Positions 1-64,000 of a stretch of DNA of 64,000 nucleotides are shown piece after piece. Location: positions 27,404,001 through 27,468,000 of the forward strand of contig CAIIXF020000001.1 in assembly GCA_903813345.2 (NCBI GenBank). The letters run 5' to 3'. Numbering within the stretch: position 1 is the first letter of the stretch; the number at the start of each line of letters is the position of its first letter. The notes below the pieces were generated by a model that saw only the letters and a list, made by a program, of their open reading frames with translations, did no database searches and was not told the DNA's origin. Source of the DNA: Owenia fusiformis (lineage: Eukaryota). The position numbers and the translations under genes are program-made.

Positions 1-36
1 TGCAGTTGGTATGCCCTGTAAATGTACGCTGTCAAT

Positions 37-1116
37 GCACACCTAGCCATCGGCAACGTACGGTGACATAATATACCGTCGTACACTTTAGATGTACGGT
101 GTCACTATTCTAACTGATATGTTTTTGCTAAAATTAAAAAAAATCATAAGTGTACGTTGTTATCTCGATGTACGTTGTCCCATTGAACTTACATATCTGA
201 ATTTACATTTAATTTTTATGTAGACAATGTATTTTTCATAACACTAAGTGGCAGGGGATTAGATTCATTTAAAACTGAAACGGAACAATCCAGTATTACT
301 AGTTCAACTTGACTGAACTATATTGAGCCTCTGCACTTTCCAGATATAGCATAAACGGGATTTCGAGTCATCTTCGATAAGCCAGTATAGATCTCTCTAT
401 GATCTTCTTAAGATTATTAAAATTCATAAAAGTGCAACATAACGTAACGTACCGACGCCGAATGGTCAAAGAGGTTGGAAGATAGCACCCCATGGTCAAA
501 TATTAATCACCGTATCAACACTTTCATAAAATAAAATAGCATTCATCAACAGGTAAAACATCACTTTTACCTGTTTATCTGTACCAGGGATACATGAACA
601 TGTTCGTTAAACATCACTTGTTACTCATTAAACCCTAATGCGTTTCGAAATTAAATCATTGCATTGTTTACTTTTCAATTATAGGGACAACGTACATTGG
701 AGATGACAACGTACATTTTTGATTTTTTGAATTATACCAAAAACATGAATATTTATAAAACCGTCAACCGTCTTAGAGAAACATGTTCTCATAAAAATAT
801 TCGGCACTCTAAGACGACAGGGGAGAAAATAAAAAAACACATTTTCCAACCGACCAATTGCAAGGGCAGATTAACAACGAAAAAAAAAATCTGGCACTGC
901 TCGAAAATCTTTTAAAATAATTAGAAAGGCAAATGTCTTCCAAATCGAATACACACGAAATCAAACATGAAATCCTTCAGGTACTCCTCAAATTAATTTT
1001 TGAAAATCACAATCAACATCATAGTTTTCGCTTCAAATCAATTAATAGTGACACCGTACACCTAAAGTGTACGACGGTATATCTTGTCACTGTACGTTGT
1101 CGATGGTTAGGCGTGC
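37..1116. mobile_element. Non-autonomous DNA transposon (MITE) with ~73-bp TIRs and 3-bp TSD AAT
   Basis: 37-109 (gcacacctagccatcggcaacgtacggtgac...gtcactatt) is the near-perfect reverse complement of 1044-1116. AAT flanks both ends. A second internal inverted pair lies at ~138-181 / 684-728. No coding capacity. Confidence 0.8.
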
Positions 1117-1308
1117 AATCGCTGGTATGTTAAACTAAACGTATTAAGGTATACCATGTAAATATACGTTGTCCGTGGCTGATACGCGAACTATACATAT
1201 TGAGGTATACCATGTAAACATATGTTGTAAATTGAGAATACATTAAACTATACGTATTTAGGTATATCATGTAAATGTACGTTCTAAATGGCTGATATGT
1301 TAAACTAT
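1117..1308. repeat. Degenerate tandem repeat of roughly 55-60 bp (ggtataccatgtaaatatacgttgt...gctgatatgttaaacta), about 3-4 copies
   Basis: Recurring ggtataccatgtaaa / taaactat blocks. One unit is split by the 37-1116 MITE, with its first half at 8-36. Confidence 0.6.
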
Positions 1309-1761
1309 GCTTCTAGAGTTGTAAGTGTGGACAATATCTTTGAAATGGCTCCAAAGATAAAAGTTTAGGGATTCAAATCGGATGATTTTTCACCTTTGGA
1401 GCATGTTTTTGTAAAATGACCCTAAAAGCATGACCATTAAAACTCAGTGAAACTTAATAGAAGGAAAGAACATTGAACAAGGTTTGATTGTTTCAAATAT
1501 GATTTAAAAGAGTAGTCAGAAAAATCAAGTGGAACACCGTAAATGTGGTTATTTACATAAACATTGCTAACGATGTTTATATCTCTGCATCAAATGTGTT
1601 CGAATCTCATGCGAATACAAAGATGATCTCTAAGTGGAGGCGTTATACTTACAGCTGTTATTAATCCTTGTACTGTGCTTTTCAGGTACGCTAGATATGT
1701 AGCATTGTCATTTTCATCCCAAACGCTTCCAATGGATATACTACAATATATTTGGAATTTT

Positions 1762-2293
1762 AACAAGGCACAGGGTGAACAATATCGTACCTAAAATATA
1801 GCAGTGTGGGCTTGTTGACCCAGAAAGCAAAATGGCCGCCGAAAAGTTAATCAGCTCTAGAACCTCTTACCATGTAACATGTGTAAAAATTAGAAGTAAA
1901 TCCGTTAGGTGGTTTTCCTGGAATCGCGATGATAAGATTTATCAAAAAACTTCTAAAATGGCCGCCAGAATGCAAGATGGCCGTCGAAAAGTTAATCAGC
2001 TCTAGAACTTCTTACCATGTAACATGTGTAAAAATTTGAAGTAATTCTGTTCAGGGGTTTTCCTGGAAACGTGATGACAAGATTTATCTAAAAACTTCCA
2101 AAATGGCCACCAGAATGAAAGATGGCCGCCGAAAAGTTAATTAGCTCTAGAACTTCATACCATGCAACATGTGTAAAAATTTGAAAGTAAATCCTTTAAG
2201 TGGGAATCGCGATGAATAGAAAATTGAGACGCCGCCCGCGCACCCACTGGCCAAGCTGACGACAATATCGTACCTTTTTAAGTACGATAAAAA
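1762..2293 (+). mobile_element. Helentron/HINE-like non-autonomous element carrying a 145-bp tandem array
   Basis: Starts aacaag after a T run. ACAATATCGTACC occurs at 1779-1791 and 2262-2274. 3' hairpin atcgtac...gtacgat (2267-2288) is followed by an A run. Internal units gaaaagttaa(t/c)agctctagaac at 1841, 1986 and 2131 give a period of 145. Confidence 0.65.
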
Positions 2294-3682
2294 GCATAAT
2301 CTGTGAGTAAATAATTTATCTAATTTGATATCATATAGCTTTGCATCTTGTTAAATCATACTGGTAATTGAATGAAGGGGGAGGGGTAGAGGGCGCTGAA
2401 TCGAAGATCAACACATTTTTGTTTGTTTATCATTATAATTTTCAAACTGCGTGGATAATATGCCCAATATGGTGTCATCCACTTGAAAATGTATTGTTTT
2501 AATCTAACTATTGGAAATAAATAAAATGAATGAAATAAAATAAATAAAATAATTAATGATAATAGGTTTTTATCTCCGGAACTCACTCCACTACCAGAAT
2601 ATCTAAATAAGCACAAGTGCCAGAGGAAACTGAAATAAATCAACCGGATTCAACTTACTTTACAACACTCTTCCGGGCTGTTATTCCCACCTGGTTAATC
2701 ACCCTGTTGATAGCTGCGACAAACAAACTGAGAAACAAATAATTATCAACGGCCTTAAGTCATGATTGAAACATTTTAAAAAGAATCATTAAAACAGATT
2801 TCATCCAGACATTTTTTTAGATATGTTAAACTATGAATATCTCATTTTAGCTATTTCGTCATTTCCAGAAAGTTAGTGTCCCTTAGATCATTGACTTACG
2901 CGTAAGAAGCGAATTCATCTTGATCAAATATTCGAATAGCATGTATTTTTGCTCCTGGCGAGACACCAAACTCTCCTCCAATGAGTCCTATAAATAATGA
3001 TTGATGAAATATACAAAATGAATTCATAATAAATAAGGAATAAATATCAGATATTAAAGTTAGAATATCACATTTTTGTAAACTTGATGTTTTAGGTCAA
3101 TGTTTGGAAGTTTGCTTTCAGTGCAGTGCGGCGTTCAACTAATTGGCATAATTTGTCACCCTTTGTGTATTGTCGTTAGTGTTTTGCGTAGTGTGCATGA
3201 TCTTTGTATGGGCCCAGACGTAAACCGTGTAATATGGATATTAGGCTTTTTCAAATGTATAACCTGGTGTCATTACTTAGTTCTCACCCTGCATATTCAA
3301 TGGTGTATATTTAACGTGTTGAAACGCAGTCATGAGTTAAAATATAAAGTACATGTATACCACCAAATCACCAACCTGCCATTGCAGTTCCATGTCCATT
3401 AAAGTACGTAATATCAGGAGCACTTGTTTCATCCGTAGACACATAATACTCCTGGAATTAAGATCGATATCATTTTGGCCTAAGGGGTCGTCGTATATAA
3501 CAACGAAAACAGCAACTCCACGGAGAAGCAAATCCCACAGAACAAAACCGTCCATTTATTGTAACTCGCATTTGCTACCATTTGCTCATTTGCACATGTC
3601 CCCTTTGGAACTCTTCCTCTTTATTTTGATACCAAATAATGGCATACTGTGTACCCTAAGACCCAACTCTGGCGTTATTTAG

Positions 3683-4047
3683 AACAAGATAATAGGTTTT
3701 TAAATGGACTCTACCTTTTGGCGGATGGATATTGAACCTCACATCTTGAACAGAGCATATGAGCATATCAAATTTGAACAAAATCCATCCACTGGTATTT
3801 GAGTTAGAAAAAAGAATTTAGTCAATTTGAAGCAAGTTAAAAAATACCTTTTGACCTTTTTTGATAGTGTGAAGGTCAAATCTCAAATCTAAAGTCAGAT
3901 TTGAATTGAAGTCAGTCTTACAACAGCATTCGTTAAGTTATTGGAAGTTTTAAAAATTTGTTACAGACGCCAACCGCCATCCTCCGACCGTCATCCAAAA
4001 AACCGAGGCCATAACAATATGTCACCACTTTTTGGTGGTGACATAAT
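3683..4047 (+). mobile_element. Helentron/HINE-like non-autonomous element
   Basis: Starts aacaag, has the same aaatttgaa/gacct-type internal motifs, and ends in a perfect 10-bp hairpin atgtcaccac-tttttg-gtggtgacat (4019-4044). Confidence 0.5.
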
Positions 4048-5609
4048 GACTAAATTGCCATTCTATAATAGTTTTATTTGTTTAACGTAATGTTTACATG
4101 ACCAGAATCACCTTTTTCATGATGAAAATAACATTAGATATGCTGTTCAAAATGGGTATTCCTCCGAAATTGGGCAAAAATTGATAAAAATACAACAACA
4201 GAAACATCATTCTTGATTATTTTTAGCTAGATAAAATTTTGACGGTGTCGAAACTACGTCTAGTATATTATGAATGATTGATAGAACAAATTAAAATGAT
4301 GGAAAGTCAAAAGAGAAATCATAGCATTTTGATAGTCTGAACTTGAGTTCTTACCGATGCAACCCCATACTTGTTAAAGGCTGAATGGTTATTATGTATT
4401 CCGCTAAAATATAAGAAAAAACATGTGCATATCATTTTGAGGTACGTGCAATCGTTATTCATTGCCATTTTACATGTATTTTTGTTGTTTTTTCATTATA
4501 ATTTCTCTTTGTTTCATTCAGTTTGTTTTATCTCAAGAATATATTTGTAGTATCATAGGGATCTATTCAATTGCATCTTTTCAGCATTAGAGAAGATTTA
4601 TATTTAATAAAATTAAATGTGCATTATGGTGATGGACATCTATTTGTGTTTATAAATATTTTGTAGAGGGTACGAGAGTGCATTGTGTCAAACTAATTAA
4701 CTTAGCCAGATAGTGAGCGCCCGTCATTCAGTGTCGTTACACAGTTAACATCTTAGACGTTGTTGCCAATTTTGGTGTTAAAGGAAAATCTGTGTCACTC
4801 TGTAGTACCAGGTAATAGGGAAACAATGCTTTTCAACTCACGTGTCTAAGATGTATACGTCGACCGAATCGAATCCAAGACTTTGATCTACAACATAAAT
4901 TCAAGTTTTGCTAGGTGTTTATCAGTCTCAAGTGTACCCAGACTTATTTTCTGTTTATATATTTTTAGAACGATGAAATCACTGTTTACGACGAATTTCA
5001 ATTTTTTTTCATTACCATATTCATTATAAAATAGATTATTCAACGGTAACTCATCTTGGTCAACCCTGTCCATTGCCTGAAATGAATCATGATCAAATGA
5101 ATTAAATGTATTAACAATATTTACAATACAATACAATACAATATATCGCAGGTAGGCTATTTTTCACATCAGATGTACGTTAAAAAGTAGAAGTATACTC
5201 GTCTTTTAAAACCTCACACAATTTCAAAATTTTAAAAGCGTCCATCTAAGAAAATTCGAATTGTGGCCATTGCGGAATTATCCTAAGACAAGTCCAGCTC
5301 TGTATCTCCCGTTCCAAGATTCTAGGGAAAACGTTGTTCGGTGTAGAAATAGTTCAGCAATTTCATTAGAATAATTCTTTTCAGCGAAACCAACTCACGC
5401 GTGCAACTACAGGACTGTAAAAAAGTTTAATATCTCAGTCAATTTTCCATATTTCGCCTTAAAATTTCAAAATTATTTAGTTCATCAATGTGAATTTTCT
5501 TGTGAAAGTTGTGAAATCTGCCAGTCAAAAACTAAAGTTCCTTTCAAAGCATGCCCCAAATGTGCACCTCTCCTCTCTATGCACAATTCAATCCGGCGAA
5601 CAAAGTTGT

Positions 5610-6052
5610 TGATGGTCCTCCTTACACATTTCTTTCTGAATGGAGAAGTTTATTCTAAGAACAATTGCTACTGGAGCTTACATCCTCCTGAACAAGTGTT
5701 ACTGCATCAATTGCATTCTGAACAATGCACTGCCTGGGTGGCAAAGAGCAAACATGGAACAATCGGTCCTATTTGGTTCGAAAATAACTGGAGACATGCT
5801 ATCACCATGAACAAGGACCAGTGTATTGAAGTTGTCACTAAGTTCTGGAGGTCATTAAGCGCCATAAGGGGCATCTAAGGAGATTGGCAGTGGTTTCAAC
5901 AAGCCAATACCACCTCTACACTGCAAATTATATGCTAAAATGGTTGAGGCAATGCCTTGGTGGTCAGCTCATCAGTAGCAGAACTCAAAACATATGGGAA
6001 GCTTATTTACCAGATCTAAATCGTTCAGATTTTTATCTTTGAAGATTTCTCA
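5610..6052 (+). pseudogene. Degenerate Tc1/mariner (maT/DD37D-like) transposase DDE-domain fragment
   Basis: Translation gives HFFLNGEVYSKNNCYW, HSEQCTAWVA..HGTIGPIWFE, then across stops and frameshifts WFQQ (cf. WFQQDGA) and YLPDLNRSDFYL (cf. SPDLNPxDFFLW). Confidence 0.75.
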
Positions 6053-8884
6053 ATGCACCCCGTATTCTCACTGATATGAAGTTCACGAAACATAGAGAGG
6101 CTTTAGCAAATAAACGGAAATATTTGAAGGAGAACGGGTTTGAAAATCAGTCAAATTCTTGTTATAGGATAAATTAACAAAGATAAGGATAAGTTTTGGA
6201 AATGGGGTCTATATCCCTCGGAAAATATGATATCTTACTTGGACCGTCCGGAACCTCAGTGATCGAGATATCAACATTGCCATCATGGTATATCCCATAA
6301 TAAAAACCACCCAAAACACAGCTCTCATATATATCTAAGTATGGTAGATCACATTAAATATTTCGAGAAAAAATAGTATCACTGAAAAATACTTTAACAT
6401 TATATAAAAAGCTTAACACCATTGGCAGTATTTTCAGATTATTCACAGGTCCGCGCAGTCAACTGGGTAAATCATATTTTGGCATCTACGTGTATGAAAA
6501 ATAAAATAACACAAGGTCCTCTAGAATAAAAACATAGAAAGTGAAACAATTTCAGACAAAATACTCTAGTTCAATATAATCCTCAAAGTCATGAACAGTA
6601 TGTAATAGTGTACTAACCCAACGATAAGTCACATCTTCCTGGTTGCAAGTCGGTTCACTTAATGGTTCTAATTCTCTATTTGGAAACACATCTATTACAG
6701 TCGGATCATTTTAAGAAGTCTAGATATCTGAAATTATTTGTCAGTGTTCGTATTATGCTCAGAGGAAAATGCAAAGATGTTTTGTGTTCTCCAAAATACG
6801 CTCATTGCATATCATGATACCTTGTATCTTTGATAAACTAAAACTTACGTTTTATCGGAACATTCGACTAAGTACATTCTGGTTGTCTTGGTGTCATCTA
6901 TTTTTTGCTTCTGACAATATATTTCACGTTGTTTTGTGGGATCACAATTGTATTTCTCAGCCTCTGCTTGTAGAGCTCCATATCTATCAAATGCTACAAG
7001 AAAATAACAGTTTTGTCTGATGTTTTATACACATCATGCTGTTTTCTTCTTCGAGCGTGATGATAATTGATAATAAACTAAATGTGTTTCATTTTTGTAT
7101 TTTTGTATAATGCAATATCGGTGTTAAGGCCAGCGTAAGCAAAATAATTAAAATAAAACCTTGTAAATCATTCAGCGATGCTTCCATGACAACGATATAC
7201 TGACTGTCTATGTCCAAACTCCCTGAAACGGAAATATGTCTTACTAGAAGGCACAGTCTTGAAGAAGAAATCAAGGTTAAATTATCATTAGTATACCTAT
7301 ACAGACCACGTTGATTCCCTCGATAAACTTCTTTTATCATATGAAGTGAATGACTTATTAGTTTCCATTAAATGTGAAGCAATAGATTAAGGGGTGATGG
7401 ACTAACCTTTCGTTTTTTTGACAGGAATAATTGACTGAAAGACATTGTATGCACATTAATTCGTTAAAATACCGACACGATTTTTTGACACGACGCTATG
7501 TGGTCAACTTTTAAATTCCATGAACTCTGCTATTCTTTTACATCCTGTGCCAAAAATCAAATTTTGCTTTGGAAACTCGGAACTGGGAAACTGCTCCGTC
7601 ACAGCGGACAAAAGATTTAAACAATATTTTTATAAAAGAATTAAAAAGACCAATTACATCAATATTTCATTAATACATTCAGAGTCATGCCATTAACAAG
7701 TTAAATAAGAAATACCAGCCTGTTTTTTTATCTCTTAGATATTGTGCTTACAGGCATATGGTTGACGCAAGAAAGTTTATTTGCTGTTAGGTTGTTCTAT
7801 TCCCGGGTTCTACTAGCTTCTGGAAGGTAAGTGACAGTATCAATCTTTAGCTAAGTCTTATTATTCACGATTATAGTACATGTAGTAGTCAGACTTTATA
7901 AATGTTGATTTACATGAGGTCTGAGCTAAAACACAGATGGAGCTACATTGAGAAATCTCGCAGCAAAAATCTGGCCTCATCCTTAAAAGGTCCCATGTGA
8001 AGTTTGGTATAAGTTTTATCACTCATTTACTATTTTTCATGACTTTAAAATTTATTTTGGAGATTTTTGAAAAATACAGAAAGTTGTAAAAATCATCAAG
8101 TATTCAAATTTGAAGTGCAAAAATTATTATATTTTCTAGCATATCAGAAAGATTTTGGAGCTATTTGCTGTTAGGTTGAATGGTCTACTCCCGGGGTTCT
8201 ACTAACTCCTGGAAGGTAATTAAGTGACAGTATCACGCTAGCACTTGAACTCCCATTAGAATATCAGGTTACATCCATATACTATAACATATTAAAAAAA
8301 ATAAGGATTTGTGAGTTTAATTAAGAAGCAACAGGTTAACTCTGTGTTGAGAAGACATCTTTCGTCGCTGATTGGTCAAGTCAAAAGACAAATTACGTCA
8401 TTCAATGGCGGTTTTAAAATTTATGTATTTATCAATCACGTATAAGCACGTACCGTGGTCTTATGAAATGATCCTGTAAATGAAACAGGGCAGTTTGGAT
8501 GAGTGCAAGGATTATATTGGCTGATGCACATGTATCCTTTGGATAATTCACTCTCCCGATGTTTACAGAATCATTGTACACGGATTATTTTATATTCAAG
8601 ATGATTTCAATAAACTGGAATTTATAAAACTCCCCTAATTTCCAGTAGACTCGCCTGGAGCCGCCATATTGTTTTCATACGGGAAGCTTATCGTAACCGT
8701 TTAAGAAAAAAGTAATTCTGATTTTGCAGCTATACAGAATCAAATCTCAACAATTGATGAAGTTATGTATAAGTCTCTTGTTTAAAGAGAGAATCAGATC
8801 TAGCGAGCAGCACATTTGTAAACTGCACTAATAAGAATTTTGATTGATTTTAAACTTAATGGCTTGATAGTTTTTTAAAATTAA

Positions 8885-10566
8885 AGTCCCCATATGAAGT
8901 TTAAACCGCTTATAATGTCGTCTTACATAATGTTATCAAAGTATGATATATTAATTTCAAATAAAAAATTATGGTTTTTGAAGGACTTTTTGTTCGAAAA
9001 ATCGTGATTTCTTTAAAACTAACCTTTAGAGGTCAAACTTCTTTTAAAAGGCGAAATTTTACACCAATGCATAACATTACTCTTCTTTATGTTTTTTACA
9101 AAAGACACTGTTTTTGCACTGTAACTTCAACTTTTACATGAAAATTGGCGGAATATGTGAATATTTGAGAAATGAAAAACTGACAACTTTTATCTTCAAA
9201 ACTCTCTAATGACAAATAATAAGTGAATAATTCAAATATATTTTCAAACTCTACATCACGGTGTATAACCCAAACGCTCCTACATGCACGACGGAGCGTT
9301 TCATTACTGAAATTAAACAAAGAAACGCTCCGGAGTAGGAAAACTGGCTGGCGGGAATGATGAGCCGTCTGACGATTTCCCCAATAATGGGAATAAGAGG
9401 TATGAGTTCCATATTTCGAGTATACCATTCGATGGGTGTGATATTCATGTTGTACTTGGCTGGCTGTTGACGGTTGAAGCAATTGGGAAGAGCTGTACAA
9501 AGCAGTATAGTTATCAAAATTCAAAAACGTATTTGTCATTCTACCGGTCAAAACCCCTTTTGTCGATACATGTGATTAGTTGAGCCAAGATTAGAGCACC
9601 AACGTATATTTTAGTCAAATTCCAATGCTTCAACGCACCATACATTATCGTAATAGTGATTTGATGACCGAAAATCCAGTCTTAAAAATGATAACATTCT
9701 CATATTCAAGAAACGCTCCGATCTGGTTAACACAGTGAACTGGAAACGCTCCGGTAGTCTAGATCAGTTTAGGAAATATATAGCTTGTCTTTCCCTTTCA
9801 GGAAGCGAAAGAAAAGATCTATTATACCCCTTGGCATCAAAAGAAGAAAGATTAATTCACATATAAATTTTAGTTTTTTTCTATAGTTTTATGATTTAGC
9901 ACACATGTACATGTAGGCATGACATCATCTAATGTAGGCTTAAATCAGCTAGTTGCACGTTTAGCACCACCAGGTTCAGATGTTTCAATTTGCCTAACAA
10001 GTACAACACGTTTTTGAGAGAAAGATTCGATTCGGAACTCTTCTCTAATAATCTGAAAATGATATCAAAACAAAATGGTAAGAGCGTTTCTAAAATTGTG
10101 CTCTAAATCGACGGAGCGTTTTGAGGAAAACAAGCGATTTCTCGAGAACAAGTAATGGATTTGGACTGGGATTTTAGGAAATGAGAATATACGAGTTTGT
10201 GATCTACTACTTTAACAGAATGATTAACGTTTTCATAGAAATACTAGTTTAATTCGTAATTTGTGGTCAAATCGTCATCTTCAGATTCGTTCGATCTACA
10301 CTACGGAGCTTTGATCGAGCAAATAACAGTTTACCACCAGAAGTTGAATAAATAAGATCTTTCCTCACGGTATTGTTCATCGAATGGTACATAATATTTC
10401 ACCATAACATATGATATGTAAGAGAAACGAGAGAAACAATACTTACGGTCATAGTGGAATCTTCATTGGCCGCCATTTTATTTCGCTCCGGAGCGTTTCC
10501 GCGTAAATGAAACGCTCCGTCGTGCATGTAGGAGCGTTTGGCTTATACACCATGTACATGGGTACT
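8885..10566. mobile_element. Kolobok-like non-autonomous element (TTAA-flanked), interrupted in its right TIR by a Transib-type MITE
   Basis: ttaa|agtccccatatgaagttt ... aaactctacat[insert]gggtact|ttaa. Internal sequence (tttgaaggactttttgttcgaaaaatcgtga) is shared with the copy at 37147-37981. A related end in inverted orientation starts near 7983. Confidence 0.6.
9257..10554. mobile_element. Transib-type non-autonomous transposon, ~48-bp TIRs starting CACGGTG, 5-bp TSD TACAT
   Basis: Left end CACGGTGTATAACCCAAACGCTCCTACATGCACGACGGAGCGTTTCATT; right end is its reverse complement with 2 mismatches (10506-10554). TACAT at 9252-9256 and 10555-10559. CAC termini with a 5-bp TSD are Transib/RAG hallmarks. 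Confidence 0.75.
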
Positions 10567-11500
10567 TTAACGGTATCAAATTAATTTAAACGTAATGGAC
10601 ACCATTAAACGTCAATCCAAGGTCGAAAAACTAATTGTGACGCATGTACTCATATATAGATATAGTGCAGTCAGTTAGCTGTTCAATTGCACATGCTATA
10701 TATAAAGCACCATTATTTGACAGAAGTATCATTAATACATATATTTTTGATATCTAACGAAGTGGTGGTAAAAGTGGCCCCAGTTGATAAAAGCAGGCCT
10801 CGAAAATTTTGCATGTTAATTTATCAATCTTCAAAAGACCCCCTGCAGAACAGTTTAAAAGTGATAAAGCCCATATTCGTAGTTTCAGAGTAATAATTCC
10901 TAGTAATATTCCTAGTATCTTACAATAACATGATTATCTTCAAAATAAGAAGGGTTGTTTTTTTCTTTTGCCTAGTAATATATTTGGAAAATCTCCATTG
11001 GCTGCCATTATGAACACTGCATCAAATGTGGAATTTCTAGTAATTTCTAGACGTACTTAGTCGGTCTAGGAACTCCGTGTATCTAGAGATTTCTAGGCGT
11101 ACTTAGACGTGCTTAGAGCTGGCGTGGACAGAGCGTGACTAGAGTCTAGAAATCTCCAAGCACGCCGTGGTTAGACGCAAGACAAAATTAGTCGTTATTA
11201 AATGTGAGATGTGAGATTTTGCGCTATATATGGAAACATTTAAATTATAATTTACCGCACGTGTTAATATTTCATGTTTTGCTTTAGCTAAATACGGGAT
11301 ATCAAATCAAAAAGAGTATGTTTTCACTTTATATCCGACTTGAGTCACGAAAAGTACATCGCAACATGGCTTCTTAATTGTTAAATTGTTATAAATTAAG
11401 AGGGTCTGTTTAAATGGGTATTTCCACTAATCAACACCCAGTATTTCGCATTGACAAGTACCAGGGCCGAATCCAGCATTTGCTAAGGGGATGACTTTTG

Positions 11501-11780
11501 AATTATTCCAGGGGTGAGGTCACATTTGATATTTGCTCAAAAATTACACGAAAACTGCTCAAAATGGTGAAAGAATTATTGGCCAGGGGATACAGTATTA
11601 TTTTAAACTAGACATCTCTGTCGGCGAGGGGGGGCTAACTTATTCCAGGGGTGGGGTCACATTTGATATTTGTTCAAAATCACACGAAAACTGCTCAAAA
11701 TGGTGAAAGAATAATTGGCCGGTGGATGCAGTATTATTTTAAACAATACATTACTGTCGGCGAAGGGGAGGGGGGGCTAA
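11501..11780. repeat. Tandem duplication of about 137 bp (2 copies)
   Basis: tattccaggggtg(a/g)ggtcacatttgatattt...aaaactgctcaaaatggtgaaagaa...tgtcggcga repeated at ~11504 and ~11641. Confidence 0.7.
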
Positions 11781-12386
11781 CATATAGTTGAAATTACAGA
11801 ATACGCTACCTTAATTTTTGATAATCTATAAAAATAATCTTGTCTTAAACAACTACTGATTTATATATGTGAACGGATATTTGTAAATTTGGTTTAAAAA
11901 GAAACTGAATATAGGGTAAAAATGAGGGAGACACAGACGTCGGAAGAGTGGGGATAAAATCTAAACAACACTAAGCTGAGACAGAATGAGAATCATATGT
12001 CTGGACTCGCAAGATTTTCATAAACATATTTGTTGATTGCTCGCGAAAACAAAAACAAATTTCAGGGTTTATTGGCATCACACAATATATGCAAAATGGG
12101 GGAGTGCATTTTCCCAGGATTTAAAACAATGCTTTACTTTAAATGTCGCCCCTCATACTAGCATACGCTTTAACTATCAGATTCAGGAGCACCCTGCCCT
12201 TGATATGTTAAAACATAGTTTTCCTGTACCCCTTTTCAAAAATACAACGAACTAAATACATAGTAATAATGACCTTGGAATTGATTTCTTTGATCTGTAA
12301 TCTAGATCACACAATAACTAATTAACTGTTTGATTGCGTTTTTGCTTCTTCAAAGACGGGATATCCCTAAATTACCTTGATTACAG

Positions 12387-12847
12387 CATGGGCTTTCAAG
12401 AGAGTCCATGATTGCAGTCTACATGGTCTATAGGCTATTTTTAATTCCTCGTTATTTTAGTTGTGTATCTCTGAATTCCGGCTCTGATTATCATATACAA
12501 TTTACTTTAACCAATTTTACCCGTTATTTGAACTTCAAAACTGTCACATACATATTGGTGGTCCCTAATCATATTAGGACCAATAACAAACAACATAATT
12601 AAAACTGGAAAACATACAATACATATTCATCATCTCATCTATTTCTCCGGTTTGTATCTCCCGGTAATCTTTATGCCTTGAGCCCTTACAGATACTTTAG
12701 ATACACTTATTTTCACGCTACTTAATTTGACGAATTTGCTCAATTTCAAATATTGGCGGCTATTTAATTTGGCGGAATCAGGACTGAAGTTTAATCTTTG
12801 TCTATGTTTATACATGGGCTATCAAAAGATTCTCTTGAAAGCCCATG
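12387..12847. mobile_element. MITE with ~20-bp TIR CATGGGCTTTCAAGAGA
   Basis: catgggctttcaagagagtc (12387) versus gattctcttgaaagcccatg (ends 12847). No clean TSD. Confidence 0.45.
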
Positions 12848-12877
12848 GTTTATGTCATTAGGACGGGTATTTACTAC

Positions 12878-14555
12878 TATGTTTATGTTTCTTTATTTGG
12901 ACCATAAATTGATCATACAAATACATACTGGTATATATTAAGTAAAATAAAATAATATTACAATTTTACAGTGATAGTAAAGGTTGGTGGTGGTGTACAG
13001 AACATGTAATTATATGCCCCTTGGGTTTGATGATTGCTTTAATGCATCCCTGTGCATTTCATAAATAGCATGTATTGTCCTCAATATTAATAGACAGTCC
13101 CTATCTCCAAACTGACTACTGTCCAGGATAAGTCTTATCTTTTCTAAATCAGTGCCATATAGGTTACTGTTCTCAATAATATTGTTTAATTGATGACTTA
13201 AATGCTCAACTGCCTGGCAGTGAAATAATAAGTGTTGCAGTGTCTGCACTGCCCTATGACAAAGTGGACATGTCTCACTATCTTTATATTTTTCGCAAAT
13301 GAGTGATGAGTTTCCACACAAAAGTCTCACCAGGGTTATACATGGTCTAATTAGGTATGGGTCATTTTTTGCCAATATCCACCACTTAATGGGTTTGATA
13401 ACCTTAACAACATTTCTGAACGTACTGAGAGACCTGTACATCATACAACTAGACCTCCATTTTTCCAACTCATGTCTGTGCAACACATCCTTAACAATAC
13501 TTTTCCACTGTGATTTCGAGACAGATACTCCATAGAAAAGCCATTGCATTACATGATCTATTAAGTTGAACCTTTCAGCTATGTTAAGAATATCCCAGAT
13601 AGGAGAATGACAATTGTTCTTTTTGTGGGTAAGTGTGCTGTTCAACCATTGACACACTCTTATGATGGCAATTTTCTTATAGACTACATCCACTGGTAAC
13701 ATGAGTAACTGCCATAAAAACATGAGCTTTCTTTGTAAGATTATAGTTGTAATATTATTCCACCCTAATGGTGCTAAACATGCACTGTTTGCCGTATTAA
13801 TAGGAAGACCCTGCAGTTGTTTCGCTATTTTAATATGTGTGTTTTCATAGATATTCATTTCTTTTTCAGTCAGAACAATCGCTTCTACTCCATATGTCAC
13901 TGATGGCACTACAATACTCCAATATATGTTTGATGCAGTAAGGGGATTATACCTTACAGTGTCCATGGATACTAGTCCAATCCCTGCATTCATTGTCATG
14001 CGTCCAGTCCTACATTTTTCATTGACATATGGTGTATTATCTCCAGTTGATGACAAGTCGACTCCAACATGTTTACACACATTGGTTATTTCCAATACAG
14101 TCCCTGATAGTGTTAGTTCCTTAGGCTTTTGTGTTTCATGAGTATTCGTGGGTGGGAAGTAAAGAACTTGTGTTTTATTTGGGTGGTACCTATATCTCCA
14201 TTTTTTACTATGGTTAAATATAATATTCAGCAATTTTTGCATGTTATTAGCATCTATAGCTACCAGGGTCATGTCATCAGCATATGCTGGGCATGTAAGC
14301 TTCAAGTCCCCAATTCCAGCTCCTAGTCCAGAAGCAGCTAGATCCTCCAATAGGCCAGATGTGAATCGCATATAGAGGTACATCGACAGGACCCCGCCCT
14401 GATGGACTCCCTGTAATACATTAAATGGTTGTGATAATTTATCTCCTATTCTGATGACACATCTGTAATTATTATACCATATATTGATAATTCTCCACAT
14501 TTTTCCATGTATACCCTGCTTGTAAAGAATATACATGAGACCCTGTATCCAGATA
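12878..14555 (-). mobile_element. 5'-truncated non-LTR retrotransposon (LINE ORF2: RT C-terminal half plus CCHC finger), ORF 13010-14536
   Basis: RT motifs GVHQGGVLS and PAYADD, C-terminal CPLC...HLLFHC, 3' UTR ending AATAAA plus (aaacat) tail. ORF2 homology starts at IWIQGL (~14555). Clade unresolved (RTE-X/Proto2/L2-group candidates). Confidence 0.9.
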
Positions 14556-16606
14556 AGATATTTTCAGTATTTCTTTTGGGATAATGTATGACATGTTGAT
14601 GACATGCTCAGTTGACAGGAAAGGGGGCCCCGGAAGTTTAATTTCTGAAGTGCATTTGACAAAAATTCCAAACTGAAATTTGACGGATTTTAATTTGGCG
14701 GATTTTCTGACTCCGTCAATCCGTCTAATTAAAACGGGAGCCAAAGTAAGTATCTTCAGCTATATCAATATTATTTTGTATCTATCTGACATTATAATTT
14801 CGAAGAGAGATTCTCCCGGGGACATTCGGGATTTCGAACATAATAAACTTAATTTGAAATTGATTCTGAAATTCTGTCAGAATGGAATACATGGACCTGG
14901 TTACATGGTTTATCTTATTCTAAATGGACAAATAAGATCGCGGGGGAAGGAAACTCCCTCGTAGTTGACATTTTGTTCATATAAAAGGCATTTGCATTAA
15001 TCCTTTTGATAACTTTCTTTCGCAGTTGGTCTCTCGACCCGAAACATTCTGGCTACGACAATACAATTGAGTTTTAGAGAAAAACATGTGACTAACCACC
15101 CTAAGAGGAACGTTGGAGCTTTTTAGGACCACATTAAGCCCCTACTTTAACTAACATCCTAACCCATGTTAAAGCCAAGCTTTTCCAGGATATCTTCAAT
15201 CAATCCTCAACCCCTGTTAAAGACCCATTTTACAGGGTGTCTACACCGGGGCCTACCCCCTTGACCCTCGTTAAAATCCTACTGTTGAAGGTAACATACC
15301 CCTTCGACCTCCCTTCAAAACCCTACTTGTACAGGGTACCTACCGCTAAATCCTATGTTAAAGCCCTTATATTTGCCTGGTACATACATACCCCCCTCCC
15401 TATCAAGCCGTACTTTTGCTGTTCCCCACAGCTGAATTCATTTGTGAACTATTATTTTGCTATAATGAATGCTGGTGGATGTGATATCTGTAAAATATAC
15501 AAAATGTACATTATATATGCGGTCTGGGGTGTGAGGGGTTTCATTTAAAAAACAATTTGGGGGTCTCACTTTTGACAATCAGAGACAAAGGTCTCAAAGT
15601 TAAACAAAGCATGGAATGCCCATGAACCAATTATGAATATTATCAAATGAAAACAAAATATTAATACCTTATAATCCAAATACTTCCTTGTTTTTATAAC
15701 TGCTGAGCCACCTTGATTACAGAAGATATACCGTGGAGTAGTCTAGAAATAGTTTTTCAAGCTTAGGACCTATAGCCATTTATCATGTGGGTCGACACTG
15801 TTTATTTATTTGCATAGATATGTTACTGGCCTTGGGGAGGCACACGATGCCTTCTAGCAATTTCAGATTTGTATTGTTTGAACTTCTATTTTGTTTCATG
15901 CACACTTCTGATCACCATATCAAACCATTTGAATCATACATAATTTGCACGAGTCTTAGGTTTGAATGAATTAAAATGACGTAAGCTAAGTGTAAAATTT
16001 TTGAAAAAAGCCTATCAAAAGACGAATTGTTTTTTGAACACTTTACGAGGAAATCAATATTGATGTACCGTATTGAAGTCATAAACAACAGCTTCGAGAT
16101 GTCAGCCCGAAGACTATCTCCCGGTTGTCATGTTTATCTAGGAAACTGCTGGTTGTAATCATAATAGGACACACGGCAAAAAATGTGTATCAAAATCCGT
16201 TGAAACCTGCTTACAGGTAATACATTTGTATTATCAAAAATACAATCTCGTTCTGACCATCGTGAATCCTGAACATTCCAAAAAGGGCATATTTTTTTTA
16301 ATTTAAAAAAGTAAAATAATATGTCAAATTACAAAATTTTAGAAATGCTGTGGATAATAGGTCATTACAACCTAACAAAAGCATACCTGTCAATTAAAAA
16401 TGATTAAAATGGGGATATGTTTATTTTAAAGTCAGGAGAAATCTGGATAATTTGAAAGAAAATCAGTGTGAAAATTTGGATTTATTTTGGATAATTGGGA
16501 GAAAACCTCGACTTCTACAAATACATCGGGAGAAAATCGGGATAACTAAAAATGAATTGGGAGAAAAATTGAAGTTAGAAATACTAAATCAATAAATCTG
16601 TTAAAT

Positions 16607-19600
16607 ATGAGTTACATTACAGTTTGCAAGTGCCGCCTTGTGGTTTGAGAATGCTGCCTTGTAGTTTGAGAATGCTGCCTTGAGGTTTCAATTCATGCTT
16701 AGAACACTATATATGAGTTACATTATAGTTTGCAAGTGCCGCCTTGTGGTTTGAGAATGCTGCCTTGTAGTTTGAGAATGCTGCCTTGTAGTTTGAGAAT
16801 GCTGCCTTGTAGTTTGAGAATGCTGCCTTGTGGTTATACTACTCTTCCTTGAGGTTTCAATTTCTGCTTAGATCACTATATATGAGTTACATTATAGTTT
16901 GCAAGTGCTGCCTTGTGGTTTGAGAATGCTGCCTTGTAGTTTGAGAATGCTGTCTTGTGGTTATACTACTCTGCCTTGAGGTTTCAATTTATGCTCAGAA
17001 CATTATACATGAGTTGCATTATAGTTTGCAAATGCCGCCTTGTAGTTTGAGAATGCTGCCTTGTAGTTCGAGAATGCTGCCTTGTGGTTATACTACTCTG
17101 TCTTGAGGTTTCAATTTATGGTTAGAACACTATATATGAGTTACATTATAGTTTGCAAGTGCCGCCTTGTGGTTATACTACTCTGCCTTGTGGTTTTAAT
17201 TATGCTTAGAACACTATATATGAATTATATTATAGTTTGCAAGTGCCGCCTTGTGGTTTGAGAATGCTGCTTTGTAGTTTGAGAATGCTGCCTTGTGGCT
17301 ATACTACTCTGCCTTGTGGTTTTAATTATGCTTTGAACACTATATATGAGTTATATTATAGTTTGCAAGTGCCGCCTTGTAGTTTGAGAATGCTGCCTTG
17401 TAATTTGAGAATGCTGCCTTGTGGTTATACAACTCTGCCTTGAGGTTTCAATTTATGCTTGGAACACTATATATGAGTTACATTATAGTTTGCAAGTGCC
17501 ACCTTGTGGTTTGAGAATGCTGCCTTGTAGTTTGAGAATGCTGCCTTGTGGTTATACAACTCTGCCTTGAGGTTTCAATTCATGCTTAGAACACTATATA
17601 TGAGTTACATTATAGTTTGCAAGTGCCGCCTTGTGGTTTGAAAATGCTGCCATGTAGTTTGAGAATGCTGCCTTGTAGTTTGAGAATGCTGCCTTGTGGT
17701 TATACAACTCTGCCTTGAGGTTTCAATTTATGCTTAGAACACTATATATGAGTTACATTATAGTTTGCAAGTGCCGCCTTGTGGTTTGAGAATGCTGCCT
17801 TGTAGTTTGAGAATGCTGCCTTGTGGTTATACAACTCTGCCTTGAGGTTGCAATTTATGCTAAGAACACTATATATGAGTTACATTATAGTTTGCAAGTG
17901 CCACCTTGTGGTTTTACTACTCTGCCTTGAGGTTTTAACTTATGCTTAGAACACTATGTATGAGTTACATTATAGTTTACAAGTGCTGCCTTGTGGTTTG
18001 AGAATGCTGCCTTGTAGTTTGAGAATGCTGCCTTGTAGTTTGAGAATGCTGCCTTGAGGTTTCAATTCATGCTTAGAACACTATATATGAGTTACATTAT
18101 AGTTTGCAATTGCCGCCTTATGGTTTGAAAATGCTGCCATGTAGTTTGAGAATGCTGCCTTGTAGTTTGAGAATGCTGCCTTGTAGTTTGAGAATGCTGT
18201 CTTCTGGTTATACAACTCTGCCTTGAGGTTTCAATTTATGCTTAGAACACCATATATGAGTTGCATTATAGTTTGCAAGTGCCGCCTTGTGGTTTGAGAA
18301 TACTGCCTTGTAGTTTGAGAATGCTGCCTTGTAGTTTGGGAATGCTGCCTTGTGGTTATACTACTCTGCCTTGTGGTTTTAATTATGCTTGGAACACTAT
18401 ATATGAGTTATATTATAGTTTGCAAGTGCCGCCTTGTGGTTTGAGAATGCTGCCTTGTAGTTTGAGAATGCTGCCTTGTGGTTATACAACTCTGCCTTGA
18501 GGTTTCAATTTATGCTTAGAACACTATATATGAGTTACATTATAGTTTGCAAGTGCCGCCTTGTGGTTTGAGAATGCTGCCTTGTAGTTTGAGAATGCTG
18601 CCTTGTGGTTATACTAATCTGCCTTGAGGTTTCAATTTATGCTCAGAACATTATACATGAGTTGCATTATAGTTTGCAAATGCCGCCTTGTAGTTTGAGA
18701 ATGCTGCCTTGTAGTTCGAGAATGCTGCCTTGTGGTTATACTTCTCTGTCTTGAGGTTTCAATTTATGGTTAGAACACTATATATGAGTTACATTATAGT
18801 TTGCAAGTGCCGCCTTGTGGTTATATTACTCTGCCTTGTGGTTTTAATTATGATTAGAACACTATATATGAGTTATATTATAGTTTGCAAGTGCCGCCTT
18901 GTGGTTTGAGAATGCTGCTTTGTAGTTTGAGAATGCTGCCTTGTGGTTATACTACTCTGCCTTGTGGTTTTAATTATGCTTTGAACACTAGTATATGAGT
19001 TATATTATAGTTTGCAAGTGCCGCCTTGTAGTTTGAGAATGCTGCCTTGTAGTTTGGGAATGCTGCCTTGTGGTTTCAATTATGCTTAGAACACTATATA
19101 TGAGTTACATTATAGTGCCGCCTTGTGGTTTGAGAATATCCCCTTGTAGTTTGAAAATGTTGCCTTGTACTGTAATACTCTGCCTTGAGGTTTCAATTTA
19201 TGCGTAGAACATTATATTTGAGTTGCATTATAGTTTGCAAGTGCCGCCTTGTGGTTTGAGAATACTGCCTTGTAGTTTGAGAATGCTGCCTTGTAGTTTA
19301 AGAATGCTGCCTTGTGGTTATACTACTCTGCCTTGAGGTTTTAATTATGCTTGTAACACTATATATGAGTTATATTATAGTTTGCAAGTGCCGCCTTGTG
19401 GTTTGAGAATGCTGCCTTGTAGTTTGAGAATGCTGCCTTGTGGTTATACAACTCTGCCTTGAGGTTTCAATTTAGGCTTAGAATACTATGTATGAGTTAC
19501 ATTATAGTTAGCAAGTGCCGCCTTGTGGTTTGAGAATGCTGCCTTGTAGTTTGAGAATGCTGCCTTGTGGTTATACTACTCTGCCTTGAGGTTTCAATTA

Positions 19601-19657
19601 ATGCTCAGAACATTATACATGAGTTGCATTATAGTTTGAAAATGCCGCATTGTAGTT
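16607..19657. repeat. ~3-kb satellite built from 21-bp subunits (gtagtttgagaatgctgcctt and variants) in a higher-order unit of about 126 bp
   Basis: Unit = gaggtttcaatttatgcttagaacactatatatgagttacattatagtttgcaagtgccgcctt + 0-4 x 21-mer + gtggttatacaactctgcctt. Diagnostic variant gctcagaacattatacatgagttgc recurs near 16993, 18641 and 19603. Confidence 0.95.
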
Positions 19658-20019
19658 GTCTATCTGAAATGTACCTTATCATTTCTCACAGTGCGCCAGA
19701 AGTACGACTTTTATAGGTCCCTTACACATGCCTACAGCGGACCTGGTAATCTGACATTATCTTCGTAAATGCTTGCTCGAAAATCGAAATTTCCTTGAAA
19801 AGTCCAGGGTTTGATGATGGGGTGGCACTTCATTAACTCGCTAAATATAGTTTTATACCAGTGGGACGAAATACAAGTATCAATCCTTTAAAGTTTGTCC
19901 GAGAGAGAAATCTAAAACAATAGCAATGGTAATACTAGTTAGTTTTGTAATCTAGAAATTAAATCACAAAAGCTCAGTAACATTTGAAGTACGAAATCAA
20001 TGTCGTGCATTATAAAAAC

Positions 20020-21886
20020 AACAAGTCTGTCAACCACGGTTAAAAGTGTATTAAGGGCAAATTACAATACAATGCGCTTCTCGGTATTGGAAGTGGTTGT
20101 GGAGGCCTAGTCCCAACATCCGCATGTCAAATATACAAAACGTACTCCATTCCTACAATGACATACGGTGCTCAAATTATTAACTACCAACAGAAAGACA
20201 TAGATGTTTTAGAGAAAACACAGAGAGAAATAGGGCGTAGAATCCAGTCTCTACCTCACTCAGCTAGTATCCCCGTTTCGACTTTACCCATCGGCCTCAT
20301 GGATGTTGAATATTATATTGCCTTCCTAAGGATGATGTTTCTTTGGAGTTTATTGCAACTCCCTAGCGCAAACATATATAAATGTCTGTTCATCACAAGA
20401 TTTGTAAAAATGTTGCATATTAATAGGGGAAGTTGTACTTTTTCGCCAATCGAGCGCATGCTACAAACATCACGAAAATACAACTTGAATAACCATATTT
20501 TGAATATGCTATACTGTAACACTATTATTCCCAAAAGTAGGTGGAAGAACATTGTGTTCACTCAAATAACAAAGGTTCAAATGCAAGCGACATTCTTTAA
20601 ATCGATCATGTACAAGGGACTAGGCTATTTTAGAATGGGTAATTTCGAGGTACTGAGGCCAGTTATATGGTGGAATGTTGCAAGACGTTTTCCTGTTGCT
20701 TTTAATGGGTGCAAAATAATGGTGAAACTACTTATGGATGAACATTCGCTTAACTCCAAATATAGGGGTAGCGAGAATAAATCACTGTCATGTTTATTGT
20801 GCGACACCTACGAAAAAGAAGATGTGGAGCATTTTTTACTTAAATGCCCTTCAAATGAATATGTCATATTCAGAGAACAACTTATTACTCATTGTTATGA
20901 ATGGGATATCCAAATGAATGTTAAAAACCTCCTTGGCATTGGTACGGAAGAATGGCATTTTACAAACGAACAAACACTTGAGTGTCTAAAAGATATTGCA
21001 TGTATAGTCATGCAACAATATACGTGCCGTCAGCGATATCTAACAAACGTATACACTTAATTCAGTGGAGGAGGGTGGCCCTCAAGGGAGGTACATGGGC
21101 CGACTAGGGGACTATCCTCTCTCTCTGAAACATAATTAATATCTAACTATTATGGATGAACAGTACCAAGCTTGGGGAAAGTACAATAATAAGCAATGCT
21201 TTCTTGCTCTTTTTGTTGATTGGTAGTTGCAACGTCAACGCGGCAGCCTGACGTTTTTGCAACAAACGATTGTGTCTCTTAAGCAGCCTGTACATTTTTG
21301 GTTTTACTCGCATATTTGTATTTATATTTATGTACATTTACTATACATACTAATTTAGAATTGCACCATATAGCAACACCACCAACCTTTAATTAACATA
21401 AATTGTATATTTATTTTACTAGCGGCAACATATTGAAAGGATCTCATACTTTCATACAGTACTACAGTACCGACCTTGGGGAATGTACGATGATATGCTA
21501 TGTCTTCTTTTTAATTTTATAGAAAATGCAGCTCCATAATGTCATTTTTTGATTAATCTCAAGAGTGTTAGGTACAGGTCTATTTAGGCCTACTGCGTTC
21601 GTCTACGCGGTAGCTAGGCGTCGTTGTCGGTTCAAAAAAAAAACCAAAACAAATAACAAAGCAATGAGCGTTTGAAAATATAGTTACTTTATAATTGCGT
21701 TACAATTAGGTGCTAGGCCAATCTTGGTCGGCGGCGTGCGTCTACGCGGTAGCCAGGCGTCGTCGTCAGTTAAAAAGCAACGACATTGTTTGTTTGTAAA
21801 TAGTGATTATTTTCAATTTAACATAAATTGTATACATGTACCTCCTTTATATAAAGGGCAATAAATATATACATACATACATACAT
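20020..21886 (+). mobile_element. 5'-truncated LINE (ORF2 C-terminal region with CCHC finger), ORF 20158-21060
   Basis: Collinear similarity to the 13010-14536 protein (IPTMTYG ~ VPSVTYG; WWNVA ~ WWILA; CLLC..HFLLKC). Shared 3' UTR motif caccaccaaccttt. Ends AATAAA plus (acat)n at ~21860-21886. Confidence 0.85.
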
Positions 21887-23879
21887 TAGGTATCCGGGAT
21901 TAGGTATATGTTCTCTAAAGTGATAAGAAAATATGTATGCGCAAGGGCTCATACGAATCAGAGGAATTATTAAAGTATTTCAATTAAACACTCATGAATA
22001 TGTTGGTCTGTCATGGCGGATTTTAACTAAGATATAAATGTACATTGGTTATTTATTAAGTTTCTACATAGTGTATGTTATCGCAAATTGTACTGTTGTG
22101 TGAGGAGCGTGCAAAGAGATTTCAATAATTAGTCACAACGCGTGCAAAGACTTTTGTTACAGTCTTTACACGTCTATACACTGTGTGTACCAAGAGGTGT
22201 AAAGGCGTGTCAAGAGTTGAATTCGTCGCGTGCCAAGAGGTGTCTAAACTAGGAACGCCTATACACGCCGCGTGTCAAGAGCCGTATCTAGACGTGTCAA
22301 GTTTTGGAATTCCATTTTTCACGCAGTGGAACCGCTATCAATATGGCTCTATTAAATAGTAATTTTCTCAAAAAGTCTACTATGAAATTTTCTAATATTG
22401 TAGATCTCTATAGTTAATATATTGACTTAAAATAAATCAAACAGGCACATTTCTAAAAAATTCTTATTTTTAATATATTTAGCCGTTAAGTTGCATAAAA
22501 AACCTATATTGAGCTCCATGTTAATTTTTCGATCTATGAAATACACCCTGCAGAACAGTTCTAGAGAAATAAAGCCCATATTCCTAGTATCTTATAATCA
22601 CACGATTATCTCCGAAATAAGAAGGGTTGTTATAATCATTACAAAGGACAAAAGTGTAGTAGTGTATGGTTGTATTGTCATATCAATACTATATATGCTA
22701 CTTTGAAAAACATGAAGAACCAATGGCCTTATAACCGTATTATGAAGACACGGAACTAAATTTTGACGTATAAATATGTAAGTATGTACACCGAAAAATT
22801 AGAAATTTACTGGCTTTCTTAATGCAATGTTCCATATACTAAAAGTGTCACTTGACTTTGGAAAACTCAAGATTCCAGGTTTCCTTAGACTTAATACCTC
22901 TTAGACTATTACCATATTCTTGTCTATCTACCCAAAATTTTGTATGAAAGTACAGTGTGGTAATTGCAAAAACAAAAGATACCTAGATTATGACCTTGAC
23001 GTTAGATCTTTAAAATATTGACTTGACTATCATTTTTGGTCTTCTTTAATCGAATCATTTTTACTGATTTTACTAATTTGTACTAAACACTAAACAATTT
23101 CGAAAATTTGACTAGTTTGACCTTGAAAATGTCATAAAAGACTAACCGGAAATCTGATTTCTATTCACATTTCAGATTCTGAATCCTGAGAAAATTGACC
23201 TACATGTAGATTCTGACCTTGGCATATAAGTGCCTAAATTTTGAATTTATATACCTTTATTAGTACTCTAATTATTGTAGTTTATCTGGTATCTGTATCT
23301 GGTATTTCTTAATTCATAAATTTTCATCTTTGCCATTGACTTAACATAGGTTGGAATGTTAATTTGGTGGCAGACGGTGGGATGATCAGTCATCATATCA
23401 TTTTTTCAAGGTTTCAAAAGGACATAGATCCTGAACCGGAAGTCAGATTTCAATTCTGATTTCAGATTTGGAATCTTGAGAAACTAAATTCATCAAAAAA
23501 TTTAACATTTAACAAAAAATATAAAACGCTTGACAAAAAAATTATAATTTGAAAATAATAATTCATTTTCCCAATTAACCCCTTGGTAATGAAAGGGTTG
23601 ATCATTGATCTTAATGTTAATATCCGTAAGCAGGTAGTGATGGTGTACTAGAATCTGAAGATAAATTTCGTCATTTATTTTTCCTTATGACAGCGGACGT
23701 TGACAGCGGACAGCATGCTACTCGAATTTATTCATTGACATAGACTGTTGTGAAAATACGTTTATTCGCGCATCCAAGCTTTTATCCATGTTTTCATAAT
23801 AAAATAATTTGATACTAGTTGTAGTGTTGTTTGTAAAATATATTCGACATTACAATCAGTTCCAAATAGCAGTACTTAA

Positions 23880-24357
23880 AGGCCCACTTTGCGTATTTTC
23901 AATGTTTTTGGACTTTTATTTGAATTCTATAGAATGCCCAATGTATTGATAAGCACCTTTCATTTGACACCAACAACAGCTCAAACGGACCACATACAAG
24001 CTTACAATAAGTAACCAAAAAATATTTTCGATCTGTCAAGCTTTATATATCAAGTTTTTATCAATGTCATTGAAAGATGGCGAAGTTGTTTGTATTACAT
24101 GATACATTCATTTTTATAGAAGTGTCGCCATCTTTAAAATCAAAAGTAATTAAAAACATGCACTGTGTTTGGCATGTGCATGCATGTCTATAGCTAATGA
24201 TCTCTGAACTTCAAATGCTTTTTAATATGTGAGTTATTTTGTCTTGGTTTAATATTAAAGCAAATCAGACTTTGTTTCATGTTTGAGCGAGTGTGTGAGT
24301 AATATGTTTCAATGATAATATTTTTCTTTTTTCTTCTAAATTAAGTATAGTGGGCAT
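23880..24357. mobile_element. Kolobok-like MITE (TTAA-flanked)
   Basis: ttaa|aggcccact ... agtgggcat|ttaa, with an internal inverted pair aaagatggcga / tcgccatcttt. Confidence 0.45.
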
Positions 24358-24863
24358 TTAAAGGGGCCTTCAAGAAACGATAGACACTTTTATAATTAAT
24401 TCGTTCATCTGGGGTAGAGAAAAGAACAATCTAGGTTCGAAATGCATCCATTGATCAAGATCTGAATTAACTTTCCAATTATAAAATTTCCTTCGAATCT
24501 ACAATAATGTTTAGGAGTAGATGTGTTTCTCTGCTCATACATGTTTGGAAACCGACAGGTCTCATTCAAGTTTGAGCATTGAATAAGTTCGAAGAAAAAA
24601 CACACCACAGTAATCAAATCAAAAAGAAATTATTTGTGTTTATTTGCGTTCATGTTTCAATTAACATGCAAGTTTTGGGTCAACGATGAACAGATCATTA
24701 ATTGAGTATCTAATATACCGTGCATCACATCATTCGATTTTCATAACACGGGAGCTGATCCAGGAAAAATCGAATGTAACGGCCACACAACCGTATACAG
24801 AAGCGCTGTGCAAAATTACGTGGTGCTGCGAGGAGATCATAGGTTTTTAACAAGTCAAGAACT

Positions 24864-25325
24864 ATGGATAAATTTTTGGTTACACTCACCATGTTATGCT
24901 ATGTTCGCGGGAACATATTAGATGGGATTTTCGAAAACAAAGATGTATGCGCTGATGCTGCAACGCTGACATCTGCATTCCAGTTTCTTCCTCATGACGT
25001 AAGCAGACTTAATTGCGCACGGACGTGCTACGAAACACCTGGCTGCATTGCGTTGTCGTATTCAAAAAGCTCAAAATCGTGTACGCTATATGAGCTGACG
25101 ATAATAGAACCACCTTGTCCTTTCGTTGAACGACTTCTTGTAAAGGTGAGGCAGGACTTCGTAATATCTTATCATAACCGTTATATATAATATATACATT
25201 CGAATGCCTTCCTATCATGTTTACACTTATATTTCTATTACAGAGATTTAAATTTTTCAACGGAGGACGTGGCGTTAGAGATGAATGCATCTGTAACGGT
25301 GACTTTACTGGTGTAACATGCTTGG
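24864..25325 (+). CDS. 5' cassette copy 1: exon 1 (24864-25145, signal peptide plus PAN/Apple domain) and exon 2 (25244-25325, EGF-like)
   Basis: MDKFLVTLTMLCYVRG signal-like N-terminus; PAN pattern CARTCYETPGCIALSYSKSSKSCTLY; donor AAG|gtgagg; acceptor ttacag|; exon 2 RFKFFNGGRGVRDECICNGDFTGVTCL with donor G|gtaag. Confidence 0.75.
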
Positions 25326-26370
25326 GTAAGTATACCTTTGAAACCAACCCTATAACAAAATCTTTACAAGAGTTAACAATCCATAGCATTTTTAGGAAAT
25401 TCATAATTTATTTCACAAACCATATTCAAAAATATGTACATTGCACGTAGTGATCAAAAATTGAAATTGACGATGGAAATAAGTCTATGTGTATATTCGT
25501 GGTATATTCACACTTTGATAAATGATTATTGTTCATGGAAGCTGCTATTTTTAAAGTTTGGTTAATGTACAAAGCGTTTTTTACCTTTTGAGTCCAATGG
25601 GAGAATAGGCCATGGGTCTTTAACAGGTCTATTTAAAGAGGATCTTTTGACAGGATTTCATTGGATTTCCCTGCACTTGGCCTTTCTTGGAAAGGTCTTT
25701 TCAAAAATCCCGCCTAAAGGACAGCAGCAATGGGCAGGTCGATTCTTTTGTCGGTCCTTATAGTCTAGATTTGGACAAAGTGTATTTGATCCTTTGATAT
25801 GGCTTTGAATAACAAACGCGTATTGGAATATTTGGAAGCTGTTATTTTCTGCTGGGGCTGAAAACGAATGTCAAGAGTTATGATCATTCAAAGAAAGTTT
25901 CTTGAAAATGTTAAGTGTTTATAGGTACCGACAGGTAAAGTGTCTACCCATCAATGTATTTTAATTTGAGAAAAGCGCAGTATTTCACAGTAGTACTGTG
26001 ACACTTGTTTCAATGTGAAAACGTCAACTCTTACATATATGAAATATATAATTATAAATAACACAAATGAATTATCTTAAAAGCAAGGACAATTGTGTTA
26101 CGTAGGGTATGGTGGAGTTAAATCGATGTCCCCAGCCTTACAATTGTATTGATGTATTTGAAGAACACTTCTAACCATAGATTGCAGAGGTCGGCTTGTA
26201 CCATAGCGCTAAAGTTGTCGAGGTGTGAGGACGCATTGCCAAAGATTGCTCTAATATCATTGATGAATGTTTGTCTGTGTTCCGTGCAGGCTTGACACTT
26301 CGGCAAGGCATGATTTAATTGTTAACTGCGAGGAAATAATAGGTTTTTAACAAATTTCAAGTCAAGAACT

Positions 26371-26831
26371 ATGGATAAATGTTTGGTTACACTCACCATG
26401 TTATGCTATGTTCACGGGAACATATTAGATGGGATTTTCGAAAACAAAGATGTCTGCGCTGATGCTGCAACGCTGACATCTGCATTCCAGTTTCTTCTTC
26501 ATGACGTAAGCAGACTTAATTGCGCACGGACGTGCTACGAAACACGTGGCTGCACTGCGTTGTCGTATTCAAAAAGCTCAAAATCATGTACGCTATATGA
26601 GCTGACGATAATAGAACCACCTTGTCTTTTCGTTGAAGGACTTCTTGTAAAGGTGAGGCATGACTTCGTAATATCTTATCACAACCGTTACATATAATAT
26701 ATCGTTCGAATACCTTCCTATCATGTTTATACTTATTTCTCTATTTCAGGGATTTAAATGTTTCAACGGAGGACGTGGCGTTAGAAATGAATGCTTCTGT
26801 AACGGTGACTTTACTGGGATCACATGCTTGG
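26371..26831 (+). CDS. 5' cassette copy 2: exon 1 (26371-26652, signal peptide plus PAN/Apple) and exon 2 (26750-26831, EGF-like)
   Basis: Near-identical to copy 1 at an offset of 1507 bp, with the same splice sites. Exon 2 GFKCFNGGRGVRNECFCNGDFTGITCL keeps a Cys that is Phe in copy 1. Confidence 0.8.
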
Positions 26832-27781
26832 GTAAGTATATCTTTGAAACCAACCCTATTAACAACATCTATAGTAGAGTTAACGATCCATGATAGCACT
26901 TTTAGGAAAATCATACTTTATTTCACATACCATATTCCAAAATATGTACAATACACAGTGATCACAAATTGAAATTGACGATGAAAATAAGTGTATATTT
27001 TTGATATATTCACACTTTGATAAATCATTATTGGTCCCTGGAAAGAGAACTGGTATAACGAGAGCTGCTATTTTAAAGTTTGGTTAATGCACGTACAAAG
27101 CGTTTTTTACCTTTAGAGTCCAATGGGAGAATAGGCCATGGGTCTTTAACAGGTTTATTTAAAGAGGATCGTTTGACAGGATTTCATTGGATTTCCCTGC
27201 ACTTGGCCTTTCTTGGAAAGGTCTTTTCAAAAATCCGATGGGACCCGCCTAATGGACAGCAGCAATGGGCAGGTCGATGCTTATGTCGGTCCTTAGAGCC
27301 TAGATTTGGACAAAGTGTATTTGATCCTTTTTTTGATATGGCTTTGAATAACAAACGCGTATTGGAATATTTGGAAGCTGTTATTTTCTGCTGGGGCTGA
27401 AAACGAATGTCAAGAGTTATGATCATTCAAAGACGACAGGTAAAGTGTCTACACATTGATTCAATGCATTTTGAGAAAAGCTCAGTATTTCACAATAGTA
27501 CTATGACACTGGTTTCAATGTGAAAACTTCAACTCTTACATATATGAAATATGTAATTATAAATAACACATTATCTTAAAAGCAAGGAAAATTGTATCCC
27601 AGGCTTCCATTTCGCTATTCTGCCATATATGGAGATATCGTTATTACAAATTTCGAATTCAAACAGCCGCCAATTTGTTCACTTCAGAATTTGAATAGCG
27701 AGTTTTTGTCTTATTTCTAATAAAAAATTCAAAACACACAAGACATGATCGAGATATTGGTCCGAATCTGTTGGCCCGTTA

Positions 27782-28746
27782 TCCCCCTATCACACCAAAC
27801 TAGTTTTTACCCGTTCTTGCCAGTCCTACGAAAACGTCGTAAAACGGGCTCAATCTGGCTGTTCGTTCAGGTCGCACCACGTCGGTGTGCAACGTCGTAT
27901 AACGCGTCCCTTAGTCTAGAAGGTCATCATGACCTGATTACAGAACGGTACGATCACCATCGAATTTTGAATCGATTCAACATTCTAAATGACATTTCTC
28001 GTCCGGGAAAGTCCATGAAGTTCGTAAACAGACCTTAGAACGTTGTAGCTACGGGAAATATGTCTAAAATAATTAGTTACTTCGTTCATAAACAGTCTTC
28101 AATACGTCCATCTCATTCGCAGTTCGTTCTGGTCGCACCACGTCGGTGTGCAACGTCGTATAACGCGTGTCTTAGTCTAGGAGTTCACCATGACCTGATT
28201 ACAGAACGGTATGGTCGCCATCGAATTTTGAATCATTTGAAACTTCTAAAATCACCTTCCCGTCTGAGAACGTTCATGAAGTTCGTAAATAGTCCTTAGA
28301 AAGTTGCAGCTACGTTCATTCCGTTCGCACACACTTTAAAACCAGTTTTGAAGAACGCAGTGGCAACTTGCTTTGTGTTATAGCTATATTTTTGCTAACT
28401 CGTTGAAAAATACGTTCTTAATCAGTTTTAACCCGTTTGCACTCGTTCTCAATACGTCCTCAGACAGTTCAACTCGTTGTAAAAACGTTCCTAGTAGGAT
28501 TGAAGTACGACGGTTCCGTTCGTAGTACGTCCAGCCCGTCGTTATTAGGTTGTCACTCGTTCTAATTGTAGAACGTGACGACCAAGAGAACATTTTGAGC
28601 ATGTTCTAAGTTCTAGATGACCCACCCGTGCGTTCGATGTTTTGTAAATAGACCCCAAACTGTTCTAAGTACATCCAGTCCGTTCATACACAGTTGAAGC
28701 CCGTTTTTGAGAAGGTAATGAGAACTAGTTTGGTTTGATAGTAGGG
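27782..28746. mobile_element. PIF/Harbinger-like (Tourist) MITE, copy A, TSD TTA
   Basis: TIRs (t)ccccctatcacaccaaactagtt / aactagtttggtttgatagtaggg, flanked by TTA on both sides. Internal duplication at ~27862 and ~28123. Confidence 0.75.
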
Positions 28747-28915
28747 TTAAATATGAAATAATAGTCAGTTATAATGTCAGAAAATAAGGACATTTTAATC
28801 TTGATATCGATAAACGTCAAGGTCAACATCGAGTAGCGTCCCTTGAATCCATTTCTCTATGATCGTAAGTACATGTTATGTGTACAGCATAAGAAGTTAC
28901 TTAAACTTCTTGTAA

Positions 28916-29717
28916 CCCTACTATCACACCAAACTAGTTCTCACTACGTTCTCGAAAACGGACTTCAACTGTGTATGAACGGACTGGACTGAACCGCATG
29001 GGGTCTATTTACAAACTTCATCGAACGTACTTGAACGGGTAGGTCCTCTAGAACTTAGAACATGCTCAAAATGCTCTCTTGGTCGTCACGTTCTGCAATT
29101 AGAACGAGTGACAACGTACTAACGACGAGCTGGACGTACTACGAACGGATCCATCGAACTTCAATCCTACTAGGGACGTTTTTACAACGAGTTGAACTTT
29201 ATGAGGACGTATTGAGAACGAGGTAGAACTAATTGCAAACAGGTTTAAACTGATTAAGAACGTATTAAAGACTGCTTATGAACGAGTTAGCAAAAATATA
29301 GCTATCACACCCAACAAGTTGCCACTGCGTTCTTCAAAACTGGTTTTAAACTGTGTGCGAACCGAATGAACGTAGCTGAAACTTTCTAAGGACTATTTAC
29401 GAACTACATGAACGTTCTCAGCCGGGAAGGTGATTTAAGAATTTTGAAATGATTCAAAAGTCGATGGCGACCATACCGTTTTGTAATCAGGTCATGGTGA
29501 ACTTCTAGACTAAGAGACGCGTTATACGACGTTGCACACCGACGTGGTGCGACCAGAACGAACTGCGAATGAGATGGACGTATTGAAGACTGTTTATGAA
29601 CGAAGTAGCTAATTATTTCAGACATATTTCCCGACCACAGCCAGAATGAGCCCATTTTACGACGTTTTCGTAGGACTGGCAAGAACGGGTAAGAACTAGT
29701 TTGGTGTGATAGGGGGG
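28916..29717. mobile_element. PIF/Harbinger-like (Tourist) MITE, copy B, inverted relative to copy A, TSD TAA
   Basis: ccctactatcacaccaaactagtt ... aactagtttggtgtgatagggggg, flanked by TAA. Body is the reverse complement of copy A without the internal duplication. Confidence 0.75.
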
Positions 29718-32700
29718 TAACCTACTCAGATGGTATATGTAACCCTATCTCACGTACCGTGAGAATTTTGAATCTAAACTGAAGTACCTCGTGGCTTGCG
29801 CTTTGGATCTGGCACATCTCGCCACTTGGTTTCTCAAATTATCAAACCAGATGAGACATCTAGTGAAACATCGCTCCATAATAGTACACTCTTTATGATT
29901 GATTTTATAAGCGATCCATATCTGAATTATAAGATTCTCAACAACTGCGTCTGCACTATTCAGACCACTGTGCTCACTATTCTGTGTGATTGTGTGATTC
30001 TATTTTTTATTTCGAAATACATCACGACCAATATTAATCTTTAGTAATTGAATTATTTTGATCCAATTTTTTTAAGCAATATTGCTCGACTGTTACTCTG
30101 TACTGATAACATCAGCAATATAGGCACTAAGGATGTGAAACCTGGTCAAAGCTGGTCAAAATGGCAATGTTATTTTCCTATACATAGTGAAAAAAATCGA
30201 CTGATCCGTATGAAAAGCGACCTGGTAATGACCAGCGGAAGGGCCCTTGGGACATACACTGCATGCACTGAAGCCCAACATACACTAAAGGGGGAGGGGT
30301 CCACTTGCTCAATGGAGTTCCACCGTGACCTATTGAGCACTTCGAAGTCTCATTGAACATCATTAACGTAGCCCCATATTGAGCCCCACCGTGTCCCATG
30401 GAGTCCCTCAAAAATGGTGTAATTCAGTTAAAAAGGTTTCATCGCAGACATTTTGATCCAAAAGTCACCTGCCACGTCTCCTTATCAAAAGAACAACAAT
30501 GCCCCATGTAAAGAATGAACATGGTCATGTTCGAGTCACATGGGGAAGTTGTACACCAAGGTTAAAGGTCAATAATTTCCGAACTTTTGTAGTAAAGGAA
30601 CAAAACAAAGATTCAAATGTTAACAGACTATACGTATCAAATGAAGGCTTCTGGTTTCCAAAGTTGGAGAATCGTCATTTTGCAGTAGTCTATTTTGAAA
30701 GGCATTATTTGGTTTTAAATGTATCATTTTAGAGTGAGTTGAGTTTTAAAGTACTGACTTCACGAAATAACTGCTTGTGATTTTTTCAAAATAAAAAAGC
30801 CTACAAAAGATAATAAAAATACCACATTATTAATGTATATACTACGGTATATTTTGTCACTGTAACTTGTCGATGGCGTGATATACCAAGTTGCCCATAA
30901 TTGCATTTCAATAACATTTGATACTCAAAATATTAAGTTGTCGTCATAGAAACTAGGAAATCGAAATGAACCCAATGACAACTTAAAACGTAACATGACA
31001 TGACATGGGTGTATTAACCTGTATAATGGTGATTTTTATATCAATAAATACCTCAAAATGTATGTATTAACCTCGTATTAACCTCGTTAAAGAATCTACT
31101 ACTTTAAGTATTTCTTTATATGTCATTGTCCCAAAATATTCAATCATTATCCTAACAGAAGAATGCCAAAATGGCGAACAATGGGAAACTCTCCCGAAGG
31201 ACATTTACATTAGTTTAGAGGATAACTATCGTTCGATACACTCTTACTTAAAGGCTTTTAACTTCTTAAGTTTTAACCAATTGTTTCATATAAATAGCTT
31301 TCATTGTGTAAGTTATTGTAATTATCCACTTGTTATAATTATAATTATAATTGCAATGACGTCCTACAGGGTATCATTCGTTCCTCAACGCTCAAACAAT
31401 ATCTATTGATTCTGCTTCGATTTCACAAAGTATAGTAGCGGAGAATGACAGGAATAAGGATATTACAATATTACGCAAGCCTGCTAGTTTCAAAGTTGAT
31501 AAGCCCTAATTTTCGACATGTTTTCTTATAATATAAATAACTTCAAATTAGTTATTTTTCCAGAAAGTGATTTCTAAAAGCATTTTTTCTCAAGATGACC
31601 CTTGACCTCAAATTAACTTTCCAGAAATTAAATAAAGTGGTGCAATGATGGTGTAAAAGTTAGCGAAGCTATTTTTATATTTTATTTATTTTTTTGAACA
31701 ACAACCTTTTCTTGATATTCGTGCAAGCACTCAGTGGGAGTTTGTTCCCAACCGCTTTTATAACTGCCTTATACAAATTAATTACCATCAAGGTAATTTT
31801 TATTACGTAATCACAACCATTGTTACGTCAAATTATGTAATATTATGTAATACAATTTAGAAGTTATGATTTTATAATATATATATATTATATAAGTAAA
31901 AATAAGAAGAACTAATAAAATACGTTTGAAAATCTAAACATGTTTCTTTATTCCTCAGTAGATTTTTCAAAAATGAGAACAAGAGGTTTACAGGTAAGTA
32001 TGACGTAATATTAATATAATTAATTAAACGTCATGGAAACCAATAAACAATTTATTTGTTTAGTTTTGGTTTAAAATATACAGGTAAAAGGTATATGACG
32101 TAATATTAATACAATTAATTATTATAATTATATATATAATTATTATAATAATATAATTAATATTATTATATATATATATATCTCACACACAAAACTTATC
32201 TTTTCTGTGGTTTATATTCATCATATAAATAAACCCTAATGCTTCATTAGGAAATTTATGGGAGGAATATACCACACACTCTGTGCGATTTTTCATGCCT
32301 GTTATTGCTCCACCCACATGTCACTGTCAACCAATAGCATGCTTGTCTTTCCTAATCTCACACCATGCTAAGGATCATACCCTCTGTTCCATATCTTCTT
32401 GCTACATACTGTTGGAACACAGTCACCGGACTTCCATTTTACGTTCAATCAAACTATCATAAAAAATACCATAATTAAATTGATCCAAGTAACTGAAAAT
32501 TGGTTAAAATAATAATTTATAGTTTATTGATGATTCATTCAAATAAGATTTGTGTTTCTTTGTATGGAAACTGTTACAACACAAGAATACAATACATTAC
32601 AAACTCTTAGCCCACCCTAATTGTGAAATCTTGATAAAATGTAGAGGGTGGGTTTAGGGTGGGGAAATGAATTTTAACGTCGACTGGAATTTTAAAAAGA

Positions 32701-33453
32701 AGCTGTTGATATAAGAAGTTCTTTGTTGTAAATAAAAGATTGAAATTACTTTAATTAATTACAATATTGAAAATAACTTGATTTGAAATAAATGAAAGTA
32801 TAAAAACCTTACCTGGAATTTCAAAAAGAAGCTGTTGATATAAGAAGTTCTTTGTTGTAAGTGAAGGTAAGTAAAATTGGCGGGTAATAATTATAATATT
32901 GGGTCATGTGACAACAGGTAAGGTTTCTATTGGTTGAAGTTAATTATGTTGACCAATTAAATTACAGCATTTTAGGTACCAACAATTGGTCTCAAAAATA
33001 CGACAAATTAAATTGATCCAAGTAACTGAAAATTGGTTAAAATAATAATTTATAGTTTATTGATGATTCATTCAAATAAGATTTGTGTTTCTTTGTATGG
33101 AAACTGTTACAACACAAGATTACAATACATTACAAACTCTTAGTTTGTTAGTTAAATACAAACAATAAAGTGACATATTATGACACTTAAAATATTACAG
33201 TTTATTGACAAAACATACATAAATTAAATAAGACTCAAAACAAGACAACGTAAAATAAAACAAAAACATAAAAACATAAAGTAAAATGAAACTTATAACA
33301 CATTTATTTGGCGCAAGGGCGACTAGTTTGCAAGAAAACATATTTATTATGTTTTCATGATAATTTAAAGTAATCAAACTGGTCGCGCCCACCAAGCCGA
33401 GGCGCCAAGAATAAACTTATGAACATTTACCATGCGTAATGTAGTGAATTTGA

Positions 33454-34439
33454 TTAAATTTGTGCTAACATTCTCTGACTGACTGCTAGTTTGGAAGCGA
33501 TATTCAATTCTATGTATCTAAGATAACACTGCGAAGCCCAATCTCCATGTGCCTTAATGGCTTCACCAGTAACGTTAGCGTTGAATGCCCAGGAAGCTCC
33601 CCCTCTTCTGCAACTATGTCCACTATAAAATGAAGGATTATGTCCTAAATTTTGTAATTTGTTTCTCAAAATTTTAACAAATTTTTGCCTTGTAAATGTA
33701 ATCAATTTACCATTCTTTGAGTAAAGAAAGGCTGGAGAAGTTTTCTTATATATATGGAAAGAATTTTTATGATTGAATGCGGACACAATATTTAAGGGAG
33801 AACTTTCTTTGGCTAACACGGGAAGTGTTAAAATGCGTTGTGCTGCTTGGTTTGTTTTAGAGTGTTTTATGAGGAAATCTGAGTCTTGTTTGAAAATATC
33901 TTGTTGTAACAGATGTTTGTTGTTCTCAAAAGTAGAAGTTGTATAAGGGATAATGTTTCCTGCTCTTGCGAATAAGAACGTAAGTGTGAGGATTAGAAAC
34001 CAAAATGTGGACTCTAAATCTGAGGTTAGATCTAAAGAGCCAAAAATTTGAGTTAAAATTTCTGGGGTAATAGGTAAAGCTCTTTTGACGGTGTGTAGAT
34101 TATTTCTTTGTAAACCTTTATAAAGGAGTTTGTATTGGAATTCCCTATGAAGTAAAGGAAAGGGCAATTCATGTAATAAATGTAGAACTTTTATACCGTT
34201 TTCATAATTTAAAATTGAAGACACTGATTTGAAAGTCCTACTCAAGAATTGCATGTAAATAAGAATGGTGTCTGTTTGAACTGGTAAAAATGCCATGTTG
34301 TAATAAACACAAAATAAAAGAAAAGTATCCTCCATTGTGTGTATAAATTCTGCCAGGTTTTGCTGTTATATGCAGACATCATGTTGTGATTAGCTTGCTT
34401 TTTGAGCTCCTTGATTTGATCTGGAAAAATTACCAACAT
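33454..34439 (-). CDS. Tyrosine recombinase of the DIRS/Ngaro element (one frameshift near 34330)
   Basis: Catalytic motifs FLFARAGN, KHSKTNQ, GHSCRRGGA, HGDWAS, CYLRY. The N-terminal part (SAYNSKTWQNLYTQW) lies in the adjacent frame (34242-34439). Confidence 0.88.
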
Positions 34440-34800
34440 TCATTAAAATTGAAATGATAAGATTTGATTTTGTACTCGACTGAATTCACTGGGAGCAATT
34501 GTTTAGCTTTGTTTTGGAATTCTAAGTCTGTATGCCACCTGCTGAGACTATCTGCTAACACATTGGTATGACCGGGTATGTGTGTTGCTTTGATTTGAAA
34601 GTTGTGCGTAGCTGCTACGAAAGAAATTTCTCTTAAGAGCAACAGTAAAAACTTATCTCTGGATTTACCGGTGTTGATCACCAATACCGAAGTTTGGTTG
34701 TCGCAATTGACCAAAAGGCGTTTCTTTTGGAAGTGGTGACCCCAGAGTTTTAATGCTAATAATATAGCTAGTAATTCCAAAGCGTTAATGCTGTAAGATT
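34430..34800 (-). CDS. RNase H domain (DIRS/Ngaro type), N-terminally truncated
   Basis: SINALELLAILLALKLWG, VNCDNQTSV, HIPGHTNVLADSLSR. Confidence 0.9.
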
Positions 34801-35262
34801 GTAAGAAATGAAAATGAATTTTAACGTCGACTGGAATTTTAAAAAGAAGCTGTTGATATAAGAAGTTCTTTGTTGTAAATAAAAGATTGAAATTACTTTA
34901 ATTAATTACAATATTGAAAATAACTTGATTTGAAATAAATGAAAGTATAAAAACCTTACCTGGAATTTTAAAAAAGAAGCTGTTGATATAAGAAGTTCTT
35001 TGTTGTAAGTGAAGGTAAGTAAAATTGGCGGGTAATAATTATAATATTGGGTCATGTGACAACAGGTAAGGTTTCTATTGGTTGAAGTTAATTATGTTGA
35101 CCAATTAAATTACAGCATTTTAGGTACCAACAATTGGTCTCAAAAATACGACAAATTAATTAACTGATATATATTTACATTTACAGTCTTGACTTCCATT
35201 TGTCCCATAAGTGGAGTCTCAAAAGCTCGCCTCGTTTCAAAATGAAATTATATAACTTGCAG

Positions 35263-35334
35263 AACCTGTTGCTACAACTACGTCTACTGCAGCGCCGACG
35301 ACAGAGGGCGTTACTACTGCTCCAGCGCTACCAG
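35263..35334 (+). CDS. Thr/Pro-rich (mucin-like) linker exon of the PAN-EGF-LamG gene
   Basis: ttgcag|AA CCT GTT GCT ACA ... CTA CCA G|gtatag; 72 bp, phase 1-1, encodes EPVATTTSTAAPTTEGVTTAPALP. Phase-compatible with the EGF exon donor and the LamG exon acceptor. Confidence 0.7.
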
Positions 35335-35669
35335 GTATAGAATGATTAATATAACATTTAGAATTAGTTGTTCAGTCAGTATGTAGCTCATATGGTGTGA
35401 GCTATTGTTTACTCGAGTCTCTAGCCAATTCTTGGCTAGAAGTGATTCCATCTGGAACTCCGTGAACTATTGTAAAATCTCAGTGGCCATAGAATATGGT
35501 AAGCTATTGTCACCAACTATCCGTCTGTCCGAGCCGTCTTTCAACATATTGGTACCTCATTTGAAATCCCCGATGACAATTCAAATGGCTTCACTTTTAA
35601 AATGTGTCAATAAAAACGTCCATTTGTCCCATAAGTGGTGTCTCAAAAGCTCGCCTTTTATTGCCAAAA

Positions 35670-36587
35670 CCCGGGGGTTTCACTCCAATATAATGTACTT
35701 CTTAATACCTATGTGCCGCCCCAAAGACCCCCTTTTGAGCATTATTTCCTTCTCAATTTCCTCTCAAGATCGAAAGTTTCCATGTTTAATTCCTCTGAGA
35801 CTTATAATTGACTAAAAAATCAACTTTTCTAGTGATTTGTTCCAGGCCTTTACAACTGATTTAAAGGGGCAATACCGGAAATCGGGAATAATTCCTTAGA
35901 AAAACTTCAAAATAAATCGTTGGTGCCTCAAACCTGCCCCTAAGAATGGCTACGACGTGAACTTACTTTTGTCAAAATACCGGAGCCTGAAAAAAATCAC
36001 TCACCTAGATATCAACGAAAGAAGTGTCAGTTTCGTTCGACTGCGAGAGCAAAATTGAAGCTGAGCTAAACGGTTTTCGTTTGTCGTAAAATTGACCTCA
36101 TTTAACTGCGCCATCTGGCGAATGAATCATTGTTTCGTGTCATATGATTCGTTGTTTTGTGTCACGTGACCTACCTTTAGACCTTTTGCCACCTATCGTA
36201 AGTTAATCGAATTAAAATGAAATTTTTCGATCCAAGAAGAAAATTTGCACAAAAATTATAAACTCCGCTTGACATAATCTTTTTCACTCTATCGTCTTCT
36301 TGATGAGGCAGATCGGAACTTGGGATTAATAGCCATTCAACCAAGCCACAAAAAGTATGTATATTAGTTGTTCAACATGTTCAATTGTGTTAATATTTCC
36401 CGGAACTCGGCCTTTAACGAATTTAATACAATTTTTTGTAGTTTGACTTAAAAAGGGTACTTTCATAGACAATTTTCCCTGTTTTTTTCCTCTCAGAATG
36501 GCCGCCATTTTCCATGTTTTATACTCAAAGCTAAAATTGGCCGTGCTGCACATACCTACCCAAATTATTTGGAGTGAACCCCCCGGG
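35670..36587. mobile_element. CCCGGGGG-terminal MITE with 7-bp TSD GCCAAAA, containing a nested TTAA-flanked Kolobok-like element (~35865-36413)
   Basis: gccaaaa|cccgggggtttcactccaa ... ttggagtgaaccccccggg|gccaaaa; inner ttaa|aggggcaataccgga ... cccggaactcggcct|ttaa. Confidence 0.6.
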
Positions 36588-37146
36588 GCCAAAAATCAGG
36601 TCTTCAGCTTTATTTGTTTTAATTGCATGAGTATTTTAACAAGTTTTGCTCTTAAAATGTGTGTAAAAAGTAAAATCGTCCCATAAGTGGCGTCCCAAAA
36701 GTTCGCCTCTTACAAAATGCACTTTTATCTCGAAAAACCAGGCATTATTCTCTTAATGTGCAAGGAGTTTTACAGGTAGCTTATTTCATAGGTTAAGAAT
36801 AATGTCTACAAGTTTCGACAACATATGGCGCAAAGATTCAAAGTACCCGCAACTTGAGATATCCAAACGTACTGCATTAATTTGTTTAAAAATGTACAGA
36901 GAGCTATAGATTGATAGTATGAAGTCAAGAACTTTTGGCAAAAAGTCTCGTAAATTTAAAAATTGCCGCCGTTGTAATTGCTGAAATATCCTGTTTCTGC
37001 TCTTAATTGTCATTAATCCTCAAGGTATTTAATCAGATTGCTTGAAATTTTACAGCTACTTTATTTTAATGTCTCCAAGTTACAACAGTGGCCATGGTCA
37101 TTTGAAAACGGGTACACTATGTGCGCCCAGTGCTTATTCTATTTAA

Positions 37147-37981
37147 AGGTCATATATAAAGTTTAAACTACTGTGGCTTATTTTGTAGTCTTACCAAATG
37201 TTATCAAAATGTGATGTGCGAAACTTTGTTTTTGAATTTCAAAAAGTGTTTTTGAAGGACTTTTTGTTCGAAAAATCGTGAATTAATTCAAAACTAAATT
37301 TTAGAGCACACATATATCTTTTAATAAGTGATAATTCACACCTATGCGTAGTATTAATTCCAACGTGTCTTTTGCAGGAATAATAATGAAAATTGGTTGA
37401 TAAATAAGCGAGAAATGAACTCATCCATGTGTGAAAGTAGTTCAGAGAAAAATGCATTTTAAAATTTTAGTTCTTATAGAAACCAATGGTGCAGCAATAT
37501 TTAAACACAATATATTCTTCTTTTCAACCCAGTCAGACAATCGATGTTGGTTTATTTTGAAAGTTTAGCATATTATTTAGACACAGTTGTCAAAAGAAAT
37601 ATATTTGAATTTTTTTTCAAAACATAATTGCACCCTACGACATTACGATGATGTCACTTAGGGTGTACATTTTTGAATATGCTAAAACATTTAAGTGGTA
37701 CACAAGGTATGACATTTTAATATTGAAATATTATGTCCTTTGTTTAATCTTCGCAGTGGTGTTAAAAAGTTAATATGTTTTGCACTATATAGTGGAATAT
37801 TTAATGATTAAAAACGTTCAACTTTTATTTGAAAAATGGCGGGAAATTTGAATATTTGAAAAATGAAAATCGGAATACTTTTCCTTCCCTAATTTTTTAA
37901 AAAATCTCTAAATAACTTTTAAAGTCATGAGAAATACTAAATGAATGATAAAAACATATTTTCAAATTTTAGATGGGGCCT
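37147..37981. mobile_element. Kolobok-like non-autonomous element related to 8885-10566
   Basis: ttaa|aggtcatatataaagttt ... ttcaaattttagatggggcct; internal sequence shared with the copy at 8885. Confidence 0.5.
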
Positions 37982-38086
37982 TTTACACGTTTTTGTTTCA
38001 GAAAAATAAGCAAAATGACTACTTATTGTTTTCAATCATTTAGAAATGTTCTTGTCATGGGAAGTAATTAAGTCTCAAATCTCATT

Positions 38087-38450
38087 ACTGGATTTTTTCG
38101 CATCATATACGCCCCCCTAATGGCCCATGGGCCAAAAATCGAATGTTGTACGCTTATACACCCATGGGCCTATAAAAATTGACTATTTATTGATTTTTTC
38201 AATAAATTCAAGAGTATTTTGTCACTGGCAGATCGTTCTGTCGTTACTTTGTTTCATTGTATTAACATTCATTAACAACTTAACATTCCATTGTATTCAT
38301 CAGCTCTTCTCGCCTTTACGCCCACTTGGCCAAAAATCGAAAGTAGCACACTTATACGCCCATGGGCGAAAAATAAGAGGTAAAATAACAGACGAAATTA
38401 CCCCTTCTTTCAGTTATACACCCAGGGCTTATATGCGAGAAAATCCGGTA
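38087..38450. mobile_element. pogo/Tigger-like MITE (TA ends)
   Basis: tactggattttttcgcatcatatacgccc versus gggcttatatgcgagaaaatccggta (reverse complement). Confidence 0.55.
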
Positions 38451-38622
38451 TGCGAATTTAAATAATTTCAATATCAATTTTAAAATTGTACAGTTTTATT
38501 TCCAGAATTGCCACGAGCCTATCATATTTTGTCTAGCAGCGATTCAATACATTACAATACTGAAATAATACATCCATTGCTCCGTCTGATACGTTTTGTA
38601 GCTTTTTTTATAAAAGTTTCAG

Positions 38623-39031
38623 ATGTGCACATTACCTTTAACATTGATTCTGTGAGTGGGACAACAATCACCTCAACCGATGGCCTTCTCAGTGGAACAC
38701 TTTGGTCTTCTCCTTACTTCGTATCAGGTAAGGTAGGAAAGACCATATCATTTGACGGAACTGGACAGATGATAGATTTCGGAAATCAGCGCGCAACCTG
38801 CTTGGGAAATCTTGACAATTGTGTCAATGGACACAGCATGGTATTTTGGTTTTATCACAACACACCAACTATATCCACAACCTATTATTATTATATATCA
38901 TCAGGTGGCCAAAATAGCGGTCCAACTAGCCATGGAATAGCGGTCCGGATTAATGCGGATGACACTCTTGGTTTCTACCATGCAACAACAGCGAATAAAC
39001 AATGGGACACTACGGTGAACAATATTGCTAC
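38623..39031 (+). CDS. Laminin G / concanavalin A-like (LamG_3) terminal exon, 5' part, interrupted by Gypsy
   Basis: Acceptor tttcag| (in-frame alternatives at 38617 and 38506). Encodes GKVGKTISFDGTGQMIDFG..CLGNLDNCVNGHSMVFW..SSGGQ..HGIAV..NNIAT. Confidence 0.8.
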
Positions 39032-40901
39032 TATAGCGTTGCCGGAAGTGATGCATTGTGGGTGATGTGTTAAATAAATGATTACTGATATAAGTACCCT
39101 AAATGTGTCACAATTCTATGAATAAAAGTGCAAAATTTGCCTAAGTGTGTGTACTACTCATAACAATGTGAATATGAAATCACATATAGCAAGTAAAGCA
39201 GTTAATTGTAATAAAGGTAGCGTGTAGATTTGTTTGCATTGATATTTACATTTGTGATTATGTAAAATGTAATTAAGCCTCATAAAGAGGCATGAAGCTT
39301 TTATGTATTTTGTAACATTGTAATTGTAGTATGAAAAGAAAATATATCTTCATCTATTTATTGCGCTGTATGCCCATCGAAGGTGTCTCTTCTGTAGCAC
39401 TGAGGAATTATTGTAGCGGTAACGTGCGGTATAAACTTAAAGCTTATAGGTTCCAAGCATATGCAGGCGTCACATAGTGCATGACATCTATGGCTGGCGT
39501 CCCATCACAGACTGACATCAAAGTAACATCCTGGTTAGGCCAGTGCCCTCAGCTAGTCATCACCTCAGTTAACCTCATCATAGGGATCCCAGTGCATCAA
39601 GAATCAAAGAAAAATAGCACGTTTACGCGATACCACGATATTACACACTGAGGTTTAGCTTCTAGAGCATCACTACTGGGTGATGCTCTAATATGTTCAT
39701 TTATACATTATTATACTGTATTTGACATAAGACCTTTAATAAGTGAATTGTCAAATATCCTTGTACAGGATATAAATTAGTACAGGGCCTTTAAATATTG
39801 AATTGTCAAATATCCTTGTACAGGATATAAATTAATACAAGGCCTTTAATTGACAAATATCCTTGGACAGTATATGAATTTATACAGGGCCTTTAATTGA
39901 CAAATATCCTTGGACAGGATACGAATTTATACAGGGCCTTTAATTGACAAATATCCTTGGTCAGGATATGAATTTATACAGGGCCTTTAATTGACAAATA
40001 TCCTTGGACAGTATATGAATTTATACAGGGCCTTTAATTGACAAATATCCTTGGACAGGATATGAATTTATACAGGGCCTTTAATTGACAAATATCCTTG
40101 GACAGGATATGAATTTATACAGGGCCTTTAATATTGAATTGTCAAATATCCTTGTACAGGATATAAATTAATACAGTGCCTTTAATTGACAAATATCCTT
40201 GGACAGGATACAAATTTATACAGGGCCTTTAATTGACAAATATCCTTGGACAGGATATGAATTTATACAGGGCCTTTAATTATTCTTGTGCAGAATATAT
40301 TATGTGAAGACATCGGCATCTGGACGATTGGCTCAAGTATAAACCCCGGGTTTTGGTCTCATCGAAGATCCCCGGGTGATTTCGATCCCCGGGTGATTTC
40401 TATCTTTCCTTTTCAATCCTTATTTCTCATAGAAAACACCAAGAAAACTGAATTTAACTTTCTATATACATCTATTTACACTTTATATACGTTTTCCCAC
40501 CCCCCTAGTACATAATTTGTGTTATATTCTTACATTTTTACTAGATTTTGTTCAAGAGCTTCAAGATTTGATCTTCCCGCTTTCGAAAGCTACCTGTGCA
40601 CTGCGCATGTCCAAGACAGTCCAAGACGCCACAAATGGCAATTGACGCACCGCGCATGCGTCCCGGAAGTTAAGAAAGTCTAAACTTCCGGTAAAAACAA
40701 ACGTGAACATTTTATGTTTATACTTGAAAATGAGAAGATAGTAAGAGATTACATTAATATAAAATGATATAAGAATGCTGAAATATAATGCAAGTACAGG
40801 ATCGAACTAATGAATTGAACAGTTGAAGGTAAGAAAGTATGGCACGTAAAAGATCAGGTGAAATGAATTTGTAAATTTTCTGAGTTCCTAAAAATGCTAC
40901 A
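39032..40901 (-). repeat. 3' LTR (contains a 47-bp tandem array at ~39733-40280)
   Basis: Direct repeat of 48409-50278 at offset 9377; element-strand termini TGTAGC...GCTATA. Confidence 0.97.
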
Positions 40902-40914
40902 TTACTCCCCTCTT
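40902..40914 (-). promoter_or_regulatory. Polypurine tract
   Basis: Minus strand AAGAGGGGAGTAA directly before the 3' LTR start TGTAGC. Confidence 0.85.
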
Positions 40915-41026
40915 AGATTCTTCGTCCCGAAGAATCACTATAATTGTAAATCCGAACATTTACATTGAATTCATTTAAAATTGTTGTAGTTTTAATGTCT
41001 TGCATGCAATAACAATACCTGAACTA

Positions 41027-41530
41027 TGTTTATAATGGCATGCAATGTCGAGACTGGATACAATGTTCATAATGGCATGCGATGTTGAGACTGGATACAA
41101 TGTTCATAATGGCATGCGATGTCGAGACTGGATATAATGTTCATAATGGCATGCGATGTCGAGACTGGATACAATGTTCATAATGGCATGCGATGTCAAG
41201 ACTGGATACAATGTTCATAATGACATGTGATGTCGAGACTGGATATAATGTTCATAATGGCATGCGATGTTGAGACTGGATACAATGTTCATAATGGCAT
41301 GCGATGTCGAGACTGGATACAATGTTCATAATGGCATGCGATGTCGAGACTGGATATAATGTTCATAATGGCATGCGATGTCGAGACTGGATACAATGTT
41401 CATAATGGCATGCGATGTCAAGACTGGATACAATGTTCATAATGACATGTGATGTCGAGACTGGATATAATGTTCATAATGGCATGCGATGTTGAGACTG
41501 GATACAATGTTCATAATGGCATGCGATGTT
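41027..41530. repeat. 37-bp tandem array (~13.5 copies) between pol and the PPT
   Basis: ataatggcatgcgatgtcgagactggatacaatgttc repeated; the variant gatgtcaag recurs at 222 bp (6 units). Confidence 0.95.
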
Positions 41531-41544
41531 GGTAATTATAATTA

Positions 41545-44500
41545 TTAACTGTCCTCAGTCTGTGTTGCGATGGATACTTTTTCACCCTGGAATGAGATTT
41601 GATTCAACGGATTGAGTGTCAGGCTTGACATTTGCCAAGTGATTTGTCTTTCCCCTTCTTGAATGGTAAAGTACTCATCTCGTCGGACGCCTGGTAATAC
41701 ATTGACCTTTCTGTTGTTGGATTTCCTTCCCTTCTTTAAGCATTTCTGCATGTATAGGGCCCTCTTGTTGTCAGCCTCTGAAGAGGGTGCTCCAACCCCA
41801 AAAAGACGGGGGTCCAGCTTACTGGCGAGGATGCTATCATCATCTCCCTCCAAAGGCTCCAAAGGAATAAGCTTGGGAAAGTGGGGTGGGGGTATAGAGG
41901 GGGTGATTATTACTCTTCTCGGGGGTGATTTGGTGGGCACCTCATCTGTAGGAGCGGTAGGAGGGGTAGAGTTTTGAGCTGTGGGAGGCCTCAATGGCCC
42001 AAAAACTTGAGTGAGTCTATCTGACACATTAAGAGTAGAAGTATGTGTTGAGTCTGACACAGTAGGTGTTGAGTCTGACACAGTAGGGGTAGATGTGGAG
42101 TCTGACACAGTAGGGGTAGTTGTTGAGTGTTCATCTGAGGACGTTTCTGTTGGTTCATCCTGCAAGACATTCAGTGCATGTTCTATGGTTTTGGTCAGCA
42201 TATTTCCTAAGGTGGCTTTTAGGACTTTGTTGGGGTTGACGCACCCAAGGCCTAGGTCTTTTTCATCCGAGAATGAAAAAGGCAGGGCAACTGGTGCTTC
42301 CATATCTTCATAAGTCTCCTCCTCAGGCAGGGTTGATGGGATGGTGGCTACTGGTAGTTTTGGAAGGGTGATGGATGTGATGGGTATTGATGCCTCTTCT
42401 ATTTGTGGGACTAGTGTTGGCATAGTGATGGGTGTTGTAGTTAAGGGATCATAGATGGTCATTGGGTCTGCCCGACATCTGGTGAGGTGCCTCGCCAACC
42501 CACTTGGCCTTTCAAAAGGGATGTTGCAGTTAGGATTGGGACACCTATAATTGGTAGTACATCTGTGCATGGACATGTTGTGGGGAGAGTCAAATTTCCT
42601 CCTGCATACTGGGCATTTCAAGTGATTTCTTCTCTTCATTCCGTCCCCTCTGGTTGGCCCTCCTCGTCCACGACCACCTCTCTGGTTATAGGATCTGTTC
42701 GTCAAAAACTTTGGTGTTTTCACAACTCGACCACTGCGAGTAGTGGTTGTAGGGACTTCTTCAGAAGGCTCAGTCTCATCTTCTCCGTGATCATCTCTCG
42801 GTGGTGAGTCAACAACATCTAAATTTGGCCCCAAAAATGGCTTGAGACGGTTGTGGTGCACTGTTTTCAGTTTGCGACCAGTATCGATTTCATACACCAA
42901 ATCACTCAGATTCTGTTTGATGATATATGGGCCTTCCCATCGGTTTTGTAACTTGGGTGACAGTCCTACTTTACGTGCCGTTGCATGAAGCCAGACTGAG
43001 TCTCCAGGATGGTAACGCTGGGTGACCAGTTTATTGTCATAATGATGTTTCTGTCTCTCTGCAGTTTTCAGCAAAGTTTCTCGGGCATGTTCATGAATTT
43101 CCCAGAGTGCTTCCCTCGTCTCCACAACATATTGCTGGTAGATGATTGGATCATGTCCCTTAGGGGCAGGGCCTAACAAAAGGTCAATGGGTAGCTTCAA
43201 CTCTCTTCCAAACATCAATCTAGCAGGAGAATAACCGGTACTGGGATGAACAGAGGACCTATAAGCAAACAGTAACCACTGTAATTTTTCGTCCCAATCT
43301 CGCTGATTCTTTGAGATCACCTTTCGTAACATTAGTTCCAGTGTGCGATTGAATCGTTCCACCATACCGTTACCCTGAGGGTGATACGGGGTAGTTCTTG
43401 TCTTGTCAATGCCTAAAAGGTCACTAAGCTCTTTTAGTAGGTCACCATCAAATTGTCTTCCTTGGTCTGTGTGAAGTGACAGTGGAACTCCAAATCGAGA
43501 TATCAAAGTGTCACTGACAGCTTCCGCTACAACCTCTGCAGTTATACTGGCTAATGGGACAGCCTCTGGCCATTTAGTAAAGGAATCTTCCATCACTAAG
43601 ACATAGGAATTGTCTTTGTAAGTTGCAGTAAGAGGACCTAACAAATCAATGAAAACTCTTTCTAATGGTGCGCCTACAACATGAGACTTCAATTGAGCTT
43701 TCGGTCTCTTATTGGGCATACTGGCCGCTTGGCATGCTTCACATTGTCGACACCACTCTTCGATGTATTCTCTGTAATTAGGCCAGTAGTAACGAGACCT
43801 TATCCTGTCCACAGTGCGATTTATTCCCATATGTCCAAGTTGACTGTGTAGGCCGTCAAAGACATCACGATATAAAGCTTTCGGAATAACAGCTTGAACA
43901 ATCACATCTCCATGAATTCCAGGATTGATTGTCCTTGACAAAACATCATCTTCCAGACTAAGAGACGAATATTGGCCCCAGAACTGCTTGTGCACTGGAC
44001 TCAAACAAGCTATTTCTTGTCGGGTTGGTCGTTCACCATTTTTGACCCACACAATTACATCCTTCAATACATCATCGTCAGATTGTTTACTCCTCATATC
44101 GTGAGTTGGTATTAGCCAGTTTTCATCTTGTTCTGTAATTTGGCGGATATGTTCATCACAAGATTGTGAATCTCTAGTTTCATGGCGTTCACATTTTGAA
44201 CATGGACCACATGGAGGAATCCGTGACAAGCCATCTGCGTTGCCATGCTTCAGTCCAGCCCTATGTTCAATTGTGAAGTCATATGTTTCCAGGACCTCCA
44301 GCCATCGAGCCATCTGACCTTCCGGTCGTTTAAAATTGGCCAACCATCTGAGTGAACCATGGTCAGTTCTGACTTTGAAATGAGCACCATACAGATAGTG
44401 ATGGTAATTCTTCACCGACAGCACAATAGCCAGGAGCTCTCGTCTCGTAACACAGTAATTTCGCTCAGGTCGGCTTAAAGTTTTACTGAAATAAGCAACA

Positions 44501-46485
44501 GGCCTCTCCACTCCATCAATCTCCTGAGATAATACAGCTCCAACACCAAAAGCGCTCGCATCTGTGTCCAAGATAAATGGCACTCCAGCAACTGGATAAG
44601 CCAAAATAGGAGCAGTTATAAGAGCCTCTTTCAAGTCAGCAAAGGCGGCCTCACAATCAAGAGACCAGACAAACTTAATGTCTTTCTCTGTTAGTTTAAC
44701 AAGTGGCTTGGCACGATGGGAAAAATTCTTCACAAATCTGCGATAATAAGCACACGTGCCTAGGAAACTTCGGACTTCAGTGACAGATTTTGGGCATGGC
44801 CATTCTTTGACGGCTTTTATTTTGTCAGGATCTGGTTCAATTCCTCTTGAGGAAACTCTGTGTCCAAGAAAGGACACTTCTTCTTTAAAGAAATCACATT
44901 TCTTTGGGGACACTTTCATGCCAGCTTTGGAAATACGTTGCAGCACCTCCTCCAGGCGCTGTAAGTGTGTATCAAATGTATCAGCAAAACATATTATGTC
45001 GTCGATATACACTAAGCATGTCTCCCAGTGTAGGCCAACTAAAATCTTCTCCATCAACCTCTCAAAAGTGGCTGGGGCATTACACAGCCCGAATGGCATA
45101 ACAGTAAACTGATAGAGGCCATTCCCGGCAGAAAAGGCAGTTTTCTCTGCATCATCAGGACTCATACGGACTTGCCAGTATCCACTTGCCAAGTCAAGGC
45201 AACTGAACCATTTAGACCCAGAAAGAGCATCAAGGGAATCATCTATGCGTGGTAATGGATATGAATCTTTCTTTGTGAGTTCATTCAAGCTCCTGAAATC
45301 TATACAGAATCTAATCGAATCATCTTTCTTCCTAACCAACACAACCGGACTAGACCAAGGACTAGAAGATGGTTCTATGATTCCGTTTTCTAACATCTTA
45401 TGAATCTCAGTCATAGCGGCATCTCTCTTCGCTAAAGGTAAACGTCTTGGTGGAAGTTTCACAGGGCGATTATCTCCAGTATCGATGTTATGGGTCACTA
45501 GATTAGTTCGTCCCAGGTCTGATTTATCTCTGGCAAAGACATGGGTATATCTCATCAAAAGATCCTTCAGTTTTATCTTTTGGTCATCATCACAATGTAC
45601 ACTGCTACGATTGAATAAATCCTGTAAGTAATCAGGAAGTTGATCATCACTGTTCACAGACCGAATATGGACTCCCTGATCATCAGACGAATCTTCTGCA
45701 AGTGTACCAATTTCATCCACCTCTAATACTTCTTCACATGTGGCGACAATGGAATTAGCATGAATCGTGATTGGAGTATCACTAACATTGGCTATGCGAA
45801 TGGGTATCATCTTCGATTGTAGATTCACAACACCTCTCGCTACCATGTACTCTCTGTCAAAAGATGGATGATTTTCAACAACTCCAATACCATTCAGTCG
45901 TGACACATCATTACAAGAAAGCCTTCCCTGAAGAAACATTTCACTTGATGCCGGGACCTCAACCGTATCAATGGCAGAAACTTTAATCACCTTCGAGACA
46001 TCACTTTCCAGCTGACAGTCTAGACTAACTCCCTCTAGAAACAAGCGATTTGTAGCAAAATCTATCATACATGAATGTCTAGACAAGAAGTCAAAGCCCA
46101 AAATGACTGGGGATGCAATGTCTGCTATGATCATCTCACATTCTGGGAGTCTTCCATCTGAAAGTCTGAGTGCAAAGTCTGCACTACCTATGGTCCTGAT
46201 AACACCATTATTTGCCGTCTGGAGTCTTATTGGATTGATTTTTAAAATAGGCCTCACTGGGGATTTCAGCTGTTTATAGGTATCGTAACTCATAACACTG
46301 GTTTTTGCTCCAGAATCAATTAAACATGAAACATCTAAACCACAAATATTAACAATTAAACATAATCCATCATATTTAGTCATAGTGGATTGTCTAATGT
46401 TATGTACAGCTGGTCCTAGTCCATTCCCCATAGGATCCTTGAGGAGCATCTCATGGCCTACTGAGATCTCCCGTTTGAGTTTAAA
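41545..46485 (-). CDS. pol: Gypsy Pol (protease, RT, RNase H, integrase) with a ~385-aa C-terminal zinc-finger/Thr-Pro-rich extension
   Basis: LIDSGA (PR); CIDFR, LPRID, MPFGL, VYIDD (RT); TDAS, RELLA, TDH, NADGLS (RH); H..GH..C..C, FIDLLGP, TDQG, NGMVER (IN); GPY. Uninterrupted 1668-codon ORF (41545-46551), probably entered by a -1 frameshift. Confidence 0.97.
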   Translation of the reverse strand, partial: FKLKREISVGHEMLLKDPMGNGLGPAVHNIRQSTMTKYDGLCLIVNICGLDVSCLIDSGAKTSVMSYDTYKQLKSPVRPILKINPIRLQTANNGVIRTIGSADFALRLSDGRLPECEMIIADIASPVILGFDFLSRHSCMIDFATNRLFLEGVSLDCQLESDVSKVIKVSAIDTVEVPASSEMFLQGRLSCNDVSRLNGIGVVENHPSFDREYMVARGVVNLQSKMIPIRIANVSDTPITIHANSIVATCEEVLEVDEIGTLAEDSSDDQGVHIRSVNSDDQLPDYLQDLFNRSSVHCDDDQKIKLKDLLMRYTHVFARDKSDLGRTNLVTHNIDTGDNRPVKLPPRRLPLAKRDAAMTEIHKMLENGIIEPSSSPWSSPVVLVRKKDDSIRFCIDFRSLNELTKKDSYPLPRIDDSLDALSGSKWFSCLDLASGYWQVRMSPDDAEKTAFSAGNGLYQFTVMPFGLCNAPATFERLMEKILVGLHWETCLVYIDDIICFADTFDTHLQRLEEVLQRISKAGMKVSPKKCDFFKEEVSFLGHRVSSRGIEPDPDKIKAVKEWPCPKSVTEVRSFLGTCAYYRRFVKNFSHRAKPLVKLTEKDIKFVWSLDCEAAFADLKEALITAPILAYPVAGVPFILDTDASAFGVGAVLSQEIDGVERPVAYFSKTLSRPERNYCVTRRELLAIVLSVKNYHHYLYGAHFKVRTDHGSLRWLANFKRPEGQMARWLEVLETYDFTIEHRAGLKHGNADGLSRIPPCGPCSKCERHETRDSQSCDEHIRQITEQDENWLIPTHDMRSKQSDDDVLKDVIVWVKNGERPTRQEIACLSPVHKQFWGQYSSLSLEDDVLSRTINPGIHGDVIVQAVIPKALYRDVFDGLHSQLGHMGINRTVDRIRSRYYWPNYREYIEEWCRQCEACQAASMPNKRPKAQLKSHVVGAPLERVFIDLLGPLTATYKDNSYVLVMEDSFTKWPEAVPLASITAEVVAEAVSDTLISRFGVPLSLHTDQGRQFDGDLLKELSDLLGIDKTRTTPYHPQGNGMVERFNRTLELMLRKVISKNQRDWDEKLQWLLFAYRSSVHPSTGYSPARLMFGRELKLPIDLLLGPAPKGHDPIIYQQYVVETREALWEIHEHARETLLKTAERQKHHYDNKLVTQRYHPGDSVWLHATARKVGLSPKLQNRWEGPYIIKQNLSDLVYEIDTGRKLKTVHHNRLKPFLGPNLDVVDSPPRDDHGEDETEPSEEVPTTTTRSGRVVKTPKFLTNRSYNQRGGRGRGGPTRGDGMKRRNHLKCPVCRRKFDSPHNMSMHRCTTNYRCPNPNCNIPFERPSGLARHLTRCRADPMTIYDPLTTTPITMPTLVPQIEEASIPITSITLPKLPVATIPSTLPEEETYEDMEAPVALPFSFSDEKDLGLGCVNPNKVLKATLGNMLTKTIEHALNVLQDEPTETSSDEHSTTTPTVSDSTSTPTVSDSTPTVSDSTHTSTLNVSDRLTQVFGPLRPPTAQNSTPPTAPTDEVPTKSPPRRVIITPSIPPPHFPKLIPLEPLEGDDDSILASKLDPRLFGVGAPSSEADNKRALYMQKCLKKGRKSNNRKVNVLPGVRRDEYFTIQEGERQITWQMSSLTLNPLNQISFQGEKVSIATQTEDS

Positions 46486-48305
46486 GTGCTCTCTTTGTAT
46501 TTCACCCACAGTTCTTTGGGCCTCTCTCCACGGTGTGAAGATGGTAGCCATCCGGCTTTGACGTCATCTTGTCTAATGTGGCAGGAATATACAAAGTGGC
46601 CCTCCCGATTACAATAATGGCACTTCTTTCCATGTGTAGATCGGTTAGAATAAGTCGTAGTTGAAGCTGGTTCTCTGGCCTGACCTTCCACAGATGTTGC
46701 CCTTACTTGAATTGGAATATCCTCTGCATAGCCTTCGATAGCGAGAGCAGCTCTTAAGGCTTCTTTCATTGTCACTGGATTCTTTGAAAATACATGGTAG
46801 CTCATTTGAGTGTCACTCATCTTCAAGGCATGCTTAAATGCATCTAGTGCTATGGAGTCTTTAGCATGAGTTGCTAAATCTGGATATCCTAGGTTTGTTA
46901 GACGCACAATATCATGCCCTAGAACATTCACACCCTCGGACTTTCCTTTGAGACGTTTCCTCAGTTGATTTCTATACTTCTCTTCTTGGTTGTCAGGCTC
47001 AAATTGAGCAGCAATGGCTTCACATATGTAATTATAGTCATATCTCTTTGAGGTATCAATAGTGTCAAACACTTTTTGAGCATCACCGTCTAGGCAGATC
47101 ATCAGTTCTATAGCTTTTCGTTCATCGCTCCACTGATTGATTTCGGCAATCATCTCAAATGACATCTTGTAAACCCTCCAACTGGTACTGCCATTATAGG
47201 ATTTAGGTTTTCGTTCTTTGATATTGGACATATTTTGGATATTATTCGCCCTACTTGGAGGTGGCCTCATTGTGTTGTTAACCATGGCGGGTCTTTCAAA
47301 GTTCCTGATGGACTGGTAGGGAGCCACCTCAGTAGAATATGGGTCATTATTTCGGTATGGAGGTACATCAGTTTGATATCTCTCTTCATGTATTTTGGCT
47401 GGCACATGATTTGGATGCATACCAGCATTTTCGTCTATCAGGTATGGGTTACTTCTCGTAACTTTGGGCGGTTCATAGCTAATGGTTGGTAGGCCATGAG
47501 CTTTTGTGGTATATGGATTGTCGTTCAAAAACTTTGTGGTATGACTCCTCTCGTCAATAGGAGCTTCTGTACCAATAGGTGCTTGGACATGGCTAATGTC
47601 TGGTTGGCTCTGAGTATTTCTAACATATGGTACATTATTTACAAGTTGTGTTGGGTGACTTCTCTCGTCAATGGTAGCTCCTATACCAATAGGTGCTTGG
47701 ACATGCACACTATGCTGTTGTGGACGGACATCTTCCTGCTGTCGGCTGACAGAATTCGAAGTGGATGAAGATGTCCCAGCATCTGCCCTGGAACATGTAA
47801 TAAGTGCCTTCCCGGTTGTTCCAGAGTAATCTTCTGTCCGGGTACAGAAGCGGTGTGTGCATGGTACTGTATTTACAGAAGCCCCATTCCCACAAACACC
47901 TCTAGTTTGATCAGGACTTGGAGGTAGCGTGTGATTGGGACTTATAGCATTATTTACACTATGTACAGACATATTATCAGTTGATTCATTGGATTTATTT
48001 ACAATATTTTCAGTAGCATTAGCTTTTGGAACATCCCCCTGTCCAAAACTTCGAAGCTCATCATCTAAGGGATTAGAACAATATTTTCTCATAAGTGACT
48101 GTTCTTCTTCATCCAGGTCTTTACGCCATTTCCCTATGTCCGCAAGTCGCTGTTGAACTTCAGCATCGGACAGGTCATCACCCTCTGGATTCTTAGAGTT
48201 TTCTTCCTGCATCACTGGCTCAGTTCTCATAGCTTCAGCACCCTGTTGTGAGATCATCATGGTAACCTCATCATCAACCCGTAACTCTTGTCTCTCTTCT
48301 TCCAT
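46458..48305 (-). CDS. gag: Gypsy Gag, 615 aa, with CCHC zinc knuckle
   Basis: Capsid-like region (PKSYNGSTSW..FEMIAEINQW..LDGDA) and knuckle CHYCNREGHFVYSC; begins about 80 bp after the PBS. Confidence 0.93.
   Translation of the reverse strand: MEEERQELRVDDEVTMMISQQGAEAMRTEPVMQEENSKNPEGDDLSDAEVQQRLADIGKWRKDLDEEEQSLMRKYCSNPLDDELRSFGQGDVPKANATENIVNKSNESTDNMSVHSVNNAISPNHTLPPSPDQTRGVCGNGASVNTVPCTHRFCTRTEDYSGTTGKALITCSRADAGTSSSTSNSVSRQQEDVRPQQHSVHVQAPIGIGATIDERSHPTQLVNNVPYVRNTQSQPDISHVQAPIGTEAPIDERSHTTKFLNDNPYTTKAHGLPTISYEPPKVTRSNPYLIDENAGMHPNHVPAKIHEERYQTDVPPYRNNDPYSTEVAPYQSIRNFERPAMVNNTMRPPPSRANNIQNMSNIKERKPKSYNGSTSWRVYKMSFEMIAEINQWSDERKAIELMICLDGDAQKVFDTIDTSKRYDYNYICEAIAAQFEPDNQEEKYRNQLRKRLKGKSEGVNVLGHDIVRLTNLGYPDLATHAKDSIALDAFKHALKMSDTQMSYHVFSKNPVTMKEALRAALAIEGYAEDIPIQVRATSVEGQAREPASTTTYSNRSTHGKKCHYCNREGHFVYSCHIRQDDVKAGWLPSSHRGERPKELWVKYKESTLNSNGRSQ
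46479..46485 (-). promoter_or_regulatory. -1 ribosomal frameshift slippery site UUUAAAC with downstream stem-loop
   Basis: gag frame ACT TTA AAC, pol frame CAC TTT AAA; stem ggag-atctca/tgagat-g-ctcc starts about 7 nt downstream on the element strand. Confidence 0.8.
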
Positions 48306-48386
48306 CTGGAATGCAGGACAAGACTAGAGTTATACAGGTTATAAATACAAGGGTGTGCATGAACTCATCTGATCACTGGTTAAATG

Positions 48387-48406
48387 GAATCCCACCGCTG
48401 CCACCA
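48387..48406 (-). promoter_or_regulatory. Primer-binding site complementary to the tRNA-Leu 3' end
   Basis: Plus strand GAATCCCACCGCTGCCACCA matches the 3' end (plus CCA) of metazoan tRNA-Leu(AAG-type); located 2 nt from the 5' LTR. Confidence 0.85.
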
Positions 48407-48408
48407 AT

Positions 48409-50278
48409 TATAGCGTTGCCGGAAGTGATGCATTGTGGGTGATGTGTTAAATAAATGATTACTGATATAAGTACCCTAAATGTGTCACAATTCTATGAAT
48501 GAAAGTGCAAAATTTGCCTAAGTGTGTGTACTACTCATAACAATGTGAATATGAAATCACATATAGCAAGTAAAGCAGTTAATTGTAATAAAGGTAGCGT
48601 GTAGATTTGTTTGCATTGATATTTACATTTGTGATTATGTAAAATGTAATTAAGCCTCATAAAGAGGCATGAAGCTTTTATGTATTTTGTAACATTGTAA
48701 TTGTAGTATGAAAAGAAAATATATCTTCATCTATTTATTGCGCTGTATGCCCATCGAAGGTGTCTCTTCTGTAGCACTGAGGAATTATTGTAGCGGTAAC
48801 GTGCGGTATAAACTTAAAGCTTATAGGTTCCAAGCATATGCAGGCGTCACATAGTGCATGACATCTATGGCTGGCGTCCCATCACAGACTGACATCAAAG
48901 TAACATCCTGGTTAGGCCAGTGCCCTCAGCTAGTCATCACCTCAGTTAACCTCATCATAGGGATCCCAGTGCATCAAGAATCAAAGAAAAATAGCACGTT
49001 TACGCGATACCACGATATTACACACTGAGGTTTAGCTTCTAGAGCATCACTACTGGGTGATGCTCTAATATGTTCATTTATACATTATTATACTGTATTT
49101 GACATAAGACCTTTAATAAGTGAATTGTCAAATATCCTTGTACAGGATATAAATTAGTACAGGGCCTTTAAATATTGAATTGTCAAATATCCTTGTACAG
49201 GATATAAATTAATACAAGGCCTTTAATTGACAAATATCCTTGGACAGTATATGAATTTATACAGGGCCTTTAATTGACAAATATCCTTGGACAGGATACG
49301 AATTTATACAGGGCCTTTAATTGACAAATATCCTTGGTCAGGATATGAATTTATACAGGGCCTTTAATTGACAAATATCCTTGGACAGTATATGAATTTA
49401 TACAGGGCCTTTAATTGACAAATATCCTTGGACAGGATATGAATTTATACAGGGCCTTTAATTGACAAATATCCTTGGACAGGATATGAATTTATACAGG
49501 GCCTTTAATATTGAATTGTCAAATATCCTTGTACAGGATATAAATTAATACAGTGCCTTTAATTGACAAATATCCTTGGACAGGATACAAATTTATACAG
49601 GGCCTTTAATTGACAAATATCCTTGGACAGGATATGAATTTATACAGGGCCTTTAATTATTCTTGTGCAGAATATATTATGTGAAGACATCGGCATCTGG
49701 ACGATTGGCTCAAGTATAAACCCCGGGTTTTGGTCTCATCGAAGATCCCCGGGTGATTTCGATCCCCGGGTGATTTCTATCTTTCCTTTTCAATCCTTAT
49801 TTCTCATAGAAAACACCAAGAAAACTGAATTTAACTTTCTATATACATCTATTTACACTTTATATACGTTTTCCCACCCCCCTAGTACATAATTTGTGTT
49901 ATATTCTTACATTTTTACTAGATTTTGTTCAAGAGCTTCAAGATTTGATCTTCCCGCTTTCGAAAGCTACCTGTGCACTGCGCATGTCCAAGACAGTCCA
50001 AGACGCCACAAATGGCAATTGACGCACCGCGCATGCGTCCCGGAAGTTAAGAAAGTCTAAACTTCCGGTAAAAACAAACGTGAACATTTTATGTTTATAC
50101 TTGAAAATGAGAAGATAGTAAGAGATTACATTAATATAAAATGATATAAGAATGCTGAAATATAATGCAAGTACAGGATCGAACTAATGAATTGAACAGT
50201 TGAAGGTAAGAAAGTATGGCACGTAAAAGATCAGGTGAAATGAATTTGTAAATTTTCTGAGTTCCTAAAAATGCTACA
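48409..50278 (-). repeat. 5' LTR
   Basis: 1870 bp; the only mismatch I spotted against the 3' LTR is A39124 versus G48501. Confidence 0.97.
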
Positions 50279-50282
50279 CTAC

Positions 50283-50541
50283 TAACACATGGTATCACAT
50301 AAGCGTAACGTGGAGCGCAACTGGCGGACAGAATGTGTACATCAATGGCATACTCAAAGCGTCAAACTCCAACCCATATACCAGAACTAATTCACCAACA
50401 TCATACAACAACTTCAAACTCGGAGTCACAAACAGCTACAATGGGTATTATGGAAACGGAATGCTGGATGAATTCCGTTTCTACGAGGTAGAACTAAGTT
50501 CTTCTGATATAGCCGCGATATATTCAGTCGATAACATTTGA
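50283..50541 (+). CDS. LamG terminal exon, 3' part (resumes after the Gypsy element)
   Basis: Removing the element and one CTAC restores aat att gct act aac aca tgg (NIATNTW), followed by YHISVTW..VYINGIL..FKLG..GNGMLDEFRFYEVELSSSDIAAIY..stop. Confidence 0.88.
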
Positions 50542-52062
50542 TTTATGATAAGCATTTTAAATGACATTGTGTATACTTTTCATGGTTACCATGTACAATG
50601 GACATAGTCACTCATGAGACGGGCAAGTGCTGCGTAAAACATTTAACAGAAATAGAAATTTGAAAATCAATTGACAGTATCAAATTTTTTATACCTTAAA
50701 GTGTCTCAGATATTCGATCAAAACTTGCCATGCAAACATGTTAGTCTACTTTACTGGCCCCCCTTGCTGTAACAATGAACAGAAAACACATTAAAACGTA
50801 AACATAAACCAATTAGTCACTTCACTATGAAAGTGAGGGGTGTTAGCAAATGTGTATTAGCAGAATACGCTGTGTGCATGGACTAACACAATATCAGTGG
50901 TCATTTATTGTGTCAACTTAGTTACCCTTGCATATCGTGCTCACTCAAGCATTGAATAATTTTTTTTATGATCTAAATGTTTGTGGTTTATAAAAAAATG
51001 TGATATATTTTAGTTAGAAATACATTAATAAATATATTCATTCAAACAGCACTAGAATGCGGGAAGAAAGAGCAATGGTGACAAAATGCAGACAGGATTT
51101 TCCGTAAGGGTTTCAAACATTTCTGGACACAATCATACATGTACTTCATGTGTACTGTTATTTTTAGTGATGTATTTATATATATAATTTCACGTATTAA
51201 AATCATATTTTCCAGCAATGACTTCAAATTCGGAACCACACCCATATCACATTTTCTTCAATAACTCCAAACATGTGTAAACATTGACCATGTGCATATA
51301 AATTCAGATTTCACGAGCTCTTTCCTATTCGAGTACCTCATACACCCCTGCATGGATTTGAGTTGGATTCGCCTTTTATACGTGAGCCGATACACATCGC
51401 AAACGCTGATTGGATAAAGATTGCGAGAATCTTTAAAATGCATCGCCTATTCATTTGGCCCATCTATTTCTAATAGGCTCTAGGCTCCGTCATGGTCGCC
51501 ACAACGTTTACATATCGAACCTTTAAATATGCACAGAATTTCCCAATACCATAGTCGGTTATGTGGGCTGTATGGGACCCGGGTCTATGGGATGGAGTAC
51601 AGGGTGGGCCAAAAAACGTCCATATTTTTGTTTTCGCTACAACATTTATTACAGACAAATGTTTAAATCATATATCATTAGAAAGACAATTCAATTTTCA
51701 ACAAAATTATACTAGTATATAATTTATTTCAGATAGGTAAGAATTTGTTTTTAGAAATAATGTTTCGATTACCACAGGGTTCAAAATCATGATTTACCGA
51801 TTGCTGAAGACGAAATGCTAAAACTGACCAGACTGATATAAACCCTATATCAGCTTTGGGTATATAAGTCTAATTATATATAGAAGGTCAAAATTGTTGA
51901 TTTATGTATCAAATGAAAGCAAATAAAGGATAGGTATCGATATGGTGAACTGAATTCAACAATGTATTTCTCTTCAACCAATTATTGAAAACATTCTGTA
52001 AAAAACACTATCCTTTATGTAATGTTTACTGATTGACTACAATTTAATGCAAAAATTATTTA

Positions 52063-55000
52063 CAGGGTGTCCCGAAAGTATGGGGCCCCCTAGGCAGACA
52101 TATACCAGTGTTGTCATAGTATGTGTCATATATCATTTTAAAGCTTATCCAAAGTTACATTGATTCACCAAGTATCATGGTTCAACTCTCAAATGTGAGA
52201 AAATTCCAGGCATTTCAAAATTGAGTGTTTGGTCAAAATTAAGTTAAATTTTACACCAATTAAATCACGAGTCAATGTGTCCTCCCGGGCCAACTTAACA
52301 GCAGCAATTCTTTTCAGGTCGGAGGGTCAGATTGCTTCATTTCCATGAGACACTTTATCCTTACTGGGGTTGTGGCAGGCAGGTTTTGGGTTGGGACTGG
52401 GGCATGGGTGACTAGACAAGGGGTCGGATAGACCTAATACAACAATGGAGGGTGACTATTGGCCTATTCAACCATCTACATATACTTAAACAACCTAAAT
52501 GCCGACAAAATAGAATTCCAATAACTAGAGACTTGCTCTTTTTTGAATTGATCAAACCCCCCCTCGTGATGTATATGCTCTTATATGCATACCTGAGATT
52601 CTTCGACATATCATATGTGATCTATGGGATTTTACTATTGTTGTATCTGGTCAGTTGCATAACAACTTGTCTTTTCCTTCCACTGTTGATAATATACCAT
52701 ATAAATCAGCATCTCAAATACATTGTGAGTCCTTACTCCCTATGTTTGACCTTAAAAGTTCTAGCAACCAGTTGTGTTGTACCTGGAATTTGCATATTAA
52801 CATTTGCTCCAAACTTGAAAATGTTATTACTTCTTATAGCAGGAGATGTCCATCCTAATCCAGGTCCGAACAATCTTTCATTTTTGTTTTCCAATATAAA
52901 TAGCCTCTCAGCAAATGGGGGTACACGATTTGACTCTTTGAAACTAAGAATAAATGAACTTAATCCAAGCATTATTGGCCTTTGTGAGGCTGGAATTTCC
53001 AAATCCAAAATGGATTCGGGTGATTTTGACATTAATAATTATAATGTTTTTTACAGTGAAAGAGGTAGAGGTCTGGTAATTTATACTCATAAAACCCTAG
53101 TGACAAAAATCTCTAATGACTTTATCATAGATGGGCTTGACATCCTGTTAGTAACTGTTATTGTGAACCATAAACGAATTTTATTTGGCTCTTGCTACAG
53201 GTCACCCAGTCAGAATGCAACAGAAACAAGAAATTATTTTTCATTATTGGAAACTCAACTTGATCAAATAGTAACATCTCAGCCGGCCTTTGACCATGTC
53301 ATACTGATGGGTGACCTGAATGCAAAACATTCAATCTGGTATGATAATGATGACATAAACTTAGCAGGAACTAAACTCTTAGAAACCATAGATAACCAAG
53401 ACTTTGTACAACTTGTTAGTGAACCAACTAGAATAACTGATCACTCCAAATCCTGCATTGATCATATTTTGACCGATTCTCCAGATATTTTTGACAACTG
53501 GGATGTCACTGATCCCATTGAAAAAACCGACCACAGCACAATTGTAGCTCAAATTAAAGTTGGTGTGACTAAGTCCAAGCCTATTAAAAAAACCATTTGG
53601 AAATACCATGAAGCTAATCTTGAAACTTTGAATGATGCTATTAGAAATACCGAATGGACAGATATTATCGATAGAAACATAGACTTGGACTTAGCTACCT
53701 CTAACTTTATTGAAAAACTCTCGGACATATACAAATCCAAAATTCCAAATAAAATCATCACTGTAAGGTCAAATGACCAGCCATGGTTCAATGATAATCT
53801 TAAACGTGAAATATCAAAAAAGAAAGTTTTATATAAGAAATTTTCAAAAGCTCCTAATCAAGTTAACAAATTCAATTATAATCAACAAGCTTCTAAAGTT
53901 TCCCAACTAATTGAACAAGCCAAAGAGGCACATGAACTCAAAACTATCTCATCAATTGACCAACTCAATAAATCTGATAAAAACTATTGGAGGTTAATTA
54001 AATCATTCCTTGGTAACAATTTACATAAAAATGATATTTCTAGTATCTATGATGATGTCTCTGGACACGACTTATCTAACAACCTTGATATAGCTAACCG
54101 ATTTATGAGTTTCTTTGCCTCAAAAAATCATACTGATGCAACTTTTGATCAATTGCCCCATTTCCCAATTAGGACTAATTCTCTACTCATTTCCGCCCAG
54201 ACCGATCAATTTGAGGTAATGAAAATAATTTTGTCCTTAGACACCTCAAAGGCATGTGGCCCAGATAACATCACAAACAAAATGTTGAATTTGACAGCCC
54301 ATACCATTTCAAAACCTTTAGCCAACTTATTCAACAAACTTTTATCAAAGTGTACCTACCCGGATATCTGGAAAATTGGAAATGTTTGCCCAATTTTTAA
54401 GAAGAATGACAAATCAAACATCAACAATTATAGACCTATCACTCTTTTAAGCTGTATCTCTAAAGTATTTGAAAAAGTAATAGCTGATCGAATCAGGAAG
54501 CATTTAATTGACAATAATCTTCTTTTCAAACATCAGTCCGGATTCTTACCAGGTCATAGTACTATTCATCAACTTTTATCTATTGAACATTTTCTTCAGA
54601 GCACATTTGAACAAGGAAAAGCTTCCAAAACAATTTTTCTAGATATAGCGGCTGCATTTGACAGAGTACCACATAAGCTACTACTTCATAAACTTTCAGC
54701 ATATGGCTTCCAAGGGCAAATTCAAAAAATTATCAAATCTTACCTTACTAACAGAAAAATTGCTGTGCAGATATCTGGGGAACTTTCAAATTATTCTGAA
54801 AATGACTTTATCAATTGTGGTGTCCCCCAGGGCTCAATACTTGGGCCAATATTATTTCTCCTATACATTAATGACCTTCCAGACAATCTGGAGGGGCATT
54901 GCTATATTTATGCGGATGACACTTCTCTACATCATCCTTTTGACCCTAAGCATCCACAAGAAGTAGATGCAATAGCCAGATCTAACCTAATTAAAATTGA

Positions 55001-56691
55001 AAAATGGTCTGACACCTGGAAATTGGAGTTTAAACCTGAAAAGAGTTCTGAAATGATATTCCACTCATCCAGATCTAAAGTCGATAATGTTTCTGTTTCA
55101 AAGTTAAACAATGTTGAAATTACCAGAGATCACGAGCACAAACATCTGGGATTTACTTTTGACCCAAGCTTATCATATGACAAGCATATTGGAGAAATCA
55201 TATCAAAAATACGAAAAATGTTGAACCCTTTAAAGAAACTTAAATATAAGTTAGGTAGTAAGCATCTAGAAACCATATTTAAGTCCTTTATTTTACCCCA
55301 TTTTGACTATGGTGCTATCATGTACAGCACAGCCTCAAAGTTCCTATTACAACGACTCGACAGTCTTTATTATAAAGCTGCACTTTATTGTTCTGGGTGT
55401 ATCCAAGGGAGCAGTTCAAAAAAGGTTTTAAACCTACTCAATTGGCCAACTCTTGAATCAAGACGCAGTATCCAGATTAACAACTTTATGTTCAAAATTG
55501 TAAATGGTACAAGTCCTCCCTATGTAACTGATATTTTTGACAAATTTAGAAACCAAGCAAACAGAGTATTGAGATATAATGAAGCATTTAAAATGCCCAT
55601 TAGATGCTCAAATAGGTTCTCCACCTCAGCAATACCAGCTGCAATTTCAAATTGGATCAATCTTCCACCTGCTATTAAATCTAAGAATACTCTTTCGAAT
55701 TTTAAAAAACACCAAAGAGTACATTTCCAAAAAACGCCCTCGATTTTGTCAACAAGCCAGCTTAATCTAACAAGGGTTCAAGAAATAGTTCTCAATAAAG
55801 TGAGAGCTGACCTATACTTCAAAGCCCAGTTCTACGCTCACAACTTTCAGTCTATTGACAGCCCTAATTGCACTTGTGGAAAACCACAAACTCTGAAACA
55901 TTTTCTCTTTCAATGTGACTTACTTACTATACAAAGACAGCAATTCATGGACAAACTCACTGATCTCGAACCAAACATCTTCAGTCATAATCTCTCTCAA
56001 ACTGATTTCATAGCTATCTTGAAAACAGGAATTCCCAAATTAAACATAGATGCAAATTCCCAAATACTACTTCTCATTGTTAATTTTATCAAAGACAATA
56101 GCTAATTCCCTCCTTCTTATCCATCTCTAGTATCCTCAAGTCCCGTCACACCTGCCCTAGTCCAAGACCCTGCCTGCTCTGCCACTTCTACTTCCACCTG
56201 CCCCCTATTCTTATATAATGCCATTGTGGCGATTTAAGAATTTACATGTCTGTATTTACATTTTTTGTATTCTATTGAAATAAATTTAATAATAAAAAAA
56301 ATAAAAGGGATATTCAGTTGGAAAAAGAGAACGGTGAGGGTAGAAACTCTAAGGAAACTCTTCTAAAGTCCCTTAACAGGTTTTAAGAGGGTTATAAAAT
56401 TCCACACCCCTATTTGAAGGGCTTTTAAGGTCATATCTGAAAATAATTGCTGCTGTTAACATGGCCAAGGGGGAGACATTGACTAGTAATGTGGTGTAAA
56501 ATTGAACTTTATTTTGACAAAACACTAACTTTTAAAATGACTGTAACTTTTTCCCGTTTGGGAATTAAACCATGATACTTGGCAAATCAATGTAACTTTG
56601 GATAAGCTTTAAAATGATATATGACACATACTATGAGGACACTGGAATATGTTTGCCTAGGGGGGGGGGGGCATACTTTCGGGGCACCCTG
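52063..56691. mobile_element. Tc1/mariner-type foldback MITE with ~255-bp TIRs, hosting the LINE
   Basis: ta|cagggtgtcccgaaagtatg...catagtatgtgtcatatatcattttaaagcttatccaaagttacattgatt is the reverse complement of 56437-56691|ta. Confidence 0.85.
52452..56105 (+). CDS. Intact CR1-group LINE ORF: hydrophobic leader, 2A-like motif, AP endonuclease, RT, CCHC finger (element ~52365-56306)
   Basis: APE motifs SNINSL, LCE, CYRSP, GDLN, IDHI, TDH; RT motifs GPDNI, YRPITL, QSGF, AFDRV, GVPQGSILGP, YADD; CTCG..HFLFQC; AATAAA and A-rich tail at 56278-56306. First ATG is at 52569. Confidence 0.95.
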   Translation: MTIGLFNHLHILKQPKCRQNRIPITRDLLFFELIKPPLVMYMLLYAYLRFFDISYVIYGILLLLYLVSCITTCLFLPLLIIYHINQHLKYIVSPYSLCLTLKVLATSCVVPGICILTFAPNLKMLLLLIAGDVHPNPGPNNLSFLFSNINSLSANGGTRFDSLKLRINELNPSIIGLCEAGISKSKMDSGDFDINNYNVFYSERGRGLVIYTHKTLVTKISNDFIIDGLDILLVTVIVNHKRILFGSCYRSPSQNATETRNYFSLLETQLDQIVTSQPAFDHVILMGDLNAKHSIWYDNDDINLAGTKLLETIDNQDFVQLVSEPTRITDHSKSCIDHILTDSPDIFDNWDVTDPIEKTDHSTIVAQIKVGVTKSKPIKKTIWKYHEANLETLNDAIRNTEWTDIIDRNIDLDLATSNFIEKLSDIYKSKIPNKIITVRSNDQPWFNDNLKREISKKKVLYKKFSKAPNQVNKFNYNQQASKVSQLIEQAKEAHELKTISSIDQLNKSDKNYWRLIKSFLGNNLHKNDISSIYDDVSGHDLSNNLDIANRFMSFFASKNHTDATFDQLPHFPIRTNSLLISAQTDQFEVMKIILSLDTSKACGPDNITNKMLNLTAHTISKPLANLFNKLLSKCTYPDIWKIGNVCPIFKKNDKSNINNYRPITLLSCISKVFEKVIADRIRKHLIDNNLLFKHQSGFLPGHSTIHQLLSIEHFLQSTFEQGKASKTIFLDIAAAFDRVPHKLLLHKLSAYGFQGQIQKIIKSYLTNRKIAVQISGELSNYSENDFINCGVPQGSILGPILFLLYINDLPDNLEGHCYIYADDTSLHHPFDPKHPQEVDAIARSNLIKIEKWSDTWKLEFKPEKSSEMIFHSSRSKVDNVSVSKLNNVEITRDHEHKHLGFTFDPSLSYDKHIGEIISKIRKMLNPLKKLKYKLGSKHLETIFKSFILPHFDYGAIMYSTASKFLLQRLDSLYYKAALYCSGCIQGSSSKKVLNLLNWPTLESRRSIQINNFMFKIVNGTSPPYVTDIFDKFRNQANRVLRYNEAFKMPIRCSNRFSTSAIPAAISNWINLPPAIKSKNTLSNFKKHQRVHFQKTPSILSTSQLNLTRVQEIVLNKVRADLYFKAQFYAHNFQSIDSPNCTCGKPQTLKHFLFQCDLLTIQRQQFMDKLTDLEPNIFSHNLSQTDFIAILKTGIPKLNIDANSQILLLIVNFIKDNS

Positions 56692-57092
56692 TATATATAT
56701 TTTATATAACTGTTTTTGTTAAAAAAAAATGTTTTTTTGGTGCTATTATTTCTTGTTCCCTTCTACAAATTCTTGAGAATTAGATAAAATGTCTTTCCGA
56801 ACATTGTTGGAACAAAATAACATATACAACATTTTCTTAGACCTCTCAATATTATAGTTATACAAAGGAAATTTTGGTTGATTTTACCGAAAGTATGCAA
56901 AAACTTAAAACAAAAACCCTCAAAATAGATAAAAATTAAGATAAATATTTTATTTCATTAACAAGATACTTTTTTAAAATCAACCAAACTTTCCTTTATA
57001 CAATTACAATATTGAAAGACCTAAACACATTGTGTTTATGTCGTTTTGTTCCAATGAGGTTCGGATAGATGTTTCATTTCATTCCGAACATA

Positions 57093-57801
57093 CACTCCCC
57101 TCCATAAGTTTGGCAACCTTAGCTCCCATATTGAACTACGTGCTAAAGCCTCTTTACCTTTAAATTTTACTTCAAATTTTACTTATCCTGCGATGAAAAT
57201 AATTATACTATTAATGAAAACGTAATTTGACTTTATTTGCAATACCTCCAAATTTTGGCAATTACAATAAGTCGAAAATTGATGATACCCGTGTCAACCA
57301 ATGGGAAATGGTAGGTTTGCCGCAAGTCATATGACAGAATATCCATCCATCCGAGTCCTTGCAAAAATACGAGTTAGGCAGGCAATTGAATTTGCTTTAT
57401 TTAACAAAAAATTGATATGTTTCTTCGGGTTCAACAAAGTAATAGGGTTTTAAAGTCGAAATTGTTTTTCAAAAACCTCTCCCATTGAAATAACACAGGA
57501 GGCGAAAAGTTATTTTCAAAAATTAATTTGAGGCGCTGTAACTTTAGTATTCATCAAATAAACTAAACACTTAGCGTACAAAAAAGTTAGACAATTCAAT
57601 TTTCTATATAAAAATATTTTTTGCTGAATCTTTTACTGAAAAGATATCCCGATTTCTGATTTGCCCCAAACCCTCAATTTCCCATTGGATAGCATAGGAA
57701 TGACGATTTTCAAAAAATCATCTAACTTATCATCAATTTTCGACCTATTGTAATTGAGGAAAAAAATTGAGAAAATTTGGAGGTAATTACGGAAGGGAGT
57801 G
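57093..57801. mobile_element. Tc1-like MITE (CACTCCC termini, TA TSD) inserted in a foldback element spanning ~56700-57850
   Basis: ta|cactcccctccataagtt ... aattacggaagggagtg|ta; the flanking 56790-57070 region is self-complementary. Confidence 0.6.
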
Positions 57802-57854
57802 TATGATACCAAGAACAAAACAAGTGTCTGATGTGTTTCCTAAAACAATATGTA

Positions 57855-58202
57855 CAGGGTGGTCCAAAAAAATGGGACACTCGTATTTCAAAAATAAATA
57901 TTGATTTTCTTGATGAAAACATGTCATATTATATACCAGTGGATAGGGAATTTACTTATCTTTAATTTGGTATATCATAAGTTCAAATTAATTATAATTT
58001 CTGTCAACCAGCGTCTATAATATAAATGATGTCATTTTCATTTCAAAACGGGTTCTCCAAAACTTGCAAAAACCAAGTTTTTGTCAACTTTATTTACATA
58101 AACAGATACTCAATATGCCCACCATTTTGATCAAATTTAGCCCTCAATTTTGGCCTAAACTATTTTTGAAATACGAGTGTCCCATTTTTTTGGACCACCC
58201 TG
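57855..58202. mobile_element. Tc1/mariner MITE with ~42-bp perfect TIRs, TA TSD
   Basis: cagggtggtccaaaaaaatgggacactcgtatttcaaaaata versus tatttttgaaatacgagtgtcccatttttttggaccaccctg. Confidence 0.9.
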
Positions 58203-61200
58203 TATATATCTCTGTATATAACTGTATACGTAATACTGTACTACTTTTACTTGTATTACAATCTATGGATTAGAAAATTTGTAGATGTTTACATGTATGT
58301 TGTATTTATAATTTTTGTCAGTGAAATCATTTTTATGGATTTTCAAAATTTCTAGTCTGTGAAATCTAGTCATTTCTATGCATTTTCAAAATGATGTCTA
58401 CATATAGATGTTGTATTTATATTTCTAGTCAGAGTGAAATCTAGTCATTTCAAGTTTTTACATTTCCAGTCAAAGTGAAATCTAGTTATTTTAACTGTAT
58501 ACATATTTCTAGTTAGAGTGAAATCTAGTCATTTCAAAGCTCTTTCAAAGCTAGCCATTGTATCATACATGTAGTATATAATGTGCATATCTTTAATGTG
58601 TTGAAATATTTTAAATAGATTTATGCAAAATAAAATACCTGTTTTGTTAATTTCCTAGAGGGAGGACTTAGCATGTTAACAGCTGTGTAGAATCTAATAT
58701 GAAAATGCTTCATGTCTTTGCCTTATCAAGCTCTAAACTTAAAGCTCCAAAAGCCTATTCCACACCCTGACATCTGTCATGTCTAGCCCAGTTGAATGAC
58801 TATATCATGTTTTACTCCATCCTATATTGTGACTAAATTCGTTCAGAGGGGGTGAGTATGCAATTGTAATAGCCGTTACTTTTTTGGTCTATATTGAAAT
58901 TAACAGGTCATACATACCCCAATATAGACCAATAAATCAATTGTTCTCGTTATTGTGACATCACATATCATGTTAGAATTCAAATTATAATGTTACAATC
59001 CAAAAGATGACCATTAAATTGACGATGTGTAAAATTTTCAGAATGTTTCGATGACTGGTTTAACAGAAACGCGTGTTCAAAAAGTTCACCATATCAATAC
59101 CACTCCTTTACAAATACAATATTATTGAGTTCTTCTGACTCAAATAGTTGAGTATTTACTCATTTTAAGATATTTTGGAGATAATTATAAAATTATCATG
59201 AAATGATCAATAATGATGTTTCACTTATATAGCTTAACTTAACTGACATTTTGAATGGCAACCAACGCAATTATAGGCATCGAAAAAGGAAATTGTGGAA
59301 ACGTATTCCATATCATGGGTTATGGCGAAACTTCAACTGAGTTTCTTTGCAAAACATGTTTGAAGCAAATATCAATTCAATCTTACTTTATAACAAACTA
59401 AGTTAGTTTGTTAGTAACAATGTATAGAAATATGTTCCATGATTATTGTAGATCTAAACAATGATTTACAAACATTAAAACTCAACTCCAATACCTTTTC
59501 TTCATATGTAGAAGCCTAAAAGGGTTGATTAAGCAATGCAATATTATGAATTAAGCTCAAAACATATCGTGAAATGTTGTTTTCGACTGTTACTACCCCA
59601 TGATACGGAAATGACAATGGAGTCACCAATAGGCATTTATATTTTATGAATCATATATAATCACTTTATTGGACATTGAATTATCTTTCAAATGATATAT
59701 AATTTATGGATATTTCTAACATACTAGCGAAGGTATTACTAAAATAAAAGTATGGACATTTTTATTTGCCCACCCTGTATTGTCGTCATGCCAGTAAAAT
59801 TCCCCTCCAACAACATTTGACTAGATTGAAACTGTGCCTGATCCGTGACCATCATTATGACACATACAGTATGTCCTTGATTTCTTTGTGTCTATGTCTT
59901 ATAGATAAGACAATGAAAGGTAGTTACCCATTGTGATAATACATAAAACAAATTATGCAACTTTGTATGAAAATGTGAGGTCATTTGGAGGTAAACAGCA
60001 TGTAAAAAATCTACAAATCATCTTCCAAAACCGCTTACAAAAGGGTGACCCGCCTACCCAAAACAATCGTCACCATGGCAACAGCCAAAACAATTGAAGT
60101 GACGCTAACCCATTGTCATTGGTCTTGTTTGATAGGTTAATATTTTCTACATCATCAGTGAAAATTTCAATATGATTGAATAAAGTATGAACAAATGAAT
60201 TACTTTCTGATCGGGCCTCGTTTCAACATCTACTCACCTCTATTTTGTCACTAAATAGAATTTAGAAAATTATGAAATTACCCTCTCCACTACAAGGTTA
60301 CCTATGTATCGCAATCGCTTATTTTTAGTTAATGATGTTAACCCTATGGTTTTCTCAATGAATATATTTCTTGGCGGTCTATCACTTGAGTAATAGCAGA
60401 TTAAATTATTGGAGTGCAACAATACATGGCTTAGCTAACAGACTTAAAGGGATATTACTTTGCAGACACTCTCTCTCCTAATATGGTAGCTATAACCATA
60501 TAATGTTTAGCAAAACATGGACAAATGTTTTGATATAGTCAATATTGATCAGTTAAATATGTAGCGCTGAATTCAATTAGGCTGTCATATTGTAAGACTT
60601 CACACAGGAAGTGATGTCTTCGACTCTCAAATTTGCACGTGGCATTAGGTAGGGAGGTGTTAAGTACAACCAGCTGAATATTCCTTTTTCATTGTGTCTA
60701 TGATTTTATCCTTCCGATAATCTCTTCTTTAATTCAAAGTTGACAAGCACTTAAATATTTGTGCACAGAGCTAATTGTCTAGAAGTGATTTTTGCTAGTT
60801 TCGACAGAAACTAGAATATATATTCACCATCACGCACGGGTACTATAACTTTCCTAGTTTACAAGAAAATAAGAATTGTCTGGAGGGGAAAATATCTGGA
60901 AATTATAACCCCTCATGCATTATCATAATAATTATCTTTGGAAATGTAAACACAATAAAAAATCTAGTTTTGTGTTGAATGAAACATTTGATGAAAAAGA
61001 AGATTTTTCTGACGACATCTATACATTTAAGATGGACATAAAACTAGGACCTGAAACTAGTTGTACTATCCATTCGTTCACTACGTTGTTAACGTATCAT
61101 TCTGTTACCCATCAATATTGTCTGGTGATATATTTTATCAAAATATATCTAACATATAGTCGGAGTTAGACTTTACATCCTCGGAAACCAGGTTAGGATC

Positions 61201-61328
61201 ACCTGGGTTCCAAGAATGTATGATAAATATGTCGAGTCAAGTACCGGACGGGGGCTATATCAACAGGGACACGAAACAAAACAAAACAGAATATAGATTT
61301 TCATACAGTATTCGAAACATTTATTTTT

Positions 61329-61942
61329 TCATTTTTGATTACAAGCAAATGTGCCTATTTTTGATGCTATGGCTTTGGCGAGGCTTAAATCAGCAACTTG
61401 ATAAAGAGGTGGCAGAAACGTGTGTTCCGCATCGGGGTCGGTAGCAAGATCATTCCAGTGGGTCCCAGGGTCTTTAGCTCGCTTGTGGGGTAAGCCAACT
61501 ACAATGACATCTGCATTGTAAGGATGTCCCTCAAGTTTCCTGGCTAGTGCTACAGCTTTTGGCTTAAAACGTTTTGGATGCGTCACACCATCGGTTATGA
61601 TACAAACAAAATTCTTATTGTTAGGCCGATCTCCATTTTTATCCAAGTACTCCTCAGAGATTTGCTTAAGAGCTTTATCTGTTCTTGTTTTCCTCCCGTC
61701 TAACTCCATAAATAAGCCAGCAATATTGTCCAAGACTCCATCTTTTGTGTTGTTAGTATTTAAGTAAAACTGGTCTTTGACGGTCTTGTCGAATACCAGG
61801 GCTGCAAACTGCACTTCTGTCTGACGGGGACCAACTTCGAACTGGTTGACTATGTTTGCCATTAACGTTGTCACGTCTTTTAATACTTCTCGCTTTACAC
61901 TGTAGCTGTTATCTACCGCAAATACCACGTCGGGACCACATT
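61329..61942 (-). CDS. von Willebrand factor A domain terminal exon with complete MIDAS
   Basis: Acceptor ttttttaag|AA TGT; CGPDVVFAVDNSYS (DxSxS), TRTDKAL, IITDG, VIVVG, terminal Cys, TGA at 61329. Upstream exons not located. Confidence 0.88.
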
Positions 61943-61990
61943 CTTAAAAAAAGCATATGAACTTTTCATAATACTCATACTTTTCATAAT

Positions 61991-62914
61991 AACCAGAGGT
62001 TTAAGATTGCAAGCAATCTTACGGAGGCCCCGTAGGCTTTTTTGAACATTTAAAGGTCAGCCAAAGGTCAAATCTTAAATACAATGTCATATATGAACTC
62101 CAGGCATCTTGTAGATGATTTAAAAAAAAAAGTTTGGTCAATTTGAAGCAATGTGAAATTTGACCTTGAAAAATTTCAACATTAGACCTTTTTCAGTTTT
62201 TGAGGTCCAATATCTCAAAACTGGTGCAGAATTTTAATAGATAATCAATTGTTAATATGTGTAACCTTTAGAGAAATATATATCTTGACTTTAATTCAAA
62301 AATATTGATTTGTAGTCACAAACTTTGAGAAACTTAGAAAACACAGTTTGTGATCTTGTTTGATGACCTTGACATTTGACCTTAAAAATTTTACTTTTTT
62401 AGACCTCAGTGGGTCCTTTGTGATCAAATATACCTAAATTTGAATCCGGAAAATCAATTTGAAAAATCAACTTTTTTTACCTTCCGAAGGTCACCGAAGG
62501 TCAACCAAAGGTCAAAAGTCAAAAGTAAGGACATATTTGAGTTCCTGAGATCTTGTAGATGATTTTTAAAAAAGATTCTGGTTCATTTGAAGCAAGTTGA
62601 AAAATGACTGATTTTTGCTGATTTTTGCCGATTTTTGACGTCAAATATCTCAAAAACGGTAAAAAATTAACGCGTACATATAGTGAGTGTAAATTTGAAG
62701 CAAGTTGAAATTTGACCTTAAAAAATTCCGAAATTTCACCGTTTTCAGTTTTTGAGCTCTAATATCTCAAAGCTGGTGCAAAATTTTAATAGATAGTCAA
62801 TTGCTAATATGTGTAGAACCTTTAGAGGAATATATATCCAGACTTCCATTCAAAACTATTGATTTGTAGTTACAAACTTTGAGAAACTTAGATAGAACAG
62901 TTTGTGACCTCATT
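61991..62914 (+). mobile_element. Helentron/HINE-like repeat, truncated by the assembly gap
   Basis: Starts aaccagagg with hairpin taagattgc-aa-gcaatctta; internal duplication (~62140-62360 versus ~62690-62914) with tgacctt motifs. Confidence 0.5.
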
Positions 62915-63414
62915 NNNNNNNNNNNNNNNNNNNNNNNNNNNNNNNNNNNNNNNNNNNNNNNNNNNNNNNNNNNNNNNNNNNNNNNNNNNNNNNNNNNNNN
63001 NNNNNNNNNNNNNNNNNNNNNNNNNNNNNNNNNNNNNNNNNNNNNNNNNNNNNNNNNNNNNNNNNNNNNNNNNNNNNNNNNNNNNNNNNNNNNNNNNNNN
63101 NNNNNNNNNNNNNNNNNNNNNNNNNNNNNNNNNNNNNNNNNNNNNNNNNNNNNNNNNNNNNNNNNNNNNNNNNNNNNNNNNNNNNNNNNNNNNNNNNNNN
63201 NNNNNNNNNNNNNNNNNNNNNNNNNNNNNNNNNNNNNNNNNNNNNNNNNNNNNNNNNNNNNNNNNNNNNNNNNNNNNNNNNNNNNNNNNNNNNNNNNNNN
63301 NNNNNNNNNNNNNNNNNNNNNNNNNNNNNNNNNNNNNNNNNNNNNNNNNNNNNNNNNNNNNNNNNNNNNNNNNNNNNNNNNNNNNNNNNNNNNNNNNNNN
63401 NNNNNNNNNNNNNN
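62915..63414. other. Assembly gap (500 N)
   Basis: Run of N. Confidence 1.
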
Positions 63415-64000
63415 GTTTCAATGTGAAAACGTCAACTCTTACATATGTGAAATATATAATTATAAATAACACAAATGTATTATCTTAAAAGCAAGGAAAT
63501 TGTATCCCAGGCTTCCATCTCGTTATTCTGCCATATATGGAAAAATCGAATGTAACGGCCACACAAAGGTGTATGTGTATGTATCTTTTATTTCCCAATT
63601 TGGAATTGGAGTTTTTAAACATAAGCACATTTATATGTATACACGTATACAAGTTGACATGAACATTATTTACATTTTATATAAAATAAATTAAAACGTT
63701 ACGTAGGATATGGTGGAGTTAAATCGATGTCCCCAGCCTTACAATTGTATTGATGTATTTGAAGAACACTTCTACATAGATTGCAGAGGTCGGCTTGTAC
63801 CATAGCGCTAAAGTTGTCGAGGTGTAAGGACGCATTGCCAAAGATTGCTCTAATATCATTGATGAATGTTTGTCTGTGTTCCGTGTAGGCTTGACACTTC
63901 AGCAAAGCTTGATTTAATTGTTAACTGCGAGGAGATCTTGGTTTTTAACAAATTTCAAGTCAAGAACTATGGATAAATTTTTGGTTACACTCACCATGTT
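63415..64000 (+). repeat. Third copy of the PAN-EGF 5' cassette region; CDS starts at 63969 (MDKFLVTLTM) and runs off the window
   Basis: Matches 27512-27630, 24764-24790, 26097-26400 and 24826-24895. Confidence 0.85.

Follow-up and report, generated by a model that had tools for sequence, protein, structure and literature searches.

A zinc-finger cassette fused in frame behind the integrase of a young Ty3/Gypsy element of Owenia fusiformis

In the window, i.e., the 64-kb stretch of Owenia fusiformis DNA analyzed here, a Ty3/Gypsy element was identified whose pol frame does not close behind the integrase (IN) but continues into a cassette of 385 codons (41548–42702, minus strand), terminated by TAA TAA at 41542–41547. 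The explanation preferred here, to which we give an even chance, is that this cassette is a separate coding module that was attached in frame behind pol and has a putative nucleic-acid-binding role together with the integrase.

The stop-free frame on the minus strand comprises 1672 codons (41545–46563) in the order PR-RT-RNaseH-IN, followed by the 385 extra codons, in agreement with the first-pass annotation, which had described the Pol frame as open for about this length past the integrase tail. Using Pfam, the PR (aa 71–162), RT (aa 410–570) and RNase H (aa 633–761) domains were located, as well as the H2C2 finger (aa 893–947), the rve core (aa 966–1062) and the C-terminal SH3/GPY domain (aa 1187–1242) of the integrase. 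The integrase tail shows the motifs GPY (aa 1211), HHNRLKP (aa 1236) and TRSGRVVKTPKFL (aa 1275, window position 42741); the pol core, delimited by Pfam and translation, reaches up to this tail (42703–46563, minus strand). The extension corresponds to aa 1288–1672 (42702–41548). None of 2000 shuffles of its 1155 nt remained open, and each of the remaining five frames over the same region contains 9 to 27 stops; an open extension by chance is thereby excluded.

Five parts make up the cassette. A basic linker is followed by the tandem pair of fingers, by a long spacer rich in Thr and Pro with predicted disorder, by the short acidic motif LPFSFSDE and, at the C-terminus, by a conserved block of about 85 residues. 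The basic RGG/KRR linker (42622–42684, minus strand) includes the sequence RGGRGRGG, beginning at 42681, as well as M1309 at 42639, the first methionine of the cassette. Finger 1 (CPVC...HRC, 42559–42615, minus strand) follows the pattern C-x2-C-x12-H-x-C and finger 2 (CPNPNC...H..RC, 42475–42543, minus strand) the pattern C-x4-C-x12-H-x3-C. The last ligand is a cysteine in both, and that of finger 1, in an irregular H-x-C spacing, is non-canonical. Inside the spacer, repeats of 21/27 nt encoding TPTVSDS were detected by TRF (42040–42128, minus strand), and the conserved C-terminal block (41623–41874, minus strand) reads KLIPLE...LDPRLFGVGAPS...NRKVNVLPGVRRDE...GERQITWQMSS and is common to the Owenia proteins discussed below. 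The RGG-rich patch, the finger coordinates (42475–42615) and the TPTVSDS repeats had all been noticed in the first-pass annotation and coincide with the features found here, the finger coordinates exactly.

Applied to the extension alone, the zf-C2H2 model (PF00096) scored 27.4 bits against a gathering cut-off of 25.2, in two stretches. A PDB profile search with the finger pair retrieved 6j0d (5e-5), Aart (6.3e-5), INSM1 (1.2e-4) and TFIIIA (1e-3), and in the AlphaFold2 model the beta-beta-alpha fold is formed twice, with the fingers at pLDDT 61–76 as the sole part above 60. Outside the fingers the confidence of both models is low, with a mean pLDDT of 39.9 for the whole extension and 50.9 for the C-terminal 134 aa. 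By its sequence signature, the finger pair is of the tandem DNA-binding C2H2 type. The idea of a nucleic-acid-binding accessory on the integrase stands in so far as a pair of this type is fused in frame, and the binding itself is putative.

The extension is neither an env nor a chromodomain, as had been stated before. Its highest 19-residue Kyte-Doolittle mean is 1.02, and no segment resembling a transmembrane helix was found in it. It does not form an ORF of its own and has no Pfam match to an env or fusion family. No chromodomain was matched by Pfam either, for the whole pol at E up to 1 and for the extension at E up to 10.

The element that carries the cassette is intact, and its two LTRs are mismatched at one of 1869 positions. 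The 5′ LTR (1869 bp, 48410–50278, minus strand) starts with TGTAGC on the minus strand and contains a 47-bp tandem array (49123–49658). The 3′ LTR (39033–40901, minus strand), which carries the single mismatch at 39124, contains the corresponding array at 39746–40281. Both ends are flanked by the 5-bp target-site duplication (TSD) CTACT (39028–39032 and 50279–50283), which is possibly the 4-bp CTAC with an LTR one base longer. A primer-binding site (PBS) was read from the sequence 2–3 nt past the 5′ LTR (48387–48406, minus strand). It begins with TGG and presumably matches the 3′ end of tRNA-Leu; no tRNA gene was found within the 64-kb window.

The gag gene (46458–48305, minus strand; first ATG to TAG) encodes a long N-terminal region with a 114-nt duplication and, near its end, a CX2CX4HX4C knuckle, which is visible in the translation as CHYCNREGHFVYSC; Pfam matches for gag are weak. 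The pol gene lies in the −1 frame relative to gag, and a slippery heptamer T TTA AAC, read directly in the gag frame (46479–46485, minus strand), sits at the gag-pol overlap, 19 nt ahead of the gag stop. Immediately 3′ of the stop of the cassette, a 37-bp tandem array of 13.6 copies is located (41026–41529, minus strand), followed just upstream of the 3′ LTR by the polypurine tract (PPT) AAGAGGGGAG (40905–40914, minus strand). The 37-bp and 47-bp repeat units have no 7- to 9-mers in common. The LTR pair with TSD, the order PR-RT-RNase H-IN, the CCHC gag, the PBS and the PPT place the element in the Ty3/Gypsy group (Metaviridae).

The insertion site lies within a host Laminin_G_3 exon, and taking out the element together with one TSD copy restores the host frame. 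The element is very young and has moved at least once with the cassette on board. As it is young and intact, the open frame does not result from decay, which bears out the corresponding statement of the first-pass annotation.

Homologues of the cassette were searched exhaustively with HMMER among 1.84 billion representatives, resulting in three matches at E<=0.001, the best of which, with an E of 1.7e-7, is the Owenia protein P0002. A second member of its cluster, P0005 (CAH1785232.1, 449 aa), annotated in Owenia fusiformis as a 'C2H2-type domain-containing protein', aligns with the cassette over the full length (95/397 columns identical, E 9e-19), and the C-terminal block alone gives 35/89 identical positions (E 3e-15). 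In the alignment with P0005, the first pol residue is aa 1285, directly at the junction, and the basic linker, the two tandem fingers, the disordered spacer and the C-terminal block are common to both. CAH1785232.1 and a further Owenia protein, CAH1800315.1 (300 aa), are similar to the cassette over its whole length and have the basic stretch, two fingers, an acidic motif L[DP]F[GS]F, LDPRLFG.GAPS and NR.V..PGV.R.E..T...GE..ITW. Unlike the cassette, they are annotated as stand-alone proteins and have canonical C2H2 ligands, at an identity of 24%. Judged from these alignments, the extension is true coding sequence, and the module, which also exists as a separate annelid protein, is an old and conserved one.

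This family, distant at 24% identity, is the only one known to be homologous to the cassette. A 102-aa Culex fragment named ZXDC (P0003) matches the fingers only, and a repetitive protein of 4249 aa (P0004), of which 40 residues were matched, was treated as a chance hit. A word-index search for homologues yielded nothing among 7998 candidates and also missed P0005, which is present in the collection. In a pattern scan based on the alignment, 323 matches on metagenome contigs and 194 on viral contigs were obtained, none of which was confirmed by tblastn. A degenerate DNA pattern for DPRLFG.GAP hit two loci in metagenome contigs, both of 67% GC and reading FDPRFFGI...DPQ, which we take to be a ketosynthase motif; they were rejected as chance. 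Within the ESM Atlas, the cassette found generic C2H2 clusters only (0.88–0.90, recognition below the stated bar), and P0005 gave no usable feature match, with structure rows at TM <=0.31.

The edge of the cassette next to the integrase tail (42700/42701, minus strand) is sharp in other individuals. In the DNA run X20, nine reads track the integrase tail and depart from the window sequence exactly at 42701, and an in-frame stop follows a few codons beyond it, as seen by eye from the read letters. Four X20 reads that carry the fingers leave the window sequence on the upstream side, at 42631. In two contigs of the run X2, the cassette is preceded by a different sequence from exactly 42700. The composition changes here as well, as GC3 is 0.46 in the cassette but lower in the pol core (0.363) and in gag (0.349), with a step at about aa 1300. 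The breakpoints at 42700/42701, the GC3 step and the stand-alone homologue together identify the extension as a separable cassette.

Since the reads diverge at 42701 and 42700, the in-frame junction is unconfirmed as a feature common to relatives. The first-pass annotation had held that a stop after the integrase in other copies would count against it, and this is partly what the nine X20 reads show, which leave at 42701 and then stop. The 64-kb window carries one copy of the element and contains no second copy with the junction. The junction was also not confirmed in the four sequencing runs examined, which would suit an assembly mis-join at 42700 or one lost stop codon private to this copy. 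Such an artefact or private lesion is nevertheless highly improbable, as the element around the cassette has matching LTRs and a TSD, and the cassette consists of 1155 nt of homologous coding sequence and not of 3′ UTR read-through. In addition, 0.88 of the sampled words of 41400–46600 are present in run X1, although this run may be the source sample.

The X2 contigs also bear on the possibility that the cassette is a functionless passenger, namely a large exon from the 3′ end of a host gene for a zinc-finger protein, recently captured by template switching or recombination and in frame by luck. On the minus strand, the 16 letters of X2 sequence ahead of 42700 read like the end of an intron, with pyrimidines at 11 of the first 12 positions and CAG as the last three letters. 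The Owenia relatives, annotated as stand-alone, have about 50 more N-terminal residues than the cassette, and in GC3 the cassette (0.46) is closer to the two parts of the host exon (0.38 and 0.47) than to pol (0.363). A deletion of 4 nt at 41844 in one X2 contig would shift the frame ahead of the conserved block, and of six differences listed for the X2 contig in the cassette, four alter the residue and two are silent. Both observations weigh against the preferred reading, and the deletion also suits a passenger. However, a captured spliced mRNA should have carried the upstream exon too, and a capture in frame exactly at an exon edge requires a coincidence. In Owenia, one truncated copy and a second, nearly identical one (a count by eye gave some 5 differences over 300 residues) are found on separate contigs of chromosome size, a pattern typical of mobile DNA. 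Together with the movement of the element with the cassette aboard, this makes a mere passenger unlikely.

The presence of multiple copies in Owenia also speaks for another reading, in which the fusion is an old trait of a lophotrochozoan Gypsy lineage, with a Pol fusion and, from a spliced RNA, a free nuclear protein starting at M1309 (MKRRNHLKCPVC); what is annotated as 'genes' in Owenia would in that case be the 3′ ends of such elements, called wrongly. The junction string tttttgacgaacag, which had been pointed out in the first-pass annotation, is present at 42708–42695 on the minus strand. AG sites after pyrimidine-rich runs are located at 42734 and 42695, M1309 being the first ATG after both, which agrees with such a spliced RNA. 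No splice joints onto about 42695 were found, although among 27 RNA reads only (17 from X17 and 10 from X18); about 6 in 100 of each run were read, and the X17 and X18 reads are mostly 90–95% alike and uninformative on expression. In an alignment with MAFFT, SREGNVLKS of P0005 is set beneath TRSGRVVKT of the integrase tail, in favor of an old fusion, but the likeness of the P0005 N-terminus to the integrase tail is not significant (27/500 shuffles attain the score), and Pfam detects no integrase domain in P0005 at E up to 10. Relatives of the integrase tail without the cassette exist, which also speaks against an old trait. Fused forms of 919–2926 aa were absent among 7803 candidates and 'longer' homologues among 7999, in weak searches based on the same word index that missed P0005. 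An inherited lineage trait is given little probability.

A parallel in favor of such a trait comes from Cer1 of Caenorhabditis elegans, in whose 2272-aa polyprotein IN ends near aa 1873 and the frame likewise runs on, without a shift, into the region that is exon 5 of the spliced cerv mRNA (PMC10309623). Like Cer1, also a Ty3/Gypsy element with a non-env region of about 400 aa past the integrase (PMC10309623), the window element continues its pol frame past IN into a non-env accessory region. The accessory protein CERV is nuclear and required for the export of genomic RNA, carries a Cys-rich loop that putatively binds zinc, and is encoded by a region with no relatives outside the host group (PMC10309623). 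CERV is made from a spliced mRNA of five exons, and its N-terminal part is common to GAG (PMC10309623); for the cassette, no splice joints were found among the 27 RNA reads. The loop of CERV is of the C4 type and is accompanied by the globular domains M and G (PMC10309623), whereas the cassette has two classical fingers in a mostly disordered chain. Cer1/CERV is the closest precedent, and such add-ons past the integrase are unusual but not without precedent.

Two further systems resemble the cassette in part. Bdelloid rotifer LTR retrotransposons have gained diverse non-env ORFs behind pol, which are common to unrelated contexts (PMC5408684). These ORF3s are separate ORFs encoding GDSL lipases, DEDDy exonucleases or TM proteins, whereas the cassette is fused in frame, and neither 'zinc' nor 'C2H2' occurs in the text of that paper (PMC5408684). 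C2-L1Tc, the C-terminal region of the LINE L1Tc of Trypanosoma cruzi, resembles the cassette in that a retroelement polyprotein closes, on its 3′ side, with two TFIIIA-like C2H2 motifs with basic flanks; C2-L1Tc binds RNA and DNA and is a nucleic acid chaperone (PMC2805920). L1Tc differs as a non-LTR element with a different position in its life cycle (PMC2805920), whereas the cassette fingers are followed by a long disordered tail and a conserved block. Full-text word searches of one literature collection found no description of a C2H2 module behind a Gypsy integrase.

Chromoviruses are Ty3/Gypsy elements with a chromodomain after the integrase, to which a role in targeting is ascribed. They have in common with the cassette that a module for chromatin or DNA recognition is placed in frame at the integrase C-terminus, past GPY/F, with presumed targeting. 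The chromovirus module is a chromodomain, whereas the cassette has none and comprises about 385 aa with C2H2-type fingers.

Under the preferred reading of a module joined to pol, the cassette would be packaged together with the integrase and reach the nucleus along with the pre-integration complex, where DNA, or the element's own nucleic acid, would be the most likely target of the fingers. The cassette may tether the integrase, like the chromodomains of chromoviruses, or may be an accessory factor in the nucleus, like CERV of Cer1. The fusion looks like a recent recombination, by which the integrase tail would have gained the cassette and probably also the 37-bp array that follows it. More speculatively, and a little less probable still than an inherited trait alone, a lophotrochozoan Ty3/Gypsy lineage might possess a sequence-reading finger module that chooses sites or binds its own 47-bp and 37-bp arrays for the control of expression or insulation, and that is also released as a free nuclear protein from spliced RNA. 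Such fingers would be a counterpart, encoded by a retroelement, of host finger proteins such as Su(Hw), which acts on Drosophila gypsy.

To our knowledge, site choice and the gain of accessory genes in LTR elements are known from few cases, namely chromodomains, the tethers of Ty1, Ty3 and Ty5, the capture of env and Cer1 CERV. If the cassette is a passenger, the case reduces to ordinary gene capture. If the preferred reading is true, an integrase with a tandem C2H2 pair would represent natural DNA-reading fingers on a retroviral-type integrase and thereby a testable model of targeting. The copy in the window has recently split a host exon, and the sharp edge of the cassette in other individuals offers a chance to watch the gain or swap of a module in a still-moving element.

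The pol frame on the minus strand runs for 1672 codons without a stop (41545-46563). By Pfam it comprises a protease (aa 71-162), a reverse transcriptase (aa 410-570), an RNase H (aa 633-761), an integrase H2C2 finger (aa 893-947), the rve core of the integrase (aa 966-1062) and the integrase C-terminal SH3/GPY domain (aa 1187-1242). The integrase tail (...TRSGRVVKTPKFL) starts at aa 1275 and is followed in frame by an extension of 385 codons (aa 1288-1672, window 42702-41548), here called the cassette, which ends in TAA TAA. The first-pass annotation had described a frame open for about 385 codons past the integrase tail, and this reading is borne out; none of 2000 shuffles of the 1155 nt remained open and the other five frames over the extension contain 9 to 27 stops. 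Every motif it had named was found in place in the translation.

The element around the cassette has LTRs resolved from direct repeats 9377 bp apart, the 5′ LTR at 48410-50278 and the 3′ LTR at 39033-40901, both on the minus strand. The pair shows a single difference, at 39124; the BLAST match between the repeats spans 1875 nt, and its second mismatch falls beyond the LTR. The LTRs are flanked by the 5-bp duplication CTACT, a PBS beginning with TGG lies just after the 5′ LTR, and a purine tract lies just before the 3′ LTR. The gag gene (46458-48305, minus strand) ends with a CX2CX4HX4C knuckle and is overlapped by pol in the -1 frame relative to it, with the slippery heptamer T TTA AAC 19 nt upstream of the gag stop. 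A 47-bp tandem array of about 10 copies is located in each LTR (39746-40281 and 49123-49658), and a 37-bp array of 13.6 copies (41026-41529) begins directly past the pol stop. The two arrays have no common 7-mer and are unrelated.

When the element and one copy of the target site duplication are deleted, an unbroken host frame passes through the site (...TTVNNIATNTWYHISVTWS...). The flanking pieces of this coding exon are located at 38484-39031 and 50284-50541 on the plus strand, and the right half of the rejoined frame matches positions 79-151 of 151 of PF13385 (Laminin_G_3, concanavalin-like; E 9.8e-15). The restored host frame, the near-identical LTRs and the duplication point to a very recent insertion into a coding exon, in agreement with the earlier description of the element as young and intact. 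The gene-disrupting insertion is fresh and probably polymorphic, and the cassette was already carried when this copy moved. Directly upstream of the host exon, two 64-nt direct repeats lie 198 nt apart (38115-38376, 75% alike). About 2 kb from the element, an intact-looking LINE (non-LTR) ORF of 1229 codons (52416-56105, plus strand) encodes an Exo_endo_phos endonuclease and a reverse transcriptase. Elsewhere in the window, a 517-codon open frame (13010-14563, minus strand) with a partial reverse transcriptase domain (RVT_1 model positions 82-194) is probably a truncated retroelement. An assembly gap of 500 N (62915-63414) lies in AT-rich surroundings (GC 0.24 over 62001-64000).

The cassette had been proposed as a zinc-finger ORF3 that is neither env nor chromodomain, and this agrees with its domain content: zf-C2H2 is the only Pfam match of the extension (27.4 bits, the cut-off being 25.2; two stretches), with no chromodomain or env family among the matches. 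No hydrophobic segment was found in it, the top 19-residue mean being 1.02. Finger 1 (C-x2-C-x12-H-x-C) has an irregular last ligand, and finger 2 is C-x4-C-x12-H-x3-C. In a PDB profile search the pair matches tandem DNA-binding fingers (6j0d, 5e-5; Aart, 6.3e-5; INSM1, 1.2e-4; TFIIIA, 1e-3). The further proposal of an accessory nucleic-acid-binding module thus stands in part, namely as a real module with a DNA-type finger pair. AlphaFold2 gave moderate confidence for the fingers alone (pLDDT 61-76) and below 50 for the remainder (mean over the whole extension 39.9); modeled by itself, the C-terminal 134 aa form a helix and a three-stranded sheet at low confidence (mean 50.9).

Searched exhaustively with HMMER, 1.84 billion representatives yielded three proteins at E ≤ 0.001, of which one is a true relative, the 300-aa CAH1800315.1 of the annelid Owenia fusiformis itself. 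Its cluster includes CAH1785232.1 (449 aa, 'C2H2-type domain-containing protein' in the source), which aligns with the extension end to end (95 of 397 columns identical, E 9e-19). Common to both are the basic stretch, the two fingers, an L[DP]F[GS]F acidic motif, LDPRLFG.GAPS and NR.V..PGV.R.E..T...GE..ITW..SS. On the pol side, the alignment begins at aa 1285, at the junction. CAH1785232.1 has no Pfam match to an integrase domain, and its N-terminus shows no significant similarity to the tail of the integrase (a score reached by 27 of 500 shuffles). The two proteins differ at about 5 of 300 residues (counted by eye) and are encoded on separate chromosome-size contigs, a pattern that looks more like mobile DNA than one host gene. 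Other attempts to find relatives came back empty or produced chance matches; the empty word-index results are weak, since one of those searches also missed CAH1785232.1.

The stretch 41530-48900 was compared, at a likeness of at least 90%, with raw reads from two RNA runs and one DNA run and with a contig run. In the DNA run, from another individual, nine reads match on the integrase side (42701 upward) and turn into unlike letters past that point. That relatives may end at the integrase tail, the alternative to a conserved fusion, is partly borne out: provided that the 30 letters shown lie next to the break, a stop at the fifth codon would end the pol frame in these reads (stop codon read by eye, consensus agreement of letters 0.69). 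Four more reads match the finger region as far as 42631 and diverge upstream. In the contig run, also from another individual, two contigs match the cassette to exactly 42700 and continue upstream with 16 other letters, which are pyrimidine-rich on the minus strand and end in CAG. Zero depth across 42760-43251 and contig breaks near 43336-43368 indicate that the integrase C-terminal part is different in this individual. Within the cassette, a 601-nt contig over 42089-42685 has 8 differences (of the 6 listed, 4 residue-changing and 2 silent), and 4 nt are missing at 41844 from a second contig. The cassette has a GC3 of 0.46, compared with 0.363 for the pol core and 0.349 for gag; in 100-codon windows GC3 ranges from 0.42 to 0.51 in the cassette and from 0.29 to 0.42 in pol. 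Together, breakpoints, contigs and GC3 show a separable cassette that has a history of its own and is sharply bounded at its 5′ end; the same data do not indicate the ancestral context. Outside the likely source sample, no run confirmed the integrase-cassette junction.

In the contig run, the gag N-terminal region (47434-48171) has a summed contig depth of 62-89 compared with 4-15 elsewhere in the element, and this part, or similar sequence, may be much commoner than the element itself. Within this region lies a tandem duplication of 114 nt (47474-47701) with 73% likeness. In the leader between PBS and gag start (48160-48375), one contig has 67 other letters in place of 214 nt; the replacement ends CA..TC and is thus not a splice. 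The leader differs among element copies.

The closest precedent is Cer1 of C. elegans, whose 2272-aa polyprotein likewise runs on in frame past the integrase, which ends at about aa 1873. There, the spliced cerv mRNA takes its exon 5 from the region past the integrase, and its product CERV is nuclear, has a Cys-rich loop and is required for genomic RNA export (PMC10309623). Bdelloid LTR elements have captured non-env ORF3s of diverse kinds, none of which has zinc fingers (PMC5408684). Full-text searching of a partial literature collection turned up no account of C2H2 cassettes that follow the integrase of a Gypsy element. Chromoviruses add a chromodomain to the integrase, whereas the present element adds C2H2 fingers and no chromodomain.

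As no stop separates integrase and cassette, the reading frame implies that Gag-Pol translated through the -1 shift must carry the cassette as its C-terminus. In this position it would be packaged along with the integrase and carried by the pre-integration complex. A putative free form may begin at M1309 (42639), the first ATG past two AG sites with pyrimidine-rich runs (42734 and 42695). The conserved, apparently unstructured C-terminal block looks like a protein-contact motif. With a basic linker and two DNA-type fingers, the simplest gain for the element would be nucleic-acid binding. This could tether the integrase to DNA in a chromodomain-like way, or it could be chaperone-like, as demonstrated for L1Tc C2 with its two C2H2 motifs flanked by basic stretches (PMC2805920).
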